A stretch of DNA of 64,000 bases, from positions 208,784 through 272,783 of the forward strand of contig JBPOHN010000012.1 of NCBI GenBank assembly GCA_052035525.1, in the 5' to 3' direction. A program made the position numbers and the translations under genes. How positions within the stretch are numbered: position 1 is the stretch's first letter; every line of letters starts with the position of its first letter. Origin of the DNA: Armatimonadota bacterium. Lineage in GTDB: Bacteria > Armatimonadota > UBA5829. The notes under the pieces were generated by a model that had not been told where the DNA came from, did no database searches, and was given only the letters and a program-made list of their open reading frames with translations. This document shows, in pieces, positions 1 through 64,000 of the stretch.

Positions 1-1
1 G

Positions 2-307
<306 letters not shown>

Positions 308-334
308 GCGTTAGGCAAGAGGCAGTAGTCATCA

Positions 335-365
335 GGGCCGGAGCAGATGCGCTTCGGCCCTTTTT
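335..365 (+). terminator. Rho-independent terminator after eno
   Basis: GGGCCG(335-340)...CGGCCC(355-360) hairpin followed by TTTTT (361-365). A TATAAT box at 371-376 sits just before the next ATG. Confidence 0.6.
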
Positions 366-383
366 ACGTGTATAATCAACGCG

Positions 384-929
384 ATGAGAAAGACGGAGAA
401 GAAGCAACGGTCATCGGTATACCAAGCACATAGGCGCTCGTCCGCAGTATCTCGCGCCCGCCGAGCCGAGCGAAGCCGCAAGAGGGTGTGCGGACTATGG
501 CGTAAGCGCCTGCTGGTTGTGGCCGTAGAGCTCTACAAGGCCAACAAGTGCGACAAGCTGCTGATGTCGGGCGACAACCGGTTCAGGAACTACAACGAGC
601 CGGAACGCATGCGCGACTACGCGGTCAGGGAAGGCGTCCCCGTTGAGGATATCGTCCTCGACTATGCGGGTAGGCGCACCTACGACTCCGTCTACCGCGC
701 CAGGCACATCTTCGGCACCAGAAAGATGATCATCGTGACTCAGTCGTTCCACGTAGACCGCGCCGTCTTTCTGGCCGGCAAGGTCGGCATAGACGCCTAT
801 GGGGTTGCCTCGAGCAACAAGGCAGACACAAGAGCGGCGATCCGTGAATGCCCGGCCTGTCTCAGCGCCCTGGCTGATGTATACCTCCTTCATCCCCGCC
901 CGGTGATGGGTGAGAAGGAATCCATCTGA
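384..929 (+). CDS. sanA: SanA/YdcF (DUF218) family protein; N-terminus looks truncated or frameshifted
   Basis: LLMSGDNRFRNYNEPERMRDYAVREGVPVEDIVLDYAGRRTYDSVYRARHIFG...IIVTQSFHVDRAVF matches the SanA core. The expected N-terminal TM helix is missing; the first 40 aa are Arg-rich and non-hydrophobic, and a SanA-like piece (ATVIGIPST) appears in another frame at 395-430. Confidence 0.55.
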   Translation: MRKTEKKQRSSVYQAHRRSSAVSRARRAERSRKRVCGLWRKRLLVVAVELYKANKCDKLLMSGDNRFRNYNEPERMRDYAVREGVPVEDIVLDYAGRRTYDSVYRARHIFGTRKMIIVTQSFHVDRAVFLAGKVGIDAYGVASSNKADTRAAIRECPACLSALADVYLLHPRPVMGEKESI

Positions 930-969
930 TAATCGTTTGGTCGACCACCTCTTTGGTTAATAACCCCTC

Positions 970-1725
970 GTGAAACTCTCAGAACGCCTGCTTCTGTCCC
1001 TGTCCCACGAGCCAACGGCTGATTCGGGCAACAACGGCAGCCTCGAAAGCGCGCTGGCGCTGCTGAACTTGGCTTTCCCCGGCTTTGAGGACGAGATCGC
1101 CGGGAAGCGGATCCTCGACTTCGGATGCGGGGATGGCTATCAATCCGCCGCGATGGCTCTGCGCGGCGCCGGGTACATTCTGGGGCTGGATACGAACCCT
1201 CCCACGCTTGATCGGGCACGGCGGCTCGCCGCGGACATGAGCCTTGGCAATGTAGACTTCAGGGAGAAGCTCGACGAGAACGACCGGGGCGCGTTCGACA
1301 TCGTGATCTCTCAGAACAGCATGGAGCACTTCCCCGACCCGGCCGCCGTCCTTCAAGAGATGAAGTCCGCGCTCAGACCTGACGGAAGGCTCCTGATCAC
1401 GTTCGGTCCGCCCTGGCTATCGCCTTACGGCAGCCACATGAGCTTCTTCACGCGCATCCCGTGGGCCAATATCATCTTCTCGGAATCCACAGTGATGAAG
1501 GTCCGCTCCCGCTACATAGGCGACGGCGCGATGCGCTACGAGGAAGTGACCGGCGGGCTGAACAAGATGACGGTGAGCAAGTTCGAGAGGCTCGTCCGGC
1601 AGTGCGGCCTGCGCCTGACCTACCGCCGCTATCGGTGTATCAAGGGGTTGGATTTCCTAGCGTCGCTGCCGGCCGCGCGCGAGCTGTTCGTGAACCACGT
1701 CAGCTGCGTCCTGCAGTATCCGTAG
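970..1725 (+). CDS. Class I SAM-dependent methyltransferase
   Basis: Motif I ILDFGCGDGYQSAAMA, and DIVISQNSMEHFPD. GTG start. Confidence 0.75.
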   Translation: MKLSERLLLSLSHEPTADSGNNGSLESALALLNLAFPGFEDEIAGKRILDFGCGDGYQSAAMALRGAGYILGLDTNPPTLDRARRLAADMSLGNVDFREKLDENDRGAFDIVISQNSMEHFPDPAAVLQEMKSALRPDGRLLITFGPPWLSPYGSHMSFFTRIPWANIIFSESTVMKVRSRYIGDGAMRYEEVTGGLNKMTVSKFERLVRQCGLRLTYRRYRCIKGLDFLASLPAARELFVNHVSCVLQYP

Positions 1726-1791
1726 CGGCCGATCCCGTCTCCGTCTATGCACTCGTAGCAGCCGGAGGTTGAAGGGGACAGCAGCCCTCCA

Positions 1792-2691
1792 CTACACCCA
1801 CGATTCGATGATCCTCGCGCGCGCCAGTTCCCCCATTTTCATCGACGCGCACGATCCGCCCATCTGCGATTCGCAGCGTATCGCGCCGATCAGTTCCGAC
1901 TCAAGCGTCTCGACTCCCGCGGCGCGAGCCTCAGCCTCCACAAACGAGTAAACTGCCTGCATCGACACCTTGTCCGGCTGAGTGATGTTCATCGAAACCT
2001 GCGCGAGGTTGCGCGACTTCAGGTAGACTCCAATCGCCTTCACTCCAGGCATTGCTTCGCCCGAGTCTCTGACCGCGCGTATCCTCGCCGCAATCGCCCG
2101 CGCTACGGCCACATCATCGGTAGCCAGATTCACGTTGAAAGCCACAAGCGGCCCTCTAGCCCCGACCACAACCGCGCCCGCTGTAGCATGCGCCCTCGCC
2201 GGCCCCGCGTCAGGGAGCCTATCGCCTTCCAGCGCCCGATGCTTCAGCGCCTCGAATCCCCCGCGCCGGATATCTGCAAGGTTGGTCCTGCTTGCGTCCC
2301 TGGCTGAGTTCTCGTAGAAGTATACGGGAAGAAGCAACTGCCGCGCGATGTCGGCCCCGATCTTATGCGACAGCGCAACCGCCTCGTCCATAGTGACGCC
2401 CTCGATCGGTACCACTGGAAGCACGTCAATCGCACCTATCCGCGGATGCTCACCGACGTGCCGGTTGAGGTCGATCAATCCTACCGCCGCCCTCGCGCCT
2501 GCGACTGCAGACCGCCGCACGTCCTCGGGTTCGCCGATGAACGTCACCACCGACCTGTTGTGGTCAACATCCATCGAGTAATCGACCACCCGCACCCCGG
2601 ACGCCTTAGTTATCGCGTTCACAATCTCCCGGACGACTTCCGGCCGCCGCCCTTCGCTGAAATTGGGTATGCACTGGATGATCCTGTCCAC
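1792..2691 (-). CDS. ftcD: Glutamate formimidoyltransferase (FtcD N-terminal domain family)
   Basis: MDRIIQCIPNFSEGRRPEVV... is the characteristic FT-domain N-terminus. Full length 299 aa. Confidence 0.8.
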   Translation of the reverse strand: MDRIIQCIPNFSEGRRPEVVREIVNAITKASGVRVVDYSMDVDHNRSVVTFIGEPEDVRRSAVAGARAAVGLIDLNRHVGEHPRIGAIDVLPVVPIEGVTMDEAVALSHKIGADIARQLLLPVYFYENSARDASRTNLADIRRGGFEALKHRALEGDRLPDAGPARAHATAGAVVVGARGPLVAFNVNLATDDVAVARAIAARIRAVRDSGEAMPGVKAIGVYLKSRNLAQVSMNITQPDKVSMQAVYSFVEAEARAAGVETLESELIGAIRCESQMGGSCASMKMGELARARIIESWV

Positions 2692-2704
2692 TAGACTGCC
2701 TCGA

Positions 2705-4666
2705 TCAGGTAAGGAACCTGTAGATGGGGATATCGAATATCCACCCGAAAATGGCCCACGCCGCCTGTATCACGACGTCGCCCAGAATGATCCCTACAAA
2801 TAGTGGGACACTTGTTCTGTAGGCCTTGTTCCCGCCAAACCGCAGCACAGTCGTCTTCACCAGCCACGCAATGAAGAACGGCACGATGAACGCGTTCATA
2901 ATGAGCGTGTTGCTCAGGACGTAGCCCATCGGGTGAAGCCCCAGGATTCCTGCTCTCTTCGCCCAGGTCAGGAAAATGGTGAACACGACCCCGAACAACG
3001 CTCCACCCACTCCCTGTGGGTCCCAGGCACGCGACCCCGACGCGACCCTGTGCACCTCATCGAAGCTGCGCTGCACCTTGACTAGCGCGTAGTTGTTCGC
3101 CTTTGCCGTTGCGACACCGATATCGTACATCTTCGCAAGTGTTGTCCACCAGCCGATAACAAGCGCGGTCACAGTGAATAGCATCACCAGCTTGAGCATC
3201 GTCCGCCAGCGTATCCCGGACTTCTCCGCGATATCGAGCCCTTCCATCAGATACGGCAGCGACTGCGCTCGTATGTCCCAGTGCACCAGATTGAAGTTGC
3301 CGCCCCCGATCAACGCCTGATCGCTCAGGCCGTGCCCCCCGATCACCGACGTCATCGTACGGTGCGGCGTCCAACCTAGGGGAGCGAACGTCCACAGCGC
3401 TCCGGCCTCTGCCCTCACGCGTGCCCCGCTGAGCACATACGCTACGTAGACGAAGAAGACTATGGCGGCCGCATAGGGCGGGATGCCCACCGAAGCCATC
3501 ATCAAGATGCAAAGCAGCGACAACCCGACTGCAACAATGGCCATCCGCTTGACTGTCTGCTGCTCCTGCTTGGATACCGATGCTATCACCGTGCGCCAGT
3601 GATGCCGAGCACCCCAGATGATGATGCCTGCCAGCGCCAGCCACGCTCCGCAGGCTTGCTCTTCCTTGAACGGGAACCGCGATGTTGCCGTATCGGCGGC
3701 CTCCACCCCGAATATCGCCGCCACCACGTATACGAGCCTCATCGCAACCGCAAACAGCCAGCAGCTCAGGCTCAGATCACCGGGCACGAAGTAGGCGAGT
3801 CCGATCGCCATCGGGTACAACCCCACCCCAACCGGCGGTATCGCGTTCCAGGGCGGCGTGCTAAACAACTGGATGTAGGACGCCTTCATCTGCACCGCCG
3901 GGACCGCGGGGAACCAATCGTGTAGCACCAGCAGGCTCTGCGCGATCACGGGCAGCGCGAACCCGATCCAGAACAGAGGCTTCCGGAAGGTGTCCTCCTT
4001 CGGGTTCATCACCTGCAGGGGCATCATCGCTATCGGAAACGTAAGCCGTTCCTGGTCGATCCATATCCTGCGCAAAATCCCTGCCAGGCAGATCCAGATC
4101 CCGCCTATAAGCAGCAGGTACGTGCTCCAGAACCCGATAGGCAGGACCCACGCTTTCCAGGGTATCGGATGTCCCCCGCGATAGAGGTCCCGGATAGCAT
4201 CGAGATCATGCAGCACCGGCATATGTTCGAGTGCCGGCAGATAGCGCATCCACTGAGGGTTGGTCTCCGAGAAAAACGGCAGGTAGCCCATGCCCGTGGC
4301 CACGAAACGGAGGCCGCCGAACCCGACAATGGGAATCGTGGCGGTCAGAACCACATAGGTGATGATAAGCTCGTGATCTTCAAAGGGGAGCCAGCGGCGG
4401 AGGATGCGGGCGAAGAGGAGGTAAAGCGCCGTGGGCATCATGATCGAGTAGCAGACCAGGTAGATCCCGCGCGCGATCTCGCTGTCGGCGATCCACCACA
4501 GCATGAGCGCCTGCAGCACCAGAATCAGCGCAAGCACACGGAATCGCAGCCCCTTCGGCCGCTTGCCGTATCGCCCTCGATCCTCAGTTGTCAACGCCCA
4601 TCCCCCTCGGTGCCGGCCTTCTCCTGTCTGCCCGACCAATTCTACCACCTGAGCGGGAGCACTCAC
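2705..4666 (-). CDS. Polytopic integral membrane protein (>=12 predicted TM helices), unknown function
   Basis: 653-aa ORF with many long hydrophobic segments and a short cytoplasmic N-terminus. No catalytic motif recognised. The start may lie downstream of 4666. Confidence 0.5.
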   Translation of the reverse strand: MSAPAQVVELVGQTGEGRHRGGWALTTEDRGRYGKRPKGLRFRVLALILVLQALMLWWIADSEIARGIYLVCYSIMMPTALYLLFARILRRWLPFEDHELIITYVVLTATIPIVGFGGLRFVATGMGYLPFFSETNPQWMRYLPALEHMPVLHDLDAIRDLYRGGHPIPWKAWVLPIGFWSTYLLLIGGIWICLAGILRRIWIDQERLTFPIAMMPLQVMNPKEDTFRKPLFWIGFALPVIAQSLLVLHDWFPAVPAVQMKASYIQLFSTPPWNAIPPVGVGLYPMAIGLAYFVPGDLSLSCWLFAVAMRLVYVVAAIFGVEAADTATSRFPFKEEQACGAWLALAGIIIWGARHHWRTVIASVSKQEQQTVKRMAIVAVGLSLLCILMMASVGIPPYAAAIVFFVYVAYVLSGARVRAEAGALWTFAPLGWTPHRTMTSVIGGHGLSDQALIGGGNFNLVHWDIRAQSLPYLMEGLDIAEKSGIRWRTMLKLVMLFTVTALVIGWWTTLAKMYDIGVATAKANNYALVKVQRSFDEVHRVASGSRAWDPQGVGGALFGVVFTIFLTWAKRAGILGLHPMGYVLSNTLIMNAFIVPFFIAWLVKTTVLRFGGNKAYRTSVPLFVGIILGDVVIQAAWAIFGWIFDIPIYRFLT

Positions 4667-4702
4667 AAGCGCAGCGGCTCAGATAGCACGGGAGACTGGG
4701 TG

Positions 4703-5698
4703 TCATAGAGCGGGAGCAGTCTCGGCCGCCCTCTCGCAATACTCCCTCAACAGCCGTATGTAAAGGCGGTAGTCTTCTAACGAGCATCCGGGCGGCGTTT
4801 GGTGGTCGCAGGACGGAATGAAGCCACCCTGCTTCATTACGGGCAGCAGGCGCTCGAATTCCTCGCGCATGCGCTCCTCGCCCAAGTGCATGACGGTCTT
4901 GTCGAAGGCGCCCAACAGCTTGATGCGAGGATGACGGCGGCGAAGCTCGGACACATCAACTCCGGCCATCCGCTCAAGTGGCAGAAGCCCCTCACAGCCT
5001 ACTTCAAGAAACCACGCGGCAGGCTCCGTGATGTCCCCGTCCGTATCAACGAGGATGGTACTCCCGCGACTCTTCAGAACAGGTGTGATTCGGCGGTAGA
5101 ACGGCGCCATGAACTCGTCGAACTGAGCTTTCGATAGCATTGGGCCGTGATTGTAGGACATGTCCTCGGCGAAGGTGACGAAATCCGGCACGCAGATCTC
5201 GCAGAACTCGTCGTAGATGCGGAGGTTGAACGCGAGCAAGTCTTCGTTCATCTCCTTCATCAAGTCCGGTTGATCGTAGAACGCGTAGAGGTGTTCCTCG
5301 ATGCCGAACAGCGTGCGGGGATACCAGAACGGTCCCTCCAGCGTTATCCAGACGATCATCTCACCGGTCGCATGTCGCTCAGCCCAGCCGCGCACCATGT
5401 CCTTGTCGAACGCGTTCTCCGGGTAGAGCGTCGGCTTCAGGGCGAGGTACTGCTCCCGATTGGCGACTTTGCTTCGACCTGCAGGGCCGATCCAGTACTG
5501 CCGGTGACAATCCTGGCCGAAGTAGTCGCGGATATCTCCCGCATCTGTCAGTTCCGCAGGAAGCCCTTCCGTGTGCCAGCGGGCGATGGTCTTGTCCCAC
5601 CAGACTGCCCATTCGAGCACCGGCAGCCGATCCACTGGTTGGAAGTTGAACACACGCTGAAGCCGTTGTCTGTTGGTCACGCCGTCTGCCCCTTCCAC
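4703..5698 (-). CDS. Uroporphyrinogen decarboxylase (URO-D)/MtaA-CmuA-like methyltransferase family protein
   Basis: 331 aa; the ...FIPSCDHQTPPGCSLEDY... tail and overall length fit the URO-D-like TIM-barrel family. Confidence 0.7.
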   Translation of the reverse strand: MEGADGVTNRQRLQRVFNFQPVDRLPVLEWAVWWDKTIARWHTEGLPAELTDAGDIRDYFGQDCHRQYWIGPAGRSKVANREQYLALKPTLYPENAFDKDMVRGWAERHATGEMIVWITLEGPFWYPRTLFGIEEHLYAFYDQPDLMKEMNEDLLAFNLRIYDEFCEICVPDFVTFAEDMSYNHGPMLSKAQFDEFMAPFYRRITPVLKSRGSTILVDTDGDITEPAAWFLEVGCEGLLPLERMAGVDVSELRRRHPRIKLLGAFDKTVMHLGEERMREEFERLLPVMKQGGFIPSCDHQTPPGCSLEDYRLYIRLLREYCERAAETAPAL

Positions 5699-7509
5699 TC
5701 AGCGTACAACCTCTCGAAATCGGCCACCAGACCTTCCACGACCTTGATTCCGCCGCGCCAGAACTCGGGGTCGCGGATGTCGATGCCCACCCGCCCGAGC
5801 AACTCCTCGGGCGAACACGCGCCGCCGGTCCTCAGAAGCTCGATGTACTTCGGCACGAACGACTCGCCCTCGCGCAGATACATCGAGTAGAGCGCCATCA
5901 CGAGCAGTTCGCCGAACGAATAGGCATACACGTAGAACGGCGATTCGACGAAGTGGTTTACATACATCCACCAGTACGCATGCTCCTCGCCCATTTCCAC
6001 GGAGTCTTTGAACATGGCCTGGATGTTGCGCTGCCACATCTCGCCGATTTGCTCGGTCGTAAGCTCGCCCTGCTCCCGCCTGCCCCGATGCAGTTCCTGC
6101 TCGAAACGATACATGGCCGCCTGGCGGAACACTGTTGCAAATATACCGTCTATCTTCTCAGCGTAGAGGGCAAGTTTCTCTTCCAGGTTGGAATTGGCCA
6201 CCAGGCTCTGGAAGACGAGCATTTCCCCGAAGGTGCTGGCAAGCTCGGCTACTGGCAGCACGCTGCCGAAGTTGAACAGCGTCTGGCGCCGGGCGAGGGA
6301 ATAGTGGACCCCATGACCGAGTTCATGCGCGAGCGTCATGATGTCCTCCTTGCGGTTCAGGTAGCTCATCAGCACGTAGGGGTGCAGGTCCGGTGTAACC
6401 GAGATGCAGAACGCCCCGCCGCGTTTGGCCTTGCGCGGTTCCGCATCGATCCAGTTGTTATCGAAAAACTCCCGCGCGGCGTCGGCCATTTCGGTCGAGA
6501 ACCGTCCGAACGAATCCAGGACGATCTCTTTGCCCTGCTCGAACGAATATTCCTCGCGTGACTCGAACAGCGGAGCGTAGCGATCGTAGTGATAGAGCTT
6601 GTCATAGCCCAGCGCCTCGCGCTTCACCCGATAGTAGCGTGCCACGAGGTCATAGCCTTCCACGCACTTGTCCATTACGTTCTCGACCGTCTGCCTGTCC
6701 AACTCGTTCGAGATATTACGTGCTTGCTCCGGATACTCGCAGCGGCGCAGGCGATCATCTATGGATTTGTCATAGACGAGGGTGTTGAAGATGAAAGTCA
6801 GCAGCCGGCTGTTGGCAACAAGGCCCTGAGTCAAGGACTCAGCCGCCGCCTTGCGCACCTCCCGGCGTGGATCCCGCAGCAGAGCGAGGACTTCCGGCTC
6901 GCTGAGTGTCTGCTCCACTCCGTCGAGCGTGATCTTGAACTCGATCGTTGAGACGGACTCCTCAAACAGGCGCTCAAAAGCTCGCCCTCCGGTGTTAGCT
7001 TTCTCCTCCAGGATTCGCTCCTCGCCTTCGGGCAGTTTGTGGTCGCGAAACAGGCGCGAAGCATGGATGAAGTGCTTGTAGTTGACGAGGATAGGGTCTT
7101 CAAGCAGCCTATCGATGATCTCCGGCTTGGCGGCCATCAGTTCCAGCTCAAAGAAGATCAACTGAAGAGAGATCTCTGTCTGCCGTTCCTGCACGTGCTG
7201 CATCAGGGCGCCGTGCTCGGGCTTGCTCGTATCTGCAGAGAAGACCTGTACCGCGTAGCTGCTTACCTTCGACTGCACGGTGGCCATGTCCTCGAGTTCC
7301 TCGATTGCCTCCAGCAGCGTCTCTGCGGTCAGATCGTCGCTATTGATCCTCCCCCGGTAGCGTTCCGCGAACGCTTTGGCACGAGCCAGAGTAGCGTCAA
7401 GAGCCTTATCTATCGCGGGGTCGTCCACTCCGCTGAACAACTCGCTGAGGTCCCACGCGACCTTTGTTGTGTCGGGCATATCGATCTCCTTCACTTGAGA
7501 TAAGGGCAA
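5677..7509 (-). CDS. pepF: Oligoendopeptidase F (M3B metallopeptidase)
   Basis: HELGHGVH zinc motif and ~600 aa length typical of PepF. The true start may be MPDTT at 7479. Confidence 0.9.
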   Translation of the reverse strand: MPLSQVKEIDMPDTTKVAWDLSELFSGVDDPAIDKALDATLARAKAFAERYRGRINSDDLTAETLLEAIEELEDMATVQSKVSSYAVQVFSADTSKPEHGALMQHVQERQTEISLQLIFFELELMAAKPEIIDRLLEDPILVNYKHFIHASRLFRDHKLPEGEERILEEKANTGGRAFERLFEESVSTIEFKITLDGVEQTLSEPEVLALLRDPRREVRKAAAESLTQGLVANSRLLTFIFNTLVYDKSIDDRLRRCEYPEQARNISNELDRQTVENVMDKCVEGYDLVARYYRVKREALGYDKLYHYDRYAPLFESREEYSFEQGKEIVLDSFGRFSTEMADAAREFFDNNWIDAEPRKAKRGGAFCISVTPDLHPYVLMSYLNRKEDIMTLAHELGHGVHYSLARRQTLFNFGSVLPVAELASTFGEMLVFQSLVANSNLEEKLALYAEKIDGIFATVFRQAAMYRFEQELHRGRREQGELTTEQIGEMWQRNIQAMFKDSVEMGEEHAYWWMYVNHFVESPFYVYAYSFGELLVMALYSMYLREGESFVPKYIELLRTGGACSPEELLGRVGIDIRDPEFWRGGIKVVEGLVADFERLYAEWKGQTA

Positions 7510-7668
7510 ACACAGTATTCCACATTATACGCTGACGCAAGCGGGCGGGCAAACTGCACCCGGTTCACGTTTTCTGGTAAACTGGGGTGTTGATCTACAG
7601 AAGGACGGCGCGCCATCAAAGCTAGAGTATATTCACTAATAGTTCCGTGGTGCTTCGAAAGCGGGCTC

Positions 7669-8835
7669 GTGCTGCTGCAGACGGCGATGCCGCTGCTCGC
7701 GGTGCGCTTGGGCGCAAGCTGGATAATGCTCGGCACCATCGGCTGGGTAGCTCAGGCGATCCGCACGCCAATCTGCTTTACCTCCGGCCACCTGTCGGAA
7801 CGAGTTGGCCGCGCGGCTATCATCGTGCCCTCGGCGCTCGTGTGCGCATTCATGATCTGGGCTATGGCCGGCGTGGAATCGCTCCCGCTCCTGCTAGTCC
7901 TCTACGCAGTGGCGATGGCTTCCATTGGCGCGTTCTATCCGCCGCTACAGGCTACGGTAGGCGATGTCAGCCAAGTGGGCCAACTCCGCATCAATCTTGG
8001 AGCGTTCAACATAGGCTGGTGTGTTGGGGGTGCGGTCGCTGCGTGGACAGCGGGTTGGCTCGTTGCCAGCCGCATTCCTGCTCTTCTCGGCGTTGGTGGA
8101 CTGAGCCTGCTGTTCTACGCGGGGGCCGGATGCTGCATTCTTGCTGCCATCCTCTATCTCACCTGGCGCGCGAAACCGGTCCCGCACGTTTCCTCCACTG
8201 CGGAGCAGGACGCCGTTGAGGGACAGCCAGGGGCCATCGGGACGGAGTTCGCCTCGCTGCTGCTCATCTCCAGAATGGGGCATTTCGTCGGGTTTTTCGG
8301 CTACTCGATAGTCCGGATTCTTTTCCCCAAGCTCGGAATCAGCGCCTTCGGCTGGAGCGAGGCGACTGTTGCCAAGGTTGTGGCTCTGTTCCTGTGGGGC
8401 TTGGGGGCAGGTATCCTCCTGACCAACCTGTCGGCGTGGTGGCGAGGCAAGCTGTGGCCCCAACTGGCGGCGCAGTGCGTTATGCTTGCGTGCGCCGTTG
8501 CGATTGCGCTCCTGTGCTTGCCGCTTATGGCCTTTGCGAGGTTCCCCTACCTGATAGGGCTCTTGTTCTTCATCTATGGCGTGGGGCAGAGTATATCATA
8601 CACCGGCGCCCTCTACTATGGCCTCTCCAGCCGTAAGGGCAAGGGCACGAACACGGGGATCCACGAATCCCTGGTTGCTGCCGCAAGCGTCTCGGGCTGC
8701 CTGCTAGGGGGGATCGTGGCCCAGAAGATCGCTCTGGTCGCGCCTTTCGTGCTGACCGCCGCGCTTGCAGGTCTCTCGGTTGCTGCTACTTGCTATGTTT
8801 GGGTGACGAGACCGGAGCGGGCGGTTTCGGCTTAG
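7669..8835 (+). CDS. MFS-type transporter (12 TM)
   Basis: 388 aa, two sets of six hydrophobic segments; Gly-rich TM helices. Confidence 0.65.
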   Translation: MLLQTAMPLLAVRLGASWIMLGTIGWVAQAIRTPICFTSGHLSERVGRAAIIVPSALVCAFMIWAMAGVESLPLLLVLYAVAMASIGAFYPPLQATVGDVSQVGQLRINLGAFNIGWCVGGAVAAWTAGWLVASRIPALLGVGGLSLLFYAGAGCCILAAILYLTWRAKPVPHVSSTAEQDAVEGQPGAIGTEFASLLLISRMGHFVGFFGYSIVRILFPKLGISAFGWSEATVAKVVALFLWGLGAGILLTNLSAWWRGKLWPQLAAQCVMLACAVAIALLCLPLMAFARFPYLIGLLFFIYGVGQSISYTGALYYGLSSRKGKGTNTGIHESLVAAASVSGCLLGGIVAQKIALVAPFVLTAALAGLSVAATCYVWVTRPERAVSA

Positions 8836-9787
8836 CAGGCTTCTTGGAGGAGGTGAGCGCCCAGACCAACGGCATGCTCGCCACGAGAAACGCAGCAACC
8901 ACGGCGATCGATATCTTCTCCTGCCTGCTCAGCCTGAACTCACGCCAGTTCGCCGCCACTACCGCGACCGCCAGCGCAACCAGTGCGGGCAGATAAGGCA
9001 GCCAGCTCATTCTTACGGCAAGCATCGCGGCAGTCATCACTGCACATATGAACACGTAGTTGCGCGGGCCGTTCATTCCCAGTCTGTGCACCGCGGCGAA
9101 CACCAGCGCCATAAAGAGGGGGTCGCCTATACCCATCATCGTAGCTGGTACGAACGCGCCCGTACCGGCTTTCGGTATCGGCGCACTCACAGCGCTGACG
9201 AGTTCCGGCATCTTCTCCATCATCGTCGAAACCGGCCCCACGGTGACGGTCCAGAAATCGATGCACGCGGCGAACATCACCACCGGCAGAAGCAGATTCC
9301 TGTCCTTGATCCGCAGCGAGACTAGGTATCCGATTCCGCACGCGAGCAGCAGTATCGATCCGTACATCAGCATTTTCGCAATGCCGAACCGCGATATGCT
9401 TATGATGTACCCTATCTCGCGGAGCGTGGGCAGCCGGTGCAGTCTCTCTACGACATCCATTCGCCACACGATGTAGGCCACGATCAAGGCAACGCTGACA
9501 AGGCTCCCGCACAGCCAGAGCAGCGTACGCTTGACGTCCAGGCGTTGTTTGGAGAAGTAGTAGACCACCGCGATCTGCGCCGCCATGAACGCGACAGTGG
9601 GAATAGATAGCACAACTATGCCGCATAGGGCTAGGACCGCCGACCAGGGCTGCCCCACGGTGCGCATGCATCTGTCGATTGCGTTGATAAGCGAGACGAG
9701 GAAGTGCGCCTTGGGGATACCCAGCCACAGCGCAAAGTACAGGGCCAGGCTTGCAAGCAGATAGGGTAACGGGGATTTCTTCGACAA
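8786..9787 (-). CDS. 9-TM membrane protein with presenilin/SPP-like intramembrane aspartyl protease motifs (D in AACIDFW, GIGD, PAL)
   Basis: The ORF continues to 10051 but would then overlap the divergent response regulator. A TTG start at 9787 (RLSKKSPLPY) precedes the first TM. Motif order matches the A22 (GxGD) family: TM with ...CIDFW..., then MMGIGDPLFMALVF, then LPYLPALVAL. Confidence 0.45.
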   Translation of the reverse strand: MSKKSPLPYLLASLALYFALWLGIPKAHFLVSLINAIDRCMRTVGQPWSAVLALCGIVVLSIPTVAFMAAQIAVVYYFSKQRLDVKRTLLWLCGSLVSVALIVAYIVWRMDVVERLHRLPTLREIGYIISISRFGIAKMLMYGSILLLACGIGYLVSLRIKDRNLLLPVVMFAACIDFWTVTVGPVSTMMEKMPELVSAVSAPIPKAGTGAFVPATMMGIGDPLFMALVFAAVHRLGMNGPRNYVFICAVMTAAMLAVRMSWLPYLPALVALAVAVVAANWREFRLSRQEKISIAVVAAFLVASMPLVWALTSSKKPAKPKPPAPVSSPKHSK

Positions 9788-9967
9788 TCGAAAGCTCCTC
9801 GATCGCAACGTCTGAACCGGCGGATCAGCGCATGGTGCAGTCTCCGGAGCCTTGGAAGCCTTGTTACGCAGACCGGTCACTCCGCAATCCGAGCAGTTCC
9901 GTGATTTTGACAAGCCATTATAACACACGGTAGAATTGAGAAGAGTGTAACGGCTAGAGAGGCAATA

Positions 9968-10543
9968 ATGAGCCAGATAAGAGTAGTAATCGCAGACGAC
10001 GAATCGATCATTCGGCTTGACCTGAAAACGCTCCTCGAGGAGATGGGGCATGTGGTCATCGGCGAGGCCGCGGACGGTCAGCGGGCGCTGGAGTTGGCCC
10101 GCAGCCTGAAGCCGGATGTTGTCATAATGGATATCAAGATGCCGATTATGGACGGGCTCGACGCGGCGAAGGTCATATCAGAGGAGAAGATCGCCCCCGT
10201 CGTGCTGCTCACGGCCTACAGCCAAAAGGACCTGATAGAGCGCGCCAAAGAGGCCGGGGTCTACGCCTACCTTGTGAAGCCCTTCCAGGAATCCGCCCTG
10301 ATGCCTGCCATCGAGCTTGCGCTGTCGCGCTATCTCGAGCAGCAGGATCTCGAAAAGACGCTCGGCAGCCTCGAAGAGAAGCTGGAAACCCGGAAGCTCG
10401 TGGATCGCGCCAAAGGCATCCTGATGGACAAGTACCAGATGAATGAGGCCGATGCGTTCAGAAGAATCCAGCAGCAGAGCATGAACCAGCGCCGCACGAT
10501 GAAGGAAATCGCCGAGGCGATCATCATCGCGCACGAGATATAG
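9968..10543 (+). CDS. ANTAR-domain response regulator (REC + ANTAR; PdtaR/AmiR/NasT-like)
   Basis: VVIADDESIIRLDL...DVVIMDIKMP (REC, with Asp pocket), and C-terminal ...LVDRAKGILMDKYQMNEADAFRRIQQQSMNQRRTMKEIAEAII (ANTAR). Confidence 0.9.
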   Translation: MSQIRVVIADDESIIRLDLKTLLEEMGHVVIGEAADGQRALELARSLKPDVVIMDIKMPIMDGLDAAKVISEEKIAPVVLLTAYSQKDLIERAKEAGVYAYLVKPFQESALMPAIELALSRYLEQQDLEKTLGSLEEKLETRKLVDRAKGILMDKYQMNEADAFRRIQQQSMNQRRTMKEIAEAIIIAHEI

Positions 10544-10683
10544 GAACAGAGAGTAGTCCAATACCAGACAGAGCACCAACCGCAAAGGATCTTCGGACTC
10601 GCATAGCGGAACTCGAGGAGCGGATAGCCGAGAAGACGCGTGAAGCCGATGCACTGCGCGAAATCGGTCAAGCGATCGGCTCC

Positions 10684-12231
10684 ATGCTCCACATCGACGA
10701 GATGCTCAAGAAGGTGGCCGACATTGTTGCCCAGGTCACCGGCACAGACCTCTGCTTGATCTACCTCCTCAATGACGCAGCCAACGAACTGGTGCTCAGA
10801 GCCGCGAGCGGCGACACCAAGGACGTCGTCGGCAAGGTTCGACTGAAGGTCGGCGAGGGCGTCACCGGCTGGGTCGCGCAGCAGCGCATGCCCGCCATCA
10901 TAAACAAGGAGGCGCCTCGCGACAAGCGCTTCAAGATGGTCCCCGGCTTCAAGGAGGACAACTATCAGTCCATGCTGTCCGTGCCGCTGAGGGGCCGCCA
11001 TGATCTTATTGGGGTCATCACCGTCCGCACAAAGCCGGCGCACGAGTATACTGAGACGCAGGTCAGCCTCCTGGACAGCATAGCCCGGCAGGTAGGCGGC
11101 GCCGTCGAGAACCACAACCAGTATCGCCGGATGGAGCAGCGCGCGTCGCAGCTCAGCACCCTCTCTGAAGTCAGCCGCACGATCACCTCCGACCTGTATC
11201 TCGAAGAGATCCTCCAGCTCATCGTGGCTATGACCGCCGAGAGCATGAACTTCAGGATTTGCTCGATTATGCTCCTCGACGACAAGAAGCAGGAGCTTGT
11301 GATCAAGGCCACGCAATCGAAGAGCCGCGCGTATGTCAAGAAGCCTAACCTCAAGCTTTCCGAAAGCGTAGCGGGCCGCGCGGTAACCGAGGGCAAGCCT
11401 ATCACGATATTAGATGTGCGCAAGACGGCGGGTTACCAGTATCCGGACATCGCCAAGCAGGAGGGCTTGTGCTCGCTGATCGCGCTGCCTCTCGCGGTGA
11501 AGAAGGAGATAATCGGCGTCCTCAACTGCTATACGGCGAAACCCAGGCACTTCACCGAGGAAGACATCAACCTCTTGACGGCGCTTGCGAATCAGGCCGC
11601 GCTATCGATCCAGAATGCGAAGCTGATGGTGCAGACTGCCGTCCTGCAGGAGATGCACCACAGGGTGAAAAACAGCCTGCAGACCATCGCCAGCCTGCTG
11701 AGGCTGCAGCTTAGGGTTGGAAAGTTCGATTCGCCGCGCGAGGCTCTCACCCAGAGTATAAACCGCATTCAAAGCATCGCGGCCGTTCACGAGATGCTGT
11801 CCAGCGAGAACCTCGACGATGTCAACCTCCGCAAACTCGCGGAGAACATTCTCTCGGCAACCGCAAGAGGTCTGCTGCCGGACACGAGGGAGGTCAGGAC
11901 CGCCGTCGAGGGCGACGATTTCCTGCTTCCAAGCGGCCAGGCGACCTACGTGGCGCTGATCCTGAACGAGCTTATCCAGAACGCGGTCGAGCACGGGCTC
12001 AAGGGCGATATGGGGACGGAACTGCTTGTGGAAGTCTCGCAGAACGAGGATTCGGTGAGGATCGCGGTCACAAACGACGGCGAACCGCTTCCCGACGACT
12101 TCGACCTCAAAGGCAACCGCAATCTGGGCCTCAAGATCGTCGAAAGCCTCGTCCGGGACAACCTGATGGGCGAGTTCCTCATCTCATCGGCTAACGGCCG
12201 CACTTGCTCCGTAGTGCGGTTTCCGAGGTAG
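10684..12231 (+). CDS. Sensor histidine kinase with two GAF domains, a HisKA_2-type H-box and HATPase (PdtaS-like)
   Basis: Two GAF-like blocks (...VGEGVTGWVAQQRMP...; ...VAGRAVTEGKPITILDV...), H-box EMHHRVKNSLQTIASLL, and N-box/G-box ILNELIQNAVEHG...GLGL. No ATG/GTG/TTG upstream in frame, so the start at 10684 stands or is a non-canonical codon. Confidence 0.85.
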   Translation: MLHIDEMLKKVADIVAQVTGTDLCLIYLLNDAANELVLRAASGDTKDVVGKVRLKVGEGVTGWVAQQRMPAIINKEAPRDKRFKMVPGFKEDNYQSMLSVPLRGRHDLIGVITVRTKPAHEYTETQVSLLDSIARQVGGAVENHNQYRRMEQRASQLSTLSEVSRTITSDLYLEEILQLIVAMTAESMNFRICSIMLLDDKKQELVIKATQSKSRAYVKKPNLKLSESVAGRAVTEGKPITILDVRKTAGYQYPDIAKQEGLCSLIALPLAVKKEIIGVLNCYTAKPRHFTEEDINLLTALANQAALSIQNAKLMVQTAVLQEMHHRVKNSLQTIASLLRLQLRVGKFDSPREALTQSINRIQSIAAVHEMLSSENLDDVNLRKLAENILSATARGLLPDTREVRTAVEGDDFLLPSGQATYVALILNELIQNAVEHGLKGDMGTELLVEVSQNEDSVRIAVTNDGEPLPDDFDLKGNRNLGLKIVESLVRDNLMGEFLISSANGRTCSVVRFPR

Positions 12232-12261
12232 AGACAGGCAGCGCCTATCCGGCTCCCGAGG

Positions 12262-13161
12262 CTACCAGATCTTCCACCACTTGCGCGCCACCGCCGGCTT
12301 CGGACAACAATTGGGGCACGGCTTTGCACTGCGCTCCGCCATGAATCTGACCTCACACGAAACCGGTGATTGGGCCAGTGGGCAGTCCTCACGCAAGTGG
12401 TAGACCGCAGCTTTGTCGATCCACATTTGCCCGAGTGATGGATACTTGGCAAGGCCCGACACATCCAACTGCAGCATTCCCCAACCATCCTTCCCGCGCG
12501 CGAACCGCGTTGCTGCGAGGTTGACGGCGGTTACCTGGCCAGCACCCAGGAGCTTCTTTGCGGCCGCTGCATAGATGCGGATGGAAGCGCCCGTATTGCA
12601 GATATCGTCGATGAGCAGCACGCTGCCCGATAGCTGCCCAGGTCGAGCGAAGAGGTCCTGCGACACATACCGCAGGCGAGCTTTCAGCATCTCCGGCCCC
12701 CCAAGCCTGTCCACTACCCGCATCGGTGGACGCGCGCCGCTCTTGAAAAAAACATCCGTGCCATTGCGAGCGCCAGTCAGCGAACACAGAACGTCCACCA
12801 GCAGGCTCTGCGGCCTCGTAGGGTCAGGCTGCGCCTCGGCGGAGCTTAGCACGCGCAGAACCCAGTCGAACTTGCGCCGGTTGGTCGCCCCTACGGCAGC
12901 TCGGTCCACGATCAGACTCGCGTAAAACCTGCAGAAATGAGAGATGTGTGGCTCGAAGTCATCCGCGGGCACGCACCCCTTGAACGCCTTTACCAGGCGG
13001 CTCTCGAAGCTCCTGCGCGAGCCGATCCAAAACGACCCGAGCGTATAGCTGATGTCGCACGGATCACTCTCGCACAGCTCGGCAAAATCGAACGCGTCCC
13101 GCAGCGGGATCGGTGGCTTGCGGCTCGGAGTACTCATCAACTGCCTGTTCGCCGTTCGCAA
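12262..13161 (-). CDS. Phosphoribosyltransferase (PRTase)-fold domain protein with C-terminal Cys cluster; function unknown
   Basis: PRPP-loop-like motif SVLLIDDICNTGASI, and C-terminal CPLAQSPVSCEV...CPNCCPKP. Related in architecture to ComF-type PRTase proteins but with no N-terminal zinc finger. Confidence 0.5.
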   Translation of the reverse strand: MRTANRQLMSTPSRKPPIPLRDAFDFAELCESDPCDISYTLGSFWIGSRRSFESRLVKAFKGCVPADDFEPHISHFCRFYASLIVDRAAVGATNRRKFDWVLRVLSSAEAQPDPTRPQSLLVDVLCSLTGARNGTDVFFKSGARPPMRVVDRLGGPEMLKARLRYVSQDLFARPGQLSGSVLLIDDICNTGASIRIYAAAAKKLLGAGQVTAVNLAATRFARGKDGWGMLQLDVSGLAKYPSLGQMWIDKAAVYHLREDCPLAQSPVSCEVRFMAERSAKPCPNCCPKPAVARKWWKIW

Positions 13162-13171
13162 GTGGGATTAC

Positions 13172-13260
13172 TGCCTGTCAAACAGGCTGTAGGGGCGACG
13201 CATCCGCAGGCAGGCGAAGCAAAGTGTAACCGGCCCCAATGCGGATGCTTTGCCCCCTAC
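13172..13260. repeat. Long imperfect palindrome upstream of the PRTase-like gene
   Basis: GTAGGGGCGACGCATCCGCA ... TGCGGATGCTTTGCCCCCTAC: arms of ~20 nt separated by ~35 nt. Confidence 0.5.
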
Positions 13261-13362
13261 GGATATCACCTGAGGAAAGGAGGATGTGCCGCTTCACGCC
13301 TCGAAACGAGTCTGGGCACGATTGTTCCATAACTAGCGTACGAAAATCCCAGACGCAGGTAT

Positions 13363-13490
13363 ATCTCGGCTGTAGAATGAGATCGGTCAGTAGCGCGTTG
13401 CGTCGGTTGCGAGACTTGCGCGGCGAGCTCACTTAACCTCTCTTTTCTGCATTGGGGATGGCTGCAATCCGGCCATCCCGTTTTCTTCTG
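13363..13490 (+). promoter_or_regulatory. Leader of the C1 operon: candidate promoter (-10 TAGAAT 13363-13368), riboswitch-like aptamer (13381-13440) and intrinsic terminator (13455-13490)
   Basis: A plus-strand terminator GGGATGGC-tgcaatcc-GCCATCCC + GTTTTCTTCTG lies immediately upstream of an RBS (GGAGG 13517-13521) and the GTG start at 13530, with no upstream plus-strand gene. This is the classic attenuator layout. The leader contains ...CAGUAGCGCGUUGCG...GCGCGGCGA..., reminiscent of THF-riboswitch conserved blocks. Confidence 0.3.
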
Positions 13491-13529
13491 AACAAGAGTG
13501 CTAAGTTCTCCTGTAGGAGGTAGTCTATT

Positions 13530-14354
13530 GTGCTAATCGTTGGCGAGAGAATCAACACCAGCAGGAAGGTAAAGGGCGAACCAGTTATTGAGGCCGCCGT
13601 TGTCGGGCGAAATGCCGAGTTCATCGCCGACCTCGCGAAGAAGCAGTTCGAGGCCGGAGCGACCTACATAGATATCAACGCCGGGACCCTTACTTCCGGC
13701 GAACCGGAAGCGCTGGAGTGGCTTACGCAAGTCGTGCAGTCTGCGGTGGACGCGCCGATAGCGTTCGACACCCCCAATCCCGCTGCCCTGGAGAAGGCAT
13801 TGGCAGCATACGATACCGCCAAGGGCCAGCCGATGATCAACTCGATCACCGCTGAGTCCGAGCGCTACGCCAATATCCTCCCGTTCGTGCTGAAATACAA
13901 GGCCAAGGTGATCGCGCTTGCGATGGACGATACGGGAATCCAGCAGGACCCCACGAAGAGGCTCGCCGTAGCTCGGAAGTTGATTGCCGACCTCACCGCC
14001 GCGGGAGTTGCGCTGGACGATATCTACATCGACCCGCTCACATTCCCGATCGGCACGGGCAGCGATGTTGCAGTCGCTATGCTCGACATAATCGAGAAGC
14101 TCGCCGCCGAGTTCCCGGGCGTTCACATCATAGCCGGGCTGAGCAATATCTCGCATGGCATGCCCGCGCGGAAGCTCCTAAACCAGGCGATGACGGTGCT
14201 GGCTCTCGGTAAGGGTCTGGATGCGGGGATCATCGACCCGAACGACAGATACCTGATGGCACTCATCTACGCGACCGAGGCGCTGCTCGGCCGCGATGAG
14301 TTCTGTATGAACTACATAAGCAAATCCCGCGAGGGAGCATTCGAAGGGATCTAG
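13530..14354 (+). CDS. Pterin-binding (DHPS-like TIM barrel) methyltetrahydrofolate:corrinoid methyltransferase family protein (AcsE/MtrH-like)
   Basis: VLIVGERINTSRK...ATYIDINAGT...DTPNPAALEKAL...MINSIT is the typical MeTr/pterin-binding domain layout. GTG start with a good RBS. Confidence 0.8.
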   Translation: MLIVGERINTSRKVKGEPVIEAAVVGRNAEFIADLAKKQFEAGATYIDINAGTLTSGEPEALEWLTQVVQSAVDAPIAFDTPNPAALEKALAAYDTAKGQPMINSITAESERYANILPFVLKYKAKVIALAMDDTGIQQDPTKRLAVARKLIADLTAAGVALDDIYIDPLTFPIGTGSDVAVAMLDIIEKLAAEFPGVHIIAGLSNISHGMPARKLLNQAMTVLALGKGLDAGIIDPNDRYLMALIYATEALLGRDEFCMNYISKSREGAFEGI

Positions 14355-14358
14355 GAAC

Positions 14359-14436
14359 TACGAATTACGAATGACGAGTCACGAATCGCAGAGGATTTCC
14401 CCTTCAGTCGTGACGCGCAATTCGTAACTCGTCATT
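14359..14436. repeat. Array of ACGAAT-type heptamer repeats (4 direct + 2 inverted) in the metF upstream region
   Basis: TACGAAT TACGAAT GACGAGT CACGAAT (14359-14386), then ~32 nt, then AATTCGTAACTCGTCATT (14419-14436; the reverse complement gives GACGAGT TACGAAT). The same word pair recurs at 29003-29020. Confidence 0.45.
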
Positions 14437-14438
14437 GG

Positions 14439-15449
14439 GTGACTCTAATGATTTCCGGTAGCAATCTTGAGCTCTTGTTGGAGCAGGGGGAGTTCGTGGT
14501 CTGTGGGGAGATGAGTCCTCCGCAGGGCGCGGACAAGGCATCGATCCTCAAAAAGTGCAGTTACTTCAAGGACGTGGTCGATGCGGTTAACCTGACTGAT
14601 AACCAGACCGCCATCGTAAGGATGAGTTCGGTCATGTCCAGCGTGTTCGCGCTGGAGGGCGGCGTCGAGCCGATCATCCAGATGACCTGCCGCGACCGCA
14701 ACCGCCTCGCGCAGCAGTCGGATATTCTCGGAGCGTATGCGGCCGGCGTCAAGAACATCCTCTGTCTCACGGGCGACTATATGAGCTTCGGCAACCACCC
14801 TCAGGCAAAGGGTGTTTTCGACCTCGATTCCGTCCAGCTCATTCATACTGTCGCCGATATGAATGCCGGCAAGTTCCTCTCGGGTGATGAGATGAAGTCG
14901 CCGCCAAAGATGTTCATCGGCGGCGCGGCAAACCCGTTCGCCGAGCCATTCGACCTGCGGATCGTCCGTCTGGGCAAGAAGATCGCTGCAGGAGCGCATT
15001 TCATCCAGACCCAACCCGTTTTCGACTTCCCCCGCTTCGAACGGTGGATCAAAGCGGTGCGCGATGAGGGTTACGATCAGCAGGTGCACATCCTGGCCGG
15101 CGTCATGCCGGTGCGGTCTGTGAAGGCGCTGCTCTACATGAAGGAGAGCGTGCCGGGGATGAGCGTGGCGGACGAGTACATCCAGCGGATGTCTGACGTA
15201 GCGGATTCCAAGGAAGCAAGCGCGGAGATGGGCGTGCAGATCTGCGTGGAGACGATCAAGCGGCTCCGGGAAATACCTGGTGTCCACGGAGTTCACATAA
15301 TGCCTGTTATGTGGGAATCCATCACTCCGAGACTCGTAGAAGCCGCCGGCCTTCTCCCTCGCCCGAAGCCTGTCGAGCCCCAGCCGGAAGCGAGTCCTTC
15401 CGAGGGAACCGGGGAATCTGCTGTGTCTGCCCCAGGAGCGCAATCATGA
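14439..15449 (+). CDS. metF: 5,10-methylenetetrahydrofolate reductase
   Basis: MetF-family TIM barrel with MISGSN... N-terminus. The probable true start is ATG 14448. Stop overlaps the metV ATG (ATGA). Confidence 0.85.
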   Translation: MTLMISGSNLELLLEQGEFVVCGEMSPPQGADKASILKKCSYFKDVVDAVNLTDNQTAIVRMSSVMSSVFALEGGVEPIIQMTCRDRNRLAQQSDILGAYAAGVKNILCLTGDYMSFGNHPQAKGVFDLDSVQLIHTVADMNAGKFLSGDEMKSPPKMFIGGAANPFAEPFDLRIVRLGKKIAAGAHFIQTQPVFDFPRFERWIKAVRDEGYDQQVHILAGVMPVRSVKALLYMKESVPGMSVADEYIQRMSDVADSKEASAEMGVQICVETIKRLREIPGVHGVHIMPVMWESITPRLVEAAGLLPRPKPVEPQPEASPSEGTGESAVSAPGAQS

Positions 15450-15889
15450 GCAAGTTATCTGAGAAAATCGCGGATTTCTGCGAGAAGCATCCAACGCTGT
15501 ATAAGTGCGTGCTCCTTGGGGAGAACGCGTTCAAGAAGCCCGTGTTCAGGTGCCAGGACTGCGGCCAGTGCGTGCTGAGCTATAACGCCTACACCTGCTG
15601 CATGCGCTGCCCCAAGCAAATCCGTAACGGCCCCTGCGGTGGGACGAGACCCGATGGGCACTGCGAAGTCTATCCCGAGCGTAACTGCATCTGGTGGCTG
15701 ATCTATGAGCGCGCGAAGAAGATCGGCAGGCAGGAAAAGCTCCGCAAGTATCACATACCGGTGGATCGTCGGCTTGAGCACACCAGCGCGTGGATGAATA
15801 TGTTCGCCGGGAGAATCCTGCCGTTGGATCTCGGCAAGGAACTCAAAGAAGTGAAACTGACGCGCGACGACGCGCCGCCGGTCAAGTAG
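15446..15889 (+). CDS. metV: Methylene-THF reductase C-terminal domain protein (MetV-like zinc-ribbon partner of MetF)
   Basis: MSKLSEKIADFCEKHPTLYKCVLLG...CQDCGQCVLSY...CCMRCPKQIRNGPCGG is a Cys-rich MTHFR_C-type domain. Translationally coupled to metF. Confidence 0.7.
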   Translation: MSKLSEKIADFCEKHPTLYKCVLLGENAFKKPVFRCQDCGQCVLSYNAYTCCMRCPKQIRNGPCGGTRPDGHCEVYPERNCIWWLIYERAKKIGRQEKLRKYHIPVDRRLEHTSAWMNMFAGRILPLDLGKELKEVKLTRDDAPPVK

Positions 15890-15908
15890 TAAGATCTGGA
15901 GAATCACG

Positions 15909-17576
15909 ATGCTATCAGACGTTGAAATCGCGCAGAAAGCAAAAGCCAGGCATATACGAGATGTTGCCGCCGAGCTCGGGCTCGGCGAGGACGACCTGAG
16001 GCTGTACGGGCACGACAAGGCAAAGGTCACCTTCGAGGCGATCGAGAAGCGGCAGTCCAACCCGGACGGAAAGCTGATCCTCGTCACCGCCATCACGCCC
16101 ACCCCTGCGGGTGAGGGAAAGACCACCACCACGGTCGGCTTGGGCGACGCGATGCGCAAGCTCGGCATGAAGACCTGCATCGCAATCCGCGAGCCCTCTC
16201 TCGGCCCCTGCTTCGGCGTCAAGGGCGGCGCCGCCGGCGGCGGCTACGCGCAGGTCATCCCGATGGCGGACATCAACCTGCACTTTACCGGCGACTTCCA
16301 CGCCATTACGACCGCGCACAACCTGCTCGCCGCGATGCTCGATAACTCCCTGCACCAGGGCAATCCTCTCGATATCGAGCCCCATTCCATTACGTGGAAG
16401 CGCGTGATGGATATGAACGAGCGCGCGCTACGCGATATCATCATCGGTCTCGGCGGCAAGACCAACGGAATGCCCCGGCAGTCCGGGTTCGATATCACCA
16501 CTGCATCAGAGATCATGGCGCTGCTCTGTCTTGCGTCGGACCGGGAGGACCTGGAGGCTCGGCTGTCCCGCGTGCTGGTCGGCCTCACCAAGTCAGGCGC
16601 GCCGGTCACCGCGAAGGACCTGCAGGCCAGCGGAGCTATGGCCGTGGTCCTCAAAGATGCAATATTCCCGAACATAGTGCAGACTCTCGAGGGTACTCCG
16701 GCGTTCGTACACGGTGGGCCGTTCGGCAACATCGCGCACGGATGCAACTCGATCATCGCCACCAGGGCCGCGCTGAAGCTCGCGGATTATGTGATCACTG
16801 AAGCTGGATTCGGCAGCGACCTGGGCGCCGAGAAGTTCTTCAACATCAAGTGCCGCGTCGGCAATCTCAAGCCGGTTACGGCGGTTGTTGTTGCCACCAT
16901 TCGTGCGCTCAAGATGCACGGCGGCGTGCCCATCAGTGAGCTTACACAGAGCAACCCTGGGGCTGTCGTTAAGGGAATCGCCAACCTCGAGAAGCATTGC
17001 GAGAACGTGCGAGCGGTCAACCTCGAGCCGATTGTAGCTATCAACAAGTTCCCCACGGACTCCGAGGAAGAGATCGCGGCATTGTCAGACGAGTGCCGCA
17101 GGATGGGCGTCACATGGGCGCTTTCCGATGTTTGGGCTGCGGGCGGCGAGGGTGGGCAGGCCCTCGCCGAGCTGGTAGTCAAAGCCGCCGAGGGCGAATC
17201 TACATTCGCGCCTGCCTATCCGCTCGACGTGCCGATAAAGCAGAAGGTCGAGACGATTGCCCAGAAGTTCTATGGCGCGGACGGAGCGGATTTCACCCCG
17301 GCTGCATCGAAGCAAATCGCCGAGATCGAGAAGCTCGGTTTTGCCGGACTTCCGGTCTGCATAGCGAAAACGCAGAACTCACTCTCCGACGATGCCAAAG
17401 CCATCGGCCGTCCGAGAGGCTACAAGATCAACATCCGTGGAGCAAAGGTCAGCGCGGGCGCCGGCTTCGTAGTGATCTACGCAGGCGATATTATGACCAT
17501 GCCCGGCCTGCCGAAAGTGCCCGCGGCCACCAAGATCGGCATGAACTCGAACGGCGAGATCCACGGATTGTTCTAA
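15909..17576 (+). CDS. fhs: Formate--tetrahydrofolate ligase
   Basis: PTPAGEGKTTTTVGL P-loop, 555 aa, FTHFS family throughout. Confidence 0.95.
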   Translation: MLSDVEIAQKAKARHIRDVAAELGLGEDDLRLYGHDKAKVTFEAIEKRQSNPDGKLILVTAITPTPAGEGKTTTTVGLGDAMRKLGMKTCIAIREPSLGPCFGVKGGAAGGGYAQVIPMADINLHFTGDFHAITTAHNLLAAMLDNSLHQGNPLDIEPHSITWKRVMDMNERALRDIIIGLGGKTNGMPRQSGFDITTASEIMALLCLASDREDLEARLSRVLVGLTKSGAPVTAKDLQASGAMAVVLKDAIFPNIVQTLEGTPAFVHGGPFGNIAHGCNSIIATRAALKLADYVITEAGFGSDLGAEKFFNIKCRVGNLKPVTAVVVATIRALKMHGGVPISELTQSNPGAVVKGIANLEKHCENVRAVNLEPIVAINKFPTDSEEEIAALSDECRRMGVTWALSDVWAAGGEGGQALAELVVKAAEGESTFAPAYPLDVPIKQKVETIAQKFYGADGADFTPAASKQIAEIEKLGFAGLPVCIAKTQNSLSDDAKAIGRPRGYKINIRGAKVSAGAGFVVIYAGDIMTMPGLPKVPAATKIGMNSNGEIHGLF

Positions 17577-17686
17577 GACAAGTGCGTCATCTGGGTGGAG
17601 GGACCATGAAGAGTCTGCTCTAAGGCTGAGTTCCTTTCTCAGAAGCGGACTCCTCGCTCCGCTCAGATTGACAGAAGGAGGCTAAA

Positions 17687-18325
17687 ATGCCCGTAGTGCA
17701 CGTAGGCGACAAAATGCCAGATTGGTGCGAGCTTGAGAACTTCCAGCTCATCCAGGTACCCAAGAACAACTCGATATCGCTTCCGCGAATGGGCGCAAAG
17801 GAAGAGATAGTGGTCTGCCAGGGCAGCGTCCGTGTAGACTCCGCGGCGGGGACTCCGAAACTGGCCACAGGCGAGAAGCTGGACTTGAACACCGCCGATG
17901 AGCCGGGCTACCGTTTCACCGCCCTCGACGGTGACGCACTCGTGTTTCACGCGGCGGGCCGGTGGGAATCCATCACCAGCTCCGGCATATTCCCCGTCTT
18001 TCACAGCGACACACTCGCTGCGATGCAGACCCCGCACGAATACGAAAAGACAACGTCCTTCGACAATCACTACCACGACTGCGACGAATACTGGATCTTC
18101 TTCCAGGGCCGGTGCAAGGCGGTGAGCGAAGGCAAGTTCTATGAAGTCGGGCCGGGCGACTGCGTCATCACAGGCATGGGATGGCACCACGACGTGGCCT
18201 CGCTCATCGACTCCGAAGCCGCCCTGGCGGTATGGTTCGAGGGCACCCTTGAGCGCGAAAAACGCGTGGGCCACCTGTGGGAACCCGTGCATGGCAAAGC
18301 CGTACCGTGCCTGGACAGAGTGTAG
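17687..18325 (+). CDS. Cupin-domain protein
   Basis: Two His-containing cupin-like blocks (HYHDCDEYWIFFQG; GMGWHHD). Preferred over the 518-aa antisense ORF. Confidence 0.65.
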   Translation: MPVVHVGDKMPDWCELENFQLIQVPKNNSISLPRMGAKEEIVVCQGSVRVDSAAGTPKLATGEKLDLNTADEPGYRFTALDGDALVFHAAGRWESITSSGIFPVFHSDTLAAMQTPHEYEKTTSFDNHYHDCDEYWIFFQGRCKAVSEGKFYEVGPGDCVITGMGWHHDVASLIDSEAALAVWFEGTLEREKRVGHLWEPVHGKAVPCLDRV

Positions 18326-18337
18326 AGGAGCAATAGG

Positions 18338-19303
18338 ATGGCAACTGAACTGAAGAAACGTCGGCTGGGCCGCACGAATCTGATGGTCACCGAGGTCAGT
18401 CTCGGCGGCTATATGTTCACCGGCGAGTTCAACATACCGCGATCTGAGGCGGATGCGATCATGGACTGCGCGTTCAACGCTGGTGTTAACTACATCGATA
18501 CCGCTCAGATGTATGGCTTCGGCGAGGGCGAGGAGCTTGCGGGCCGCGCGCTCCGCAGGCATGCAAATAAGCAGATCCATATCAGCACGAAGGTCGGTTA
18601 CATGGACCGCACCATCGTTCGTAACCTGGGGGATGCTGCCTACAACGACGAAGCGGCGCTGCGCCGGACGATACTTCACAGCCTCTGGCTGCTGCAGTTG
18701 GACTACGTAGACATCATGTATGTGCACGAGCCTAACATGGAAGGCTGGTGGGGCGACGGGCTGCACACAGGCAAAGCCCCGGTCCTCCATGTGCTGCAGG
18801 AGCTCAAGAGCGAGGGCGTAATCGGCGCCATCGGCCTCGGCGGATGGGTCTGCGACAATATCGCCGATCTTCTCGATACGGGCCGGTTCGATGTCGCGCT
18901 CTGTGCCGGCGGCTACACCCTCGTGAAGCAGCCCGTGCGCGAACGGGTAATCGACATCGCGAAGAAGCATGATGTGGGCCTCGTGATGGGCGGCACGTTC
19001 CTGCAGGGGTTCCTGGCCACCATCCAGCGCGAGCATATGCAGAACCTGCTCAAGACAAAGGAGTACGGATTCTGGGATGAGGCCACGGTCCGGCGGATTC
19101 TGAAGATCTACGACCTCTGCGAGGAAACCGGCATCAGCCTCACCGATATGACGCTGCGCTATATCCTCGCTGATCCGAATATTCACGCGATCATCCCGGG
19201 CGCGCGGGAAGTGTGCCACGTGGAACAGAATATTCAGGCGGCGCTCGCCGGCCCACTGCCGGAGGAACTGGTCAAGCGGATCGACGAGATCTCCCAGTCA
19301 TAG
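18338..19303 (+). CDS. Aldo/keto reductase
   Basis: LGRTNLMVTEVSLGG...IDTAQMYG...GEELAG is the AKR N-terminal signature. Confidence 0.9.
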   Translation: MATELKKRRLGRTNLMVTEVSLGGYMFTGEFNIPRSEADAIMDCAFNAGVNYIDTAQMYGFGEGEELAGRALRRHANKQIHISTKVGYMDRTIVRNLGDAAYNDEAALRRTILHSLWLLQLDYVDIMYVHEPNMEGWWGDGLHTGKAPVLHVLQELKSEGVIGAIGLGGWVCDNIADLLDTGRFDVALCAGGYTLVKQPVRERVIDIAKKHDVGLVMGGTFLQGFLATIQREHMQNLLKTKEYGFWDEATVRRILKIYDLCEETGISLTDMTLRYILADPNIHAIIPGAREVCHVEQNIQAALAGPLPEELVKRIDEISQS

Positions 19304-19406
19304 CCTGTCATACTGAGCGCAGCCGGGAAAGAACCCGGCTTCCCTGGCTTTGCTCGTATTGTGAGCATAGCGAGGAATCTGGTATCCTAATACCGGTTCC
19401 ATCTGT

Positions 19407-19436
19407 CTGGGTGGCGATTCTCGGATCGCCACCCAG
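19407..19436. repeat. REP-like palindrome, copy 1 (CTGGGTGGCGAT-tctcgg-ATCGCCACCCAG)
   Basis: Perfect 12-bp arms. Same family as copies at 31294, 32496, 33149 and 36232. Confidence 0.6.
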
Positions 19437-19454
19437 TTGCACGAGGTAAAGCTG

Positions 19455-21227
19455 ATGAGGGTCAGTCGCCGTGACGTAATCAAAGGCGTGGCGCTCGGCG
19501 CGGGAGCACTTGCCTGCGGCGTCACCAGTTCGGAGGCAGGTTCGGAGATGAAGAGCCATCCCAGGCCGAGTAAGGCTATCGCACAAGACGAAGCCAAGTT
19601 TTGGCTGGAAACATCGCTGAAGCGCGTGTTTCCGAACTCACCGGAAGGCAGCGCCGAGCCGCTGAAGATGCTGTGCACCCGCAACGAGCGTATCTCCTTC
19701 CAGGCGTGTGTGCGGAATCTGCGCATCGGCTCGGTACCGGTCAAGGCGGCTGTGGATGCTGGCGGCTGGGAGACACGGATCAGGCGCGTCGGTTACGTCC
19801 CGATGCCGCACCTCAACACCGACTCTCCCAAAGAAGAGACCGACGGACTAGGGCACATCCCCGGCCTGTGCCCGGATCCCCTGTTCCCCGAGGACACGGC
19901 GCATGTCGGCCCGGAGGAAAACGCTGCGTTCTGGATCAACGTCACGGTCCCACCAGACGCCAGTAGGGGGCTCCATACAGTCAAGGTCAGCTTGACGCTT
20001 GAAAATGAGTTCCGCTTTCCCCTCTGGATCAACCCGAAGCCTGTGACGGTCGAGATGGAAGTTCACCTGGACGTGAGGCCGCTTGTTATCAAGCCGCGCA
20101 GGGACTTCCCCGTAACGCAGTGGATCAACATCGAGTCGATCTGGGACTACTACCGCATCGAGCCCTTCTGCGAGCGCTTCTGGGAACTGGCCGATGCCTT
20201 CGTGGCCGATATGGTCGCTCACGGCGTAGACTGCATCTACGGCCCGATCTTCAACAACCGCCATGAGCTAATGCCAAGGCCCGGCCAGCTCCTGCGCGTT
20301 CGCCGGACGGCGCCAGATAAGTACGAGTTCGACTTCAGCGACGTCCGCCGGTGGATCAAGATCGCCCTCAAGAACGGCGCGAACTACCTCGAGTGGACCC
20401 ACCTCTTTACGCCCGCCCCGACCAGTGCCAGGTACCCGCAGCGCATCTTCGAGCGGTGGGGCGAGAAGACGGGCGAGATGCTCTGGCCGCCCGAGACGCT
20501 TGCAACGTCCGATACCTATCGCAAGTTCCTGGAGCAGTTCCTTCCGAAGTTCAGGGATGTGCTCGCCGAGGAAAAGGTCCTGGACAAATCCTTCTTCCAC
20601 TGCGCAGACGAGCCCGATGGCCCCGAACAGAGCGCCGATTACCGCAAAGCCCGTGCGATGCTGAAGGAAATCGCCCCGTGGATGAAGGTGCTGGATGCGA
20701 TGAGCGACCCCATTTTTGCGACGGAGGGGCTGTGCGACATGCCCATCCCGAGCATCGCCACAGCTCACATCTTCGACGAGGCCAAATGCCCGCACTGGGC
20801 CTATTTCTGCTGCGGCCCGAGGGGCGAGTGGCTGCAGAGGCTTCTAGACACGCCGCTGCCCAAAATTCGCATGAGCGGCTGGCTGTTCCACAAGCTGCAG
20901 GCGAAGGGCTTCCTGCATTGGGGGCACAACTACTGGTATAAGTTCTGCACCGGCGACATCGCCGATCCATATCAGGACACCGCGGTCGGGGCCTGGCCGG
21001 GGCTGCCCTACGGCGACCCATTCGTTGTCTATCCCGGCGCGGACGGTCCCGTCGATTCGATCCGTTGGGAGGTTTTCGCCGAAAGCCTTCAGGACTATGC
21101 CCTTCTGCAATCGGCAGGGGTCAAGCCCGGCGACAAGCTGCTGGAGAAGCTGGTGAGTTACGCGGTGTTCCCGAAAACGGAGGACTGGCTGAAGCAAGCG
21201 AGAGAGGCTGTGCTGGGCAAGACGTAG
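19455..21227 (+). CDS. Tat-secreted DUF4091/glycoside-hydrolase-like protein
   Basis: MRVSRRDVIKGVALGAGALA has a twin-arginine signal. ~590 aa; no further family assignment possible by eye. Confidence 0.55.
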   Translation: MRVSRRDVIKGVALGAGALACGVTSSEAGSEMKSHPRPSKAIAQDEAKFWLETSLKRVFPNSPEGSAEPLKMLCTRNERISFQACVRNLRIGSVPVKAAVDAGGWETRIRRVGYVPMPHLNTDSPKEETDGLGHIPGLCPDPLFPEDTAHVGPEENAAFWINVTVPPDASRGLHTVKVSLTLENEFRFPLWINPKPVTVEMEVHLDVRPLVIKPRRDFPVTQWINIESIWDYYRIEPFCERFWELADAFVADMVAHGVDCIYGPIFNNRHELMPRPGQLLRVRRTAPDKYEFDFSDVRRWIKIALKNGANYLEWTHLFTPAPTSARYPQRIFERWGEKTGEMLWPPETLATSDTYRKFLEQFLPKFRDVLAEEKVLDKSFFHCADEPDGPEQSADYRKARAMLKEIAPWMKVLDAMSDPIFATEGLCDMPIPSIATAHIFDEAKCPHWAYFCCGPRGEWLQRLLDTPLPKIRMSGWLFHKLQAKGFLHWGHNYWYKFCTGDIADPYQDTAVGAWPGLPYGDPFVVYPGADGPVDSIRWEVFAESLQDYALLQSAGVKPGDKLLEKLVSYAVFPKTEDWLKQAREAVLGKT

Positions 21228-21230
21228 TCT

Positions 21231-22577
21231 CTATGAGTGGCTCTTCACCCACCCCGCGATATCGTCGATGACGTACTGCGGAACCGGCGTACGCTTCTGG
21301 TACTCCTGCGGCACGCTCTTGCCCTCTCCCTCCCCAAACAGGTGGTTCAATTTCGGGTAGAGCTTGAACGTCACGTCCTTACGTTCCGCAAGCGCCTCTC
21401 GCCAGATGTCGAAGCTGGACCTCGTGACCTGGTAGTCCCTGCCGCCTTGCAGGATCAGCATCGGTTGCTTGAGCGATTTCGCCGTCTCGGCGGGTCTGTA
21501 GCCTCTCAAGTCCAGCCAATACGAGCCCGGCGCCCCCAGTATCGCCGGCGCCGATGCGGATAGCTTCGGGTCCTTCACCCTTACGACCAGAGCCTTTAGC
21601 TCTTTGAGCTCCTTATCTGCTTCCTTGGACGGCCCAGACAGCGAGCTCAGGTATTGCGCCTGCTCGACTATGATGTCCTCCAGCGGACGGGTCGGCCCCG
21701 CCATCACTATCAGACCCGCAAGGCCCGGGTCGTTCTTGCCTATGCGCGGAATGAGCATTCCGCCCAGGCTATGGCCCAGCACGAAGATGCGCCCCGGGTT
21801 GATCCTCTCTCTGCCGCGAAGCAGCCTGGTCGCGGCGGCAGCGTCATCGAGCACTTCTTCCTTTACCGTAAGCTCCCTAATAGCCGCTATCCTCTTCGGG
21901 TGCACCTTGGTCCTCTTGTCGTAGCGGAGGACGGCTACCCCCTGCGAAGCCAGCCCGGCGGCGAGGTCCTTGAAGGGCTTGTTTGCTCCGATCGTCTCAT
22001 CCCTGTCTTGCTGGCCCGAACCGTGAACGAGCACTACGGCGGCGAAAGGGCCGGCGCCTTCGGGCATCGAGAGAGTGCCGGGCAGCTTCCATTCACCCGT
22101 GCCCACGCTCACCTCCGACTCGCTGAACGCGGCCGCGTCCGCGTAGCCGGGGGCCGAGTACTCGGCTTCTGCCGCGGCGATATGCTCGACGAACCAGAGC
22201 CCGCTGATCTTGCCGTCTCTGCCAAACACGACTTTGGCATCAAGTGTGACCTTCTCGAACTCCATTGGGACGTACACTACGTCGAAGCCGTCCTCATGCG
22301 CCGTCCGGGACTTGCCGAGCTTCCTGAGAGCGCCATTCAACGCTACCAGGCCCTCCCACGTCTGCTTCAGCCTGTCCGCCGGCATCGCTGCGGCCACCGC
22401 TGCGTCAAACTGCTGTGTCGCTTCTACGTAACTGCCGCCTGCCATCGCCTGCACGAATCGCACCGCCTTCGCGGTGTTGGCATCCGGTGCGCTTGTGGAT
22501 TTCGAGCACGACGCCAGCCCCAGTGCAGTCATCAGCAGCATTACGCCGAGCACCATTCCCGATGCATTCCTGCGCAT
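21231..22577 (-). CDS. Lipoprotein alpha/beta-hydrolase with N-terminal DUF3887-like domain
   Basis: Lipobox LGLASCS, nucleophile elbow GHSLGG, and LVHGSGQQDRDE. Confidence 0.8.
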   Translation of the reverse strand: MRRNASGMVLGVMLLMTALGLASCSKSTSAPDANTAKAVRFVQAMAGGSYVEATQQFDAAVAAAMPADRLKQTWEGLVALNGALRKLGKSRTAHEDGFDVVYVPMEFEKVTLDAKVVFGRDGKISGLWFVEHIAAAEAEYSAPGYADAAAFSESEVSVGTGEWKLPGTLSMPEGAGPFAAVVLVHGSGQQDRDETIGANKPFKDLAAGLASQGVAVLRYDKRTKVHPKRIAAIRELTVKEEVLDDAAAATRLLRGRERINPGRIFVLGHSLGGMLIPRIGKNDPGLAGLIVMAGPTRPLEDIIVEQAQYLSSLSGPSKEADKELKELKALVVRVKDPKLSASAPAILGAPGSYWLDLRGYRPAETAKSLKQPMLILQGGRDYQVTRSSFDIWREALAERKDVTFKLYPKLNHLFGEGEGKSVPQEYQKRTPVPQYVIDDIAGWVKSHS

Positions 22578-22586
22578 AACTCCCTC

Positions 22587-23162
22587 CTACTTGCCGAGTA
22601 TGAGTAGACCCGAGATATCGCCGCCGCGGCTGAACTTCACGTGGACGTCCAGCTGGGCCCTGGCGAACTCGCAGGTAATCGAAACCGTCGTATGCTTCCA
22701 GTGCCGCTCGACACGCGTCTCCAGCGTCTTGACGAAAGGCCCGAATATATCCACCGTCTTCACCCACGCGCTCTCCAGCTTCTCGACCGGCAATGCCGCT
22801 GCCAGCTCGGCATCGAAGTCTCGTGTAACAGCGGCGAAGTCCTGCCGGACGAGCGATTCCACGATTCCGTGCGCGACCGATTCCATATCATCCGGCGGCG
22901 TCCAGGCAAATAGGTAGTCCTCCATCAGCGAGTTGAGCGCATCCTCCAGCACATCGGCGTTCAGATGATACGTGACGTTCCTGCCGCTCTTTGCAGCCCG
23001 AACCAGTCCCGCCTCTCGCAGCACGGCGAAGTGCGCCGAGAGCGTCGGCTTCGTCACCTCGAAATGCGCCGCGATCTCGCCTGCCGTCATATCCCGCTCC
23101 CGCAGGAGCTGCATAATCCTCCGCCTTGTCCCATCGGCCAGGGCTCTGTATACCTTGTCCAT
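22587..23162 (-). CDS. ArsR/SmtB-family HTH regulator fused to a DUF3887-like domain
   Basis: Start at MDKVYRALADGTRRRIMQLL (winged HTH). The C-terminal domain resembles the N-domain of the adjacent hydrolase. Confidence 0.7.
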   Translation of the reverse strand: MDKVYRALADGTRRRIMQLLRERDMTAGEIAAHFEVTKPTLSAHFAVLREAGLVRAAKSGRNVTYHLNADVLEDALNSLMEDYLFAWTPPDDMESVAHGIVESLVRQDFAAVTRDFDAELAAALPVEKLESAWVKTVDIFGPFVKTLETRVERHWKHTTVSITCEFARAQLDVHVKFSRGGDISGLLILGK

Positions 23163-23225
23163 AGTGAGTGTTCGATATTTGGCAAACTGTCGAATGATAA
23201 CAGCCTCTGGACTCGATGTCAACGG

Positions 23226-23255
23226 TTGTTCTGACGTACATTGTTCTGACGTACA
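23226..23255. repeat. Perfect tandem direct repeat 2 x TTGTTCTGACGTACA in the arsR-like promoter region
   Basis: Seen directly at 23226-23240 and 23241-23255. Confidence 0.6.
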
Positions 23256-23289
23256 CAACAAAACGGCCGGGGCATCTTCCGCCCCGGCC
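23256..23289 (-). terminator. Intrinsic terminator of the giant gene (minus strand)
   Basis: GGCCGGGGC-atcttcc-GCCCCGGCC hairpin; on the minus strand it is followed by a U-rich GUUUUGUUGU tract. Confidence 0.5.
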
Positions 23290-23318
23290 GCAGCTTTCAA
23301 CGTTCAACTCTCCAACTT

Positions 23319-26300
23319 CTAACTGACTTTGACTTCCACCGTCGCGCTCGTCGCATTGCCTGCGGCATCTATCGCCTGGACCTCGACTTTGTGCTCCCCA
23401 AGCGATAGGCTCGGCGTCGTGATCGTGAAGTCCTCGCTGGGCGAGTCGAATATGCCGTTGTCAGGCTCCGCGGCAGCCCAGTCGCCGCCGTCCACCCGAT
23501 ACTGCACGCCGGTTATCTCCACGGACTTGCTCGTCGCAGTTCCGGTGATTGTCGCCGCGGCGGCAGCCTTCATCTGGATTGTCCGCCTGCCAAGCTTAAG
23601 CTCAGGAGCCTTGTTGCAGATCGTGAACGGCTCGGAGATGACCTCGTCCGTCAGCGAGCCAGTTGCATTGCTCGATTTGTCACTTGCCACAACCTTGATC
23701 AGGTAGGTCCCGTCCTCAACCGAGGCCGTGTTCCAGTTGTATGACGTGCTAGTCGAAGGCCCGCCAGCAGGCTTCGGAGGCGTCGGCATTGTCCCGGCCT
23801 TGCCTGCGGCGCCTATCGCCGTTGTGATCGGCTTCTTCACGTCCTCCGGCACGTCACCAGCCTTCGCCAACTCGGATGACAGCTTTGCCATTATCTCGCT
23901 TGCCGGTTTGCGCTCCGTTGTGGCCGCCCCACTGGTCATTCCGCCGACAAGAGCAGTCCAGTCCTTGCCTCCGTTCTTCGAGTAGAACACGTCGTAGGTT
24001 AGGGTGTCCTTGTCCGGATCGGAGCCCGTCCAGCGAATGGTCTGCTTGCCGGACCACGTCTCGCCTCCGCTGGGCGAAGTGAGCTTCACCACCGGCGCCT
24101 GGTTTGGCGTGAGGTAGGAAATCGCTACCAGCGATACCCTCGGGGTCACGTTTGGCTTGGACGTGGTCAACACCACCTGATACTGGATATACCTGCCCGG
24201 CTTGTTCGGAATCTGCTGGCCGGCGCTATTCGTATAAGGGGCCGACCAATCGGTCCACGTGGAATCCGGATTCTCGACGTTTCCCGTACGTGTGCGGATC
24301 TCGACAGCAGTTCCCTCGGGAGTATCGGCGATCCACTTGATCCGACCCCACTTCGACGGCATCTTGGCATCGTGGACGGCGGACTCGAAGCTGCCCCTGA
24401 TGTCGCAGCACTTGCTCAGATATACCGACCCCACGTTGCCTGTGCTCGCGTAAAGCTCGTCCTCTGTGTCGTTCAAGGCCAGTGAGAGGAATTGCAGCTT
24501 CTCCTGCGATGAATCGAGCTGCACCACGGTGTCATCTGGCGCTATCTTCACTAGCGTCGAATCCGATACGGCATACACGTTGTTGCGCGAGTCGCACACC
24601 ATCGACATCACCCGGTTGGCCTTAGGATAGACCACCTTCGATCTGCCCTCCGCGTCGACCTTGTAGATCGCGCTCTTGGTGCCGACGAAGGCGTTTCCAT
24701 CGCCATCACTCACAACCGATATGGCGGCATCCTCCGGCGCGTCGAAAATCGGTGTCGCTCTGCCGCTCTTGTCGGCGCGGTAGACGACGCCACCGATCCC
24801 GGTTCCAATCAGAAGCGAGCCGTGAGGGTCCCAGCCCAGGCTGAGTACCTGCTGCTCGTTCACTGAGGTGAACACGGTCGCCACGCCCGCCGGGCTGATC
24901 TTGTAGACCTTGCCTCCGTCACCAACGCCGGCATAGAGATTCCCCTGCGGATCCACGGTCAGGGCGAGTACATATTTCTCGTCCGCCTTGTATAGCAGCT
25001 TGCCCTTGCCGTCCGGCGTGATCTTGAATATCTTGCCGAACGGCGACGTCCCGGCGTACACGTTGCCGGCAGCGTCCCTGACCACGGAGTGCACTTCCAG
25101 TTCTCCGGTCTCATAGAACACGCTCGATTCCCCGGAGTTCGTGATCTTGTAGATCTTGCCGGCGTTTCCTGTTCCGGCGTAGACGCCATCCTTAGTTGCG
25201 CACACGCTCCACACGTATTGCTCCGGGGTATCCGATAGCTTTTTCAGTGTTGGAGCAAGCTCCAGCTTGTTCTGACTGGAAGCAGACACTCCCATGAACC
25301 TGCCCTTGGCAAAGTCAGCCTGCGTCTTTTGGATCCATGTGGTCGCCTGCCGCACCACAGTCTTCACGTTCGACTTCGGCCCCGGCGCAGGCTCCGGTTT
25401 CTTATCTTCTGAATCGGGCTCGGCGTCAGAGGAGCTATCAGCCGTTTTCAGATCCTCCGATTCCGCGGAGTCCTTCTCCACGGACATCGGCTCTTCCTGA
25501 ACGGGCTCGTCCTTGACGGCGGCCGGTGTTGCGGCCAGATCATCCGGCCCGGAGCCTGACCGGGTAGACATGAACTCGATGTCCGAGTAGTCGCTCGTGT
25601 CCAGACTCGTCGTGTCGCTCGAACTCGACGATGACGACGAGCTGCTGCTGTCCATGGAGTCCAGCGAAGTGCTCAGCCTGAGCGGGCCCTTCGACTCACG
25701 CAGGGATTTCCTCTTCACGTCCAGTGTCAGCCGGGCCGTGCCCGATACGATCGCGTCGCTGGGGAAGACGGCCTTCACTTCCTCCCGCTCCATCCTCAAG
25801 CCTGAGTTGCGTGAGGACCGCATTATGTCGGATATGACCGTTGGCATGCCCGCCAGCTTCTCGCCTGCCACGTTTATGGCGGTGTTCCGCATCAGGAGTT
25901 GCAGCACGATCTCGTTGTTCCTCTCGCGCTCCAGGAACTTGGAGACCAACTGCTGCACGTTATCTGCGTTAGCCATGCCCGAGTCCCCGCCCAGTACTCC
26001 TCCGCCTGGCATTATGTCCGCTTCGGAGGAATCGCTGCTCGCGTCCGAGGAGGGCGCGGCCATTATCTGCAGCCCTGCAGGCGTCGCGCCGCCCCGAACA
26101 ACAAGGCTGATCTTGCCATCGGCGGCAGTCGCGGGGATCTTGATCTGGAACATCTTCGTGACGCGCGGCTGCTTATATGGCCGCAGAACCACGCCCACGT
26201 CCACTATCTCACCCGGCTCGAACTCACTCTTCTTCACGAAGATCCTGTCGATCGTGGCGGTCTCCCGCTTCGCAAGGATCTTCACCTTCACGTTGACTGA

Positions 26301-27692
26301 GTGAATGTCCAGCGGCTCGAACTTGTTCGAGCTGAGCAGGCTCAAGAGGCGCGCAACGTCCATTGTCGCCGGCATATCGATAGAGGCTGTATCAAAAAAC
26401 ACGTTGCTTCGCGATATCTTGCCGATCCGGTCCGCCACTACATCATAGCTGACCATCGCGGTCGCATCGCCGGGCGTCGTATGGATCGTGGCTATCGCCT
26501 CGCTGGTAACCATCGCAATAAGCCTGGCGGCCAGCAGCGGATGGTTGATGACCTTGACGCGGAACACCCGGTCACGCTTGGCGGACTGATCGTCCACCGC
26601 GATCGTCACGGGAATCGTCTTCGTGGTAGCTCCCAGAGCGCCCGCGATCGACCACGGCCGGTCCTGGAAAATCCGGCCCACCGTCTCTATTGCCGTACCG
26701 ACCTTGATCGAGGTCTGGAAATTCGACATGCAGTCAACAATGAAAGCGGTAGTCATCGGCGCGTCAATGGAGCCGATCCCGAGCATCGGATGGCCGAACG
26801 CCAGAATTCTGTTTCCGCGCCGATAGGTGACCGTACCGATCCCCGTCATGTCGAGGTCGCCGGAGGCAAGCGACATGCCGACCGCGGAACCCGGCTTCAA
26901 GTCCACCTTCAACTTGGATTTCGGGTCCGATCCGCCAGGTCCGGCTATGGGCCTGATGTTATAGGGCTTCAGTATCTCGGCCAGCCGCTCGATCCCGCGC
27001 CGCGAGATACCGCTGCACATAAGCGGGGTCATCAAGGGCTGCATGTACATAACGTCGCCCTCGACACTTCGATTGCTGCCGGTTGTGTCGATCTGCACCT
27101 TCCGCACGGTCTTACCGTCTATGCTCAGCGGTTCCGGAAGCGATTGGGCGCTGGAATAGCCGCTGGGGTGCTTCGGGAGGTTGCTGTCCCACGCCTCCAG
27201 CATATCCGCTATAGGTGTCACCATTCCCACGGGCTCCTTGGCGAACGGCATTCCGTAGGCGATGGCGCCAATGAGCTTGTCCTTTATGTAGACCGGGCTT
27301 CCGCTCATGCCGCTCATAATACCGGTCTGCCGCTTGTTGATCGGCCCGCCGCCGACCCGGACCATGATCAGGTCCCTGCCGGTGTTCGTGCGCTTCATCA
27401 CTCCAAGGATCTCGACGTCGAACTTCTCGATCGTCGTCCCGTGGAACACGGTCAGCCCGTAGCCTCTCATGCCTCTCTTGACCTCGGAAACCGGCATGAT
27501 CTTCTTCGCGTCCTCAGCCGCGAGAGTCGGCCAATACGCAGCCAGAGCCGCCGGCACCAGAGCGCCAAAGACGAAAGCCAGTGTCACGACGAACAGGGTG
27601 AGTCTGCGGTAACTACTCAAGCTAATTCCTCCAGGACATGAAAAGCGGGGCAGCAGTAGCTGTGCCGCCCCGCACAGATAAGATAGTAGCAC
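23319..27692 (-). CDS. Giant secreted/anchored multidomain protein: S55 (SpoIVB)-like serine peptidase motifs, acidic Ser-rich linker, 7-blade beta-propeller and C-terminal Ig-like domains
   Basis: N-terminal signal/anchor; GMSGSPVYI (Ser motif), GIGTVTYRRGNRILAFGHPM (S55 His motif); SSSSSSSSSSDTTSLDTSDYSD low-complexity stretch; seven ~40-aa blades (YAGTGNAGKIYKI, YAGTSPFGKIFKI, YAGVGDGGKVYKI...); C-terminal Ig-like repeats. Confidence 0.8.
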   Translation of the reverse strand: MLLSYLCGAAQLLLPRFSCPGGISLSSYRRLTLFVVTLAFVFGALVPAALAAYWPTLAAEDAKKIMPVSEVKRGMRGYGLTVFHGTTIEKFDVEILGVMKRTNTGRDLIMVRVGGGPINKRQTGIMSGMSGSPVYIKDKLIGAIAYGMPFAKEPVGMVTPIADMLEAWDSNLPKHPSGYSSAQSLPEPLSIDGKTVRKVQIDTTGSNRSVEGDVMYMQPLMTPLMCSGISRRGIERLAEILKPYNIRPIAGPGGSDPKSKLKVDLKPGSAVGMSLASGDLDMTGIGTVTYRRGNRILAFGHPMLGIGSIDAPMTTAFIVDCMSNFQTSIKVGTAIETVGRIFQDRPWSIAGALGATTKTIPVTIAVDDQSAKRDRVFRVKVINHPLLAARLIAMVTSEAIATIHTTPGDATAMVSYDVVADRIGKISRSNVFFDTASIDMPATMDVARLLSLLSSNKFEPLDIHSVNVKVKILAKRETATIDRIFVKKSEFEPGEIVDVGVVLRPYKQPRVTKMFQIKIPATAADGKISLVVRGGATPAGLQIMAAPSSDASSDSSEADIMPGGGVLGGDSGMANADNVQQLVSKFLERERNNEIVLQLLMRNTAINVAGEKLAGMPTVISDIMRSSRNSGLRMEREEVKAVFPSDAIVSGTARLTLDVKRKSLRESKGPLRLSTSLDSMDSSSSSSSSSSSDTTSLDTSDYSDIEFMSTRSGSGPDDLAATPAAVKDEPVQEEPMSVEKDSAESEDLKTADSSSDAEPDSEDKKPEPAPGPKSNVKTVVRQATTWIQKTQADFAKGRFMGVSASSQNKLELAPTLKKLSDTPEQYVWSVCATKDGVYAGTGNAGKIYKITNSGESSVFYETGELEVHSVVRDAAGNVYAGTSPFGKIFKITPDGKGKLLYKADEKYVLALTVDPQGNLYAGVGDGGKVYKISPAGVATVFTSVNEQQVLSLGWDPHGSLLIGTGIGGVVYRADKSGRATPIFDAPEDAAISVVSDGDGNAFVGTKSAIYKVDAEGRSKVVYPKANRVMSMVCDSRNNVYAVSDSTLVKIAPDDTVVQLDSSQEKLQFLSLALNDTEDELYASTGNVGSVYLSKCCDIRGSFESAVHDAKMPSKWGRIKWIADTPEGTAVEIRTRTGNVENPDSTWTDWSAPYTNSAGQQIPNKPGRYIQYQVVLTTSKPNVTPRVSLVAISYLTPNQAPVVKLTSPSGGETWSGKQTIRWTGSDPDKDTLTYDVFYSKNGGKDWTALVGGMTSGAATTERKPASEIMAKLSSELAKAGDVPEDVKKPITTAIGAAGKAGTMPTPPKPAGGPSTSTSYNWNTASVEDGTYLIKVVASDKSSNATGSLTDEVISEPFTICNKAPELKLGRRTIQMKAAAAATITGTATSKSVEITGVQYRVDGGDWAAAEPDNGIFDSPSEDFTITTPSLSLGEHKVEVQAIDAAGNATSATVEVKVS

Positions 27693-27898
27693 GGCAACGT
27701 ATCTGCGTCAACATTTGCGCGGATGCCGTCCGTTTTACCATCTTCAGGTCTGCAATCCGAGACGTTCTGCCACAGCTAGTTCAAACTCTGCAGTATCGCT
27801 TTCTCATGGATTATCAGCACAGTCCGCACGCAACTCTAGTTACGTATGCATGGGCCCGATGTGTTTCCACAAGGTTCTACGATAGACGTCCCCCATAC

Positions 27899-27946
27899 TT
27901 GACGGCGGTGCATCGGGCACATAGAATAGCAATGTAAACGTTTACA
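27899..27946 (+). promoter_or_regulatory. sigma70-like promoter (TTGACG-17-TAGAAT) with LacI-family palindromic operator TGTAAACGTTTACA (27933-27946)
   Basis: -35 at 27899-27904, -10 at 27922-27927. A perfect 14-bp palindrome sits 20 nt upstream of the lacI-family ATG. Confidence 0.6.
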
Positions 27947-27965
27947 TCACGCCAATGAGATCGTA

Positions 27966-29018
27966 ATGGCCAGGTTTGTCACAATACATGACGTAGCGGC
28001 TGATGCTCAGGTCAGCACCGCGACCGTTTCCAGGGTTCTGAACGAGCCCTGGCGAGTCAGCCCCGATGCCCGCGAACGTGTCACCGCCAGCATCGCCAAA
28101 CTCGGCTATACGCCCAACCTGCGAGCCCGCCTGCTCGCGCGCGGCGACTCCGGGACCATCTGCTTTCTGCTCTCTAACCGGCCATTCCTGCACTCCATTC
28201 ATACTCAGATGCTTCAAGGAGCCGCTGACCGGGCAAATGCGCTCGGCGTGCAGATAGTCTACGCCGCCTGCTCATATCTGCCGGATACGCCCCCCTCCGA
28301 GATCGAAATGCCGCGCATCCTCGCCGCGAGGGGTCTCATCGACGGCGTCATAGTCGCCGGCACCAACTACCCGAACATGCTACAGGCTATCGACGAGCTT
28401 GCCCTTCCGCGCGTGCTGTTCGGCACGAATCTGATCGCGCCCGGGCTCGATCGCGTTCCCGCCGCGATCTATGTAGACGATGAATCCGGCGGATATCTTG
28501 CCGCGAAGCACCTTATCTCGCTCGGGCACAAAGCCATCCGCTTCATCGGCGACGTCACGCTCCCGTGGTATCGCCGCAGGTACGAGGGGTGCGCCCGTGC
28601 GATGCGCGAAGCCGGCCTGGAAGTGCATCCGGCCATTGGTAAGCGCGATGCGACCGAGCAGACCATCACCGAATACGCCATGGGCGCAAGCGCGGTGAAC
28701 GAGCTCTGCGATCGCGGCGAGCCCTTCACCGCCATCTTCGCCGGCGGGGATATGGCCGCCCACGGAGCTATGCGCTCCCTTGCCGCCCGCGGACTGCGCG
28801 TGCCCGGCGACGTGAGCGTGGTAGGTTTCAACGACGAAGAGCTCGCGCAGATCGCGGAGCCTCCGCTGACCACTATCCGCATACCCACCGAGCAGATCGG
28901 CGCGCAGTGTGTAGATATGCTTCGCAAGATGCTTCAGGAGGATGCTGCCCTTGATGCGGCCACAGTACCGGTTGAGCTGATTGAGAGGGAGTCAACCGCA
29001 CCAATTCGTCATTCGTAA
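27966..29018 (+). CDS. LacI-family transcriptional regulator
   Basis: VTIHDVAADAQVSTATVSRVLN (HTH) plus a periplasmic-binding-fold C-domain. Confidence 0.9.
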   Translation: MARFVTIHDVAADAQVSTATVSRVLNEPWRVSPDARERVTASIAKLGYTPNLRARLLARGDSGTICFLLSNRPFLHSIHTQMLQGAADRANALGVQIVYAACSYLPDTPPSEIEMPRILAARGLIDGVIVAGTNYPNMLQAIDELALPRVLFGTNLIAPGLDRVPAAIYVDDESGGYLAAKHLISLGHKAIRFIGDVTLPWYRRRYEGCARAMREAGLEVHPAIGKRDATEQTITEYAMGASAVNELCDRGEPFTAIFAGGDMAAHGAMRSLAARGLRVPGDVSVVGFNDEELAQIAEPPLTTIRIPTEQIGAQCVDMLRKMLQEDAALDAATVPVELIERESTAPIRHS

Positions 29019-29046
29019 CTAGCGATTTGTCATTCAGGAGATTGCC

Positions 29047-31065
29047 ATGCTTTCCAAAAACGCCGAAGTAATACTGAACCTCGTAATGGACGCAGACGAG
29101 CGCACCGAGGGAATGATGCCCGGTTGGGACATCGAACTCGCGCGCCAGAAGCTCCTCTTCTTCACTCTGCCAAAGGATTTCGCCTCAGACTTCCAGGCTA
29201 TCACTACCGCGCTGGATGCCAAGTTCGCCGGGAGCGGTTCGGCGCTTCGCGAGCGCTGCATATCATTCATGCTCGGCGTTGCTGAGTCACTCAGTTCACC
29301 TGTTGAGCTCGATCACAACCTCAAAGCCAGACCCCTCCACGGCGATGCCGCCCTCAAGTGCGTCAAGGACATCAAAGAGGCGGCGGCCGCGCTCGTGACC
29401 AAATGGGCGGGAATAGACAAGCAGGCGTTCCTCGCGGTTACAGCGCTCATCAAGCTTGAGGACATTGCCGCAAACAAGGGCGACAACCTCTTCGCCGGCT
29501 GGGCCCGCAAGTGGCAGAGCGATACCGGCCGCGACGCCTACGCGTCCCCCGAGGATTACCTCTCCTGCTTCACCGGCCTCTATCAGCGAGGCATGTATTA
29601 TCCGGACCTCTACTTCGCGCGCGAAGAAGGCAAGACCAAGACCCAGTTCTTCAACGACTACGGTCTTCAGGCCTCTCGCTGCCGCAGGATGGGCAGTCTC
29701 GGCGGTACAACGAACCCCGCGATTGCAGTAATGGGCGAGGACGATATGTCCGGCAAGGGCAACATCTGGGGCGAAGAGGCCACCAACTACATCCTCAAGT
29801 TCCCGAACAAGTGGCACGAGGTCCGCAGGGTCATCGCCCGGGAGCAGAAGGCGCGAAACGAAGCAGACGACTGGGGCGCTGTGAAGTTCACGGAGTGGGT
29901 CGTGGTGGACGCGATGCTCGGCCTGCGCTCGATCTTCCTCCTTCGCGGCTTGGGACGCGTGGCATTCCAGCTCAGGCCGGACTGGCACAACGACGAGAAG
30001 AAGCTCACCTGCGCCGGCGCGCAGATATACGAAATACTATGCGAGCGCGTCAGCGAGTTCGACGATATCCTCCTGGACGGCGCGGATGATCTCTATGTCA
30101 ACGCCTGCGGGGAGCGAATGGGAAAAGCCAACAACCACTTCAAGATCGCCTGCACGGGCCAGGCCTGCCTCAATACGGTCCGCAGCTTCAACGCGGGCTA
30201 CTCGGAGGCGTATCCGGACGCGGTCAAGGAGCGCATGTTCACGAACGTGACGCTCTCATACGAAGTCCCGCAGATGTACGCCGCCTCAATGGCCACCGAA
30301 AACGGCATCCGCGACTACGAAAAACGCACCGGTGAGAAGGTGGACGACGGCGAGGGCGGATCGGTCGTGACCAGCATGATCGGCCGCTTCAACGACGCAA
30401 TCCGCGACTATCGCGTGAAGGCGATCCTGGCGGCCCTGCCCGAGACGAGCGAGTTCAAGAAGATAGACCCGGCTTCAGTCAAGAAGCTCACCGATCAAGC
30501 GATCAACGATCCGGGCCTGATCGCGGAACTTGCCTCGGCGGGCATAGACTTCCGCCCGGAGGAAGAGGAGGACGCAATCGACCGCGCGGGCACGCTGGCG
30601 ACAAAGCGGGTCGTGATTCTCCTCGAGAAAGCAGGAGCCGGCGCTCCACTGCCTACTCCCCCCCTTGCGAAGGGGGGGCCGGGGGGGGTGCGCACCCGCA
30701 TCCTGACCGCCTCCAAGCGCAACTTCTTCCAGAACACGGAACTCCTCGACGTGCCGTTCTCAACCGACTTCGGCAACATCCAGCGGATGTATATGGACGT
30801 AATGCCGCTGGAGATCGACAACTGGAAGACGCTCTACGCGGACATGGACGAAAACGGCTACCCGGTCCCCGGCAGCATCTGGGCGAAGCGCCACGAAACG
30901 CTGCAGCGCATCTGGCCGGACTGGAACAAGTGCTTCGACTCCCCCGACGGGGTCAAACCCGAGGAATACGAAACGGCCTGCTACGTCGCGCCCACGCTCA
31001 AGCAGTTCATAGGCATGTGGAACGACAACATCGCCAGGGCGAAATCCTTCGCCGAGAGCGTGTAA
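29047..31065 (+). CDS. Hypothetical 672-aa protein with a transaldolase-like segment (GGTTNPAI ... ILKFP); carries an in-frame poly-C/G hairpin insertion
   Basis: TTNP motif followed ~40 aa later by ILKFPNK, similar to the transaldolase/FSA TTNPSL ... IKIP(K) pair. 30658-30688 encodes PLPTPPLAKGGPGGVRTR from a repeat element. Confidence 0.45.
   Translation: MLSKNAEVILNLVMDADERTEGMMPGWDIELARQKLLFFTLPKDFASDFQAITTALDAKFAGSGSALRERCISFMLGVAESLSSPVELDHNLKARPLHGDAALKCVKDIKEAAAALVTKWAGIDKQAFLAVTALIKLEDIAANKGDNLFAGWARKWQSDTGRDAYASPEDYLSCFTGLYQRGMYYPDLYFAREEGKTKTQFFNDYGLQASRCRRMGSLGGTTNPAIAVMGEDDMSGKGNIWGEEATNYILKFPNKWHEVRRVIAREQKARNEADDWGAVKFTEWVVVDAMLGLRSIFLLRGLGRVAFQLRPDWHNDEKKLTCAGAQIYEILCERVSEFDDILLDGADDLYVNACGERMGKANNHFKIACTGQACLNTVRSFNAGYSEAYPDAVKERMFTNVTLSYEVPQMYAASMATENGIRDYEKRTGEKVDDGEGGSVVTSMIGRFNDAIRDYRVKAILAALPETSEFKKIDPASVKKLTDQAINDPGLIAELASAGIDFRPEEEEDAIDRAGTLATKRVVILLEKAGAGAPLPTPPLAKGGPGGVRTRILTASKRNFFQNTELLDVPFSTDFGNIQRMYMDVMPLEIDNWKTLYADMDENGYPVPGSIWAKRHETLQRIWPDWNKCFDSPDGVKPEEYETACYVAPTLKQFIGMWNDNIARAKSFAESV
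30658..30688. repeat. Poly-C/poly-G hairpin element, copy A (C7-TTGCGAA-G7-CC-G8), inside a CDS
   Basis: Same architecture as copies at 31215-31250 and 52371-52401. Confidence 0.6.
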
Positions 31066-31214
31066 GAGACTCAGACGACGTTGCCAAGGGGGCTTCCCCC
31101 AGGAGTGTGTAAGAGCCGTCGGAGCCTGTAGGAGCCGCGACAGCGTGTAGGAACCCAAAGCATCTCGTCATCCCGAGCGGAGCGAGGGATCTGCCTGAGC
31201 GTGGACTCTGCTTG

Positions 31215-31250
31215 CTCCCTCCCCTGACGAAGGGGAGGGTGGGGGGGGGG
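31215..31250. repeat. Poly-C/poly-G hairpin element, copy B (CTCCCTCCCC-TGACGAA-GGGGAGGG-T-G10)
   Basis: Intergenic, downstream of the 29047 gene. Confidence 0.55.
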
Positions 31251-31293
31251 TAACGACACGCTGCGGCGCTACCTGTGACCGAAAGAATGCTAT

Positions 31294-31321
31294 CTGGGTG
31301 GCGATTTCCGAATCACCACCC
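31294..31321. repeat. REP-like palindrome, copy 2 (CTGGGTGGCGATTTCCGAATCACCACCC)
   Basis: Direct observation. Confidence 0.6.
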
Positions 31322-31394
31322 TCCCGTCAGCGTTGACAGACAACGCCAGCCGCGTGATAATGCACATGCACACCGCCGGCGCGCGAGGAGTCCT

Positions 31395-32453
31395 ATGACC
31401 ACTGACGATGAGTTCGGCACCATCCAGGAACTGGCACAACTCGTGGATGAGGCCTATGACGAGCAGCGTTGGGACGACGTCATCCGCCATTCCGATCAGC
31501 TCACCGGGCATCTGGAGGGAAACGCGCTCCGCAGCCTCCTCCAATTACGCGGGCACGCGTTCGAGCACAAGGGCGAGCACGCCAGGGCGCGGCAGTGCTA
31601 TGAGGCTGTCCTCAAGCTGCCGGCTGACGAGAGCACGGGGGATACGTGGTACGCGCTGGGGAACGCGTATTGCGAGAGCGGCGATCACGACAAGGCCCTG
31701 GAGAGCTATAGCAAGGCCCTTGACACTCCAGGTTTCACGCAACCGGGCATGGCGCTGGAGAACATGGGTGTTGCGCTGTTTCGCAAGGGCGGCTACGCGG
31801 CCGCAATCGAGCATTTCCAAAGGGCGTTGGACACCCCCGGCTGTGAGGGCGCAGGGAGCCTCTGGTGCGCAATGGGCGATGCGCATGCGGAACTCGGCGA
31901 GATTGCTGCTGCCATCGAGTGCTATGAGACAGCCGCGGCGGCGCCGGGATACGCGGATCGCGGAACAGCATGCTTCAACCTGGGCCACACGCTGAACAAG
32001 GCCGGCGATTACGACAGAGCCATCGAAAGTTGCCACAAAGCTCTCGAAGCCGGTTACGACAGTCCCGGACGCGCCTGGCAGAACATGGGCATATCCTACG
32101 GCAGGAAAGGCGATCTTCACAAAGCCATCGACTGCTATCGGGAGGCGCTTCGCGCCCCCGGTTGTGATAACGCCGGCACCGTCTGGTTCAACATGGGCGC
32201 CTGCCACCTGGAGCAGGGAGACTACGACCAGGCGATCGAATGCAACCTCAAAGCGCTCGACACCCCTGGCTTCCAGCACGAAACCGACGCCTGGAACAAC
32301 CTCGGCACGTGCTACCACCGCAAAGGTAACCTCGCCAAAACCAAAGAATGCTACGCTAAGGCCGACGGCGACACGAACGCCAAAACCAACCCGTCCCCCG
32401 CACCCGGCATTCTCTCCCGGATCATCTCCACCCTCCGCAACTGGCTGAGATAG
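31395..32453 (+). CDS. TPR-repeat protein (seven ~40-aa repeats)
   Basis: Repeated W.N.G......GDYD.AIE.Y..AL..PG units. Start taken at MTTDDEFG because upstream codons overlap the REP copy. Confidence 0.75.
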   Translation: MTTDDEFGTIQELAQLVDEAYDEQRWDDVIRHSDQLTGHLEGNALRSLLQLRGHAFEHKGEHARARQCYEAVLKLPADESTGDTWYALGNAYCESGDHDKALESYSKALDTPGFTQPGMALENMGVALFRKGGYAAAIEHFQRALDTPGCEGAGSLWCAMGDAHAELGEIAAAIECYETAAAAPGYADRGTACFNLGHTLNKAGDYDRAIESCHKALEAGYDSPGRAWQNMGISYGRKGDLHKAIDCYREALRAPGCDNAGTVWFNMGACHLEQGDYDQAIECNLKALDTPGFQHETDAWNNLGTCYHRKGNLAKTKECYAKADGDTNAKTNPSPAPGILSRIISTLRNWLR

Positions 32454-32495
32454 TGGCCTGCTGCGCGCGGGTATCTTGGGCGAGGCGATTCTTCT

Positions 32496-32554
32496 CTGGG
32501 TGGTGATTTCCGAATCACCACCCTACAACCCCACGGGAGGGATTTCCGAATCCC
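32496..32554. repeat. REP-like palindromes, copy 3 (CTGGGTGGTGATTTCCGAATCACCACCC, 32496-32523) plus mini-copy GGGATTTCCGAATCCC (32539-32554)
   Basis: Immediately upstream of the RAYT gene. Confidence 0.6.
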
Positions 32555-32572
32555 GCGTCTAACCCCCACCCA

Positions 32573-33115
32573 ATGGCAAACCGATACAAGGTCATCCAGG
32601 GAGGTCCCTATCCGCACCTGATCACTTGCACGATTGTCAGGTGGCTCCCCGTGTTCATCTCGGGCCCGTACTTCCGCGTGCTCACCGACAGCCTCCGGCA
32701 CTTGCGGGAAAACCGAGGCCTGATGATCCATGCGTATGTGATAATGCCCACCCACCTGCACGCCATAGTCACCGCGACCGAGGACGACCTGTCAGATATC
32801 GTGCGCGACTTCAAGAAGTTCACGTCCAGAGCGATCTACGAGCTTGCCGAGCAGTCAGGCAACGTCCTGCTTACGTGGATGTTCGAGCAGGCGGCAAAGA
32901 AGCAGCCTCACAGCCGCTTCAAGGTCTGGCAGGACGAGTTCCACCCCAAGGCTCTGTCCGGTGAGGAGATGATGAGGCAGAAGGCGGAGTATGTGCACGC
33001 GAATCCGGTTCGCAAAGAGCTGGTTATGGAGCCGGAGAAGTGGTATTACTCGAGCGCATCATTCTACGCGGGGAAAGCGACCGGGCCCGTGCCAATCGAC
33101 GTGCCTGAGTGGTAG
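32573..33115 (+). mobile_element. REP-associated tyrosine transposase (RAYT; IS200/IS605 TnpA-like Y1 HUH transposase)
   Basis: HUH motif IMPTHLHAIV and catalytic Tyr region EKWYYSSASFY. 180 aa; flanked on both sides by REP palindromes. Confidence 0.8.
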
Positions 33116-33120
33116 CTGTG

Positions 33121-33172
33121 CCGGATTCGGAAATCCGGCTGGAGCAGTGGGGTGGCGATTCGGAAACCGCGG
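33121..33172. repeat. REP-like elements, copy 4 (CCGGATTCGGAAATCCGG at 33121-33138, plus degenerate GGGGTGGCGATTCGGAAACCGCGG at 33149-33172)
   Basis: Immediately downstream of the RAYT gene. Confidence 0.5.
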
Positions 33173-33248
33173 TTCTGACGAGAAGGCAAGATAGGATTGG
33201 GTGACGAAGCAGAGGCTAGTCTAGCCGGTCTATTCGCTCGCCAATTAG

Positions 33249-34130
33249 CTATCCCGCGAATCTTGGGTCCGGCGCCAGATCCTTGACACGAGGGAGCACA
33301 CCCGCGTATGGGTACTGACCTATGCTGCCGCGCAGAACGAGCGGCATCGTGTTCGGAGAGTCTCGGTAGAAGGCAACCATGGTCGCCATATCACCGTACC
33401 CCAGTCCAGCGCTATCATTGATCATCGTGCACAGCTCCGTAAGACGGTCCTTCAAGACTTCATCGAGAACGGCTCCGTGTGGGTGTAGCGGCCTTTCTGC
33501 CTTGGAGTGAATTCGCGCGGTATAGATGTCTAGTCCCAGCTTCCTGTAGATTACACCGTATGCCTCCTCTGCGATGCACGGGACTAACAGGAACTCGGAG
33601 AATCGTCCTAGAATGCATTCACGCATTCTACTGTAGTGAGCGGTGAATTGCTTACCTGTGGAACAGAAGTCATCAACGTAGACGATGGCACCGTTTTTGA
33701 CCTTCTGGGTCAACTTTGCGAAGTCGGAGGCGTTGGAGTCCACGAAGTGACACTTCAGCCGCTCAAGCCGCCCAAGCCGCCCAGCTCGCTTTAGCAGATC
33801 CAACATTACGGGGCTACTGCTCGCCGCGTCATGAACCTGCACATAGATCACGTTCGCTGGCGCAATACCATCCCGCTGAAGTTCCTCTAGCAGGGCTGTG
33901 TTTTGCGTCACAAGCGCGTCTGCGGTCGCTTTCCTGGAATAGTAGATCACATGATCCAGTAGAAGTAACAAAGCGTGCCAATCCTTGACGTCAAACTTGC
34001 GCAGCCACTGCATGACCGATGCGTGGGTAACGGGCTGCGGCTCATAGTCAGGGAAACGCCGTGCTACCCGCCACGCTCTGTACATCATCGTTGCCGTGTT
34101 CAGCAGCCTAACGTAGCCAACACTCATCAT
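33249..34130 (-). CDS. PRTase-fold domain protein, function unknown (third gene of the Dam/ParB-like operon)
   Basis: PRPP-loop-like GAIVYVDDFCSTGKQF. Start ambiguous between 34130 (MMSVGY) and 34088 (MMYRAW). A paralogue-like motif occurs in the 12262-13161 protein. Confidence 0.5.
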   Translation of the reverse strand: MMSVGYVRLLNTATMMYRAWRVARRFPDYEPQPVTHASVMQWLRKFDVKDWHALLLLLDHVIYYSRKATADALVTQNTALLEELQRDGIAPANVIYVQVHDAASSSPVMLDLLKRAGRLGRLERLKCHFVDSNASDFAKLTQKVKNGAIVYVDDFCSTGKQFTAHYSRMRECILGRFSEFLLVPCIAEEAYGVIYRKLGLDIYTARIHSKAERPLHPHGAVLDEVLKDRLTELCTMINDSAGLGYGDMATMVAFYRDSPNTMPLVLRGSIGQYPYAGVLPRVKDLAPDPRFAG

Positions 34131-35148
34131 CGTCTTCGGCGGGTTCGTCCCCCGCAGCCAATCTCGCGAGCAGAGTATCAACGTAAGCTCTGACCTGCTC
34201 TAGCGCATCCACAAGCTCCTGCCTCTGATCAACAGTGTACTCAAGCTTATAGCGGTCCAGTGCCTGCCTGAAAGAGGTGCACGCGTTCAGGGCTGTCTGC
34301 GTCTGCCGACCCTCGGTGACGAACTCGTCGAAGGCCATTCTGGTCTCCAAATCCATGTTCAGTATGTATTCCCTTAGACGTGCTTTTACCGCCTCCAAGC
34401 GCGCTGGATCCTCACGGCTAAAGGCGAAAGCCTCCAGGATCCTCCGGAAGTGTATGACGCTCTTGATTTTCCCCGCTCGCTTCTTAGCAACCAACCTATC
34501 CGTGATGTTGTCGCGCCCACCGCATTCTGCCACAAACTCCGGCATCTGCTCCTCACACAGCGAGAGGACTGGGTGTGCTTCTATCCAGAAGTTGGATGCC
34601 ACGCGCTCGTTCTTGTCCGGCAGCAACGATAGAGCCTGGAAGCGTTCGGGGAACTGCAGCAGGATCATGCACCGCTCGAGTTGCTGCTCGCTTGCACCGG
34701 TCAACTTTGCCAAGGTCTTGACGTCTGTCTCCTTGAGTTCCTCCATCACAGCTTTTAGGCTTAGGGCAGTTGGCATCAATTCCCACTGCTCCCGCAGACT
34801 ATGGATAGAGAACATATAGAGAAGATTGGCAGCGGTCGAAGGCGGATCGACAACGTTCGCGGGTATTCTGATGTCGTGCCCTTCCTCGCTGAGTTCGCAG
34901 CAGCACTTGTACCTTCGCTCACCGTCGAGTATGGCGTGCTTGCTTTGCCCAGCAGGCATATACACTGTAAGCGGCACTAGCACTCCGTGTTGCGCGATGC
35001 TCCTCTTGAGTTCATCCAGCGGCTCACGGTCAAACAGACGCCGCGGGTTGTATGGGCTGGGCCTGATGTCCTGGGGGCGTAGGTCCTTAAGTGTGCCGGT
35101 AGGCACAACACGTTCCGGCGTATTCGCTCTTGCTCTGCTAAACAACAT
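34108..35148 (-). CDS. ParB/Srx-fold (ParB N-terminal domain) protein
   Basis: DIRPSPYNPRRL...LDELKRSIAQHGVLVPLTVY...ILDGERRYK gives ParB box I and the box II GERRxR arginine patch. The C-terminal 200 aa are unassigned. Confidence 0.7.
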   Translation of the reverse strand: MLFSRARANTPERVVPTGTLKDLRPQDIRPSPYNPRRLFDREPLDELKRSIAQHGVLVPLTVYMPAGQSKHAILDGERRYKCCCELSEEGHDIRIPANVVDPPSTAANLLYMFSIHSLREQWELMPTALSLKAVMEELKETDVKTLAKLTGASEQQLERCMILLQFPERFQALSLLPDKNERVASNFWIEAHPVLSLCEEQMPEFVAECGGRDNITDRLVAKKRAGKIKSVIHFRRILEAFAFSREDPARLEAVKARLREYILNMDLETRMAFDEFVTEGRQTQTALNACTSFRQALDRYKLEYTVDQRQELVDALEQVRAYVDTLLARLAAGDEPAEDDDECWLR

Positions 35149-35980
35149 GGCTCTGTAACCTCCGCGCGCCAGGCGTGGTGTTGTATATCAGCACCTCACC
35201 GGACTCTCCACGCCTCGCAGCGAATCCGGCGATATTTCGTTTCACTGTTACCTTTTCGGCCTCAAAGTCTTTTCGAAGAGCTTCGGCTTCGGCACAATCC
35301 GCGTAGCTGACTAGAAACGCAATGTTCCTCTCGGCTAACGACTCCATCCAGAAACGCAGCCGTGCGAGATCACTGGGGCCAAACACGGTAGGGTTGTATT
35401 CCGCGAACACCCGTCGGTTGGCTACACTGAAAGGCGGGTCCATATACACAAAATCCCCGGGCTCTGCCAGCTTCAGCACCCCCTCAAAGTCGCCCTGCAC
35501 AAGCCGCGCTGTCCGCAGCAGCCTGGAGCACTCGGACAATGTACCCGGAGAAGGGAGATTGCCCGCCTTATCTCCACCATAAGGCACGTTGAATTGGCCT
35601 GCCGCGTTGGTTCGGTACAGCCCGTTGAAGCAAAACCTGTTCAGATAGATGAACCGTGCGGCCCGTTCCGACGGGGTAAGCCGTTCTGGGTCAAGACTGC
35701 GAAGGCGTAAGTACTCCTCACGGCCTTTTTTCAGCCGAAGCAGATGTTCGGCAACGACGGCGGCTTCCTTCTTGATCGCGCGGTACGTCTGGATCAACTC
35801 CGCGTTAGCATCGCCCAACAGGGCTTTCCTAGGCCGCAGCCTGAAATAGAGGCATGCAGAACCGGCAAACGGTTCCAGGTAGCGGTCGTACCCGTCACAC
35901 CAGTAGCGCTCTAGGATCGGCAGAAGCTGCCGCTTACTGCCAGCCCACCGCAGGAAAGGTTGTGCTCGACTCGCACTCAC
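35138..35980 (-). CDS. Dam-family (D12 class) N6-adenine DNA methyltransferase
   Basis: FLRWAGSKRQLLPILERY (motif I region), DPPF (motif IV), and ...NRFCFNGLYR... Start moved to GTG 35980 because the long-ORF N-terminus overlaps a REP copy. Confidence 0.75.
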   Translation of the reverse strand: MSASRAQPFLRWAGSKRQLLPILERYWCDGYDRYLEPFAGSACLYFRLRPRKALLGDANAELIQTYRAIKKEAAVVAEHLLRLKKGREEYLRLRSLDPERLTPSERAARFIYLNRFCFNGLYRTNAAGQFNVPYGGDKAGNLPSPGTLSECSRLLRTARLVQGDFEGVLKLAEPGDFVYMDPPFSVANRRVFAEYNPTVFGPSDLARLRFWMESLAERNIAFLVSYADCAEAEALRKDFEAEKVTVKRNIAGFAARRGESGEVLIYNTTPGARRLQSHVV

Positions 35981-36231
35981 TCGGTCCCCCAAGCTCTTGG
36001 GCCCGCCGCTGCTCTTGGTCCAGATGCCAGGCGGCCGCTCACAGAACGATCTATGGCAGTATAGTCGAATCGTGCCACCTTTGCAAGCGGGCACTTGGTG
36101 GCGAACTTGGTGGCGAACGCGCATAGGCAAATGCCAATCACTTCGCTGCTTGGGACAGAACAACAGCCTGAGCACAGAGGTGGGGACGCCCATGACCCGG
36201 CGGCAGAAGCGGCGGGTTCTTCCTCTTCCCT

Positions 36232-36259
36232 GGGGTGGCGATTTCGGAATAGCCACCCC
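36232..36259. repeat. REP-like palindrome, copy 5 (GGGGTGGCGATTTCGGAATAGCCACCCC)
   Basis: Direct observation. Together with copy 4 it brackets the Dam/ParB-like/PRTase operon. Confidence 0.6.
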
Positions 36260-36595
36260 ACAACCGCGCAATTGACGGCGGTTTCCCCTCAAAACAAACC
36301 GTAACACGGGCAAAAAAGTGCATTTGCGTGCATTTGGGCGCAAAAGGGTGCCGTTTCATACAATCGTCAACCGATTTCACCGAATCCCTGGCCGATTGAT
36401 CTCGCCCGCCCACTCCCTCGTTCACAATTCCAGCCCCACCTGCCCACGCCCCATCCATTGCTCCACGCTCAGACACCCCGTAATGCCGCACACAGACAAT
36501 CCAAACTCTACAATCTAAAATCATCAATCCCTCTGGTTCGTTCCTTCGCCCCGCCAGTTCGTTCCCCCGCCCCGCCCGGCCCCTCCGCGTCCAAT

Positions 36596-36658
36596 CTGCA
36601 ATCACAGATCCAAAATCTGCAATCGACTGTCGACAACCGCCAGTTAACATGCTATACT
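36596..36658 (+). promoter_or_regulatory. Near-consensus promoter TCGACA-17-TATACT (36630-36658) preceded by direct repeats AATCTGCAATC x2, 22 bp apart
   Basis: -35 at 36630-36635, -10 at 36653-36658. It drives a ~185-nt leader containing a 10-bp inverted repeat (AACAAACTCA ... TGAGTTTGTT, 36758-36815) before the EEP gene. Confidence 0.45.
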
Positions 36659-36850
36659 GTCTGCATGAACAACCGAGCACACACAACCACCACTCCTTCC
36701 CACCTCGCAGCCTTCGACTTGGAGCTTGCCACTCCCGCAAGGGATAATGTTGCAAAACAAACTCAATCACTGCGGCATCTGAGCGTGAAACAGCCTCGCC
36801 TGAGCGTGAGTTTGTTCCATGCATTACGAACTCATAAGGGCTGGTTCACG

Positions 36851-37672
36851 ATGCAATGCCTTGCCCTGATCGTGCTCGTCATCCTCTCCATCCCCGCCTG
36901 CGCCGTCGATGGGACTAGACTCACGGTGATGACCTACAACATCGAGTACGGCGCGGGAGTCGATCAGGAAGAGGCTAAGATCGCGGAACGGGCAAGCAAA
37001 GGGCAGCGCGCGGGGAATCGGCTGGATCGGGTCATCGCCGTTATCAAGCACGTGAACCCGGACATACTTGGCATCCAGGAGGCCTGCTCGTGGGACAAGA
37101 ACGACGAGGCGGTGGCGAAGCGGGTCGCGCGGGAACTCGGAATGCACTACTACCTGGCAAAGTCCGGCCAGAGCCGCTTCAACGTCGCGCTCTACAGCAA
37201 GCTGCCGATAGTGTCCGCGAAGGGCTTCCCGGATCACTTCACCCGAGCCGCCCTGCAGGCGGAGTTGAAACTCCCCGATGGACGCCCGCTGCACGTCTTT
37301 GTGACGCACTTCAACCTCCTCAGAAACGAGGACAGCCAACTGAGCGAGATACGCTACCTCGCCGCCCAGATGAGGCCGCACGCGTTCGATCTCGCCACCA
37401 TGATGGGTGACGCCAACTTCAAGTATGGCATCCACAAACCGCACACCGGCGCGCTTCGGGCATCGGGGTTTCTGATCGCGCCGCAGGTCGGCGAGCGGAT
37501 CGACCAGATCTGGACCTCCAGGCCGCTCGAAAAGCACGTAAGCGACGGCCCGGCGATCCCTGCCGAACTGACGAAGAACACCTCCGATCACCGGCCGACC
37601 GTGATCGTATTGAGCATACCGCACGCTGCGGCGACCGAGGGTCCCAGGACTGCCAATGGAGGGCGCAAATAG
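36851..37672 (+). CDS. Secreted endonuclease/exonuclease/phosphatase (EEP) family protein
   Basis: Signal peptide MQCLALIVLVILSIPACA, then TVMTYNIEYG...LGIQEA...HVFVTHFN...SDHRP (EEP motifs). The long-ORF N-extension (36458-36850) is rejected. Confidence 0.75.
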   Translation: MQCLALIVLVILSIPACAVDGTRLTVMTYNIEYGAGVDQEEAKIAERASKGQRAGNRLDRVIAVIKHVNPDILGIQEACSWDKNDEAVAKRVARELGMHYYLAKSGQSRFNVALYSKLPIVSAKGFPDHFTRAALQAELKLPDGRPLHVFVTHFNLLRNEDSQLSEIRYLAAQMRPHAFDLATMMGDANFKYGIHKPHTGALRASGFLIAPQVGERIDQIWTSRPLEKHVSDGPAIPAELTKNTSDHRPTVIVLSIPHAAATEGPRTANGGRK

Positions 37673-38500
37673 ATGACAAAGGAAGTATCACCTGCACTGC
37701 CGCAAATGACGGCCATAGCTCCCACGATATGCGAGACCATGGGCGTATCCTCGCGAGATTGTCACGGAGCGGCCCCGCTGCCGGGGATCCTTGATGCCGC
37801 GCGGCGGCTGGAAGGCCCTGTCGAGCGGTACCTGATAGTCGCCGGTGACGCTATCGGGGTCGAGCAGCTCACGAGGTATCCGGATGTCGCCGAAACGCTC
37901 TCACAGGCAGCTCCCGAAGCCGTCACCCTACGCGCGATGTCGCCCTCGGTCACGCCGGTCTGCTTCGGCTCCATGTTCAGCGGCGCGACCCCCGGTGTGC
38001 ACGGCATCACGGAGTATCGCAAGCCGGTGCTCACGGTCAGCACCATCTTCGACATCCTTCCCGCGGCGGGCAAGAGGGTCGCAATCGCGGCGGTGCCGGG
38101 ATGCAGCATGGACACGATATTCCGCAACCGGCCGATCACCTACTTCACCGAGCCCGACGACGACCACGTCCTCGACCGCGCGCTGAAGCTGCTGGAAGAG
38201 GATGCCTACGATTGCTTCGTGGCCTACTTCATCGGCTACGACAGCGCGCTGCACCGCACGACCCCGTGGAGCGAGGAAGCGATCTCAGCGATGCGGCAGG
38301 TCGCGCGGCGCTTCGAGCAGTTGGGCCGGGCGATCGATGAGCTGCCCTGGCGGCGGTTCAATCGCGCCATCCACTTCGCGCCCGATCACGGCGCGCACAT
38401 CGGCGAGAACGGCAAAGGCACCCACGGCTCAGACCTGCCGGATGATATGATAGTGCGGCACTACTTCGCCTTCCGCCCGGCAGATGCTGCCGCGCAATGA
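37673..38500 (+). CDS. Alkaline-phosphatase-superfamily (type I phosphodiesterase / nucleotide pyrophosphatase-like) protein
   Basis: ~275 aa with metal-ligand-like D/H positions (DHGAH near the C-terminus); adjacent to the EEP gene. Confidence 0.5.
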   Translation: MTKEVSPALPQMTAIAPTICETMGVSSRDCHGAAPLPGILDAARRLEGPVERYLIVAGDAIGVEQLTRYPDVAETLSQAAPEAVTLRAMSPSVTPVCFGSMFSGATPGVHGITEYRKPVLTVSTIFDILPAAGKRVAIAAVPGCSMDTIFRNRPITYFTEPDDDHVLDRALKLLEEDAYDCFVAYFIGYDSALHRTTPWSEEAISAMRQVARRFEQLGRAIDELPWRRFNRAIHFAPDHGAHIGENGKGTHGSDLPDDMIVRHYFAFRPADAAAQ

Positions 38501-38566
38501 AAAAGGCCGGCGGGAACTCCACCGGCCTTGGGCTGATCTCCAATGTCGATCTATGATCCGCAGTGG

Positions 38567-40258
38567 TCAGTCCGCCTTGACCTCCGGCTGATAGCCGCTC
38601 TTGGTTTCACGCGATCGGATCTCAACACGGCGGACCTTGCCGCTTATCGTTCTCGGCAGCACGTCCACGAACTCGATGATGCGCGGATACTTGTATGGCG
38701 CCGTGACCTTCTTCACGTGGTTCTGCAGCTCGGCTGCAAGCTCATCGGAAGCCGTGTAGCCCGGTGAGAGCACGACCGTCGCCTTGACCACCTGGCCTCT
38801 AAGCTCGTCGGGAACGCCCGTGATGGCGCACTCCAGCACTGCCGGGTGCTCGATCAGCGCGCTCTCGACCTCGAACGGGCCGATGCGGTATCCGGAGCTC
38901 TTGATCATATCGTCGTTGCGGCCGACATACCAGAAGTAGCCGTCCTCATCGCGCCAGGCGACATCGCCGGTGTAGTAGAGGCCGTCGTGCCACATGCGCT
39001 CGGTCAGCTCCTCATCGCGGTAATAACCCTTGAAGAGGCCGGGGACCTTCTCGGAGCCAGTGCGAATGACGATCTGCCCTTCCTCGCCGACGTCGCAGGA
39101 GTTGCCCTCATCGTTGACGATGTCAACATCGTAACACGGCGACGGCTTGCCCATCGAACCCGGCTTGGGCGTCATCCAAGGGAAGTTGGCGACCATGACG
39201 GCGGACTCGGTCTGCCCGAAGCCCTCCATAATCTTGAGACCGGTCGCGTTCAGAAAGCCCTGGTAGACCTCGGGGTAGAGCGGCTCGCCGGCGGTGACGC
39301 AGTATTTGAGCGCGCTGAAGTCGTAGCTGGACAAGTCTTGCTGGGCCATGAAGCGGTAAACGGTCGCCGGGCCGCAGAAGGTGGTGATCTTGTAGTCCTG
39401 CATCATCTGCAGTACGTCGGCGGGCTCGAACTTGCCCTCGAAGTCGTAGACGAAGTTGGCGGTGCCGGCGATCCACTGGCCGTAGATCTTGCCCCACGCG
39501 GATTTGGCCCAGCCGGTGTCGGATAGGGTCAGATGCAGGCCGTCGTCCTGCACGTTCTGCCAGAAGGCGGCTGTGAGGATGTGCCCGAGCGGGTAGGCAA
39601 AGTCGTGGTGCACCATCTTTGGCATTCCGGTAGTGCCGGAAGTGAAGTAGAGGAGCATCATGTCTTCGTTCTGCGTCGCCTCTGGACCGGTCAGTTTGCG
39701 CTCGAAGACCGGGGAGGCCTTCGCGACCGCCTCATCGAACGAGTGCCAGCCGGGGCGGCTCATGCGGATCACGGCCTTGTGCTGCAGTGTCGGGGAGTCC
39801 TTCTCCGCCTCATCGACCGCGTCCAGCACGCGTTCGTCATCGCAGGCGATGATCATCTTGATATCCGCGCGGCCGGTGCGATAGACGATATCCTTGGGCG
39901 TGAGCAGGTGAGTGGCGGGGATGGCGACAGCGCCGAGCTTGTGCAGCGCGACCATCGTCGCCCAGAACTCCCACCGGCGCTTGAGAATGAGCATCACGGG
40001 GTCGCCCTTGCTGATGCCGACCGCCCTAAGGAAGTTCACGATGCGGTTGCTGATCTCGGACAACTCGCCGAAGGTAAACGTCCGGCTGTCGCCCTTGTCG
40101 TTACACCAGACCAGCGCGCGCTTGTTGGGGCTTTCTTTCGCGTACCCGTCTACGATGTCGAACCCAAAGTTGAAGTTCTTCGGGATAATGATCTTGAGGT
40201 TCTTCTTGAAGTCCTCGTATGAGCTGAACTCGGTTCCTGAGACATATTTCTCGAGCAT
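38567..40258 (-). CDS. AMP-forming acyl-CoA synthetase (ACS-like)
   Basis: AMP-binding motif [11 protein letters not shown], plus ...YTGD...GR..D.IK..G. Confidence 0.9.
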
Positions 40259-40268
40259 GGCTAACCCC

Positions 40269-40853
40269 CTAGAGTATGATCGCCAGGAACTGAGCCGGCT
40301 GATCGTTCATGGCCCTCATGGAATGCGGATGGTTGGAATCGAAGAAGAGGGCATCTCCTTCGTTCAGGACAAGGTCGTGGTCATCGATTCTGACGGCGAG
40401 GGTCCCGCTGATCACGTAGTCGAACTCCTGACCCGGATGAGAGTTGGTCTCTTCGTTTGCTTCCTTGGGTTGGACAGTGACCAGCAGCGGCTCCATGCGC
40501 TTGTGCACGAAGTTCGGCGCGAGGCTCTGGTAGTCGTAGTGGTGGCTGCGCTTGATATCGACTCCCTTGCCCTTGCGGACGAGCGAGTAGGTATGCAGCC
40601 TCGGGGGCTCGCCGGTCAGCAATTCAGAAAGCTCGACCTTGAACTTGCTCGCTATCTCGTAGAGCAGGCTGACGGGGATATCGACCGCGCCGCTCTCGTA
40701 TTGCCGATAGATGTCGGCGCTGATACCCAGTTCCTTGGCAAGAGACTCGACCGTAAGGTCGGAGACTTCTCGAAGTTCCTTGATGCGTTCCGCGATTTCC
40801 TTTATCTCACCAGTCACGTTAGCCCCTCCCAGCTCAGCAGTATACTGCGTCAT
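40269..40853 (-). CDS. XRE-family HTH regulator with C-terminal cupin domain
   Basis: [29 protein letters not shown] (HTH_3) plus a cupin with HPHSMRA. Confidence 0.85.
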
Positions 40854-41003
40854 TGTAACATGCGCGAGGCGGAGCTTAGGTTAAGCTTTGGTCACGGTAA
40901 TGCCCAATACTAGTACAGATTGGCACGGCTATGAGCAACCGTTTCACGCTGCCGTGTTGACCGCTGCCGATCCCCCTGCGATCTGCTCGGATGCGAAATC
41001 AGC

Positions 41004-41047
41004 GATCCTTCGACGGCGCTCAGGATGCTGATTTCGCTGCGTCAGAG
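41004..41047. repeat. Long near-perfect palindrome GCGAAATCAGCGATCCT...AGGATGCTGATTTCGC
   Basis: ~17-bp arms; located between the Gfo/Idh/MocA gene end and the XRE-cupin gene start. Confidence 0.5.
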
Positions 41048-41111
41048 TGCTGCTGTCGCTGCTCAGGGCTAGCGTCACCGATCCTCTGCAACCTATTGGA
41101 ATGCGTTCGGA

Positions 41112-42122
41112 TCACTCGAACGGCGTCTCTATGGACTTGCCCTCTTTGGCCGAGCGCTCGGCGTATTCGATGCACATGATTACGCGGCGGGCTTCCTCGG
41201 GCTTGACCTCCAGCGGTTTGCCCTTCAATAGGTGCGCGGCCAGGTTCGGATACCACTGCTCCCATGTGCTGGGCTGGTAGTTCACGGTCATCTCGGCCGG
41301 ATAGCCCTTCATGTCCACGAACGCCTTAAAGCTGCCGGCCCAGCGGTCCTCGATCGCGCCCCTAGTGCCAAGGATCCTCCAGCGGGGTTTGCCCACTTTG
41401 GCGATCTGGGAGATGGTGAGATCGGCAACAACGTCGTCATCGAAGCGGATGATTGCCTGGGTCTCGTCCTCATTGGTGATATCGTTCCAGACCCGCTTCT
41501 GGAAGAACCCGGTCACGTTCTTGATCTTGCGGCCCTCGAGGAAGTTCAATATCCAGTCCATCTGGTGCGCGCCCCAGTCATACATGCATCCGCCGGAGAT
41601 CTCCTTGGAGGTGCGCCACCAGTGGCCGGGGTGGCCCCACCCGCCCATGAACGCCTCGATGCGGAAGACGTCGCCGATCATGCCCTTCTTGATGAACTCC
41701 TTCACGGCCTTGTAGTCGCCATCGTGCCGGCGGTTGTGAAAAACGGTGAGGAGCACCTTCTTCTTCTTGGCGAGCTCGATCATCTCGGTCGCCTGATCGG
41801 TCGTGATGCACATTGGTTTTTCCAGCACTACGCCCTTGCCCGCCTTGAGGCACTCCATCGATACGGGATGATGCAGGTTGTGCGGGAGGATGTTCACGAC
41901 GTTGTCGATGTCCTTGTTCTTGAGCATCGACGCGAGGTCGTTGTAGGTAGCTATGCCGGGGTAATCAGCCGCCGCCGCTTCAGTCCGGGCAGGGTCGGTG
42001 TCGCAAACGGCGATCACTCTCATGCCGGGGCTGGCGTTGATCCATCCGGCGTGGGCCTTGCCCATTCCGAACGCGGCCCCGTAGCCGATGATTCCCCATC
42101 TAACTTCTTTCTTCTCAGCCAC
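41112..42122 (-). CDS. Gfo/Idh/MocA-family oxidoreductase
   Basis: WGIIGYGAAFGMGKAH Rossmann N-terminus, and ...EKPM... Confidence 0.9.
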   Translation of the reverse strand: MAEKKEVRWGIIGYGAAFGMGKAHAGWINASPGMRVIAVCDTDPARTEAAAADYPGIATYNDLASMLKNKDIDNVVNILPHNLHHPVSMECLKAGKGVVLEKPMCITTDQATEMIELAKKKKVLLTVFHNRRHDGDYKAVKEFIKKGMIGDVFRIEAFMGGWGHPGHWWRTSKEISGGCMYDWGAHQMDWILNFLEGRKIKNVTGFFQKRVWNDITNEDETQAIIRFDDDVVADLTISQIAKVGKPRWRILGTRGAIEDRWAGSFKAFVDMKGYPAEMTVNYQPSTWEQWYPNLAAHLLKGKPLEVKPEEARRVIMCIEYAERSAKEGKSIETPFE

Positions 42123-42289
42123 TTGGCGCTCTCCTTTGGCTCGGGTAGGTTGCTTTTTCGGACAGTATAGGCGTGAAGCATAGGGAGGTCAAGCCCATCG
42201 GAGGTGTCCACCGAAGTAGCCTGGGCAGCGATTACAACGGGACCGGCCCTGCCGGTCCCTTCCCTCAACCATAAGGCGTGGACCCTCAA

Positions 42290-43024
42290 CTATTTCCTGT
42301 GCTCCAGGAACCACGCTCCCAAATCCTCGTTGCGATAGGCATTGTCCCAGGAATTGTGGCCGACTCCTTCGTAGACCGTCAGCTTACATTGGCCGCCGGC
42401 GGCCTCGATCCACTTCTTCATGTTCTCGGAGCATTCGAGCTTAACTGCCTCGTCCTTGTCGCCATGGAAGGTCCAGATAGGCAGCCCAGCGACCTTCTTT
42501 GCCACTTCCTCACTCGCCCATCCACAGATCGGAGCGATCGCGGCGAACATGCCGGGATTCCTGGCGGCGATGTTCCACGTTCCGTGGCCGCCCTGGGAGA
42601 GGCCGGTCAGGTAGAGGCGGGAGTCATCGACGTTGAACTCGGCCCTGGTTTTCCTGAGGATCTCCATCACCATCGGCTCCTCGTCCTGCCACGCGGACTT
42701 CACGTCCTGCTTCTGCGGGAACATCACGATGAACGGCCACTTATCCGCGGCCAGCTTGATTGCGCCGCCGAAGTGATAGACCTGCCTCCAACCGTCAGTT
42801 CCGCACTCGCCCGCGCCGTTGAGGAAGATAATCGAGGGCATCGGCTTCTTGGGGTCATACGAGTCCGGAATGTAGACGACGTACTTCATATCCTTGCCGC
42901 CGACGGTAACCGTGCGGCTGAGGAACCCCTTTTCCGCCGGCGCCTTGTAGGCCGGAGCCGCGCTTGCGGCGATGCTTGCGATGAGAACTATGGCCAGAAT
43001 GATGACTGGTAGTGAACCGTGCAT
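42290..43024 (-). CDS. Secreted esterase / alpha/beta-hydrolase (PHB-depolymerase/CE1-like)
   Basis: Signal peptide, GLSQGG nucleophile elbow, IIFLNGAGE. Confidence 0.8.
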   Translation of the reverse strand: MHGSLPVIILAIVLIASIAASAAPAYKAPAEKGFLSRTVTVGGKDMKYVVYIPDSYDPKKPMPSIIFLNGAGECGTDGWRQVYHFGGAIKLAADKWPFIVMFPQKQDVKSAWQDEEPMVMEILRKTRAEFNVDDSRLYLTGLSQGGHGTWNIAARNPGMFAAIAPICGWASEEVAKKVAGLPIWTFHGDKDEAVKLECSENMKKWIEAAGGQCKLTVYEGVGHNSWDNAYRNEDLGAWFLEHRK

Positions 43025-43096
43025 GCTGCAACTCCTGATAGCTGAGATTCTGCGGGTATTATAGCATGGGAGCGCTGGCTTGCAGCCGGCGATCGG

Positions 43097-43534
43097 TCAG
43101 CTAGACCAAAGATCGTCCAGTGCCGATCTGGCCGCTGATAGAACGCGTTGCGAGACCCAGAGCGAGGATTCGTGTGCAAGCCGATCCAGCAGCGCCTCAG
43201 TGTCTTCCCTACTCACTAAGCCGCTGATGGCTGCCCACAGCACGATGCCTACCGTGCCGTGAGCTTCGATACCGACGGACTCGGCGAAGATACGAGCCGC
43301 CGAATCGTCCGTGAGGTACCAGTCCGCAGCAATCTGGCGAGCTAATGCCACTGAGTGCGCTTCGCCCCTGTGCAGGATTCCGGACGTCTCCCATGCGGAC
43401 GCCGTGTCGGCTGAGGCAGGTGTGAGAGTAACGATCTGAAGCCAGTCGGGTTTGTTGGACGACCAATGTGGGGCGAGGACGTCGAGTTCCTCAACCACTG
43501 CTGCTGGTATCACGACCTGGCCGACTGAACTCAC
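43097..43534 (-). CDS. DUF3368 (PIN-like) toxin candidate
   Basis: ...HRGEAHSVALARQIAADWYLTDDSAARIFAESVGIE...GIVLWA... is typical DUF3368. Paired with an upstream UPF0175 gene. Confidence 0.6.
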   Translation of the reverse strand: MSSVGQVVIPAAVVEELDVLAPHWSSNKPDWLQIVTLTPASADTASAWETSGILHRGEAHSVALARQIAADWYLTDDSAARIFAESVGIEAHGTVGIVLWAAISGLVSREDTEALLDRLAHESSLWVSQRVLSAARSALDDLWSS

Positions 43535-43595
43535 AGATCAAGCCGATCTATCTCGGCGAGATGGAGCAACGGCCCCGTGTCGGAGACAGCGGTTT

Positions 43596-43799
43596 TCATT
43601 GTTCCTGACGCTTCTGCTTGCGCGCCCAAGCGATATCCTCCAGCTGGAAACGCTCGGAGAGCAAGGGCTCGTGGTTCTGGATGTATTTCAGCAGCGCGAA
43701 GCGAATGGCCTCTTCCTCTGAGTTGAAGAACCCGGCGCGCATCAGCGCGTCAAGCTCGCTAGCAAGTCTGTCGTTCAACTGGACTTGAACTGTCTTCAT
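43596..43799 (-). CDS. UPF0175-family antitoxin candidate
   Basis: 67 aa; MKTVQVQLNDRLASELDALMRAGFFNSEEEAIRFALLKYI has the RHH-like UPF0175 signature. Confidence 0.6.
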   Translation of the reverse strand: MKTVQVQLNDRLASELDALMRAGFFNSEEEAIRFALLKYIQNHEPLLSERFQLEDIAWARKQKRQEQ

Positions 43800-43896
43800 C
43801 GGGGACCTCCGGTCGGATACAACTACGTTCTACCACATCTCGCTACCGGGCTTGTCTGGGAGAGAAATCGGGATGCTCGTCGCTTGCTTCAGTGAC

Positions 43897-44658
43897 CTAA
43901 GTGGGCGGTGGGTCTGAGTCTTTGCGAGCTATGAGTATCATTCTGTGGGACTGGCGGGTGAGGACAGAGGAATCGTATCCTCCGTAGGCTTGCTGGATCG
44001 TGAGGCCGGCTCGTCGGAGCATTTTCTGGATTTCGGTGTAGGTGTAGAGGCGGAGGGAGTGGGTGGTGTCGGTTCGGCGACCATCGTTGTGGATGGTTAC
44101 CTCGTGAGCGTTAAGACGCCCGGTGAGGGGGTCGAACTCGCGCTCCGAGAGTAGCAGATCACCGCGCGCATTCTCGCTCCATTCTATCGGACGGAAGTCC
44201 GCCATCAGCCCAAACGGGTTGAGGATGTCCAGGAAAAGCGAACCGCCTCCCTTAAGAGCCAGGGAGGCGGCGTTTATGACTTTTCGGTCCTCGTCATCGG
44301 TCTCAAGGTAGCCGAACGAGGTGAACATGCTAATCACGGCGTCGAACTCGCTAGTGAAGCCGATCTCGCGCATGTCGGCGTGTACAAGGGTCGGGTTGAT
44401 CCCCTCGGCGGCGGCAGCGGTCTTGCACTTCTCGAGCATATACTCGGAGAGGTCAAGCCCGACAACATCATAGCCGCGGCGAGCGAGATCGATCAGATGC
44501 CTGCCCTGCCCGCAGCAGAGATCAAGCACCTTCGCGCCCGGCTCGAGGGCTAGCTTGTCGATGACGAAATCAACCTGTGCGCGGCTGGTCTCGCTCTCGA
44601 CGTACCTGTCGAACCTTGCCGGGTCTTCGGCTGCGAATAGATCCTTGTACCACGTCAT
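43897..44658 (-). CDS. Class I SAM-dependent methyltransferase
   Basis: VLDLCCGQGRHLIDLARRGYDVVGLDLS (motif I). Confidence 0.85.
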   Translation of the reverse strand: MTWYKDLFAAEDPARFDRYVESETSRAQVDFVIDKLALEPGAKVLDLCCGQGRHLIDLARRGYDVVGLDLSEYMLEKCKTAAAAEGINPTLVHADMREIGFTSEFDAVISMFTSFGYLETDDEDRKVINAASLALKGGGSLFLDILNPFGLMADFRPIEWSENARGDLLLSEREFDPLTGRLNAHEVTIHNDGRRTDTTHSLRLYTYTEIQKMLRRAGLTIQQAYGGYDSSVLTRQSHRMILIARKDSDPPPT

Positions 44659-44719
44659 GGTAGTCTCCTCTCAGGTATTAGCCCTTGGCTGTTAGCGATC
44701 AGCGACGGCTAATGGCTCA

Positions 44720-44952
44720 AAAAACAAAAAGACCGCGGGAGTTCTCTCTCCGCGGCCTTTGGAAGTTTGCTTGTCTGAGTGTTACCAGTTACCAGATAAT
44801 GCCTGCTCCCTCCAGCCGCGATGCACGGGTAGTGCTAATAATGACGTGCATAAGCGCAACCAGGCCGCACTGCGGCTTGGCATACTTAACGCCGGCGTTA
44901 TTGAGCTGGAAGGACTGTATACTCATTGTCTTATGCTACGATTATCGGTCGT
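44720..44952 (-). ncRNA. Candidate ~230-nt small RNA of unknown class, with its own promoter and intrinsic terminator
   Basis: On the minus strand: -35 TTGACA (plus coordinates 44984-44989), 18-nt spacer, -10 TAAAAT (44960-44965). Terminator GCCGCGG-agagagaactc-CCGCGG (44731-44757) followed by UUUUUGUUUUUU. The 450-bp gap has lower GC and several internal hairpins (AACGCCGGCGUU; GCCGCaguGCGGC; AUGCACG...CGUGCAU). Confidence 0.35.
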
Positions 44953-45111
44953 ATGCTGCATTTTACCCAGTAGGTAGCAGACTTGTCAAGCTTTTTTTGT
45001 CTGGCGTGCGGAGCATGGAAGCCCGGAAGGTAGAAAGCTGGAAGAACGGGCCCAAATCTCTGTCTCGCACATTTCTGGCTTTCCGGCTTCCACGCTGAAG
45101 AAGACCTTCGC

Positions 45112-46047
45112 TCACCGCGGAGCCTTGCGGATGTAGACGGAGACGCCGGGGTAGGTGTTGGCGAGCGCGCGGCCCTTCTTATCACCAAGGACGCTGATGG
45201 CGGTCGAGAGGCCGTCGGAGGTGACGCCGTTTGGCGCAACGACGGTGACCGCGATCCTGTCGGTGAGGCCGAGGCCGGTTCTTGGGTCTACGATGTGCGA
45301 ATACCTCTTGCCGCCGATCTCAACGAACTGCTCAGTATCGCCTGATGATGACACGGCTGAGTTGGAGAGCGCAAGCATTCTGGGCTTGTCCAAGGATCGC
45401 GCCGCGTCTGCGTTGGCAATCTCGATCTCCCAGCCCTTCTTGCCAGGCGGCGGGCCGCTGACGACGATATCGCCGCCCATCTCCACAAGGGCACTCTTGA
45501 TTCCGTTAGCTTTGAGGGTGCGGATGGCCTCATCGCAGGCGTAGCCCTTGGCGATCCCGCCCAGATCGAGCTGCATTCCCGGCGTATCGAGCCTGACACG
45601 GGAGCCGATCGGATCGATGTGGACCTTCCGCCATCCGACAAGCTTGCGCGCCGCGGCGAGTTCATCCTTCGGTGGCAGTGTTCCCGCCTTGCGCGCCTTG
45701 CGCCAGAGCTTCACGACCGGGCCGATCGTCACATCGAATGCGCCGTTGGATCGCCGCGAGAGGTCCTGAGACTTGCGCAATATGAACAGCAGATCAGGGC
45801 TCACTTTGACCGCAGGCCCACCGGATGCCGCGGATAGACGCATCAGCTCGGAGTCCGGCCGATAATCGCTCATTGCGTCCTCAAGCTGCGCGATTCTGTC
45901 ATAAGCCGCCTTTGCTGACTTTTCGGCAGTAGATTCGTCAGGGGCGTACAGCACGATCCGCGCCCGCACGCCCATTGCGATCTCGGCGTACTCGAAGCGG
46001 TGCTGACCGTGCGCAACGGATGCTGTGGCTATGAGCAGGGCTAGCAT
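45112..46047 (-). CDS. apbE: FAD:protein FMN transferase
   Basis: ApbE family (...GGIAKGYA...). Start at MLALLIATASVAHG, a signal or lipoprotein-like N-terminus. Confidence 0.85.
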   Translation of the reverse strand: MLALLIATASVAHGQHRFEYAEIAMGVRARIVLYAPDESTAEKSAKAAYDRIAQLEDAMSDYRPDSELMRLSAASGGPAVKVSPDLLFILRKSQDLSRRSNGAFDVTIGPVVKLWRKARKAGTLPPKDELAAARKLVGWRKVHIDPIGSRVRLDTPGMQLDLGGIAKGYACDEAIRTLKANGIKSALVEMGGDIVVSGPPPGKKGWEIEIANADAARSLDKPRMLALSNSAVSSSGDTEQFVEIGGKRYSHIVDPRTGLGLTDRIAVTVVAPNGVTSDGLSTAISVLGDKKGRALANTYPGVSVYIRKAPR

Positions 46048-46191
46048 GGCCCAGCGAATGAACTCGCGGCTACGAGGGCGCAAAGTCCACCTCCGTGGAC
46101 CGGGGATTTGGATTCTCGGAGGGGGTCGCAAAGACCCCCTCTGACTGGATACGTAGATGCTGAGTCAAGTTCAGCATGACGGCCTAATCGG

Positions 46192-47112
46192 TTAGGCTTT
46201 CCGCCACTGCTCGCGCAGGAACTTCACCGACTTCGGCATCTCTACTTCTACATCGCCTACGCAGCCGCACTCGAAGCTGCAGAAGTCCTGGTAGTTAAGC
46301 ATCTTCAGGCCCTTGAAGCCGTTTCTGTAGTCGCGCTCGTCCTGGCCGGGCAGGTTACGCTTGATGGAGGCCAGGTGAACGTGGTGCAGCATGTCGCCGC
46401 CGGAGAGGAACGCGCCCATGTCGCTGGTTTCCTCAATATACATGTGGTAGAAATCGCCCATCACGCAAGCGGCCGGGTGGTTCACGTCCCGGCAGATGGC
46501 AGCCGCATCGGCGACCAGCCTCACATACCACGTTTCGCGGCGGTTCAGGGGCTCAAGAAGCATGCGCGTCCCGTGCTTGTGCGCGAACTCGCAGAGCTCA
46601 GGCAGCAGGTCCAGGAGCACTTTACGGCCCTCGATGTGGTCGAGCTTCGTCTGGCCGTTGAACGCAGGGACGAAGATCAGGCCGGTGGAGCCAATCGCGC
46701 CTGCCGCTTCCAGAATGACCTTCATCGACTCCACGCACTTCTTCCGAACTGCCGGGTCATCGCTCATCAGAGCGCCCTCGAACCCGGCGCAGACCGCGCT
46801 CATCTGGATCTTCGAGTTCTTCAGCGCCGCGTTGATCTCCTCAACCCGATTCTGGAGCCCACGGCCACCGACCTCGATCCCGTCGATGTCCCACGCTTCC
46901 ATCTTCGCCAGCTTCTCGGGCAGGTCCTTACCGGGCACCCGGCCTTCCTGGCTCGCTATCTTCAGCACGGCTCGTTTCGGCTTCGCTGTCTTCCGCGGAC
47001 CAACCAGTCCGGTATCCTCAACTCCAGCTTGAGCACCGCTGGCAAGCCCAGCAACAACTGCCGCGCTGCCTATCGCACCCATAGCCAGCAACTCGCGTCT
47101 ACTCACTTCCAT
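46192..47112 (-). CDS. Tat-secreted sugar-phosphate isomerase/epimerase (xylose-isomerase-like TIM barrel)
   Basis: MEVSRRELLAMGAIGSAAVVAGLASGAQA has a Tat signal; AP-endonuclease-2/XylA-like barrel. Confidence 0.8.
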   Translation of the reverse strand: MEVSRRELLAMGAIGSAAVVAGLASGAQAGVEDTGLVGPRKTAKPKRAVLKIASQEGRVPGKDLPEKLAKMEAWDIDGIEVGGRGLQNRVEEINAALKNSKIQMSAVCAGFEGALMSDDPAVRKKCVESMKVILEAAGAIGSTGLIFVPAFNGQTKLDHIEGRKVLLDLLPELCEFAHKHGTRMLLEPLNRRETWYVRLVADAAAICRDVNHPAACVMGDFYHMYIEETSDMGAFLSGGDMLHHVHLASIKRNLPGQDERDYRNGFKGLKMLNYQDFCSFECGCVGDVEVEMPKSVKFLREQWRKA

Positions 47113-47203
47113 TTTCCAAGCCTCCAGTTTGGAGCTGTTAGCCGTCAGCAATTAGCTGGAGCGTTTGGTTCCTGCTAACGGCCGACAGCTAATCGCTAAT
47201 GGC

Positions 47204-48496
47204 TTATATGAACTGCGTCTTTCCCGGCACCGCGACCGGCGGTACGGGAAGTGGGCCGAGTTCGAGCACATCCGGCATCAGGTTCTCTTTGGAGTTGATA
47301 GCCTGCTCCCAGGTGATCTCCTGGCCGGTATACGCCGACATCCTGCCCATAATGGCAGTCATGCAGCTTTCGGCGACCTGCTGAGCCTCGTTAAGAGGAG
47401 TGCCCGCGCGGATGCTGGCTATCAGGTCCTTGTGCTCCTGCTGATATGGGCTGGGGTTGGGGCCGGTGTAGTTCCACGCGCGGCCTCTATCCTTATCGCG
47501 CAAGATCATGTCAGCGCAGTTGGAAACGCCCTTCTTGCCCTGGACGAACTCGGATACCTTGTTGGCGCAGCCGTCGATCTGGCGGCACATGCTGAGCACT
47601 CGCGCGCCGTTGGGGTATTCGAAGTGGACTGTGAAGTGATCGTAGATGTGCCCGTAGGCGGGATCGGTCCTGACCTCTCTGCCGCCGAAGCCGATAGCCT
47701 TGACGGGGTGTGAACCGATCACCCAGTTCATCACGTCGATGTTGTGGACGTGCTGCTCGCAGATGTGGTCGCCCGAGAGCCAGGTGAAATACAGCCAGTT
47801 GCGAACTTGCCACTCCATATCGCTCCATTCGGGCTTGCGGCCGTGGTTCCAGAGTCCGCCCTGGTTCCAGTAGCACTGGCCGCTGATGATCTCGCCGATC
47901 GCGCCGTCGTGGATCTTCCGTATCGTCTCCACGTAGCCGGCCTGATGTCTGCGCTGCGTTCCTGCCACAATCCCAAGGCCCTTCTGCTTCGCCATCTCGC
48001 CCGCGGCTATGACCGTCCTGACCCCGGGTGCATCGACCGCGACCGGTTTCTCCATGAACACATGCTTGCCGGCCTGCACCGCAGCTTTCAGATGCGTAGG
48101 CCTGAAGCCGGGGGGCGATGCGAGAATGACCATGTCAACGCCGGCTGCTATGACCTTCTTGTAGTTGTCGAACCCGGTGAAGCATCGGTCTCTGGTGATG
48201 TCCACTTTGCCCTTGAGGTTTTCATCCTGGGTAAAGCTCTGGAAGGCGCTATCGACCCTGTCCTGGAACAGATCGCCCAGCGCGACGATCTTGACTCCAC
48301 TGGATGTCAATGCGTCGCGCGCCGCGCCTTTTCCGCGACCACCGCAGCCGATAAGACCGACCCGGATCACGTCCGAACCTGCCGCATGCACTCCCTGGCC
48401 AAGGACCATCGGGCCCGCGCCGGCAATCACCGCTACTGCCGCGGAACTCTTGAGGAAATCCCTGCGGGACATGCCATCAGTCTGATTAGAACTCAT
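47204..48496 (-). CDS. Tat-secreted Gfo/Idh/MocA-family oxidoreductase
   Basis: MSRRDFLKSSAAVAVIAGAG (Tat), then VGLIGCGGRGKGAA Rossmann. Confidence 0.85.
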   Translation of the reverse strand: MSSNQTDGMSRRDFLKSSAAVAVIAGAGPMVLGQGVHAAGSDVIRVGLIGCGGRGKGAARDALTSSGVKIVALGDLFQDRVDSAFQSFTQDENLKGKVDITRDRCFTGFDNYKKVIAAGVDMVILASPPGFRPTHLKAAVQAGKHVFMEKPVAVDAPGVRTVIAAGEMAKQKGLGIVAGTQRRHQAGYVETIRKIHDGAIGEIISGQCYWNQGGLWNHGRKPEWSDMEWQVRNWLYFTWLSGDHICEQHVHNIDVMNWVIGSHPVKAIGFGGREVRTDPAYGHIYDHFTVHFEYPNGARVLSMCRQIDGCANKVSEFVQGKKGVSNCADMILRDKDRGRAWNYTGPNPSPYQQEHKDLIASIRAGTPLNEAQQVAESCMTAIMGRMSAYTGQEITWEQAINSKENLMPDVLELGPLPVPPVAVPGKTQFI

Positions 48497-48663
48497 TCTC
48501 TTTCCCCCACTTGGAGATTGGTATCGTTATGCAACCGCAGCGCCCTTCGATCCTTACGCTCAGGATGCTCCTGGCTCGTGGCGCCGACCAATGCTTCAGG
48601 CTCATGCTCCGGGCTCGCCGAATAGCGATCCGGATACAGGATGCTGCGGGCTGCGTTCGGCTG

Positions 48664-49500
48664 CTATTCGGCTGCGGGAGCCGGAGACTCGACGCAAATC
48701 ACGCGGAAGCCGACGAAGTGACCATCGGACAGCCACCACTTGCTCTTCGGGTCCTGCGGATCGTTGGCGCTCCATTCCTCTGTTTCATACTTCCGGGAGG
48801 CAGCATTTACCTTCGTCGGTTTGTCCTCAAAACAGCCTCCGCAGACGACGGGCTTGCCGCTCAGATCTACGGCCCATTCCGCTACGTTGCCGAGCATGTC
48901 ATACAGGCCCCACGCGTTTGGCGCCTTGCTGCCCACCGGGCTGGTCTTATTCGTTCCGCACACGGCGGCCTTGGCCAGCTGTGCAGGTGACAGATCGGGA
49001 AGCCCCGCCCGGCAGGCATACTCCCATTCCGCCTCGGTCGGCAGGCGGTAGCTCTTGCCGGTTTTTTCGGACAGCCACTTGCAGAAGGAAACGGCGCCAA
49101 GGTAGGTCTCGTTGATCACTGGATATCCCTTGTGACCGTAACCGCGATCGGCCTCGCCGTAAGGACTGCTGGGGCTGGAGGTCGCATCCTTGCCTATTAG
49201 CTTTGCTTCATTGAGCACCCCCAGCCTGTAGGCATCGTATGCGTCCCAGGTAGTCTCGGTCTTTGCCATGTAGAACGGCCCGACGGCCACTTTCTTTCTC
49301 GTGCCTTTCTTAGCCGGGTCCGGCATCATTATTTCGCCGGCGGGGATCGGCAACATGTCAATAGTGACCGTGGTGCCCGGAATCTTCTCCGTGTATGGAG
49401 CAGGCTTGGTGGTCTCGGGCGACAGGGTATCCTCGGCAGCTGCCCCTGACGCAGTGGCTAAGATGAGCGCGGCTATTGCTAGCCCTAGTATTCTTCTCAT
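48664..49500 (-). CDS. Formylglycine-generating-enzyme (SUMF1/FGE) domain protein, secreted
   Basis: LPTEAEWEYACRAG...GLYDMLGNVAEW matches the FGE-sulfatase domain. Start at MRRILGLAIAAL. Confidence 0.8.
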   Translation of the reverse strand: MRRILGLAIAALILATASGAAAEDTLSPETTKPAPYTEKIPGTTVTIDMLPIPAGEIMMPDPAKKGTRKKVAVGPFYMAKTETTWDAYDAYRLGVLNEAKLIGKDATSSPSSPYGEADRGYGHKGYPVINETYLGAVSFCKWLSEKTGKSYRLPTEAEWEYACRAGLPDLSPAQLAKAAVCGTNKTSPVGSKAPNAWGLYDMLGNVAEWAVDLSGKPVVCGGCFEDKPTKVNAASRKYETEEWSANDPQDPKSKWWLSDGHFVGFRVICVESPAPAAE

Positions 49501-49630
49501 TGGAGCATTTCTTCCTTTCGTTCGCCCTGGAAAGTGACTTTCCTCATTCGATTCGGAATAACGGCGCGCATCGCCCACAGATACCTCGTCTCGCTAAAGA
49601 TCACGAGATCGTCCTGCCGGAAGGACAGGA

Positions 49631-51505
49631 CTAGGGTAGCTCGACCACGCACGCGCCTCGGCTGAATGTTATCACTCTCCGCTGATCCTTGATAGACGCC
49701 AGCGCGGCGTCAAGAATGCCAATCCGCTCTACCGCCGAATCGTGCTCGATGCTGCCCGGCTCGTTGAACCGCCGCTCATCCTCCAGCACCTGCCGGTAGT
49801 ACTCGAAGTACTCAGGCTTGCCGTAATACTCGCGGTCGAGGTATTCGCACATCGCCTTGGACTGGTCCTCTCTAACCAGCAGCGACGCACATCCGCCCTT
49901 GCCCGCTCCGGTCAGCTTTCCTCCCAGGTAACCCGGGCCGCGCCGGGCGATGGTCAGCAGCAGGTCGAGCTGCGGGTTCGATACTCTGAAATCGATCGAG
50001 AGGATATCCTGCAGTTCGTCTACCATCTTCCCGACTTCGATGCGATACGCGTCATACTCCGCCGAATAAGGCGACAAATCACCCGAATCAACCCTGCGCT
50101 GCGCCTCGTTGAATATGCGTTCCAGACGCTTGCCTATGATGTTTTCCTTGTGGAAAAACCTCGCCGTAGTGCGGATATGGTATCCGCCGATGGCGCCTCG
50201 TTTCGGCGCGGTGTAGATTCGTTCGATCGTCTCAGCGTCCCTGCCGAATATGGCTCCAGCTTCCTGGGGAGTGATCTTTACGGGCAAGAGGAGCAGCAGT
50301 TCCCGTATCACGTCGTCGGACACCCCGAGAATATCCTCGTGCAGGCTGCCGAACTTGAAGTAGTTCTGCTCGATCTTGTCCCAAAGCGCCGGTTGGGATT
50401 CCAGAAGCGGCACCCTTCCGCCTACGTTGTAGCCGAACTTGCTGTTGATGAGCCGGCCAAGCCAGCCTTCTTTGGATCCTGAGACGAGTTCAGGATGACG
50501 GGACAGCTCTTCGCGCACAGCCTTGATGATGAGCTTCATCAGTTCGTCGCCCATCTGCATCCAGCCTTTGCGCATGTTGAAGCTCTGATTTCCGCCCAGG
50601 GTCTTGTTGACCTCCCACAACGAGTTAGCAAGCACAACATGGATCCCCTGCAGGAACGGTAGCGGGGTGGTGTCAAGGTCGGGCCTGGAGTGGCGGTTGT
50701 AGACGACGCTGTTCACGGGGTTGCGAAGGATCGTCATCTGGTCGTTCGCGCCGCCGTGCGTTCCCACATACCACTCAGCCTCGCCCATGAGCTTGCATAT
50801 GTGCTGGATCGACCAACCCGGCAGTCTGTCCTGGTTAGACAGCAGCAGCGTGAGCATCGAGAGCACGACGATGGCGGAAGATGAGCTTGTGCCCGCCCTG
50901 AACGGGGCCGTTGCGCGCCCGAATGTGAGATCGGCGCCCTTCATCGGAAATGTTGGATCGTCCCATAGCACTCGCATAAACGGGCTGAGGACATAGTTCA
51001 GCCAGTTGCCTTGCGGACGGCCATAGTGCGGGTAGACGAGCGAGCGATTGTCCCAGTTGTCCTCAAGCTCGCTCGCGTGCTCGTCCCACGGGGCTTTCGC
51101 AAACCTATCGAATTCGGTGCTTATGCATAACCTATCCGGCGGGAACAACGGGTTGATGTTGGTTACGTCAAGGATGTCGTCGTCGCGGGGGGTGAGGCAG
51201 ACCGGGATATCGCCATCTATTGTAGTGGACATGTGGTCGCCAGCGCACATATCCAGGTATTCAAGAAAAGCGTTCAGCCGCCCTGGAGCGCGGATCAGGA
51301 AGCTCGGCTTATCGCCGACTCTCTCGGCATGAAGTCTCGCCGTTTCGGCAAGTCGCTTTCGCTGTTGGGCAAGGTAGTCGGGCGCTGTGTTGGCGTATAT
51401 CTGAAGCCCGAGATACTCATCTACCTCAGCGGCGCCGGATTCGAGCATCCGGGCGATCTCCATCGGAGGGAGAGGAGTGGCGGCCAATCTGAACGTATCG
51501 CTCAT
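49631..51505 (-). CDS. GHMP-family sugar kinase (large, galactokinase/fucokinase-like)
   Basis: GHMP motif II AGTSSSSAIVVL and motif III GGKLTGAGKGGCASLLV. Confidence 0.7.
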   Translation of the reverse strand: MSDTFRLAATPLPPMEIARMLESGAAEVDEYLGLQIYANTAPDYLAQQRKRLAETARLHAERVGDKPSFLIRAPGRLNAFLEYLDMCAGDHMSTTIDGDIPVCLTPRDDDILDVTNINPLFPPDRLCISTEFDRFAKAPWDEHASELEDNWDNRSLVYPHYGRPQGNWLNYVLSPFMRVLWDDPTFPMKGADLTFGRATAPFRAGTSSSSAIVVLSMLTLLLSNQDRLPGWSIQHICKLMGEAEWYVGTHGGANDQMTILRNPVNSVVYNRHSRPDLDTTPLPFLQGIHVVLANSLWEVNKTLGGNQSFNMRKGWMQMGDELMKLIIKAVREELSRHPELVSGSKEGWLGRLINSKFGYNVGGRVPLLESQPALWDKIEQNYFKFGSLHEDILGVSDDVIRELLLLLPVKITPQEAGAIFGRDAETIERIYTAPKRGAIGGYHIRTTARFFHKENIIGKRLERIFNEAQRRVDSGDLSPYSAEYDAYRIEVGKMVDELQDILSIDFRVSNPQLDLLLTIARRGPGYLGGKLTGAGKGGCASLLVREDQSKAMCEYLDREYYGKPEYFEYYRQVLEDERRFNEPGSIEHDSAVERIGILDAALASIKDQRRVITFSRGACVVELP

Positions 51506-51660
51506 ATGGTTGGTGACCCTTCGTCTGTCTGTACTACACATGAGATTAGCACAAAACTCAGCAGGGGTCTACAAAGTCCCGCGGCCGTCGTGGGGCGCGA
51601 CGGGCTGCATGGTATAATGAATGTACTCCACTGGCCGGATGATTTGGAAGGCTCAGGAAC

Positions 51661-52365
51661 ATGCGCAGAGCTAACAACGCCGCATTCACACTGATCGAGC
51701 TGCTGGTAGTAATGGCCATCATAGCAATACTCGCCGCCATTCTGTTCCCCGTGTTCGCTAACGCGAAGGAACGTGCCCGAATGGCCACCTGTACCTCAAA
51801 CGTCAAGACCCTGTCTTCAGCGTTTCGGATGTATGCCGATAGCAACGGCGGCAAGCTCCCGTGCGCTTTCGTGCTTTGGGTGACTCCTTTGGGCGGGCCG
51901 GACTGGTGCGGATGCGTGAACACGGGCAGCCCCGTTGTGAACATCGAAAGGTCAGCGATCTGGAACTATTGCGGCAAGAACAAGCGCATCTTCGTCTGTC
52001 CTACCGACAGCTTCATCGCGCCGACCAACGTGACGCCGGTTACTAAGGACTACCCCTTGTGCTATTCGATGAACTGGATGCTGGGGACGGAGAAGACTCA
52101 TCCTCAGTGCGGTGGAAGGGGCCGCGTCGCCATAGACACCGTCCGATATCCCACGAAAGTGCTGATGCTGATACACGAAGGCAGGCAGAATATCGACGAC
52201 GGGTGCTTCTACTGGGCAATCGGAGACGCCAGCCCCCGCAACCAACCGTCCAAGATCCACTATGGCGGCACGACCGCCTCCTACCTCGACGGTCACGCGA
52301 AGTGGTTGGGCTTCGACGCCTTCATCAAAGAGCGCGACAGCGGTTTGTGGGATCCTCTCAGATAG
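51661..52365 (+). CDS. Prepilin-type N-terminal cleavage/methylation domain protein with DUF1559
   Basis: AFTLIELLVVMAIIAILAAILFPVF, and a C-terminal H-x9-DG-like YLDGHAKW. Confidence 0.85.
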   Translation: MRRANNAAFTLIELLVVMAIIAILAAILFPVFANAKERARMATCTSNVKTLSSAFRMYADSNGGKLPCAFVLWVTPLGGPDWCGCVNTGSPVVNIERSAIWNYCGKNKRIFVCPTDSFIAPTNVTPVTKDYPLCYSMNWMLGTEKTHPQCGGRGRVAIDTVRYPTKVLMLIHEGRQNIDDGCFYWAIGDASPRNQPSKIHYGGTTASYLDGHAKWLGFDAFIKERDSGLWDPLR

Positions 52366-52370
52366 CGCTT

Positions 52371-52401
52371 CACCCCCTCAGTCCCCCCTTCGCAAGGGGG
52401 G
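52371..52401. repeat. Poly-C/poly-G hairpin element, copy C (CACCCCC-tcagt-CCCCCC-TTCGCAA-GGGGGG), reverse orientation
   Basis: Intergenic, just after the DUF1559 gene stop. Confidence 0.55.
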
Positions 52402-52586
52402 AAGCCACGTCTGCGCTCATCCTTAGCAGGCGAAGTCACATCTGCTTCCTAACTTGCCCGGTGGGAGCCGCGTCCTTGTCCGTGTGCCTGTGCTGTTATA
52501 CAATGGCAAACAGTTGTAGGCTGCCGGAGAGAAGATGCTGAGAATGCGCGTGTTCTGCCCAGCCCAGCCCTTGAGAGGAAGAGAAG

Positions 52587-53636
52587 ATGATAGAGACATT
52601 GCTTGCTGATCTGGAATCGCGGATCGACCCGGCGGGTGAGAAGAAGCTGCTGGACGAGTGGATCGATTTCCTTGAAGGGGGCTTTTCGGGCTACGTTTTC
52701 AGGCCGATGCGCAACCACATCGCGCCGCCGCGAGTGGATTGGCCGACGGTGACCGTGAACCAGGCGCTGGAGGACCAGGAGGCTATGGCGATCCAGCAGT
52801 TCGGCCCTGTTTCGGCTGCGCTGGAAGCGGGCAATGGCGCGATTCTGAACATAAGATCCAACTATGGCACGTCCACGCTGCCGTCGCTGTTCGGCGTTGA
52901 GCCATACATCATGGACGAGACGCTCAACACCCTCCCGACCTCTCTCCCTATGCCGGGCGGAATAGATGGCGTGAAGGCGGCGCTCGACAAGGGCATTCCG
53001 GATGTGCATTCGGTGCTGGGCGGCAAGACGCTGGAGATGAACCGGCGGTTTATCGAGATGATGCAGCCCTATCCGAAGGTGAGTGAGTTCGTGCATATCT
53101 ATCACCCCGACGCGCAAGGCCCGATCGACATCTGCGAGGTGCTGTGCGGCAGCGAGATGTTCTACTATCTCTACGACTACCCGGACCTGATGAAGCAGTT
53201 CCTGGAGATGATCACCGAGACCTACGTTATTTTCATGCGCGAGTGGGAGAAGATCGTTGCACCGAAGCTGGATGGTTACGCGGCGCACTGGGGGATGCTG
53301 CACAAGGGTCGGATTACGCTGCGGGACGATTCGCTGATGAACCTTTCCGAGGAGATGTATATCGAGTTTGTACGGCCGTTTGATCAGCGGCTGTTCGACG
53401 AGTTCGGCGGCGGGATGGTGCATTACTGCGGCAGGGGTGACCATTTCGCGCGGGCGATGTCGGAGATGCAGAGGCTTTACAGTGTCAACGTTGCGCAGCC
53501 GCACTTGAACGATATGGAGCAGGTGTTCAAGCATACGGTAGACAAAGGCATTAGCGTGCTGGGCTTTACCTCGCAGTGGGTACGCGAGCACCGCAAGTCC
53601 CTGCGGGACCTCCGCGGCCTTGTCCAAGTAGTGTAG
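52587..53636 (+). CDS. URO-D/MtaA-like family protein (second paralogue-type in the window)
   Basis: 349 aa; C-terminal ...YCGRGDH... and overall URO-D-like length. Preferred over the 392-aa antisense ORF. Confidence 0.6.
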   Translation: MIETLLADLESRIDPAGEKKLLDEWIDFLEGGFSGYVFRPMRNHIAPPRVDWPTVTVNQALEDQEAMAIQQFGPVSAALEAGNGAILNIRSNYGTSTLPSLFGVEPYIMDETLNTLPTSLPMPGGIDGVKAALDKGIPDVHSVLGGKTLEMNRRFIEMMQPYPKVSEFVHIYHPDAQGPIDICEVLCGSEMFYYLYDYPDLMKQFLEMITETYVIFMREWEKIVAPKLDGYAAHWGMLHKGRITLRDDSLMNLSEEMYIEFVRPFDQRLFDEFGGGMVHYCGRGDHFARAMSEMQRLYSVNVAQPHLNDMEQVFKHTVDKGISVLGFTSQWVREHRKSLRDLRGLVQVV

Positions 53637-53746
53637 GGCTACGCATTTCTCTTCGTTTTGCGCACGCTTCGCCTTTACAAGTTCCGCTTGCCCGCTTGCC
53701 GATTCGCGGGTAGAATAGGCCAGACGAGTTCAGGGAGGCGTATCGA

Positions 53747-54310
53747 ATGGACATTAAGGAAGCAATCTACACTCGCCGGTCTATCAGGGCGTATCAGGAC
53801 AAGCCTGTCGAGAAGGCGCTTATCGAGCAGTGCATAGACGCCGCCGTGCAGGCTCCGACAGCCATGAACGGCCAGCCGTGGGCGTTCGCCGTGATTCAGG
53901 ACAAGACGATGCTCAAGGAGTTGTCTGACGAAACCAAGGCATTCCTGTTGGGCATGATGGACAAGATGCCGGCGATGGAGCGCTACAGGGAAAACCTCGA
54001 GAACCCTGACTACAGCGTGTTTTACAATGCGCCCGCGCTCGTGATCATCTGCTCCAAGCCGGACAGCGGTCCCGCGCCGGTGATCGATTCCGCCCTTGCC
54101 GCTGAGAACCTGATGCTGATGGCGCGCAGCCTGGGGCTCGGGAGCTGCTGGATAGGCTTCTCCGGGATGTATCTCGGGACCGACGATGCCAGGCGGAAAT
54201 ATGGCATTCCGGAGGGTTACGGCGTTCAGGCGCCGATCGTTCTTGGCTATCCGGATTCCGAGTTTTCGAGGATGGACAGGAACCCGACAGAGATCATCTA
54301 CTGGAAATAG
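53747..54310 (+). CDS. Nitroreductase-family protein
   Basis: IYTRRSIRAY...PTAMNGQPW...CWIG. Confidence 0.85.
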   Translation: MDIKEAIYTRRSIRAYQDKPVEKALIEQCIDAAVQAPTAMNGQPWAFAVIQDKTMLKELSDETKAFLLGMMDKMPAMERYRENLENPDYSVFYNAPALVIICSKPDSGPAPVIDSALAAENLMLMARSLGLGSCWIGFSGMYLGTDDARRKYGIPEGYGVQAPIVLGYPDSEFSRMDRNPTEIIYWK

Positions 54311-54331
54311 ACGAGAAACCTTCGGAGACGG

Positions 54332-55663
54332 ATGCTTCAGCGGCGTGATGAGAGAGAAGGGCTGAGGATGAGGGGAATGCTTGAGCTTGTTCTGATCTTT
54401 GTCTGTGTGGGTTTGTTGATGGGCTCGGCTTCGGCCGCGCCGGATGAGGATTTCTTCCCGATAATGCCGTGGGACAGTCTGCGCGGATGGGGCGTGCAGA
54501 TCGAGGGCTATGACGATCCGCTCGAAAGCGTCGCCGAGTGCAACTTCACGATCGCCGGGTTCGTTCAGCCGGAGCAGTTGCCTGTGTGCGAGAGATTGGG
54601 GCTGAAGGCCATCATTTCGCGTCCGCAGATGCCCGGCGCCGGCAACAAGCTGTGGTTTGGTGACAGCGACGCGGAGATAGATGCGGCGATTAAGGCGCAG
54701 GTCGAGAAGGCCGGCAAGAGCGATGCGATAATGGGCTACTACATCGTCGATGAGCCGGGCGCTCCCGCATTTCCGCTGCTTGCCAAGACGGTTGCCGCGG
54801 TGCGCAAGTATGCCCCGGGCAAGCTTTCCTACATCAACCTCTTCCCGGGATACGCGACGATTGGCGCGCCGGACAAGTCGCAGCTTGGCACCGCGAGCTT
54901 CACCGAGTATCTGGAGCGCTTCGTCGCCGAGGTAAAGCCGGACATCCTGAGCTATGACAACTACAAGGTGATGACCTCGGACAACCTCCAGAGCGCCGAC
55001 CAGGGCGCTGTGTTCTTCTCGGATCTTGTGGAGGTGCGGCGGGTCTCGCAGGAGAGTGGGATTCCGTTCTGGAACGTGTGCTGCTCGAACCGGATCCGGC
55101 CCTATACGACCGTACCCTCGCCGGCCAACCTTTCGCTTCAGGCCTATGCCACGCTCGCTGCCGGAGGACGGGGCCTGGCGTGGTATACCTACTACCAGCG
55201 GGGCTACGCTTACGCTCCCATCGACAGTGGCACTGAGGGCACAGGCTACAAGACGCAGACCTGGTATTACCTGAGGGATATCAATCGCCAGGTAAGAACC
55301 CTCGGGCCGATCATGAACCGGCTCAAATCAACTGGCGTGTTCTTCACCGAGAGCCCCGCGAAGAACGCGGTGCTGCTGCCGGGCAAGCTCGTGAAGAGCG
55401 TGGAATCGGTTTCGTCCATCAAAGGCTTCAGCAAAGACGCGCCGCGGATCATGGTCGGCGAGTTCGAGGGCAAGGATGGCAACTACGTGATGCTGGTCAA
55501 CATCAGCCTGGAGAAGGCAGCGAACGTGAAGCTTCAGACCGCACAGACCTACGCGAAGAAGGAAGTCGTCTCGCCGGTGGACGCGCACCTTACGCCGCTC
55601 GACGAAACCGACGGGCACTGGCTTGTGCCGGGTGGCGGAGTCCTCATTAAGCTGACGAAGTAG
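54332..55663 (+). CDS. Secreted hypothetical protein, possibly a glycoside-hydrolase-like TIM barrel
   Basis: Signal peptide; no catalytic motif confidently recognised. The start may be at MRGML (54353). Confidence 0.45.
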   Translation: MLQRRDEREGLRMRGMLELVLIFVCVGLLMGSASAAPDEDFFPIMPWDSLRGWGVQIEGYDDPLESVAECNFTIAGFVQPEQLPVCERLGLKAIISRPQMPGAGNKLWFGDSDAEIDAAIKAQVEKAGKSDAIMGYYIVDEPGAPAFPLLAKTVAAVRKYAPGKLSYINLFPGYATIGAPDKSQLGTASFTEYLERFVAEVKPDILSYDNYKVMTSDNLQSADQGAVFFSDLVEVRRVSQESGIPFWNVCCSNRIRPYTTVPSPANLSLQAYATLAAGGRGLAWYTYYQRGYAYAPIDSGTEGTGYKTQTWYYLRDINRQVRTLGPIMNRLKSTGVFFTESPAKNAVLLPGKLVKSVESVSSIKGFSKDAPRIMVGEFEGKDGNYVMLVNISLEKAANVKLQTAQTYAKKEVVSPVDAHLTPLDETDGHWLVPGGGVLIKLTK

Positions 55664-55667
55664 CGTC

Positions 55668-58370
55668 TTACTCGAAGCTGCTGTGGGTGATTACCAGCCG
55701 CTGGTCACCTCGCAGTTCCACTTCCACGGGTCCCGCGGCGCGCGAGATCGGCCACGTCAACGTTGCCTCGGCTCCGGCCGCGACCGATTGCGCACCAAGC
55801 TGCTCAGCATCGAGCTTCAGGGCGATCCTGGCAGCCGTATCTCCCAGGTTGCGCAACCTGAGGACGAACTTGCTGGCAGGTTTGCTGAGCGTGCCATAGA
55901 TCACGCCCCAGCCGTCCGCCATTGGATCCGGTACAGGCTCCAGCCACCCGGTGCCCTTGAAACCGTAATTGCCTACCAGGGTGAAGCCGTCGATTCGGTG
56001 GTCCGCTCCGAGCAGCCCCTTGCTGCTGCCTTCGTGCTTGTAGACCGGCGAGTGAGGCAGCATTCCCTGCAGATTCGACATGAAAGCGCCCGAACGGAAC
56101 CCATCTTTCGCCCAGTCCACCGGCTTCGATAGGTCCACCAGTCCAAGGCTCTTGCCTCCGGCATAGGCCACGAGGTTCGAGAGGAGCCGGGCAGCCGCGG
56201 GATCGGTAAGAGCGCGCTCGACCGCGCGGAACTGGCTGAGTATAACGCTGCCGGAGCCGTGAACAAGCTCAACGCATGCCTGGCTGCTCAGCAGTTGATC
56301 ACACGACGCCCAGACCCGTGCAGATCGGAGGTCCTGCAGCGTCCCGGGCCGTAGTGCCGTAAGCACCGGATAGATGTCGGGAGAGCCTGTTGATGTCTTG
56401 CCGATCTGGTTCCAGAAGCGCAAGTCTCGATCGGTCAGGCCGTCCATGATCGGATTGGCGTCACCGCCCACAGGCTGGATGTAGGTGAACGGGCGCGGCG
56501 ACATTGTGAAGCTGGCCGGAAGCCAGTCGGAATTCCACTTCTCTCGATCCTGTCTCAGGCACAAGATGCGGCCGCCTCTCCCCAGAAATGCGAGCACATC
56601 GGCCTTGTCGGGGTATCTGCCTTCGGCGAGCGCTCCCTCGCCGATGATGAGCGTGCCGGTCTGCGGCAATTGCTTCAAATCGGCGATCTTCCTGCAGTCT
56701 ATCTTCAGCGATTTCAGTGCCTTCTCCGTATCACCCGATGGATCATAGAGCACCGCGCCCGTCGGCGTCTGCACCCAGTCCCTCGGCGCGATGAAGATCT
56801 GGAAAGCGTTCTTCGATAGCACTTCGCCGTCTTTGCTGAGTCTGCATCGCACCTCGTAGTGACCCCTCGCGCAGTTCTCTGGAATGCGAACAGCGATGTC
56901 CCGCCACGAGTTGGAGTAGTACTTGGTTGCGGGGAAATCGGCGGAGGCCGAGGCTATCACATTGCCTCCGGATTCGAGCACGTCCAACGTCGCCTTCGTC
57001 GGCCCGAGGTCTCGCGCGAGGTCGTCATCGTTGATCAAGCAAAGGCGCATCTTGAGGTCATCCCCGGCATATACGTTCCTATCCCAGCACTCAGGGCTGA
57101 TCAGCACCGGCTGGAAGACTTCAGAGAGTGTATGGAAAGCCGGCTTGAGGACCAGGTCTTCCGCCTTCTGAGCTCTGGTCCACCCCAGGAAGTAGGTAAA
57201 GGGCATGACTCCGGCGATGCTGTGAACGGGATTGCGGTATCTGCGGCATATCTCGACGACCTGCCGGACCAGCTCAGCCTGATACTCCAGCGCTGCCTCG
57301 CGCGGGTCGGTGGCGGTACCGATCCACCTGGTCATGGTGCACATCTGCTTGCTCATGGTCTCGAAGTCGCCCGCGTCATTGGTATAGGCGCCTACGCACT
57401 CGGTCATCGTGAATGGCTGATTGGCGTTTCGAGCTTCTTTGATGTAGCTGGACGTGTCCATGTACCAATCGTTAATGTTGCCGTGGTACCAGCCCGCGTA
57501 GCGATGGAGATCGTAGATCTCGCCCGGCTTGCCGTGTCCGAAACCAGCGTTGCCGATCACAGCCCGCGTAGGGTCCATCTTGCGGATGTCCTCACGCACC
57601 CTGGTGAGGAATTGCAGGTACGTGCTGTTCGGGCTCTTGTAGTCAACCTCGTTGGAGAGGACGTAGATCATGACGGCCGGGTGATTCGCCAGACGCATAA
57701 TGAGATCGCGGTAGTACTGCTGTTTGGCCTCGAACTCGGGAGCGTGTGGGCCCTTGCCTCCGGCTCCGCCGTAGTGACCGGCAAACAGCATCATCCCCAA
57801 CTCGTCGCAGGCGTCAAGCCAGTCCTGCGGCTCGGTGCGGATCATATTCACATTCGCGGACTTCAGGAGCTTGATGTAGCCGCGGATGAACTCAGGATTG
57901 TGCAGGGCGGCATCGGGCAACTCTCGCCCCGGCGGGTTGATGGGGTTTCCACGCAGAAAGATGGGCTTGCCGTTCAGGTAGAACTTGTCGCCCCTGGCTT
58001 CGAACGTTCGAAAACCGAACCTGGCCTTGCCGAGAAGGCGGGAGGAGGACTCAGAGACTCTGATCTCATAGAGCTCTGGCGATGAGGGTGACCAGAGCTT
58101 GGGTTTCAGCCCCGTAATCTCGAAACTCGCCAGGCCCCAGGCATCCTGCTTGATCGCGGCGCCGCTGACGGTTCCCGACGTGAGACATGCGCCATCGGGC
58201 CAGTGGCGTATCTCGTAGGCCACGCCAGTCCCTGGTCTATAGGCCGCGGCCTGAGTCAGCTTGACCGTGACGGATGTGGTGGACGAAAGTGTGATCACAG
58301 GTGGTGGGGCCGCCTGGGCAGCGCCGCCTGCATACAGCAGCGAAACGAGAACGAGTGTCAGCAACCTCAT
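55668..58370 (-). CDS. Secreted glycoside hydrolase family 2-like protein
   Basis: FRTFEARGDKFYLNGKPIFLRGNPINP is a GH2 sugar-binding/Ig-like transition, followed by a TIM barrel with ...NEVDY... 900 aa. Confidence 0.7.
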   Translation of the reverse strand: MRLLTLVLVSLLYAGGAAQAAPPPVITLSSTTSVTVKLTQAAAYRPGTGVAYEIRHWPDGACLTSGTVSGAAIKQDAWGLASFEITGLKPKLWSPSSPELYEIRVSESSSRLLGKARFGFRTFEARGDKFYLNGKPIFLRGNPINPPGRELPDAALHNPEFIRGYIKLLKSANVNMIRTEPQDWLDACDELGMMLFAGHYGGAGGKGPHAPEFEAKQQYYRDLIMRLANHPAVMIYVLSNEVDYKSPNSTYLQFLTRVREDIRKMDPTRAVIGNAGFGHGKPGEIYDLHRYAGWYHGNINDWYMDTSSYIKEARNANQPFTMTECVGAYTNDAGDFETMSKQMCTMTRWIGTATDPREAALEYQAELVRQVVEICRRYRNPVHSIAGVMPFTYFLGWTRAQKAEDLVLKPAFHTLSEVFQPVLISPECWDRNVYAGDDLKMRLCLINDDDLARDLGPTKATLDVLESGGNVIASASADFPATKYYSNSWRDIAVRIPENCARGHYEVRCRLSKDGEVLSKNAFQIFIAPRDWVQTPTGAVLYDPSGDTEKALKSLKIDCRKIADLKQLPQTGTLIIGEGALAEGRYPDKADVLAFLGRGGRILCLRQDREKWNSDWLPASFTMSPRPFTYIQPVGGDANPIMDGLTDRDLRFWNQIGKTSTGSPDIYPVLTALRPGTLQDLRSARVWASCDQLLSSQACVELVHGSGSVILSQFRAVERALTDPAAARLLSNLVAYAGGKSLGLVDLSKPVDWAKDGFRSGAFMSNLQGMLPHSPVYKHEGSSKGLLGADHRIDGFTLVGNYGFKGTGWLEPVPDPMADGWGVIYGTLSKPASKFVLRLRNLGDTAARIALKLDAEQLGAQSVAAGAEATLTWPISRAAGPVEVELRGDQRLVITHSSFE

Positions 58371-58470
58371 GAGCGCCTCCTTACGTGAACTATATCACAA
58401 GGAGGCGCTGGAGGTGAAATCGCGGGTCGGCCGTCCCACTCCTCATGGTCACACGTATCGCCCCGACGGC

Positions 58471-58959
58471 CTATTGTCCCTGGCGAACGAAGTTGAGCTG
58501 GAGGTCGCTGATCAGCCCTCTCAGCGCCTTTCGAGTTTCGTCATTGAGGTGCGAGTGCATTCTCTCCTCTATGAAGATGATGGTATCGATGGCCAGCTTC
58601 GCCTTCGCCATATCGCGCGACGGCTCTTTCTGACCGGGTGCGAGACGCAGTCCCATCGCCTGCCAAGCCTTCTCGCCAAGCACGCCCGCAAGAAGCTGCA
58701 GCATATCGTGGAGGTCGAGAGCGGTGAACCAGGCCATAGCCAGGGAGCCGAGGTCTACCTGCGGCATTTCCTCCCCCGGTTTCGCTTGCTCGCCCTCTTC
58801 CGGGAATGTAGGCTGCTCTGCCTCTTCCGCGGTCTGCTCCGGCTTCTCAGTTGCTTCCTGAGCCGCGGGCTCGGCGTCTTCTCTGAGGCTTCCGTCGGGG
58901 TTCACGCGCCTCTTGTCCTTCACTTCGTAAGCTTTGTCCTTGCTATCTTGCTCTGCCAA
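58471..58959 (-). CDS. DUF1844 domain protein
   Basis: Acidic N-terminus with KRRVNPDGS, and a C-terminal conserved helix block. Confidence 0.65.
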   Translation of the reverse strand: MAEQDSKDKAYEVKDKRRVNPDGSLREDAEPAAQEATEKPEQTAEEAEQPTFPEEGEQAKPGEEMPQVDLGSLAMAWFTALDLHDMLQLLAGVLGEKAWQAMGLRLAPGQKEPSRDMAKAKLAIDTIIFIEERMHSHLNDETRKALRGLISDLQLNFVRQGQ

Positions 58960-59342
58960 GTCCTTAGCCCTCCTTTAAGAGATATGATCATCGCGCCTAT
59001 CGACGCGCCTACAGCATCGGCTGTCCAGTCCCAGAAGTCGCATGATCGGCCAACCACAAAATGCTGGTGGAACTCATCCGTTGCTCCATATACCGCGGAT
59101 ATGCCGGCTGATAACCAAAACCTCCGCCATTTCGGGTATCCGCTGCCCAAAGATCGCCAGACCAGGATTCCCAGCACGGCGTAACCGACGAAGTGCTTGA
59201 GCTTATCACCCTCCTCGACGTCATCAATAAGCTCGCCGAAAAGCGGTATCGGCGGTGTATGCGGCCGTGAGGACATGATGAATATGAACAGCATCCATGC
59301 TAACGCAGGCCACCAGCGGCGGAGCAGACTTGCCGCCGGCAC
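58920..59342 (-). CDS. VanZ-family membrane protein
   Basis: ...KLKHFVGYAVLG...SAVYGATDEFHQHFV... VanZ-like motifs. Confidence 0.7.
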   Translation of the reverse strand: MPAASLLRRWWPALAWMLFIFIMSSRPHTPPIPLFGELIDDVEEGDKLKHFVGYAVLGILVWRSLGSGYPKWRRFWLSAGISAVYGATDEFHQHFVVGRSCDFWDWTADAVGASIGAMIISLKGGLRTWQSKIARTKLTK

Positions 59343-59364
59343 AGCGTTTGGGCTCCCTGAATCT

Positions 59365-61452
<2,088 letters not shown>

Positions 61453-61541
61453 CTATGCGATATGCAACATGTTAGGAATGCAGCGCTGCTAAAGTCAACC
61501 AAATCGGGAAGTGTGAGCCAGACCGGGACGGAGATCGGCCT

Positions 61542-62693
61542 CTACGTGTTCCTGCCCGGAGGAACTCTCAGCACTCCGTTCCTGAGCACTTCCAACCTTC
61601 GCCCGCGCCAGGTAACGCTCCGGCCCATGTAACCGGCAACCCAGACGGTGAAAGAGAGCAGGTCCCGGAGGGGCAGCAGCCACAGCCGGCGCGGGAGTTC
61701 TCTGTCGCCCATACACGAGAACGCCCCGGCGCACGCTATCGATAGCCGCACCGCGAGAACCCATGCAAGGCATGTCCACCCGGCTGCCGAGAGCCCAGAG
61801 GTGATCAGGCTCAGCACCGCGTAAGCTGTGCCGAATGTGAAGACCAGGCCGAAGTGCCCGAGCGGGCGGCTTGCACGTGTTGTGCGGCACCATCGCAGGT
61901 CGCGGGCGAGCATTTCGCGCAGTCCCTGCCCGGGAAGCACGTCCTCCATCACATAGTGCGAGAGCTCGACTCTATGGCCCAGTGCCGCAGGCAGGCGGCC
62001 GAGCTGGAAATCGTCGGCCAGGTAATCGACGATGCGCTCGAAGCCACCGATCTGCCGCAGTACGCTCGCTCTGATTGCGATGGCCGCGCCCAGGCCGAAG
62101 TCGAGACCTCTGAGCCACCTCGCGCAGGCGACGCCCGGGGCGAAGACGCAGGTCATATGCAGCCCCTCCAGCGCATCGGCCACTGTTTTCCCACGGATCC
62201 CTTTGTAGAGGCACGTTACGACCCCGACTCTCTCGTCCTCGAACGGCGCGACGATGCAGTTCAGGAAATCGGGACGCGCGCGGGTGTCGGCGTCAGTGAC
62301 AACGATGATCTCTCCACTGGCGCGTTTGGCAAGCTGATGCAGCACGCGGACCTTGTTGTTGGCCCCCTTGATGGTGGTTCCTATGTGCAGGGAGGCCTTC
62401 TTGTTTCCCTGGATGCAGTCCAGAACGACGCCGATTGCAGGGTCGGAGGCTTCCAGGGTGCCGAAGAGCACATTGTAGTTGGGGTAGTCTTGTTCCAGAT
62501 AGGACGAAAGGTTTGCGGCAGCGTCATTGTCGATGCCGCACACCGGCTTGAGGATGCTCACCGTAGGCGCGAAATCCGTGCTTCTGGCGGAGGGTTTGCC
62601 TCTGAAGAAGGCGGCCAGAGCAGTGGTCGAGGCGACATAGTACAGTGTGCCGATGATGGCCATCACGTAGAAGAAGTCGCTAACCCAGCTCAC
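61542..62693 (-). CDS. hpnI: GT2-family glycosyltransferase, HpnI-like
   Basis: ...IIVVTDADTRARPDFL...VGVVTCLYKG... Adjacent to an HpnK/YdjC-like gene. Confidence 0.65.
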   Translation of the reverse strand: MSWVSDFFYVMAIIGTLYYVASTTALAAFFRGKPSARSTDFAPTVSILKPVCGIDNDAAANLSSYLEQDYPNYNVLFGTLEASDPAIGVVLDCIQGNKKASLHIGTTIKGANNKVRVLHQLAKRASGEIIVVTDADTRARPDFLNCIVAPFEDERVGVVTCLYKGIRGKTVADALEGLHMTCVFAPGVACARWLRGLDFGLGAAIAIRASVLRQIGGFERIVDYLADDFQLGRLPAALGHRVELSHYVMEDVLPGQGLREMLARDLRWCRTTRASRPLGHFGLVFTFGTAYAVLSLITSGLSAAGWTCLAWVLAVRLSIACAGAFSCMGDRELPRRLWLLPLRDLLSFTVWVAGYMGRSVTWRGRRLEVLRNGVLRVPPGRNT

Positions 62694-63549
62694 CAGCGTG
62701 CACCTTCTCTCTCATGGAAAGGTAGTTCGCCAACTCGTAGCCCTGTTCACGAACGAAACGCCTCAACTCCGGGTCGAGCAGCGCGTCCAAGTCGCCCCGA
62801 TTCGGCCCGCACTGGTTGCCGCTGTCGGTCAAAGAAGGGTGACAGAAAACCTCCACCGAAGAGCAATGCGTCATCTTGAGCACAGCTATTATGTAAGCCG
62901 CGCTCATCCGCCCGCTCATCGTGCTGCCGATGCTTGCCTCGCAGCTCGGGATGCCTGCGCAGGCCAGTTGCTTCCGGCAGCTTGAGCGAAGGTAAGCATG
63001 CCCGCAAGCTACTACAGTCCTCCTGAAGACGCCAGATCGGTCTATCTTGAGGCCTCGCCATAGTGATTCACGCGGCACCCGGATCCCGGCGGCGTGGTAG
63101 CGAGCGGCCTGCTCGAGCGCGATAGGCAAGACGGCCGGATGCAGGTGCAGGTGCTGGTGGCCATCGACATGGCTCAGTGTCAGGCCCGTCTGAGCGAACG
63201 CCCGGAACTGAGCCTCTATCTCGCACCTTAGCTGCCGGAGCGTCCTGGCATCGAAGCAGTAACGCCAAGCCGCCCGCGCGGGGCTGTCGGCGAAACGTCC
63301 GGCGCCGTCTACAAGCAGCGGAATCTCCGTGGCAGGCAGCAGGCTTCGGCCATTGCTGAGCGTGAGATGGAGTCCGACGGCGAGCGATCTGTCGGCGCGC
63401 GCGATATCTACAGCTTCCGCCACGTGTTCGCCCGTCACCATCAGGCTGGCGCTCGTGAGCAGGCCGTCTCGTCTGGCTCTTGCTACAGCCGCGTTCACGT
63501 CTGGCGACGACCCGAAATCATCTGCGTTCAGGATCAATTGAGCGACCAT
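62680..63549 (-). CDS. hpnK: ChbG/YdjC-family deacetylase, HpnK-like
   Basis: Start MVAQLILNADDFGSS (the YdjC NADDFG motif); the long-ORF N-extension is rejected. Confidence 0.7.
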   Translation of the reverse strand: MVAQLILNADDFGSSPDVNAAVARARRDGLLTSASLMVTGEHVAEAVDIARADRSLAVGLHLTLSNGRSLLPATEIPLLVDGAGRFADSPARAAWRYCFDARTLRQLRCEIEAQFRAFAQTGLTLSHVDGHQHLHLHPAVLPIALEQAARYHAAGIRVPRESLWRGLKIDRSGVFRRTVVACGHAYLRSSCRKQLACAGIPSCEASIGSTMSGRMSAAYIIAVLKMTHCSSVEVFCHPSLTDSGNQCGPNRGDLDALLDPELRRFVREQGYELANYLSMREKVHAGELG

Positions 63550-63931
63550 ACTGCTTTGAATCTTACCCGGCGGATGTGGAACTGACTCCGGCGAGGCTAC
63601 GCCGTGCCCAAGCCATCGAAAAGAGTGCCGGCAATCATTGACAAACGGCCGATCAGAAGGTAGAATATTTCCAGAAGGTTTCAGAGTTGTCTCCCACGCC
63701 ATAGCAGGCGTGTCGTTCCCCCAGCAAGGCCGCTGGTACGTGACGCAGTGATGCGCTCTAGGGATGTGCCAAGGAGCGTCAGCGACCAGCGAGCAACCCC
63801 ATTTCAAGGTGCTCGAGTGTAGTGTCGTATCGGCACGGCTGCCGATGCAGCCGCCGCGCGCGACACACGGGTGCGCGTTGTTCTCCTCAGCACAGGCCTG
63901 TATCACAGTTTTGAGAAACCTGGAGGAGCAC

Positions 63932-64000
63932 AATGGACTACATCGAAAGCGCACTTCAGCAGTTGGAGCAGCGGAATCCCGGCCAGCCGGAGTTCATGCA
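63932..64000 (+). CDS. gdhA: Probable glutamate dehydrogenase, 5' end only
   Basis: MDYIESALQQLEQRNPGQPEFM resembles the GDH N-terminus (...RDP.QPEF...). RBS AGGAG at 63919. Confidence 0.45.

Follow-up and report, generated by a model that had tools for sequence, protein, structure and literature searches.

We identified a conserved leader element of approximately 95-135 nt that consists of a 5' hairpin, a pyrimidine-rich stretch (the CU box) and an intrinsic terminator and that follows a predicted promoter in the same arrangement at 16 distinct Armatimonadota loci. In all 16 instances the element lay directly upstream of a MeTr gene and on the strand of that gene. The element is real and conserved, and it was found in some Armatimonadota and nowhere else. 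It matches no catalogued RNA family and therefore represents a new sequence family, while as a regulator it would be of a known kind. We predict from the sequence comparisons, at about even chances, that it is a lineage-specific leader that works as a transcription attenuator of the MeTr-metF-metV-fhs operon and is opened by a factor. A sequence-only reading had proposed a terminator leader between a promoter and this operon, and the 16 loci support that part of the proposal.

The element was characterized in the window, which is the whole 64,000-nt stretch of Armatimonadota DNA that was analysed (Table 1). The NCBIfam match of the MeTr gene, NF005719, denotes methyl-THF:corrinoid/iron-sulfur protein methyltransferase. 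It was noted that the true start of metV is probably near the metF stop. Identical gene order was found at loci L095, L098 and L100-L103. The neighbors differed by group, with a PRT-fold protein in group A, a PocR-AraC regulator in group B, where its gene is immediately upstream, and other genes in group C. From this comparison of neighboring genes, no candidate binding protein co-occurred in all loci. The divergent neighbor in the window (12262-13137) was predicted to have a PRT fold (AlphaFold2 pLDDT 92) and was adjacent to the element in group A only. Its Foldseek matches to ShosT, APRT, ComF and PyrR were weak (TM 0.3-0.5), so these findings speak neither for nor against its being a PyrR-like RNA-binding attenuator protein. 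In the window and also in L095, an ANTAR response regulator was observed 3 kb upstream; it was absent from the other loci with listed genes.

Table 1. Positions of the leader element and of the operon that follows it, numbered from the first nucleotide of the window.
Feature	Position	Strand	Details
Conserved upstream box GGGCACGATTGTTCCATAACTAGCGTAC	13314-13341	+	Recurrence of GCACGAkATTnCCAnnAC
Promoter-like site	13350-13378	+	-35-like CAGACG 13350-13355, 17-nt spacer, -10 TAGAAT 13373-13378
5' hairpin P1	13385-13438	+	Begins at predicted transcription start
CU box AACCTCTCTTTTCTG	13435-13449	+	Invariant in groups A/B; predicted single-stranded
Intrinsic terminator	stem-loop 13455-13479, GTTTTCTTCT 13480-13489	+	Terminator scan
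Post-terminator spacer	13490-13529	+	Block GAACAAGAGTGCTA 13490-13503; SD GGAGG 13516-13520
Operon	13530-17576	+	MeTr-MTHFR/metF-DUF5981/metV-FTHFS/fhs
MeTr (Pterin_bind)	13530-14354	+	Start GTG 13530; Pfam; NCBIfam NF005719
MTHFR/metF	14439-15449	+	Pfam
DUF5981/metV	15311-15889 (ORF)	+	Pfam
FTHFS/fhs	15909-17576	+	Pfam

The promoter-like site was recognized by its geometry. The arrangement (C/A)AGAC-18 nt-TAGAAT/TACAAT was kept with rigid spacing in 14/15 tabulated loci, with a spacer sequence that was free to vary. The exception was L004 (19 nt, TATGAT), and L105 also carried CAGAC, 18 nt and TAGAAT. A simple sigma-70 scan missed the site because of its weak -35. The sequence-only reading had placed the -10 hexamer TAGAAT at 13363; the promoter-like site itself held up across the loci, but that position was wrong by comparison with the hexamer's true location (Table 1). 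The predicted transcription start is a G at the 7th nucleotide after the -10, near 13385, and the promoter is likewise a prediction from sequence. Further upstream, all three groups (A, B and C) carried GCACGAkATTnCCAnnAC, with constant spacing to the -10. This upstream box, at approximately -70 to -45 from the predicted start, is likely a transcription factor site.

The P1 position folded as a hairpin in 15/15 homologues tested, with free energies of -6 to -23 kcal/mol and lengths of 23-53 nt. Its apical sequence was variable, and its entire sequence was unrelated in L004, L005 and L104, which possess a plain hairpin of 23-40 nt; there is thus no conserved aptamer core. The predicted loops were mostly 3-5 nt and reached 8 nt in L087 and L101. 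Among four close relatives, 95% of the P1 cells were paired, and the only changes were wobble changes alongside invariant U:G pairs. Both of the stretches that had been read as blocks of a THF riboswitch, GTAGCGCGTTGCG (13390-13402) and GCGCGGCGA (13418-13426), are present in the window, and they form the two strands of P1. In group B, AGUAG is changed to AGUCG and CGCGUU to CGCGCC, and both are absent in group C and in L004, L005 and L104. The resemblance to the THF blocks therefore does not hold, as the stem halves of P1 that carry it are changed or lost in the homologues.

The leader was then compared with known RNA families. Rfam 15 at gathering thresholds gave no match in the whole window, and permissive scans (E up to 10) of 13130-13560 (431 nt) and 13380-13495 (116 nt) returned only chance, unrelated matches of 10-20 bits. 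The weak Rfam resemblances of the leader were limited to the sRNAs AniS and ncS16. The THF, THF-II and ZTP covariance models, which the sequence-only reading had singled out for checking, did not match the leader at gathering thresholds or in the permissive listings, which reached down to about 10-12 bits, and by that reading's own criterion, a covariance-model match, the known THF and ZTP families are refuted. As a positive control, a ZTP riboswitch was recovered at the gathering threshold in L029 (11771-11858; 61.6 bits), upstream of purH. Across 24 Armatimonadota loci that do not carry the element, no known riboswitch was found by Rfam before the orthologous operon, and the only families encountered were ZTP upstream of purH, RNase P, 6S RNA and a group II intron fragment. 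The leader is also unlike a T-box, which has a stem I with a specifier loop and an antiterminator bulge: there was no RF00230 match, and P1 is only 23-53 nt long and variable in sequence. Fold inspection showed neither the two-hexaloop motif of ANTAR targets nor a second hairpin overlapping the 5' arm of the terminator.

We assessed how far the element is distributed and conserved. Related sequence totalling 968 kb, the whole window included, yielded no further copy with a covariance model, and a context-free pattern scan of metagenomes returned true instances only where they were linked to the operon. Covariation on the modelled stems was weak, with 2 compensatory pairs, a number equalled in 13-14 of 500 shuffles, and these weak statistics reflect stems that are conserved in sequence. 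The comparison of homologous leaders that had been suggested thus gave a divided outcome: the leader and its terminator were conserved, but the THF-like blocks were not.

The most strongly kept portion of the RNA was the CU box. The box, AACCUCUCUUUUCUG, was invariant in 12/12 group A/B sequences and in L105, and its universal core, CTCTCYTTTCT at 13438-13448 (CUCUCYUUUCU in RNA), was present in 16/16 loci. The linker next to the CU box and GGGAUGGCC were nearly invariant. Unlike the adjacent CU box, the P1 apex, the promoter spacer and the post-terminator spacer varied freely. The mean unpaired probability of the core was 0.89-0.99 in each terminated RNA, compared to 0.39-0.53 for the whole RNA (15 tested), and the box had no pseudoknot partner within the leader. 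It was noted that the CU box resembles the anti-Shine-Dalgarno sequence, and its pairing with RBS-like sites in the window had a median of -9.6 kcal/mol. An anti-SD specific to the RBS of its own operon was considered and rejected, since complementarity there was no better than for the window's median RBS-like site.

The terminator scan bore out the earlier claim of a plus-strand hairpin with a U-tract before MeTr, at 13455-13489, and no second terminator-like site was found in 12800-14000. The hairpin consists of GGGATGGCTG-CAATC-CGGCCATCCC followed by GTTTTCTTCT. Shuffled sequence yielded a mean of 1.1 terminator-like matches compared to the 1 observed in 1.2 kb, so that such a site in one sequence alone is no proof. 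The terminator element was taken as real because the same arrangement is kept upstream of the orthologous gene at 16 distinct loci. No plus-strand gene ends upstream of the hairpin, in agreement with the sequence-only reading, and the neighbor at 12262-13137 is on the minus strand. Downstream of the predicted transcription start and ahead of the start codon, the strand of the gene carries a GC-rich hairpin and a U-tract, as in an attenuator.

The free energy of the terminator hairpin was -15.5 to -20 kcal/mol in 13 loci, and in L005 and L104 the measured segment, which includes an inserted hairpin, gave -38.0 and -39.5, respectively. Its nine modelled pairs were 99% paired across 13 sequences, with one compensatory A-U. 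The sequence of the stem itself was conserved, with a universal 3' arm CAUCYC, and the predicted loops of 4-6 nt were not. The G:U pairs in this stem, together with the invariant U:G pairs in P1, indicate that the plus strand is the RNA strand. At least 5 U were present in the 8 nt after the stem in 14/15 tabulated loci; the U-tract of L101 was poor (3 U in 8 nt).

The distance from the terminator to the gene bears on whether the element acts in cis. Block GAACAAGAGTGCTA of the post-terminator spacer was conserved in group A. Between the terminator tail and the start codon there were 11-19 nt in L005, L104, L102, L089 and L100 and approximately 20 nt in L105. The remaining loci mostly had 37-85 nt, and the longest spacer, that of L004, measured 123 nt. 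In the six short-spacer loci no more than about 10 nt separate the U-tract from the beginning of the SD, and no promoter-like site was found between the terminator and the gene. Because the RBS follows so closely there, the element acts in cis and the operon needs read-through. The long spacer of L004 contains a promoter-like site (5875-5902) between the terminator and the gene, so that the element of this locus could be an independent gene.

We sought RNA structures that could compete with the terminator. Folding of RNAs cut off just ahead of the terminator 3' arm revealed no conserved alternative. The best duplexes between the CU box and the terminator 5' arm reached -4.4 to -9.4 kcal/mol (with no loop penalty), compared to -15.5 to -20 kcal/mol for the terminator. 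An RNA-only antiterminator was thus rejected, as neither the truncated folds nor the duplex energies yielded a credible competitor. A leader peptide in the terminator 5' arm was rejected as well: AUG or GUG codons open reading frames there, but the frames and peptides are not conserved, because the loop lengths differ. In group B and in L097, GGUCAGU at the 5' end was predicted to pair with an ACUGACU that lies after the SD and before the start codon. This long-range pairing was likewise discarded, since the window is without the partner and L105 has GGUUAUU with its partner unchanged.

These observations suggest the following sequence of events. Transcription would start approximately 7 nt after the -10, and the nascent RNA would fold P1. 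The CU box would then be exposed as a single-stranded pyrimidine tract, after which the strong intrinsic terminator would form to give a terminated RNA of approximately 105 nt by default. That the default is this terminated RNA, with no expression of the operon, follows from the lack of a competing antiterminator fold in the RNA. Read-through would most likely need a trans-acting factor, probably an RNA-binding protein, that may recognize the contiguous CU box, short linker and terminator 5' arm and keep the hairpin from forming. We infer regulated termination as opposed to simple leakage, and the trans-acting factor is postulated in its existence as well as its nature. More speculatively, and with rather low confidence, the CU box and the terminator 5' arm might form the recognition site of a new antitermination system through which the supply of folate-C1 units responds to a cellular signal. 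Such a system could use a new RNA-binding regulator, or else the 30S subunit or the initiation machinery itself, given the likeness of the box to an anti-SD and of the arm to an SD and the contribution of fhs to formyl-Met-tRNA synthesis. Alternatively, the leader might be a new riboswitch class.

The alternative that survives best, although we consider it distinctly less than even in probability, is that the terminated RNA of approximately 105 nt is a trans-acting sRNA whose anti-SD-like CU box serves as a seed on target RBSs, with the operon expressed through terminator leakage, possibly beside a cis role. The architecture fits this equally well: the element has its own predicted promoter, a variable 5' hairpin, a most-conserved stretch that is single-stranded, and a strong terminator immediately preceded by U-rich sequence. 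AniS and ncS16 share the same hairpin-seed-terminator layout, the box pairs with generic RBS-like sites so that its own RBS is not special, and the promoter-like site after the terminator of L004 would also suit an sRNA gene. There is a precedent in RsaE, which lowers folate-metabolism mRNAs and whose C-rich motifs target SD regions (PMC6158497, PMC2790875). However, the scans met the element nowhere but at the MeTr operon, a seed for which half of all RBSs are equally good partners has little specificity, and an RBS that abuts the terminator in six loci means that the locus cannot be an sRNA gene only. A dual role, as a cis leader and an sRNA with an anti-SD-like seed, is plausible.

A new metabolite riboswitch class appears improbable. 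It would require P1, together with the CU box and the terminator region, to recognize a small molecule from the sphere of C1, folate, purine or methionine metabolism and thereby to modulate termination. The position before a biosynthetic operon, the terminator resembling an expression platform, the conserved unpaired nucleotides on either side of a variable stem in groups A and B, and the lack of a known-family match are all compatible with it. However, L004, L005 and L104 have a plain hairpin of unrelated sequence as P1, which leaves no family-wide pocket. In addition, the loops are not conserved, the CU box finds no pseudoknot partner in the leader, the terminator has no competing antiterminator, and nothing is universal apart from a pyrimidine tract and the terminator itself.

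It is very unlikely that the CU box is a boxA-like processive antitermination site recruiting NusB/NusE-type factors. Nus/boxA complexes are known to counter Rho-dependent rather than intrinsic termination, and no rRNA operon was found in the window by the Rfam scan. The core CUCUUU does correspond to the center of the gamma-proteobacterial boxA consensus GYUCUUUAANA (PMC5725501), L005 and L104 contain CUCUUUA, and a hairpin precedes the CU box as boxB does in rrn leaders. Against that consensus, which is gamma-proteobacterial and may not be that of the host, groups A and B (UCUCUUUUCUG) differ at 4/10 specified positions, including the AA (CUCUUUUCUG), and L005 and L104 (CCUCUUUACCG) differ at 3.

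Still less probable is that the hairpin terminates a small protein gene of 50 codons running from ATG 13284 to TAA 13434-13436. This frame is open in 6/6 group A loci, where all indels preserve it by having lengths divisible by three, ends in the same UAA just before the CU box in all six, and has AAAGGAGG preceding its ATG. However, groups B and C have only an interrupted ORF or none even though the DNA blocks are conserved there, its variable segments are not conserved as amino acids, its GGAGG abuts the ATG with zero spacing, and it would cross the conserved -35/-10 geometry. Finally, membership of the THF-I, THF-II or ZTP riboswitch families can practically be dismissed: the operon context is biologically sensible and AGUAG, CGCGUU and GCGCGG resemble THF blocks in the window only, but there is no Rfam match even at the approximately 10-15 bits where chance matches appear, the 16 homologues do not conserve the blocks, and the leader is without the P1-P4 three-way junction and the pseudoknot that THF-I has, P1 being a single hairpin.

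Read as a factor-opened attenuator, the element is most readily compared with the protein-dependent leaders of BglG/LicT-RAT, HutP, ANTAR targets and PyrR. It shares with them a default intrinsic terminator before a metabolic operon, a conserved block that overlaps or abuts the terminator 5' arm, and the lack of an RNA-only switch. ANTAR target RNAs consist of a tandem pair of stem-loops, each with a six-nucleotide loop that has A as its first and G as its fourth nucleotide, and the downstream member of the pair overlaps the terminator. Unlike in these systems, the block here is a single-stranded pyrimidine tract rather than a RAT hairpin, UAG repeats, two hexaloop hairpins or a purine-rich PyrR loop, and the cognate protein of the CU-box leader is only hypothetical.

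Similar to RsaE/RoxS of Firmicutes, the element combines a 5' hairpin, an exposed pyrimidine-rich SD-complementary motif and a terminator. It differs from them in showing no sequence or covariance-model similarity, in having one U/C-rich box compared to their repeated CCCC/UCCC motifs, in being fused in cis to an operon, and in belonging to the phylum Armatimonadota. With THF-I (RF01831), THF-II and ZTP (RF01750) it has in common a cis-regulatory position before folate/C1 genes, and fhs is a classical ZTP-regulated gene. Unlike these families, it gave no model match, has no conserved junction or pseudoknot, and does not conserve the THF-like blocks; ZTP in related Armatimonadota was located upstream of purH and not of the MeTr operon. 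Attenuator-derived sRNAs such as SreA and rnTrpL come from leaders that sense SAM or leader-peptide translation. As in those cases, the prematurely terminated leader may be a stable trans-acting RNA while read-through expresses the operon, but the element is without an aptamer or a conserved leader peptide.

Armatimonadota are almost entirely uncultured, and a full-text literature search (Armatimonadetes and riboswitch) found no paper on regulatory RNA in this phylum. The finding carries a caveat for annotation, namely that a terminator leader with THF-like GC-rich blocks before folate genes need not be a THF riboswitch. The element represents a well-delimited candidate for control of the methyl-THF/formate C1 branch in Armatimonadota. 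A factor that recognizes the pyrimidine box, if found, would constitute a new RNA-protein (or RNA-ribosome) antitermination pair, and a trans-acting terminated product, should it prove to be one, would be the first sRNA put forward for Armatimonadota.

We examined the region in front of the MeTr operon, in which the gene for the pterin-binding methyl-THF:corrinoid/iron-sulfur protein methyltransferase (MeTr) is followed by those for MTHFR (metF), DUF5981 (metV) and formate-THF ligase (fhs). Between 12800 and 14000, a hairpin with its U-rich tail was the sole terminator-like site. Since shuffled sequence gives a mean of 1.1 such sites per 1.2 kb versus the one observed, the window sequence alone is no proof, and the case rests on comparison with related loci. 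There the terminator that the sequence-only reading had placed before MeTr was borne out, as it is kept in homologous loci. The TAGAAT -10 it had named also exists, although 10 bases to the right of the 13363 it had given, and its general interpretation of an attenuator-type leader for a folate-C1 operon is supported. The observation is real and conserved.

Features of the MeTr leader and its surroundings (window positions unless a related locus is named)
Feature	Position	Strand	Description
ANTAR response regulator	9968-10543	+	ANTAR RNA-binding output domain
Histidine kinase	10684-12231	+	double-GAF, HWE/HisKA_2
291-aa gene	12262-13137	-	starts at 13137, left border of intergenic region; Cys-rich C-terminus
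Divergent intergenic region	13138-13529		392 nt; contains the element
Long imperfect hairpin	13188-13260		GTAGGGGCGACGCATCCGCA...TGCGGATGCTTTGCCCCCTAC, between the two divergent genes
Group A common region	13276-13319		AAAGGAGGATGTGCC, 23 variable nt with central CGAAAC, then GGGCACGAT
50-codon ORF	13284-13436		ATG 13284, TAA 13436
Upstream box			GCACGAkATTnCCA..., constant distance from promoter
Promoter-like site			-35-like (C/A)AGAC, 18 nt free sequence, TAGAAT or TACAAT; in L004, 19 nt and TATGAT
Promoter spacer	13356-13372		17-18 nt
-10 TAGAAT	13373-13378
Predicted start			purine seven bases past -10; first base of 5' hairpin
Hairpin P1			23-53 nt; apex variable; entire sequence unrelated in L004, L005, L104
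P1 strands	13390-13402; 13418-13426		GTAGCGCGTTGCG; GCGCGGCGA
CU box	13435-13449		AACCUCUCUUUUCUG invariant in 13 of 13 group A/B sequences; core CUCUCYUUUCU in 16 of 16
Linker			5-20 nt; L005 and L104 have an additional hairpin here
Terminator hairpin	13455-13479	+	GGGATGGCTG-CAATC-CGGCCATCCC; 3' arm CAUCYC universal; 5' arm GGGAUGG, GGGGUGG or GAGGUGA, pairing kept partly via G:U
U-rich tail	13480-13489	+	GTTTTCTTCT; at least 5 U in 8 nt in 14 of 15; L101 only ACUCUCUC
MeTr start codon	13530	+	GTG
L004 promoter-like site	5875-5902	+	TTGACC, 16 nt, AAAAAT; right after terminator
L029 ZTP riboswitch	11771-11858	+	61.6 bits
L029 group II catalytic intron match	6903-6973		~100 nt downstream of MeTr
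RNase P RNA	L029 10545-10961; L030 8115-8541
6S RNA	L014 672-861; L019 256-445

Of the 80 loci that a protein-guided scan of GTDB genomes gave for relatives of MeTr (some 35 of them Armatimonadota, 67-87% identity), just three (L004, L005 and L018) carried the element. Metagenome contigs were also scanned for a DNA pattern of CU box, gap and 3' arm, irrespective of context. Among its 14 matches, the true instances were the window itself (L084), L087, L089 (identical to L094) and L091, each lying upstream of MeTr, and the remaining matches were without the hairpins. The contigs of eleven close MeTr homologues carried the element in nine cases (L095, L097, L098 and L100-L105), and it was missing in L106 and L107. 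This makes 16 distinct instances, every one directly upstream of MeTr on the same strand. Trained on 12 sequences, a covariance model recovered this set (E ~1e-18 to 1e-25), scored L105 at E 1.2e-11, L004 at 7e-5 and both L005 and L104 at 0.05, and found nothing comparable besides the element instances in 968 kb including the whole window.

In Armatimonadota relatives that lack the element, the promoters are different ones, the leaders are short, and no known riboswitch was found. Four of these loci (L006, L008, L009 and L010) have a different common region, CTTGCAAAC..N..TTGCAGTAGCAT, ~60-110 nt upstream of MeTr, in which a palindrome-like TTGCAA/TTGCAG pair overlaps a -35/-10-like site. Sequence comparison suggests turnover of the control region of the MeTr operon within Armatimonadota.

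Four elements folded singly were more stable than their dinucleotide shuffles, with z-scores of -3.2 to -6.2. The CU core was predicted to be unpaired with a probability of 0.89-0.99 in every terminated RNA, compared to 0.39-0.53 for the whole RNA. In the model alignment, 97.5% of pairs were standard, versus 29-54% when the 3' partners were slid. Compensatory changes were noted at two pairs only, a number equaled by 13-14 of 500 shuffles, since the stem sequences are themselves conserved. G:U pairs are frequent by pair counts, some of them invariant, which places the RNA on the plus strand. L105 has a longer P1 region with two hairpins. It was also noted that the promoter spacer (in the window, L087, L095, L097, L098, L089 and L100) is often palindromic with a sequence differing per locus (CCGG...CCGG, GCCGGG...CCCGGC, CCGA...TCGG, ACTCG...CGAGT), which could be chance or a DNA- or RNA-level structure.

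The sequence-only reading had likened the leader to a THF riboswitch and proposed a check with the Rfam THF, THF-II and ZTP models. At gathering thresholds, Rfam 15 gave no match in the whole 64-kb window, and in permissive scans of 13130-13560 and 13380-13495, with all matches up to E 10 listed, THF, THF-II, ZTP, T-box and all other riboswitches were missing; only chance matches of 10-20 bits were seen (mir-337, a CRISPR repeat, snoRNAs and the small RNAs AniS and ncS16). The strings quoted as THF-like are present, as the two strands of P1, and they change in homologues. Membership in THF-I, THF-II or ZTP is therefore rejected. The gathering-threshold scan has power in Armatimonadota, since it detected a ZTP riboswitch directly upstream of a gene translating as PurH in the related locus L029. 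Known C1/purine riboswitches occur in Armatimonadota, but not before the MeTr operon. A group II intron match and genes for RNase P and 6S RNA were also encountered close to the operon in other loci of the phylum.

Counted from a point 12 nt beyond the terminator stem, the start codon of MeTr follows after 11 nt in L005 and L104, after 16 nt in L102, after 19 nt in L089 and L100, and after ~20 nt in L105, where an SD-like GGGGG starts ~6 nt past the tail end. No promoter-like site fits between terminator and gene in these six loci, so the operon there can be transcribed only from the element's promoter, through the terminator, and the element is at least a cis-acting leader. The only long spacer, 123 nt and AT-rich, was found in L004, whose element may be autonomous and uncoupled from the operon, judging from the promoter-like site there.

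How the terminator might be overcome was then considered. RNAs folded truncated before the 3' arm showed no conserved structure engaging the 5' arm, and the best duplex between CU box and 5' arm reached -4.4 to -9.4 kcal/mol (no loop penalty) versus -15.5 to -20 kcal/mol for the terminator hairpin. From these predictions an RNA-only switch is unlikely, and termination should be the default state. The conserved sequence forms one contiguous ~30-nt block of CU box, linker and 5' arm, with freely varying flanks; a block of this kind overlapping the terminator resembles protein-dependent antitermination sites. The pattern of the block makes it most likely that a trans-acting factor would read it and overcome the terminator, as happens in antitermination of this type.

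Several candidates were rejected. Reading frames for a leader peptide start at an AUG or GUG in the 5' arm, but neither the frames nor the peptides are conserved. The 50-codon ORF is intact throughout the six group A loci and broken in groups B and C of the element-bearing loci. A helix between the 5' end and the RBS spacer is predicted in group B, has no partner in the window and is contradicted by L105. Specific pairing of the CU box with the operon's own SD (-6.7 to -11.1 kcal/mol) is not above the median RBS-like site: among 95 such sites in the window the median is -9.6, and 54% match or surpass the -9.3 of the operon. The boxA consensus GYUCUUUAANA (PMC5725501), which is gamma-proteobacterial and may not be the host's, is unmet by the CU box. 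The two-hexaloop hairpins of an ANTAR target are absent from the leader folds, despite the ANTAR response regulator upstream.

It is possible, though rather doubtful, that the terminated product also acts in trans as a base-pairing small RNA. The layout would suit one, with its own promoter, variable 5' hairpin, exposed most-conserved stretch and terminator after a U-rich run, and the complementarity of the CU box to Shine-Dalgarno sequences is generic. In Firmicutes, RsaE similarly targets SD regions through motifs, in its case C-rich, and decreases mRNAs of folate metabolism (PMC6158497, PMC2790875). A pure small-RNA gene is opposed by the exclusive linkage to one operon and by the RBS abutting the terminator in six loci. 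A new metabolite riboswitch is unlikely, as the P1 of three members is a plain hairpin of unrelated sequence, the loops are unconserved, the CU box has no pseudoknot partner and there is no antiterminator.

The neighborhood of the leader differs between groups. The 291-aa gene is divergently adjacent in all six group A loci and there only; in most group B loci a PocR+AraC regulator lies just upstream on the same strand in its place. Neither Pfam nor NCBIfam matched the 291-aa protein. A PRPP-loop-like motif, LLIDDICNTGAS, is present in it, and its AlphaFold2 model (pLDDT 92.3) has a phosphoribosyltransferase-like fold, with ShosT, APRT, ComF and PyrR as the best Foldseek matches, all weak. Its family comprises 102 proteins, and all members with taxon-bearing names are from Armatimonadota. 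The ANTAR regulator-kinase pair lies ~3 kb upstream of the window's leader, with the same arrangement in L095 and no further case among the loci with called genes listed, which do not include L004, L005, L018, L087, L089 and L091. The long imperfect hairpin also occurs in L095, with a compensatory change from CATCCGCA/TGCGGATG to CATTCGCA/TGCGAATG; L087 and L091 lack the hairpin, and it has no repeat elsewhere in the window. In group A, the spacing from ATG to GGGCACGATTG is constant at 41 nt. The minus strand of the group A common region reads CAUCCUCCUUUCC. This second CU-box-like tract follows a GUGCC...GGCAC hairpin and may lie in the 5' UTR of the minus-strand gene.

The element belongs to a known kind of regulator, the attenuator-type leader, but its sequence family is new and so far confined to one branch of Armatimonadota, an uncultured phylum. 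Proof of a new RNA-binding antiterminator, of a ribosome-sensing mechanism or of a ligand would add to its interest.

Follow-up and report, generated by a model that had tools for sequence, protein, structure and literature searches.

A PTE-metF-metV-fhs cassette of Armatimonadota as a candidate folate arm of a modular corrinoid methyl hub

Gene content of the cassette and its surroundings

We analyzed a 64 kb stretch of an Armatimonadota MAG (the window) together with 8 kb beyond it, which make up the 72 kb of readable DNA of this genome. Profile searches revealed four co-directional genes on the plus strand (13530-17576), encoding a stand-alone methyl-THF:corrinoid methyltransferase (labelled PTE), MetF, MetV and formate-THF ligase. 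The features referred to in this study are:

13530..14354, plus strand: PTE, predicted stand-alone methyl-THF:corrinoid-protein methyltransferase (MeTr / MT-II / MtgD-like TIM barrel; NF005719)
14448..15449, plus strand: MetF, catalytic subunit of a type II (MetVF) methylene-THF reductase (PF02219, 130.5 bits)
15446..15889, plus strand: MetV, Cys-rich Fe-S/zinc partner of MetF (PF12225, 88.8 bits)
15909..17576, plus strand: Fhs, formate-tetrahydrofolate ligase (NF010030, 867 bits; PF01268, 860.6 bits)
13455..13489, plus strand: terminator-like hairpin and T-run in the PTE 5' leader (ten-pair stem)
4703..5698, minus strand: URO-D1, URO-D-fold protein (Pfam, 47.8 bits); context only, putative relation to the cassette
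52587..53636, plus strand: URO-D2, remote URO-D-superfamily protein with a conserved HxC motif (profile-profile match); context only
53747-54310: nitroreductase after URO-D2
1792..2691, minus strand: FtcD, glutamate formimidoyltransferase, a folate enzyme in the URO-D1 operon (TIGR02024, 314 bits); context only

The four-gene unit had been proposed in an initial annotation; it is real, with all four gene identities supported by profile matches. The genes are spaced by 93, -4 and 19 nt and are probably co-transcribed, as conservation among relatives also suggests. The metF reading frame opens at GTG 14439, with alternative starts at 14439 and 14478; the start used here (14448) was taken from the gene called on identical contigs. 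MetF gave its best NCBIfam match to the MTHFR half of PRK08645 (242 bits), and metV, which overlaps the metF stop by 4 nt, encodes a 147-aa protein with nine Cys. The score of Fhs against NF010030 compares with a cutoff of 652 bits. The metF gene (PF02219) is next to that of a Cys-rich MetV (PF12225), and the surroundings lack RnfC2 and Hdr/Mvh genes; by the scheme of PMC8760232, the pair is therefore type II. An aldo-keto reductase and a cupin-like protein are encoded beside the cassette. Across all plausible ORFs of the window, and in the 8 kb past its left end, searches for B12-binding, CODH/ACS, RACo and homocysteine-methyltransferase domains came back empty, in agreement with the earlier description of a methyl-branch-like C1 module lacking CODH/ACS and a corrinoid protein.

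The hairpin in the PTE leader has seven G-C pairs among its ten, is followed by GTTTTCTTCT and lies 40 nt ahead of the start codon. Judged from its sequence it may be an attenuator; it matched no Rfam family, and comparable hairpins precede the ribosome-binding site at two other loci (L011 and L041). Searches for SAM, cobalamin, THF and ZTP riboswitches ahead of the cassette, here and in seven relatives, identified none. An AraC/PocR-type regulator lies upstream of the cassette in nine relatives, an arrangement more suggestive of induction by a substrate than of control by amino acids. Both observations run against a role of the cassette in methionine synthesis.

The initial annotation had also pointed to ftcD, an assignment upheld by the profile match, and to two URO-D/MtaA-family proteins. 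A separate minus-strand operon contains genes for an M3 peptidase, URO-D1, a DUF6785 membrane protein and FtcD. The AlphaFold model of URO-D1 (pLDDT 93) matched both UROD and M. mazei MtaA in Foldseek (TM 0.65-0.72), and identifies URO-D1 as a true URO-D-fold protein at the level of the predicted structure. URO-D2 scored below the Pfam threshold (17.9 vs 23.9), and its superfamily membership derives solely from a profile-profile match to the URO-D1 family (94.7% probability, E = 5.9e-8, 115 columns). The URO-D part of the earlier claim thus stood, at remote superfamily level for URO-D2, and the MtaA part did not: against the MtaA/CmuA models TIGR01463 and NF004889 (cutoffs 244 and 235 bits), URO-D1 scored 19.8 and 16 bits and URO-D2 25 and 18.1 bits. 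Both proteins also failed a test of the MtaA zinc site, which we take from the M. barkeri/M. mazei MtaA literature to be His-x-Cys ... Cys, and were rejected as members of the MtaA/CmuA families. At the ligand positions, conserved Cys residues are lacking in the URO-D1 family, whose invariant residues are D218, D220 and D298-H299-Q300; the URO-D2 family keeps H279-x-C281 with no conserved downstream Cys. Because URO-D1 sits in a separate operon, is ~30% identical to the cluster-type URO-Ds of relatives (see below), has orthologues that adjoin transporters and not corrinoid proteins, and lacks conserved Cys ligands, the URO-D genes of the window carry no argument for demethylation.

Family assignment of PTE

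PTE is a 274-aa single-domain protein, the form taken by the stand-alone pterin-binding module of a split methionine synthase. It matched NF005719 with 310.9 bits (cutoff 259), residues 1-271 aligning to model positions 1-263 of 268. Comparison with AcsE and MetH, as the initial annotation had proposed, placed it with neither. The AcsE model NF040758 gave 145.5 bits against a cutoff of 370, and neither the window nor the annotated flanks of relatives contain acsC/acsD or acsB/cooS; PTE was rejected as AcsE on these grounds. The model for full-length MetH (TIGR02082) gave 109 bits (cutoff 1010) and was matched only at positions 344-595. Among solved relatives, 4O0Q scored highest (187 bits), followed by the MeTr proteins of C. 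hydrogenoformans (154) and Moorella (135), compared with 75-89 bits for MetH modules, and a MetH-fused pterin domain was likewise rejected. PTE is 38% identical to 4O0Q over 259 columns spanning the full length, and 34% identical to 2YCI (Carboxydothermus MeTr). We take 4O0Q, named 'dihydropteroate synthase DHPS' by its depositors, to be the THF-binding methyltransferase (MT-II) of a Desulfitobacterium hafniense O-demethylase. The motifs by which we recognized the MeTr family, FD(T/S)xNP, MINS, IDPL and GLSN(I/V)S, occur in PTE as FDTPNP, MINS, IDPL and GLSNIS, and match 4O0Q and 2YCI in residue-by-residue alignments. By its sequence, PTE is assigned to the stand-alone MeTr / MT-II family.

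Phylogenetic analysis recovered the PTE clade with full bootstrap support (100/100). The placement of this clade beside split-MetH PTEs was unsupported (24/100), an observation that counts against the methionine reading.

Conservation and partner genes in related Armatimonadota

In 34 related Armatimonadota species loci, PTE is adjacent to metF in 30 and to metV in 28, and has fhs within 4 kb in 25; the cassette is a signature of the clade. In two relatives, folD sits between fhs and metF. The flanks of the cassette vary and contain housekeeping or carbohydrate genes (e.g. aroA-aroC, GH32), a pattern in keeping with a biosynthetic unit that is complete in itself. Genes for CODH/ACS or CFeSP were found in none of the annotated flanks.

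At one of the 34 loci (L041), and in a JGI metagenome contig outside this set that is the sole other example (L112), a cluster of DUF1638, corrinoid protein and URO-D genes lies directly ahead of PTE-metF-metV-fhs in the same orientation; the gaps in L112 are 0-135 nt. The PTE proteins of L041 and L112 are 74-77% identical to that of the window. The clusters also carry a flavin reductase and a nitroreductase, and encode three (L041) or five (L112) URO-D-family proteins; so many would be superfluous for methionine synthesis, an observation at odds with a methionine-only role. The linked corrinoid protein is a 211-aa, MtaC-type protein and not CFeSP. Since the corrinoid cluster adjoins the cassette at these loci, corrinoid-dependent transfer of methyl groups to or from methyl-THF is a genuine theme in the clade. 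The earlier suggestion of corrinoid-dependent demethylation therefore draws support from L041 and L112, and none from the URO-D genes of the window.

Many proteins that their source records name as Armatimonadota belong to the 211-aa corrinoid protein family (65-88% conservation), and the best 120 matches all contain a DxHxxG motif. Sample matching turned up no corrinoid protein of this genome itself, which counts against the hub reading. In three species the same family is encoded in a priA-def-fmt-TPR-RACo-CP-EamA locus, which is a housekeeping context, with metK upstream in one. At two further loci (L048 and L050), RACo and a homocysteine methyltransferase (PF02574; GxNC and GGCC motifs) come after a PTE homologue that shares 45-49% identity with the window protein. 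The MAG that contains L050 (JANXAS01) encodes a corrinoid protein of the 211-aa family on a different contig. Stand-alone homocysteine modules are also present in other Armatimonadota MAGs. The initial annotation had held that a PTE grouping with MetH pterin domains, together with a split metH, would reduce the cassette to ordinary methionine metabolism; that grouping was not found, and parts of a split MetH with the same stand-alone family are present in Armatimonadota.

Proposed role of the cassette and alternatives

We propose, with a probability of about 0.55, that the cassette forms the folate side of a corrinoid methyl hub built from separate modules, with methionine synthesis as its likeliest main output. 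Fhs, FolD (encoded elsewhere) and a ferredoxin-type MetFV would interconvert formate and 5-methyl-THF, and PTE would exchange the methyl group of 5-methyl-THF with the Co(I) center of a small corrinoid protein (~211 aa, MtaC-like, with the DxHxxG motif) encoded at another locus along with a RACo/RamA-type reductive activator. The methyl group would then pass from the corrinoid protein to a stand-alone homocysteine S-methyltransferase module that forms methionine, and the methionine synthase would consist of separate proteins, as it does in Phaeobacter and Ruegeria. The PTE step would be reversible and the hub could also take methyl groups from URO-D-type methyltransferases, as the hubs of L041 and L112 appear wired to do. 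PTE presumably works with a corrinoid protein of the 211-aa type, and this genome probably carries such a protein, RACo and a homocysteine module; net flux most likely runs toward methionine, with methyl-group catabolism by the hub also possible. The occurrence of split-MetH parts with the same stand-alone family is the simplest explanation for a cassette kept in ~30 saccharolytic species. The cassette is a known kind of system and no new pathway; it would tie formate and methyl-folate in Armatimonadota to a vitamin-B12 carrier protein encoded elsewhere.

Ruegeria pomeroyi SPO1863 and Phaeobacter inhibens PGA1_c16040 (PMC12478193, PMC5764234) are, like PTE, stand-alone PF00809 methyltransferases. 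The Phaeobacter three-part MetH requires a PF00809 protein, a corrinoid protein, a PF02574 protein, a RamA-like protein and DUF1638 (PMC5764234), and in Ruegeria the pterin methyltransferase MtgD works in both directions, its gene having metF2 directly after it (PMC12478193). The likeness, drawn by description and not by sequence, extends to the position of metF immediately downstream of the pterin methyltransferase, to the corrinoid protein, homocysteine module, RamA/RACo activator and DUF1638 at other loci (here seen in relatives), and to a hub common to methionine synthesis and demethylation. In contrast to those aerobic Alphaproteobacteria, the hosts here are Armatimonadota, and the unit includes fhs and a MetF+MetV reductase of the anaerobe type. 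The presumed D. hafniense MT-II (4O0Q) has the same one-domain architecture as PTE; its gene lies in an operon with a corrinoid protein and a substrate methyltransferase, whereas PTE is found with metF, metV and fhs, and those partners are absent from the 64 kb. A D. hafniense O-demethylase operon with a THF-binding methyltransferase is described in PMC3727330. AcsE / MeTr (Moorella 2E7F, Carboxydothermus 2YCI) resembles PTE in fold and reaction chemistry and in acetogens likewise clusters with metVF, folD and fhs; unlike AcsE, PTE occurs without CFeSP or CODH/ACS, and its linked corrinoid partner in relatives is MtaC-like. The type II MetVF of Clostridium ljungdahlii and others (PMC8760232, PMC8515935) also pairs MetF with a Cys-rich MetV without RnfC2 or Hdr/Mvh; here, in contrast, metF precedes metV, the host is no acetogen and the electron donor is putative.

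It is less probable that the cassette is mainly catabolic, as the initial annotation had suggested: URO-D methyltransferases would demethylate methoxylated or other methylated substrates and pass the methyl group via the corrinoid protein and PTE to THF, and the methyl-THF would be oxidized by MetFV, FolD and Fhs to formate, the Fhs step yielding one ATP. The gene clusters directly ahead of the cassette in L041 and L112 and the AraC/PocR regulators upstream in nine relatives are consistent with this scheme, as is the top solved relative, 4O0Q, which we take to be an O-demethylase methyltransferase. However, the URO-D/corrinoid cluster is linked to the cassette in only 1/34 species loci plus L112, and the three-component demethylase arrangement (MT-I and a corrinoid protein beside MT-II) was seen in these two loci only and not in the window. 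The URO-D genes of the window are unlinked and divergent, with orthologues not found beside corrinoid proteins, and in three species the corrinoid protein and RACo belong to the def-fmt housekeeping locus. Ruegeria MetF2, beside mtgD, does run oxidatively (PMC12478193), but methyl-THF oxidation by a MetVF-type enzyme is energetically hard without a dedicated coupling partner (PMC8760232), and none is adjacent.

More doubtful still is an extended form, in which some Armatimonadota run non-acetogenic corrinoid-dependent methyl catabolism. Here, expanded and divergent URO-D-fold methyltransferases would move methyls from plant- or polysaccharide-derived methoxy groups onto one small corrinoid protein, DUF1638 and the flavin reductase / nitroreductase pair would keep that protein active instead of or besides RACo, and PTE, MetFV, FolD and Fhs would oxidize the methyl to formate with a gain of ATP. 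If so, the cassette, both URO-D genes and the URO-D2-linked nitroreductase would be dispersed parts of one system.

We regard it as improbable that the cassette is the methyl branch of a Wood-Ljungdahl pathway, complete or in decay, in which PTE would be a genuine AcsE and CFeSP and CODH/ACS would be encoded elsewhere in the genome. The gene content is that of an acetogen methyl branch, PTE gave a weak CdhD-family match, and Thermosaccharophagaceae (Armatimonadota) MAGs encode a core methyl branch according to a published note (PMC11535203); against this stand the low AcsE score, the absence of CODH/ACS and CFeSP from the window, the 8 kb beyond and the annotated flanks of relatives, and the MtaC-type partner in L041 and L112.

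A corrinoid-independent PTE, whether it serves the metabolism or salvage of folate or assists MetFV as an additional subunit that binds methyl-folate, is very improbable, and we know of no precedent for such a member of the MeTr family. It would suit the distant homologues (37-47% identical; Caldatribacterium, Planctomycetota, Omnitrophota) that lie among folC, PTPS, pabB, pabC and panB/panE genes, the folC fragment just ahead of PTE in L041, and the three loci (L018, L067 and L037) with PTE beside fhs without metFV; however, PTE matches the MeTr model over its full length, its catalytic-region motifs align with solved MeTr/MT-II structures, and PTE is adjoined by a corrinoid protein in L041 and L112 and by RACo in L042, L048 and L050.

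The C1 cassette and the identity of its methyltransferase

The cassette comprises four genes on one strand at window positions 13530-17576 (window G+C ~60%). The first gene, PTE, encodes a pterin-binding methyltransferase homologue and is followed by metF, metV and fhs; a glutamate formimidoyltransferase gene, ftcD, lies elsewhere in the window.

Genes of the C1 cassette, and ftcD
13530-14354 (+): PTE, 274 aa, single domain; Pfam Pterin_bind, 78.8 bits
14448-15449 (+): MetF; PF02219
15446-15889 (+): MetV, 147 aa, Cys-rich; PF12225; 4-nt overlap with the metF stop
15909-17576 (+): formate-THF ligase (fhs), 867 bits
1792-2691 (-): ftcD

A Pfam scan of all plausible window ORFs revealed no CODH/ACS, and the scan together with tblastn searches using the proteins of relatives identified no corrinoid protein, DUF1638 protein, RACo-type reductive activator or homocysteine methyltransferase in the window. 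The 8 kb past its left end contained no relevant genes. Near the window ends, the protein at 384-929 matched only a 1.3 kb contig, and no database record was found for that at 62680-63954. The initial annotation had described a methyl-branch-like C1 module lacking a corrinoid protein and CODH/ACS, and this description stands for the window and the 8 kb beyond its left edge; the identity of ftcD was also confirmed. A 518-aa ORF right after fhs (17663-19219, -) is an antisense shadow. The true genes at this position encode a cupin-like protein (17687-18325, +) and an aldo-keto reductase (18338-19303, +); no terminator-like site was seen between fhs and these two genes, and they are not kept beside the cassette in other species.

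Analysis of the PTE sequence revealed that it fails the AcsE-specific model (145.5 bits, cutoff 370) and covers only the pterin segment of the MetH model (109 bits versus a cutoff of 1010). Among solved structures, 4O0Q ranked highest (187 bits), followed by Carboxydothermus MeTr (154), Moorella MeTr (135) and the MetH pterin modules (75-89). PTE is 38% identical to 4O0Q and 34% identical to 2YCI, and its FDTPNP, MINS, IDPL and GLSNIS motifs line up with 4O0Q and the MeTr structures. On the basis of these model scores, the structure ranking and the aligned motifs, PTE is a member of the stand-alone MeTr/MT-II family. We take 4O0Q to be the THF-binding methyltransferase of the Desulfitobacterium hafniense O-demethylase. 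The operon for this O-demethylase has been described (PMC3727330). Dihydropteroate synthase was also considered, because 4O0Q bears that name and distant PTE homologues occur among folate biosynthesis genes; this identity was rejected by the NF005719 score and the MeTr alignments.

To examine conservation, one genome per species was scanned for PTE relatives, yielding 80 loci. All relatives at 66-87% identity came from Armatimonadota MAGs or from MAGs falling in the same clade, and the next closest were from Abditibacteriota (57%), Clostridia (54%), Syntrophaceticus (50%), Caldatribacterium (46%) and Brocadiaceae (~40%). The identical protein is also present in NCBI assembly GCA_964391295.1 and several Logan assemblies. 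Of the 34 species loci in the clade, 30 have metF and 28 have metV next to PTE, and 25 have fhs within 4 kb; four loci have the inverted order fhs-(folD)-metF-metV-PTE, two of them with folD. This linkage nearly vanishes outside the clade. The flanks vary by species and include aroA-aroC, GH32 and DUF1559 proteins, among others. The four cassette genes are a conserved functional unit and not a chance neighbourhood.

The phylogeny suggested in the initial annotation gave a solid Armatimonadota PTE clade (neighbour-joining bootstrap 100/100; 94/100 with Abditibacteriota added). Beyond this clade the tree is star-like, with bootstrap values for a sister group of 29/100 (Syntrophaceticus plus a Dehalococcoidia sequence) and 24/100 (a split-MetH pair, L048 and L050), and it assigns no function. 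MeTr-like genes at 37-47% identity to PTE in Caldatribacterium, Planctomycetota and Omnitrophota (L047, L054-L065, L069, L073, L080-L086) lie among folate and pantothenate genes, namely folC, 6-pyruvoyl-tetrahydropterin synthase, pabB, pabC, panB, panE and a HUMPS-RraA fusion. The flanks of these loci lack corrinoid genes, a setting that the family label 'corrinoid methyltransferase' does not explain.

Probable corrinoid partners in related genomes

Two relatives carry a gene cluster with a corrinoid protein directly 5' of the cassette on the same strand: L041 (Armatimonadota SJ283), whose PTE is 74% identical, and L112, a JGI metagenome contig with 76-79% identity across the cassette proteins. 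The order in L112 is flavin reductase, URO-D, DUF1638, a 211-aa corrinoid protein (B12-binding_2 plus B12-binding) and URO-D, then the cassette; starting at the fourth URO-D gene and running to the end of the cassette, the intergenic gaps are 0, 15, 132, 135, 2, -4 and -4 nt. Additional URO-D genes, a nitroreductase and an aldo-keto reductase with an Fe-S domain lie farther upstream. In L041 the gene set is similar, and a folC fragment immediately precedes PTE; its cluster encodes three URO-D proteins and that of L112 five.

The corrinoid protein has thousands of homologues. The best 120 were 65-88% identical and all (120/120) contained the DxHxxG motif, many being named Armatimonadota in their source records. 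In three different species the gene occupies a priA-def-fmt-TPR-RACo-CP-EamA block (CP, the corrinoid protein); in one of the three, metK lies upstream. The block is of housekeeping character and puts the gene beside a RamA/RACo-type reductive activator. Candidates for the host's own corrinoid protein, chosen by resemblance of their source profiles, belonged without exception to other samples or species. RACo and a PF02574 homocysteine S-methyltransferase with GxNC and GGCC motifs follow a PTE homologue (45-49% identity to PTE of the window) in L048 (Ca. Thermosaccharophagus) and L050 (Armatimonadota SKYB128). Another contig of the L050 MAG, JANXAS01, encodes a member of the corrinoid protein family (P0082), and homocysteine modules also stand alone in other Armatimonadota MAGs.

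Function of the cassette

Stand-alone pterin methyltransferases are already known from split methionine synthases and from demethylases (PMC5764234, PMC12478193). Experiments in Phaeobacter inhibens defined a methionine synthase in three parts (PF00809, corrinoid and PF02574 proteins), which also needs a RamA-like activator with a ferredoxin domain and a DUF1638 protein encoded beside the corrinoid protein (PMC5764234). The parts list in the Armatimonadota relatives equals this system. The pterin module of Ruegeria pomeroyi, MtgD, lies immediately 5' of a metF paralogue; by genetic evidence it is needed to make methionine and, in the opposite direction, to demethylate glycine betaine (PMC12478193). 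Type II MetVF enzymes, when purified, used reduced ferredoxin in vitro (PMC8760232). On the best-supported reading, the window cassette is the folate arm of a Phaeobacter/Ruegeria-type methyl-transfer hub, in which Fhs, FolD and type II MetFV would connect formate and methyl-THF, and the methyl group would be exchanged between PTE and a small corrinoid protein.

The main use of the cassette in the host is probably methionine synthesis (probability roughly 0.55); its partners are predicted in the host from relatives, ~72 kb of the host genome having been read. This use is favoured because ~30 species, most of them saccharolytic, keep the cassette between flanks that are unrelated, because the corrinoid protein and RACo occupy a housekeeping block, and because one Armatimonadota MAG has a complete split-MetH set. 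A catabolic role is possible, if doubtful. The L041 and L112 clusters with their multiple URO-D proteins keep it in play, and it gains support from AraC-family regulators with a PocR sensory domain, encoded 5' of the cassette and in the same orientation in nine relatives (L013, L018, L019, L020, L021, L024, L025, L029 and L033), and from the absence of SAM, B12, THF and ZTP riboswitches; none reached Rfam gathering thresholds in the window or seven relatives, and leader matches were at chance level only. Methionine synthesis and catabolism are not mutually exclusive, as the Ruegeria system illustrates.

A hidden Wood-Ljungdahl pathway is unlikely, and so is a corrinoid-independent role for PTE. 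The AcsE-like protein fails the AcsE model and the linked partners match the parts of a split methionine synthase or methyl-transfer hub, which cautions against scoring a MAG with fhs, metFV and an 'acsE-like' gene as having a partial Wood-Ljungdahl pathway. A methyl branch has been noted earlier in Armatimonadota MAGs (PMC11535203). New in this analysis are the clade-wide PTE-metF-metV-fhs cassette in Armatimonadota, with probable partners scattered over other loci, and its joining in a few relatives to a large URO-D/corrinoid protein cluster. Single-gene MetH/MetE searches may mis-score methionine prototrophy and B12 dependence in Armatimonadota, and the L041 and L112 clusters provide a concrete parts list for a possible harvesting of methyl groups by this poorly cultured, polysaccharide-degrading phylum.

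Leader, URO-D proteins and other window features

A strong terminator-like hairpin followed by a T-run (13455-13489, +) lies 40 nt before the PTE start in a 368-nt divergent intergenic region, and similar hairpins precede the PTE ribosome-binding site in L011 and L041. The leader matched none of the Rfam families. The PTE leader could be controlled by antitermination. An ANTAR response regulator and a GAF/HisKA_2 kinase are encoded 1.3 kb upstream (9968-10543, 10684-12231); no ANTAR-type paired hexaloop hairpins were found in the leader by eye or with RNAfold. A 6S RNA gene precedes the AraC/PocR regulator in L020 (4672-4861) and L029 (4392-4583).

The initial annotation had also taken two URO-D/MtaA-like proteins of the window as a hint of corrinoid-dependent methyl transfer; the evidence so far ties neither gene to the cassette. 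URO-D1 (4703-5698) has a genuine URO-D fold (Pfam 47.8 bits; AlphaFold model pLDDT 93). Foldseek placed uroporphyrinogen decarboxylases and M. mazei MtaA equally near (TM 0.65-0.72, 12-18% identity), and the protein fails the MtaA/CmuA models. Its family has invariant D218, D220 and D298-H299-Q300 and no conserved cysteine ligands. URO-D1 itself shares only ~30% identity with the URO-D encoded between the corrinoid protein and PTE genes of L041 and L112. URO-D1 belongs to a tight operon (1792-7509, -) with an M3 oligopeptidase, a DUF6785/DUF6784 membrane protein and ftcD. Orthologues 60-89% identical occur in Armatimonadota, Omnitrophota and Brocadiia and adjoin transporters; the two readable contexts contain a sodium:solute symporter with nearby folB/HPPK genes, or a second URO-D, and neither contains a corrinoid protein. 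URO-D1 represents a well-conserved URO-D-fold family.

URO-D2 (52587-53636) is under the Pfam threshold and its single-sequence AlphaFold model is unusable (pLDDT 38.8). The family itself is real, with 925 cluster representatives matched at E ≤ 0.001 and a profile-profile probability of 94.7% against the URO-D1 family; it keeps an H-x-C motif and no further conserved Cys. A phmmer search of PDB sequences gave no meaningful match for URO-D1, URO-D2 or the L112 protein U5. A TM1586-type nitroreductase follows URO-D2 (both genes within 52587-54310, +). The same nitroreductase cluster occurs directly 3' of PTE in five Omnitrophota loci (L080, L082, L084, L085, L086), and beside flavin reductase within the URO-D/corrinoid protein clusters of L041 (nitroreductase at 3970-4461) and L112 (nitroreductase at 6951-7442), where the L112 protein has a sub-threshold BluB-like match (82.6 bits, cutoff 150). 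The nitroreductase may act in reduction of the corrinoid or in lower-ligand chemistry.

Elsewhere in the window, an IS200-like Y1 transposase, a PRTase-CE protein, a ParB_N protein and a D12 N6-adenine DNA methyltransferase are grouped at 32573-36343, where G+C drops to 0.573-0.577; this may be a small mobile or defence islet. A 1457-aa ORF (23319-27692, -) has Pfam matches, precomputed on identical contigs, to Peptidase_S55 (SpoIVB family) and faintly to Reg_prop and Big_7, and adjoins an ArsR-type regulator and a hydrolase, both with DUF3887.

Follow-up and report, generated by a model that had tools for sequence, protein, structure and literature searches.

The window, the 64,000-nucleotide stretch of DNA that we analysed, contains a conserved protein-coding gene with a short inserted segment, and three short repeats, one of them within that segment, that we here call triplex motif copies 1 to 3:

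29047..31065, plus strand: host gene, encoding a 672-aa conserved protein with a transaldolase-like fold (from homologues, AlphaFold and Foldseek)
30631..30690, plus strand: lineage-specific inserted segment, codons 529-548 (AGAGAPLPTPPLAKGGPGGV; from the orthologue alignment)
30657..30689, plus strand: triplex motif copy 1, inside the 672-aa gene, on its coding strand
31217..31251, plus strand: triplex motif copy 2, intergenic, 150 nt past the stop of the 672-aa gene
52369..52402, minus strand: triplex motif copy 3, inverted and partly decayed

A Pfam search with the 672-aa protein returned no match. Its 121 homologues come mostly from Armatimonadota metagenome-assembled genomes, the AlphaFold model has a mean pLDDT of 91.8, and Foldseek matches this model to transaldolases (E 8e-9). 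The earlier note had described copy 1 as lying in frame in this open reading frame, and it does so, encoding PLPTPPLAKGGPGGVRTR (residues 534-551). That the in-gene segment is an insertion, as had also been proposed, is borne out by the orthologue alignment, where the loop is short in more than 100 orthologues and 9 of about 115 aligned sequences carry an insert. The inserted segment stands in for the 5-residue NEGL(A/P) loop of the insert-less orthologues, for a net gain of 15 codons. The carriers form one small clade nested among insert-less sequences in a neighbour-joining tree that carries no support values, and an empty site is present in L249. The claim that the protein tolerates the insertion agrees with the AlphaFold model, in which the only residues with a pLDDT below 50 are 531-546. 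Copy 1 is tolerated because it is in frame, is free of stops in all six frames and contributes a Pro/Gly-rich peptide to a disordered surface loop. In all seven of the large genes from elsewhere that were tested, the motif is likewise in frame, with Pfam domains on either side.

The three poly-C/poly-G hairpin loci reported for this DNA are present as described and are well above chance for the window. By chance, the window should contain 0.24 matches to the hairpin pattern, against 3 loci seen; a scan for the full three-domain structure under ITxF-type class II rules found precisely these 3 sites in the window and none in 20 dinucleotide-preserving shuffles. The shared layout and the occurrence in both orientations also hold, but the long G-run said to follow the second arm does not apply to copy 3, where the extra run is a C5 located upstream on the plus strand. 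Copy 1 consists of C7 (30658-30664), TT, the loop GCG (30667-30669), AA, G7 (30672-30678), CC, G8 (30681-30688) and T (30689); that is, a pyrimidine arm CCCCCCCTT (30658-30666) and a purine arm AAGGGGGGG (30670-30678) around the loop, the spacer CC and a third segment GGGGGGGGT (30681-30689). The triplex scan gives it a 9-nt stem with 9 triplets, one of them mismatched. Its DNA hairpin is calculated at about -10 to -11 kcal/mol; folding z-scores are uninformative on DNA so rich in homopolymers. Copy 2 has the pyrimidine arm CCCTCCCCT (31217-31225), the loop GACGA, the purine arm AGGGGAGGG (31231-31239), the spacer T, then G10 (31241-31250) and T (31251); the third segment lies within G10 plus T, and 8 of 9 triplets are matched in the version found in the window. 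A promoter-like site (31333-31361) lies downstream of this copy. On the plus strand copy 3 reads C5 (52373-52377), TCAGT, C6 (52383-52388), TT, CGC, AA, G6 (52396-52401), and on the minus strand (T)CCCCCCTT gcg AAGGGGGG(A) ctga GGGGGT. It begins a few nucleotides past the stop of a pilin-like (N_methyl) gene (51661..52365), and the triplex scan finds an 8-nt stem with 1 mismatch and a second loop of 6 nt. Literature searches with the strings AAGGGGGG and GGGGGGATC and with the encoded peptides retrieved nothing relevant.

The G-run had been considered a possible source of G-quadruplexes or i-motifs. We recast it as a mirror repeat of the purine arm, which makes it the third strand of an intrastrand triplex motif. 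The unit is therefore composed of a pyrimidine arm, a loop of 3-5 nt, a purine arm, a spacer of 1-6 nt and a mirrored G-rich segment, 33-35 nt in all; in the third segment G stays G, and A stays A or becomes T. Copies 1 and 2 on the plus strand and copy 3 on the minus strand all have the class II order, in which a pyrimidine arm, a purine arm and a reverse-Hoogsteen segment follow one another 5' to 3' on a single strand. They also fall within the ITxF class II rule for stem and loops (6-15 triplets of the types C-G·G, T-A·A or T-A·T, no more than one of them mismatched, and loops of 1-6 nt). The same arrangement recurs in other genomes and in metagenomes, which we sampled with one hairpin seed pattern and not as a census. 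Among the matches listed there, at least 278 of 313 hits to the hairpin-only seed are the full three-domain motif, the length of the third G-run follows that of the stem G-run (5/5 in 25 of 26, 6/6 in 111 of 139, 7/7 in 52 of 84), and the base after the third G-run is A or T in 95-98 %. Where the arms are asymmetric, as in AAGGAGGGGG tca GGGGGAGGTT, the third segment is a mirror of the purine arm and not a direct copy; among the matches listed, the mirror fits better in 94 cases and the direct copy in 36, and the mirror score is 0.742 against 0.679 +/- 0.005 for permuted flanks. These statistics are not fully independent, because many of the copies are related. Two other accounts of the third segment were considered. 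Tails like GGGTGAGGT are mirror images instead of complements, so pairing of the C arm with the distal G-run cannot account for them. The tail might also be what is left of a longer palindrome, as its outer arm; at least 20 of 156 matches are indeed two-sided, but the spacers of these are mostly non-complementary, and one-sided copies prevail.

In the literature, class II purine-motif intrastrand triplex motifs go under the names of BoxC, PIT or TM elements (Hoyne 2000; Holder 2015, PMC4666352). Copies 1-3 are further members of this already described repeat class, and what is unusual is an in-frame copy at a hot spot of turnover. On balance we favour the reading that the three hairpins are BoxC/PIT/TM-type class II purine-motif triplex repeats, structure-prone and polymorphic for insertions and deletions, that turn over without a dedicated transposase. 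They share with BoxC, PIT and TM_ECO the class II order on one strand, G/C-rich stems of 8-10 nt with short loops, second loops such as TTA or CCG, dispersal in both orientations with occasional inverted pairs, local variability from strain to strain, and the lack of a nearby transposase. They differ from BoxC and TM_ECO in that their arms are C/G homopolymers closed by TT/AA instead of CCCTCNCCC, and in a host that appears to be of the Armatimonadota type. The strict TM_ECO consensus, CCCTCNCCC N3-6 GGGNGAGGG N3 GGGNGAGGG, has no match in the window; elsewhere it has near matches in the related loci L003, L006 and L008 and exact matches in L215 and L218. In E. coli K-12 TM_ECO is always intergenic, whereas copy 1 is in frame inside a conserved open reading frame. 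Triplex motifs are abundant in Microcystis, Nostoc and Thermus and are linked to local variability (PMC4666352). The ITxF survey lists G/C-rich triplex motifs of cyanobacteria (Microcystis, Nostoc, Anabaena), and in our own scan the unit C6TT-NNN-AAG6-spacer-G6-(A)T was plentiful in cyanobacterial genomes, where it occurs singly, in inverted pairs and once as a tandem array of 12 units (L072). These cyanobacterial copies are built with A/T loops and TTA or CTA spacers and terminate in GATC. In the window the loops are of the GCG or ACG type and the end is a G-run plus T, as in copies from Planctomycetota and soil metagenomes.

Two further systems invite comparison. In H-DNA two blocks suffice, in duplex DNA under supercoiling. 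The window motifs resemble H-DNA in homopurine/homopyrimidine mirror symmetry, purine-motif triplets and the tie to genetic instability, but have three blocks on one strand, an arrangement that would allow a fold-back triplex in single-stranded DNA. Rickettsia palindromic elements (RPEs) are about 100-150 bp long, are known from Rickettsia only, are absent from orthologues and are located where the protein tolerates them; they are not known to have triplex symmetry. Copy 1 behaves like an RPE, as an in-frame insertion in a conserved protein gene that is missing in orthologues. However, at 33-35 nt, and with host genes whose homologues are of the Armatimonadota type, the window unit does not belong to the RPE families of Rickettsia, which are in-frame palindromic repeats in functional protein genes (PMC3733652).

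The comparison of related sequences shows that the insert site and its surroundings are unstable, through exchange of repeats at one codon, tandem duplication and changes in homopolymer length. Sister lineages in which the left part of the insert is common alternate, at the same codon, between a triplex-type insert and one of the CTGAGC..CGAAGG type, and tandem units occupy the site in L005, L007 and L008. The peptides encoded there by orthologues are unrelated in sequence (PPLAKGG, PEPVEGS, SSPQGRIEG and the tandem QPSTLSSPQDEN). For the second repeat, a gapped regular expression retrieved two real intergenic copies of CTGAGC..CGAAGG, and a search that allowed 3 mismatches gave chance-like matches only, in coding DNA. 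In an orthologous LacI 5' region, arrays of triplex motifs are present in some sequences and absent from others. Among five near-identical strains, 8 of the 9 variable sites in about 5 kb lie no more than 40 nt from copies 1 and 2. The C7/G7/G8 form of copy 1 is the same in three independent near-identical assemblies (L330-L332); L329 has G8 where the others have G7, a frameshift. The G10 of copy 2 is found in the window only. Four other near-identical assemblies read TGGGGTGGGG at this position, and in these four strains copy 2 ends in ...AGGGGAGGGttGGGGTGGGGT, a perfect 9/9 mirror. Errors in sequencing or assembly could account for the difference between G7 and G8 and for the run of G10.

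How BoxC/PIT/TM-type repeats spread and what role they have has been a question since the 1990s, and this locus is a natural test bed for it. Among closely related genomes one codon position is empty or holds a triplex motif, a second repeat family or tandem copies, and near-identical strains differ almost solely at the motifs. Dense sampling of the lineage could pin down the precise ends of the events and the direction they took, and test the proposed link between triplex motifs and local instability within coding sequence.

We infer that copies 1-3 can fold into triplexes from their sequence symmetry and because TM_ECO oligonucleotides from E. coli form such triplexes in vitro (PMC4666352); the TM_ECO triplex went undetected by in vivo DMS footprinting (PMC4666352). 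Replication, repair or transcription exposes single strands, and in such a strand the first two arms would pair as a hairpin. The major groove of this hairpin could then take up the third segment, antiparallel to the purine arm, in G·G-C and A/T·A-T triplets. Replication stalling, slippage and template switching at the folded structure may cause the instability, or it may alternatively stem from gene conversion among dispersed copies; a dedicated transposase would not be involved. The element appears to behave as a structure-prone small repeat, polymorphic for insertions and deletions.

The hairpins had earlier been called miniature mobile or repetitive elements. Their repetitive nature stands, and both presence/absence polymorphism and turnover of the motif are seen; mobility of the transposon type is not supported, since neither terminal inverted repeats nor a target-site duplication are visible and the RAYT-type transposase nearby is flanked by another repeat. 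A comparison of filled and empty sites, a weak test with flanks as diverged as these, showed no duplication and no ends beyond the hairpin itself. Viral contigs yielded only 78 stretches with the seed, and no sign of phage-borne spread.

A transposase could nevertheless act on the hairpins if they were REP/REPIN-type sequences that a RAYT (Y1/HUH) transposase moves by cut and paste in single-stranded form, with the G-run as a GTAG-type tag. A Y1_Tnp (RAYT-like) gene does lie at 32573..33115, with conserved homologues near the same gene in L005 and L006. The motifs occur as singlets, inverted doublets (L005 19526-19601) and tandem arrays, much as REPs do, and REPs in frame within genes are already known (PMC3733652). 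Like REPs and REPINs they are short G/C-rich palindromes, mostly just 3' of genes, with some inverted pairs and some copies in open reading frames. However, the RAYT genes in the window, L005 and L006 are flanked by a different palindrome family, GGGTGGYGATTTCCGAATCRCCACCC, which has dispersed copies of its own, and because of these flanks we reject RAYT as the main mobiliser. The GTAG/CGTC tag is also absent, the flanks of the motifs consisting of a spacer, the G-run and then A or T, and a mirrored third segment is not a REP trait. Among the matches listed, a search of the 8-kb surroundings of 240 other copies gave no RAYT homologue, and Holder et al. never found transposases near TM_ECO (PMC4666352). 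We regard this explanation as improbable. An equally doubtful proposal starts from the retention of the mirrored third strand across phyla, with its A/T positions and run lengths in agreement: the triplex fold itself would be selected and recognised by a structure-guided process of copying or cassette exchange. This process would time and again swap small repeats, both triplex motifs and members of the CTGAGC..CGAAGG family, at favoured sites that include positions inside genes; there it would diversify surface loops and, through the homopolymer runs, turn genes on and off.

Compared with the preferred reading of triplex repeats that turn over without a transposase, the remaining explanations fare still worse. 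Hairpins that act in RNA, as terminators or as mRNA-stabilising structures at gene ends, would fit the positions of copies 2 and 3 shortly 3' of the stops of plus-strand genes, and the RNA hairpins are stable (about -21 kcal/mol). However, a terminator scan reported no site at copy 2 or 3, and the terminator reading is rejected because no T-run follows the hairpin and these two intergenic copies are oppositely oriented. Copy 1, moreover, lies within a gene, as do many copies elsewhere, and the Rfam scan of the whole window returned no family match. PIT elements showed activity neither as promoters nor as terminators, and RNA is reported not to form purine-motif triplexes (PMC4666352). A hairpin alone also leaves the mirrored third segment unexplained, and we consider a role in RNA quite unlikely.

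More unlikely again is that the G-runs form G-quadruplexes, and the C strand i-motifs, that regulate or destabilise the locus. With a canonical G-quadruplex motif defined as four G3+ tracts 1-7 nt apart, four G3 tracts are formally available in copy 1 (G7 and G8) and copy 2 (GGGG/GGG/G10) if long runs are split, and quadruplex folding is possible for G-rich triplex sequences too (PMC4666352). Copy 3, however, cannot supply four G3 tracts, and copy 2 of the sister strains reads GGGTGGGGT. A quadruplex needs neither of two regularities seen across hundreds of copies, namely that an A in the purine arm has an A or T as its mirror partner in the third segment and that the runs are as long as those of the stem. 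NMR of TM_ECO shows a triplex and not a quadruplex (PMC4666352).

It is very improbable that a Pro/Gly linker peptide was selected and the palindrome is incidental, or that the runs are assembly artefacts: the insert is indeed a disordered loop, one assembly differs by one G and G10 is unique to the window, but the same DNA unit occurs in non-coding DNA of the window and in many phyla, the peptides at the insert site of orthologues are unrelated, the hairpin is maintained despite differing arm sequences, and the C7/G7/G8 form recurs in three further assemblies. The motifs are likely sites of homopolymer frameshifts in assemblies, and they account for many odd peptides of the PPLxKGGxGG type in predicted proteins.

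The three poly-C/poly-G hairpin loci of the earlier note were re-read in the window, and their sequences and coordinates agree with its description:

30658-30689, plus strand: copy 1, C7-TT-GCG-AA-G7-CC-G8-T
31217-31251, plus strand: copy 2, CCCTCCCCT-GACGA-AGGGGAGGG-T-G10-T
52373-52401, minus strand: copy 3, in plus-strand letters C5-TCAGT-C6-TT-CGC-AA-G6, the inverted form of the unit in copies 1 and 2

By chance the window should hold 0.24 matches to the hairpin pattern C6TT-N3-AAG6, versus the three loci seen. A scan following the motif rules of Holder 2015 (ITxF-like; minimum stem 8, no more than one mismatched triplet, loops of 1-7 and 1-6 nt) recovered exactly these three copies and nothing in 20 dinucleotide shuffles; Rfam gave no family match anywhere in the window. 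At 46119-46141, overlapping the end of ORF 45112..46131, a further hairpin, GAGGGGGTC-gcaaa-GACCCCCTC, has the opposite polarity, with its purine arm first, and is ruled out as a class II triplex motif.

The G-run described by the earlier note is present, but its meaning is recast: run length, mirror symmetry and completeness show that this third segment, or tail, is an integral, mirrored part of the repeat unit. The reference-genome scan was seeded with the hairpin alone and represents a sample, not a census, with matches mostly from Cyanobacteria, plus Planctomycetota, Nitrospirota, Latescibacterota, Calidithermus and others. Among the matches listed, 145 of 156 have a G-run or C-run at 1-6 nt from one hairpin side. 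In the hits sampled, tail and stem run lengths pair as 5/5 in 25 of 26, 6/6 in 111 of 139 and 7/7 in 52 of 84, and the base following the tail run is A or T in 95-98 %. In units with an asymmetric purine arm, the tail mirrors that arm, each A staying A or giving way to T, and is neither a direct copy nor a complement (e.g., AAGGAGGGGG-tca-GGGGGAGGTT, AAGGGGGGAGAGGG-tcg-GGGTGAGGGGGGAT and AGGAGGGGG-ca-GGGGGAGGT). In the hits sampled, mirror outnumbers direct arrangement by 94 to 36, the observed score lying above every flank permutation, and a complete three-domain motif surrounds 278 of 313 hairpin seeds from other genomes and metagenomes. The picture was the same when metagenomes were scanned with GCG/ACG loops, tail side correlating with loop orientation.

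By this symmetry of arms and tail, the unit is a class II intrastrand purine-motif triplex motif, in which a pyrimidine arm, a purine arm and a reverse-Hoogsteen segment follow one another and would form triplets of the types C-G*G, T-A*A and T-A*T. Judged by sequence, the elements in the window are new members of this known repeat class, whose E. coli representatives were first called BoxC and later PIT elements (Hoyne et al. 2000; PMC4666352), and whose occurrence was surveyed in 5246 genomes by Holder et al. 2015 (PMC4666352). The isolated strand of the E. coli motif folds as a stable triplex, a triplex was not detected in vivo, and the motif has neither promoter nor terminator activity (PMC4666352). 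Very abundant triplex motifs rich in G/C have been reported from Microcystis, Anabaena, Nostoc and Thermus (PMC4666352). The window lacks the strict E. coli consensus; that consensus occurs beside the poly-C/G variant in two compared loci, and near-consensus forms are found in related Armatimonadota-type loci, e.g., CCCTCTCCT-N3-AGGAGAGGG-N2-GGGGTGAGGT. Noteworthy beyond class membership are the in-frame copy, a single-codon hot spot common to two repeat families, and strain differences that cluster at the motifs. Readings of the elements as terminators, G-quadruplexes, products of peptide selection or artefacts are considered unlikely, each failing on specific points.

Several further occurrences are recorded here. 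The Microcystis ichthyoblabe chromosome carries twelve 37-nt triplex-motif units, CCCCCCTTATCAAGGGGGGACTAAGGGGGGATCGGCA, head-to-tail without spacers as a pure tandem array (L072 6482-6950). Across all 2.9 million viral contigs the hairpin seed appears in just 78 stretches, and one putative viral contig, L322 (IMG/VR 3300032160_001195), holds 11 copies. The two-sided copy ttttgcaagtttttttacaCCCCCCtgtgtCCCCCCTTGCGAAGGGGGGaaagagaGGGGTt has near-identical flanks in nine metagenome contigs (L130, L168, L176, L178, L190, L202, L205, L234, L246), which suggests a conserved locus of one widespread lineage.

In E. coli K-12 the motif is always intergenic and a transposase is never found near it (PMC4666352), whereas copy 1 lies in frame within the 672-aa ORF 29047..31065, encoding PLPTPPLAKGGPGGVRTR. 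The protein has no Pfam match; its 121 homologues, where named, belong to Armatimonadota metagenome-assembled genomes, and its AlphaFold model (mean pLDDT 91.8, pTM 0.90) has a predicted fold matching transaldolases. The orthologue alignment that the earlier note proposed identifies the copy 1 segment as an insertion: more than 100 orthologues read ...LLEKNEGLAR-TR..., and extra residues are found in the nine closest only (74-86 % identity), which group together as a single clade nested within insert-less ones in a neighbour-joining tree without support values. One clade member, the protein P0009, has the empty site GAGAAGAACGAAGGCTTGCCGCGC, relative to which the window has gained 15 codons. 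That the repeat is tolerated in frame, as the earlier note held, is borne out. Tolerance would be explained by the 39 nt around copy 1, which are free of stop codons in all six frames and encode a Pro/Gly-rich peptide in each, and by their position in a predicted disordered loop (residues 531-546, the insert, are the sole stretch with pLDDT < 50). In-frame copies elsewhere are not rare: 44 long ORFs in the compared loci span the seed hairpin, and all seven tested have Pfam domains flanking both sides of the motif or surrounding it, their products including NRPS adenylation domains, a histidine kinase, a Ser/Thr kinase with an AAA domain, and CHAT proteins. This behaviour is not mentioned in Holder et al. 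(PMC4666352), and among the papers searched we found none describing such copies.

Across the DNA of eight orthologous loci (L001-L008), one and the same codon position holds two repeat families. Triplex motifs occupy it in L001, L003, L005 (two tandem 42-nt units) and L006, and another repeat, CTGAGC..GTCGAAGGG, in L002, L004, L007 (five tandem units) and L008 (two tandem units). Both are also intergenic, the triplex family as copies 2 and 3, the other as one copy in L005 and in the window as:

41006-41023 and 48543-48563, minus strand: second family, (AGCATC)CTGAGC..N..GTCGAAGG(A/G), also in L002, L004, L005, L007 and L008

The two families, alternating at the hot spot, have a CGAAGG core in common, and the copy at 41006 is embedded in a longer palindrome, GCGAAATCAGC...GCTGATTTCGC. 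In sister lineages the insert is alike on its left side (AGxGAPL, AELGQPL, GQGAPL) but continues with a different repeat; the right part has thus undergone several replacements. The pairings come from the neighbour-joining tree without support values, and the common left parts support them independently. A non-coding site behaves similarly: L003 and L006 have an array of two or three triplex units between a conserved, probable LacI operator and the start codon, and neither the window nor L001 nor L002 has such an array in this interval. The LacI-family gene (27966..29018) is preceded at 27899-27947 by a promoter-like TTGAC..TAGAAT and then a perfect palindrome, AATGTAAACGTTTACAT, probably the regulator's own operator, an element invariant across five related loci.

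Copy 1 recurs as C7/G7/G8 in three of four independent assemblies of near-identical strains (L329-L332, identity to the window 99.4-99.8 %). In L329 (2708-2800) the first G-run is G8 instead of G7, and the +1 frameshift yields a 688-aa product, P0123, with its last 125 residues replaced; either slippage at the homopolymer or an error in sequencing may account for this. Copy 2 is a perfect mirror in all four, CCCTCCCCT-TACGA-AGGGGAGGG-TT-GGGGTGGGGT, the G10 run and three nearby substitutions occurring in the window alone. Of a 17-nt tandem unit (31180-31213) the window has two copies and L330-L332 have three. Over about 5 kb compared, eight of nine variable sites fall within 40 nt of copies 1 and 2. 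Some homopolymer differences among the assemblies may be errors; the clustering fits the link with local between-strain variability reported for the E. coli motif (PMC4666352). Small repeats make up a mosaic in the intergenic stretch 31060-31215 that follows the 672-aa gene, with four copies of an approximately 11-nt repeat, (G/C)TGTA(A/G)GA(G/A)(A/C)C, at 31060, 31107, 31126 and 31145, and a purine-arm-first hairpin, GGGGGCTTCCCCC, at 31088-31100.

Of the earlier proposal of a mobile or repetitive element, the repeat stands and mobility is unproven. A candidate mobiliser lies nearby:

32573..33115, 1.5 kb downstream: RAYT-type Y1 transposase gene, with conserved homologues in L005 and L006

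Inverted palindromes GGGTGGYGATTTCCGAATCRCCACCC, plus GGGATTTCCGAATCCC and GCCGGATTCGGAAATCCGGC, flank this gene (32498-33170). Those of the GGGTGGYGATTTCCGAATCRCCACCC type do so in all three genomes (window, L005, L006), and dispersed copies occur at 19409-19434, 31296-31321 and 36233-36258. By sequence, the gene with its flanking palindromes is a classic REP-RAYT unit. We reject it as the main mobiliser of the triplex motifs, since it is flanked by its own, different palindromes and the motifs have no GTAG-type tag. Because the motifs lack this tag and none flanks the RAYT gene, we favour a spread in which the structure would provoke slippage, template switching or conversion between dispersed copies. 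A PRTase-CE domain (PF24390) gene adjoins the RAYT gene (33249-34181, minus strand), and the gene content of this stretch differs between all related loci; in L007 and L249, the genes found downstream of the 672-aa gene include restriction-modification genes. The region has the look of a variable island.

Follow-up and report, generated by a model that had tools for sequence, protein, structure and literature searches.

A RAYT gene flanked by two-hairpin repeats lies beside a methylase/ParB/PRTase cassette in a variable slot of an Armatimonadota genome

Gene content and boundaries of the variable slot

The window, that is, the whole 64-kb stretch of Armatimonadota DNA that was analysed, contains a variable slot in which two unrelated things lie side by side, a REPtron (a RAYT gene with its flanking REPs) and a three-gene cassette. 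The features of the slot, together with one outlying repeat copy, are as follows.

19407..19436, plus strand: outlying REP copy, CTGGGTGGCGAT-TCTCGG-ATCGCCACCCAG, 3 mismatches to the consensus
31066..37672, no strand: whole variable slot, between a conserved 672-aa gene and a phosphodiesterase gene
31215..31239, plus strand: G+C-rich hairpin, CTCCCTCCCCT-GACGA-AGGGGAGGG, downstream of the 672-aa gene
31294..31323, plus strand: REP copy 1 (hairpin A), with the conserved CT in front, at a position common to relative L173
31395..32453, plus strand: TPR-repeat protein gene, 352 aa (Pfam TPR_1, 176 bits)
32496..32554, plus strand: left flank of the REPtron, hairpin A 32498-32523 and hairpin B 32539-32554 (GGGATT-TCCG-AATCCC), both directed toward the gene
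32573..33115, plus strand: RAYT / TnpAREP gene, 180 aa (NF047646, PF01797, PDB 4er8)
33120..33177, minus strand: right flank of the REPtron, hairpin B' 33120-33139 (CCGGATT-TCCG-AATCCGG) and hairpin A' 33150-33175
33249..34130, minus strand: PRTase-CE gene, called as 293 aa, open reading frame to 34181 (PF24390, 77.3 bits against a cutoff of 27)
34108..35148, minus strand: ParB/Noc-like protein gene, 346 aa (PF02195, 48.6 bits; Spo0J 6sdk, E = 6e-13, residues 19-173)
35138..35980, minus strand: Dam-family N6-adenine DNA methyltransferase gene, D12 class (TIGR00571, 194 bits; PF02086, 133.5 bits)
36231..36260, plus strand: REP copy 4, CTGGGGTGGCGATT-TCGG-AATAGCCACCCC, located in the long spacer that precedes the methylase/ParB/PRTase operon
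36851..37672, plus strand: Exo_endo_phos-family gene, 273 aa (PF03372, 58.4 bits)

The close relative L172 has an empty site, where 78 nt separate the 672-aa gene from the phosphodiesterase gene that comes next, and in relative L173 two unrelated genes occupy the slot position, so the slot was delimited to 31.07-37.67 kb. Homology ended near 31060 in all 33 other relatives. The Exo_endo_phos gene, missing in both L172 and L173, closes the variable segment on the right. The TPR gene has native-like codon composition (GC3 0.76) and a promoter-like site at 31333-31361 (scan 11/12), and L173 carries an equivalent of the G+C-rich hairpin followed by a REP. An accessory island at 31.2-36.3 kb within housekeeping surroundings had been proposed in the initial annotation. 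Synteny with L172 and L173 backs the insertion, but the bounds are those given above, and the flanks are conserved accessory genes (a LacI regulator, the unknown 672-aa protein, the phosphodiesterase and an acyl-CoA-ligase-like gene) instead of housekeeping ones.

Palindromic repeats in the window

The palindrome GGGTGGCGATT-TCCG-AATCGCCACCC was found in five copies in the window, starting at 19409, 31296, 32498, 33150 and 36233, four of them within 5 kb. It matched perfectly at 31296-31321, with one mismatch at 32498-32523 and with three at 36233-36258, and 0 matches were expected in shuffled sequence (100 shuffles). When copies were defined by at most 5 mismatches to the family consensus GGGTGGCGATTTCCGAATCGCCACCC, the same five window loci were recovered, and none appeared in 50 Markov shuffles. 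The copy at 33150, on the minus strand, has 5 mismatches and an eroded outer arm.

All window copies formed stable DNA hairpins in the fold calculation, with z-scores from -2.9 to -7.5, including REP copy 4 (-12.6 kcal/mol, z = -4.9) and the 19.4-kb copy (-15.7 kcal/mol, z = -7.5). The latter, the single REP in the 59 kb of window outside the slot, is intergenic, lies upstream of a gene start and has the same 10-bp stem as the other copies with a different loop. In the initial annotation, four copies together occupied every intergenic spacer between 31.3 and 36.3 kb; this was borne out, since overlap among the three operon genes leaves no spacer between them. The fifth copy given there, at 19407, is real and corresponds to 19409-19434. 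The palindrome, whose absence elsewhere had been named there as counter-evidence, recurs in the window at a distance of 12 kb, and over 117 stretches of DNA from related Armatimonadota genomes contain it as well.

Two shorter hairpins, at 32539-32554 (+) and 33120-33139 (-), both with the apex GATT-TCCG-AATC, had been overlooked.

RAYT gene and its flanks

The 180-aa protein scored 111.2 bits with the NCBI curated RAYT model NF047646 (cutoff 80) and fell below the IS200 model NF033573 with 19.2 bits (cutoff 55), which answers the question, left to an HMM check, of whether it is a RAYT or an ordinary IS200 TnpA. Its best solved relative was E. coli TnpAREP (PDB 4er8, E = 3e-8), in which HMH aligns with H61-L62-H63 and Y115 with Y140, in agreement with the HLH motif and catalytic Tyr that had been proposed. 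The Y motif reads Y140-VHA-N144-P145 (YVHANP) and is preceded by W119-Q120; in the motif table of PMC6006769, class 2 TnpAREP typically has YxxxNP and WQ motifs. Only one copy of the gene was present in the window (tblastn), with a GC3 of 0.81. The identical protein occupied the same locus in 10 of 10 contexts among the matches listed from 24 contigs, and each cluster of orthologues was seen on 1-2 contigs.

As had been noted, one copy precedes the gene (32498) and another follows it (33150); the numbers 3 and 4 fit them only when counting starts with the 19.4-kb copy. The REP/RAYT association is likewise supported, with the correction that the repeat is a two-hairpin unit, giving the layout [A>B>]RAYT[<B<A] with inverted flanks. 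The left flank folded at -18.7 kcal/mol (z = -5.2) and could be aligned to three orthologous loci, while hairpin A' of the right flank (33150-33175) is the eroded copy described above. Orthologues with 57-69% identity were found in L169, L170 and L171 with matching two-hairpin flanks, and these units are sharply bounded, similarity beginning and ending at CTGGGTGG...CCACCCAG.

Such sharp boundaries, together with the occurrence of the unit in four differing gene neighbourhoods of four genomes and its lack at the corresponding site of close relatives, could also fit an active IS200/IS605-like insertion sequence that moves whole, with the hairpins as its ends and the solitary copies as deletion derivatives (MITEs); Pfam, too, gave only the generic Y1_Tnp family (PF01797, 26 bits). 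We consider this very unlikely. The RAYT model was passed and the IS200 model was not, and the Y motif is YxxxNP and not the class 1 Y...Q. The ends of the unit are identical inverted hairpins, whereas those of IS200/IS605 are differing direct left and right ends. Gene-free hairpins are far more numerous than RAYT genes, the window has one copy of the gene, and the empty site of L172 lacks 6.6 kb, not merely the 0.7-kb unit. The genomes whose neighbourhoods were compared have diverged enough for ordinary rearrangement. Membership of IS200/IS605 was thus rejected on the model score, the YVHANP motif, the single-copy gene and the identical inverted flanks.

The two-hairpin repeat in related genomes

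The repeat is bipartite, composed of hairpin A and the shorter hairpin B with the common apex GATT-TCCG-AATC, and in related genomes hairpin B was located 31-34 nt downstream in 49 of 110 oriented copies. Singlets (58) and direct doublets (39) dominate among the arrangements in relatives, followed by convergent clusters (22: nine '++--', seven '++-' and six '+-') and one divergent pair ('-+'). The consensus tCTGGGTGG shows a conserved CT directly in front of hairpin A. A canonical 5' GTAG foot was not obvious: hairpin A has a GTGG 2 nt into its stem, and no GT[AG]G guide tetranucleotide was found in hairpin B.

Eight species-level Armatimonadota genomes contained perfect matches to the repeat, spread over no fewer than five blocks of 8 kb per genome and over at least 37 in one of them. 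From these relatives a high REP copy number may be expected in the source genome as well. No REP was present at 33 loci of more distant relatives (672-aa protein 55-75% identical), therefore the family is patchy. Gain or loss of a REP was observed: both L172 and L173 have one at the phosphodiesterase gene's 3' end, and the window cleanly lacks it at the same site.

This presence/absence polymorphism at an orthologous site argues against another reading, in which the palindromes are functionally unconnected with the 180-aa gene and are common hairpins of the regulatory or terminator kind, or sites where proteins bind. They are indeed intergenic with stable stems, and in other bacteria REPs also contribute, as a secondary role, to mRNA stability and the binding of proteins (PMC6006769). 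Yet no T tract was found at any palindrome and none was called terminator-like, they stand both upstream and downstream of genes in both orientations, and identical sequence flanks the RAYT orthologues in four genomes though the proteins have diverged to 57% identity. Such a reading is hardly credible.

Methylase/ParB/PRTase cassette

The three cassette genes overlap one another and have foreign codon composition, with a GC3 of 0.64-0.67 versus 0.73-0.82 in neighbouring genes. The PRTase (GC3 0.65) matched PADLOC PRTase_III-A with E = 2e-16 and is related to the effectors of type III-A retrons; its PRPP-binding motif Y151-V-D-D-F...G159 was invariant in 22 homologues, and its structural model (pLDDT 87) matched type I PRTase folds. 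It is the predicted effector. The ParB-like protein combines an N-terminal ParB domain, which contains a GERR motif, with an HTH region, and its C-terminal half, some 170 aa long, is unique; no PADLOC model matched the protein. The methylase matched PADLOC MTase_II with 226 bits. Its start is probably the GTG at 35980 (280 aa, RBS GGGGGA), whereas gene callers chose ATG 36193; a promoter-like site is located at 36086-36058. In 3 of the 10 assemblies retrieved the methylase is a pseudogene (W148*, 35900 C>T) with the ParB and PRTase genes intact, which argues against a simple design in which methylation protects self from a lethal effector.

The order MTase-ParB-PRTase was kept in seven independent loci (L161, L162, L165, L167, L174/175, L176 and L177), where the three proteins co-diverge at 41-59% identity, and the cassette loci include four IMG/VR contigs that represent three distinct loci. 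Its neighbours elsewhere are resolvase, Mrr, integrase, phage capsid, NurA-HerA and BrnTA genes, and prophage-like contigs are among these contexts. Phage and plasmid collections gave no match to the cassette. The operon had been included in the REP-RAYT island in the initial annotation; this part does not stand, for the cassette is a separate, horizontally acquired mobile unit and was never found with a REP elsewhere.

The same evidence bears on the idea that the REPs at 33150 and 36233 are the ends of a composite element, in which RAYT mobilised or captured the cassette and 32.5-36.3 kb forms one island. REP copies in opposite orientation do bracket the cassette, the eroded hairpin A' abuts DNA of foreign composition, and the immediate neighbour of the RAYT orthologue in L169 is the remnant of a D12-methylase restriction-modification system. 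On the other side, the REP or its core was found at 0 of the 9 other cassette or remnant loci checked, the cassette moves in other lineages beside resolvase, integrase and prophage genes, and codon composition differs between RAYT and cassette. REPs moreover fill most intergenic spacers here whatever the content, including those around the native-like TPR gene. A single composite island is therefore judged very unlikely, and REPtron and cassette are treated as independent units below.

Two known kinds of system were rejected for the cassette. A type III-A retron was ruled out with neither reverse transcriptase nor ncRNA present: the neighbouring genes contained no reverse-transcriptase domain, and Rfam gave no match in 30.5-37.5 kb. 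Type II restriction-modification was not supported either: the methylase is accompanied by ParB_N and PRTase-CE proteins, and no family of nuclease or other classical restriction partner was detected among the cassette genes.

Relation to known systems

REPtrons, consisting of TnpAREP/RAYT with flanking REPs, have been described in E. coli, Stenotrophomonas and Marinomonas (Nunvar 2010; Ton-Hoang 2012, PMC3333891; Corneloup 2021, PMC8266576). As in these, the window has a single-copy HUH/Y1 protein with YxxxNP flanked by inverted copies of a dispersed hairpin; its stems are perfect palindromes as in 'group 3' examples, and the conserved CT at the hairpin foot corresponds to the CT at which other REPtrons were shown to be cleaved in vitro. 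Unlike in known REPtrons, the host belongs to Armatimonadota. The HUH context is T-H-L-H against D/N-H-x-H. Two different stems that share one apex follow each other as a direct doublet in the repeat, and no free 5' GTAG exists; hairpin A has GTGG within its stem, and hairpin B lacks it.

Like REPINs (Bertels and Rainey 2011, PMC3116915), the relatives contain convergent gene-free pairs (22 versus 1 divergent), with the same polarity as around RAYT. Unlike REPINs, each arm is an A-B two-hairpin unit, with four hairpins in the full element, singlets and direct doublets outnumber inverted pairs, and the sole inverted pair in the window encloses the RAYT gene. With IS200/IS605 elements the protein shares a distantly related Y1 HUH fold (PDB 2xm3, E = 0.003) and may share hairpin-dependent single-strand chemistry; the single-copy gene, inverted identical flanks, class 2 Y motif and failed IS200 model set it apart.

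The cassette resembles type II restriction-modification in having a Dam-family methylase in a compact mobile operon, and differs from it in the lack of a recognisable endonuclease and in the natural methylase-null variants that keep the other two genes intact. Type III-A retrons, ShosTA and Ophion have PRTase effectors to which the PF24390 family is related. Nucleotide-targeting conflict systems of the PRTase-CE / ParB kind (Pfam PF24390) were reportedly described by Nicastro et al. in 2023. Like them, the cassette has a PF24390 PRTase tied to a ParB-superfamily protein and is found in defence-island-like and prophage contexts; unlike the PRTase-CE relatives, it is without an antitoxin-like partner and has fixed partners, a Dam-type methylase and a Noc/Spo0J-like ParB. 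The cassette was not in PADLOC 2023, and no experimental work on it, including any report of phage protection by such a cassette, was found in the literature.

Proposed mechanism

Taken together, the slot very probably holds a REPtron, made of RAYT and convergent two-hairpin REPs, beside a horizontally acquired, putatively nucleotide-targeting cassette. We infer that RAYT, as an HUH/Y1 single-strand DNA endonuclease, would bind folded single-stranded hairpins, probably through the common apex GATT-TCCG-AATC, and would cut at the foot of hairpin A, where a CT is conserved, after which the strands would be rejoined. Singlets, A-B doublets and REPIN-like convergent quadruplets could be spread in this way through intergenic DNA, with the RAYT gene staying single-copy while the hairpins disperse, and the copies at 31296, 36233 and 19409 would be dispersed progeny. 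The 180-aa gene is a domesticated transposase (RAYT) flanked by the hairpins it would spread, a clean but ordinary example of its kind.

The cassette, judged from its protein families, is probably a nucleotide-targeting defence (anti-phage) system. Methylation may serve as a self mark or a signal, the ParB/Noc-like NTP-binding and DNA-binding protein may be the sensor or a co-effector, and the PRTase would be the conflict effector that acts on nucleotide pools.

REP hairpins and the RAYT gene

The palindrome described in the initial annotation occurred exactly at 31296-31321, with one mismatch at 32498-32523 and with three at 36233-36258, with 0 matches expected (100 shuffles). A consensus of the repeat (REP, GGGTGGCGATTTCCGAATCGCCACCC) was built from related genomes, and a Hamming scan of the 64-kb window placed it, at five mismatches or fewer, at 19409, 31296, 32498, 33150 (minus strand) and 36233. 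No locus was found at this threshold in 50 Markov shuffles, so the palindrome observation holds, with five loci against none. Its 12-nt apex GATTTCCGAATC was present five times in the window versus 0.3 expected, all within 31.3-33.2 kb, and the search with this apex revealed two additional shorter hairpins. The long type is called hairpin A, the short one hairpin B.

Main features of the region:
29047-31065, gene of a 672-aa protein, left border of the variable slot
31215-31321, hairpin and REP at the left edge of the slot
32539-32554, plus strand, short hairpin B
32573-33115, RAYT gene (180 aa)
33120-33139, minus strand, short hairpin B
33249-34130, minus strand, PRTase-CE gene
34108-35148, minus strand, ParB-like gene
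35138-35980, minus strand, methylase gene
37673-38500, phosphodiesterase gene, right border of the slot

REP hairpins of both types in the window gave stable folds as single-stranded DNA. A role as terminators was rejected, as none carried a T tract and none was called terminator-like, and an Rfam search of 30.5-37.5 kb gave no ncRNA match.

Against Pfam, the 180-aa protein matched the generic Y1_Tnp family alone (26 bits, cutoff 23). The question raised at the outset, whether it is a REP-associated tyrosine transposase or an ordinary IS200 TnpA, was settled by curated models: it scored 111.2 bits with the NCBI REP-associated tyrosine transposase equivalog (cutoff 80), and the IS200 type was rejected at 19.2 bits, below the cutoff of 55. 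The nearest solved structure by sequence was E. coli TnpAREP (4er8, E = 3e-8), in which the HUH motif aligned with H61-L62-H63, and Y115 (DYIYINPV) with Y140 (AEYVHANPV). Class 2 (TnpAREP-like) proteins carry WQ and YxxxNP motifs, and class 1 IS200 proteins carry Y...Q (PMC6006769); the RAYT has WQ and YxxxNP, thus resembling class 2 and differing from class 1, with a subclass that is ambiguous from motifs alone, between 2.5 and 2.6 of that scheme.

The RAYT gene was present in one copy in the window. An identical protein was encoded on 24 public contigs, with constant gene order in all ten contexts listed. Orthologues of about 180 aa, on one or two contigs each, were distributed in Armatimonadota with identities graded from 82% to 54%, and one of them bears the NCBI name 'REP-associated tyrosine transposase'.

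Repeat architecture in the clade

An exact-pattern scan with one genome per species gave at least 117 stretches with the repeat, nearly all from Armatimonadota MAGs, and eight species-level genomes each had from at least 5 to at least 37 separate 8-kb blocks with it. The scarce matches in other phyla had different loops and look chance-like. Among the matches listed, 110 oriented copies gave the hairpin A consensus tctTTtCT-GGGTGGCGATT-TCCG-AATCGCCACCC, followed in the consensus unit by a spacer of about 11 nt and hairpin B, cGGGATT-TCCG-AATCCCg; hairpin B was found 31-34 nt downstream in 49 of these 110. The repeat is thus bipartite, with two different stems and one common apex, which is an unusual architecture.

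Repeat architecture in relatives, among the matches listed
Singlets: 58
Direct A-B doublets: 39
Convergent clusters ('++--', '++-', '+-'): 22
Divergent pair: 1

The convergent form of the relatives matches in polarity the arrangement [A>B>] RAYT [<B<A] present around the gene in the window.

The REPtron as a unit

RAYT orthologues on long contigs were found at three loci, L169 (69% identity), L170 (68%) and L171 (57%), which lie in three unrelated neighbourhoods. The hairpins bordering all three genes were those of the window, and so was their arrangement. When the gene with its flanking hairpins (REPtron) was aligned among the four loci, similarity extended from CTGGGTGG on the left to CCACCCAG on the right, with none outside. 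The RAYT gene and the repeat thus travel together. In the window, the right-hand hairpin A' has an eroded outer arm and adjoins the foreign cassette.

Further distant RAYT genes (25-30% identity) were revealed in MAG MFD01112.bin.2.36 (L049:300-1250, L102:4600-5600 and L061:1950-2860), flanked by another hairpin family, GTTTCGGGA...TCCCGAAAC. Several RAYT-REP pairs therefore exist in a single genome, and different hairpins beside the distant genes are expected if the pairs are cognate. Judging from the family, the RAYT would recognize the single-strand hairpin, would cut it at the conserved CT and would then perform strand transfer.

Of the four RAYT loci compared, two had a D12-methylase defence module as direct neighbour. 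At L169 (1379-2571) the RAYT orthologue adjoins an NmeDI_C-domain gene and a truncated D12 methylase, the latter with 45% identity to the window methylase over its first 116 residues; L169 is a second instance of a REPtron beside a methylase-containing module.

The main interpretation of the initial annotation, a RAYT/REP unit, stands, with the curated RAYT model passed and inverted hairpins on both flanks. The unit belongs to a known kind, and its distinctive points are the repeat with two stems and one apex and the Armatimonadota host.

A variable slot between conserved flanks

With the 672-aa protein as left anchor, metagenome contigs gave 33 loci with the peptidase-LacI-672-aa block (672-aa protein 55-75% identical), in which similarity to the window was gone at about 31.06 kb and no REP copy was found. 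This comparison by itself is insufficient to prove insertion. The phosphodiesterase gene as right anchor gave two closer relatives, L172 and L173.

Content of the slot in the window and in two relatives
Window (reference): TPR gene, REPtron, three-gene cassette, Exo_endo_phos gene
L172 (flanks 79-96% aa identity): none; 78-nt spacer, the empty site
L173 (flanks 79-95% aa identity): G+C-rich hairpin, REP, unrelated 824-aa and 616-aa genes

The empty site of L172 and the other content of L173, whose two slot genes matched no Pfam family, define a variable slot at 31.07-37.67 kb. An accessory island had been proposed at 31.2-36.3 kb; a variable segment is borne out by synteny with both relatives, and its bounds had been set too narrow. 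The hairpin and REP at the left edge of the slot occupied the same position in L173. A REP at the phosphodiesterase 3' end in L172 and L173 was cleanly absent from the window, with both flanks aligning well; this directly documents the gain or loss of a REP.

Several other points were observed at the slot and its borders. The phosphodiesterase of L172 (555-1403) had 79% identity to that of the window, versus 93-96% for its neighbours, so the slot edge may have recombined or evolved faster. The 672-aa protein, for which no Pfam or NCBIfam family was found, occurred on many Armatimonadota contigs at 55-83% identity, always after a LacI-type regulator. A 17-nt tandem unit, GAGCGAGGGATCTGCCT (31176-31210), had two copies in the window versus three in most other assemblies, and the adjoining ten-G run (31238-31250), which reads GGTTGGGGTGGGG in other assemblies, could be an artefact of assembly or of the homopolymer. 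Between the methylase and Exo_endo_phos genes, about 870 nt (35981-36850) held no convincing gene and were C-rich, with GC skew to -0.34; besides short repeats resembling CAATCTGCAATC, this stretch held REP copy 4 and, at about 36372, an apex in degenerate form, GATTTCaCCGAATC. Gene finders called a 228-aa minus-strand ORF here, which matched no family and looks spurious.

The methylase/ParB/PRTase cassette

The cassette consists of three mutually overlapping minus-strand genes. The methylase belongs to the Dam-family D12 (TIGR00571, 194 bits; PF02086, 133.5 bits); its long ORF (35138-36343) is an artefact, and the probable start is GTG at 35980 with a GGGGGA ribosome-binding site, giving a typical 280-aa product, with a promoter-like site at 36086-36058. 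The alignment of the ParB-like protein with Spo0J/Noc covered residues 19-173, with the GERR motif and HTH region (PF02195; 6sdk, E = 6e-13). The third protein is a member of PF24390 'PRTase-CE' (77 bits), in which CE means 'conflict effector' (PMC12871103). Its PRPP motif was invariant among homologues, its confidently predicted structure (pLDDT 87) matched type I PRTase folds, and homologues beyond this species had at most about 50% identity.

The same genes, in the same order and co-diverging, were found at seven independent loci, including four IMG/VR contigs that represent three distinct loci; an eighth was truncated by insertion sequences. Their neighbours included resolvase, Mrr, integrase, phage capsid, NurA-HerA and BrnTA genes. 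None of these loci had a REP, and in the window the GC3 of the cassette was 0.64-0.67, versus 0.73-0.82 for neighbours and 0.81 for RAYT, so the cassette is a separate, horizontally acquired module. A tblastn search of the PRTase against phage and plasmid collections gave no match. At L165 (1103-3814) the other strand carried an additional ParB_N gene together with a 286-aa gene and Mrr, and integrase and phage capsid genes were also present; at L161 (2515-4014) a gene for a 499-aa HAD-family hydrolase overlapped the methylase start, like a fourth operon member.

The PRTase resembled type III-A retron PRTase effectors (PADLOC, E = 2e-16), but the cassette had neither reverse transcriptase nor ncRNA (no Rfam match), and a retron with the PRTase as marker was therefore rejected. 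With no nuclease among its genes, it does not qualify as a classical restriction-modification system either. The cassette is conserved and mobile, and probably is a defence system. A literature search for the triad found no description or experimental study. PRTase-CE and special ParB versions were reportedly predicted as nucleotide-degrading immune effectors by Nicastro et al. in 2023 (NAR 51:11479).

In three independent assemblies (L118, L120, L124), a C>T change at 35900 gave W148* (long-ORF codon 148), upstream of the AdoMet-binding motif, with ParB and PRTase unchanged. A methylase-null subpopulation thus exists and methylase loss is tolerated. This either speaks against a design in which methylation simply protects, or points to decay of the system.

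Implications

To our knowledge, work on REP-RAYT systems has been almost confined to Proteobacteria, and the REPtron locus is a well-delimited example from Armatimonadota. Neither REPtron nor cassette alters current concepts, and the interest is modest. The two stems with one apex give a simple testable prediction on the recognition target of the RAYT, and natural comparisons are at hand in the empty site, the alternative filling and the REP gained or lost at an orthologous position. REPtrons of this lineage may still move as sharply bounded 0.7-kb units, and variable slots that capture defence cassettes may originate from these units or from their single-strand hairpins; in the triad, possibly a defence system, self-tolerance may not require the methylase. 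That all of this holds jointly is improbable. The cassette is a candidate immune system, and its natural methylase knockout could inform self-tolerance: if the methylase is dispensable for it, this would point to methylated nucleotides as a signal and not as a protective mark.
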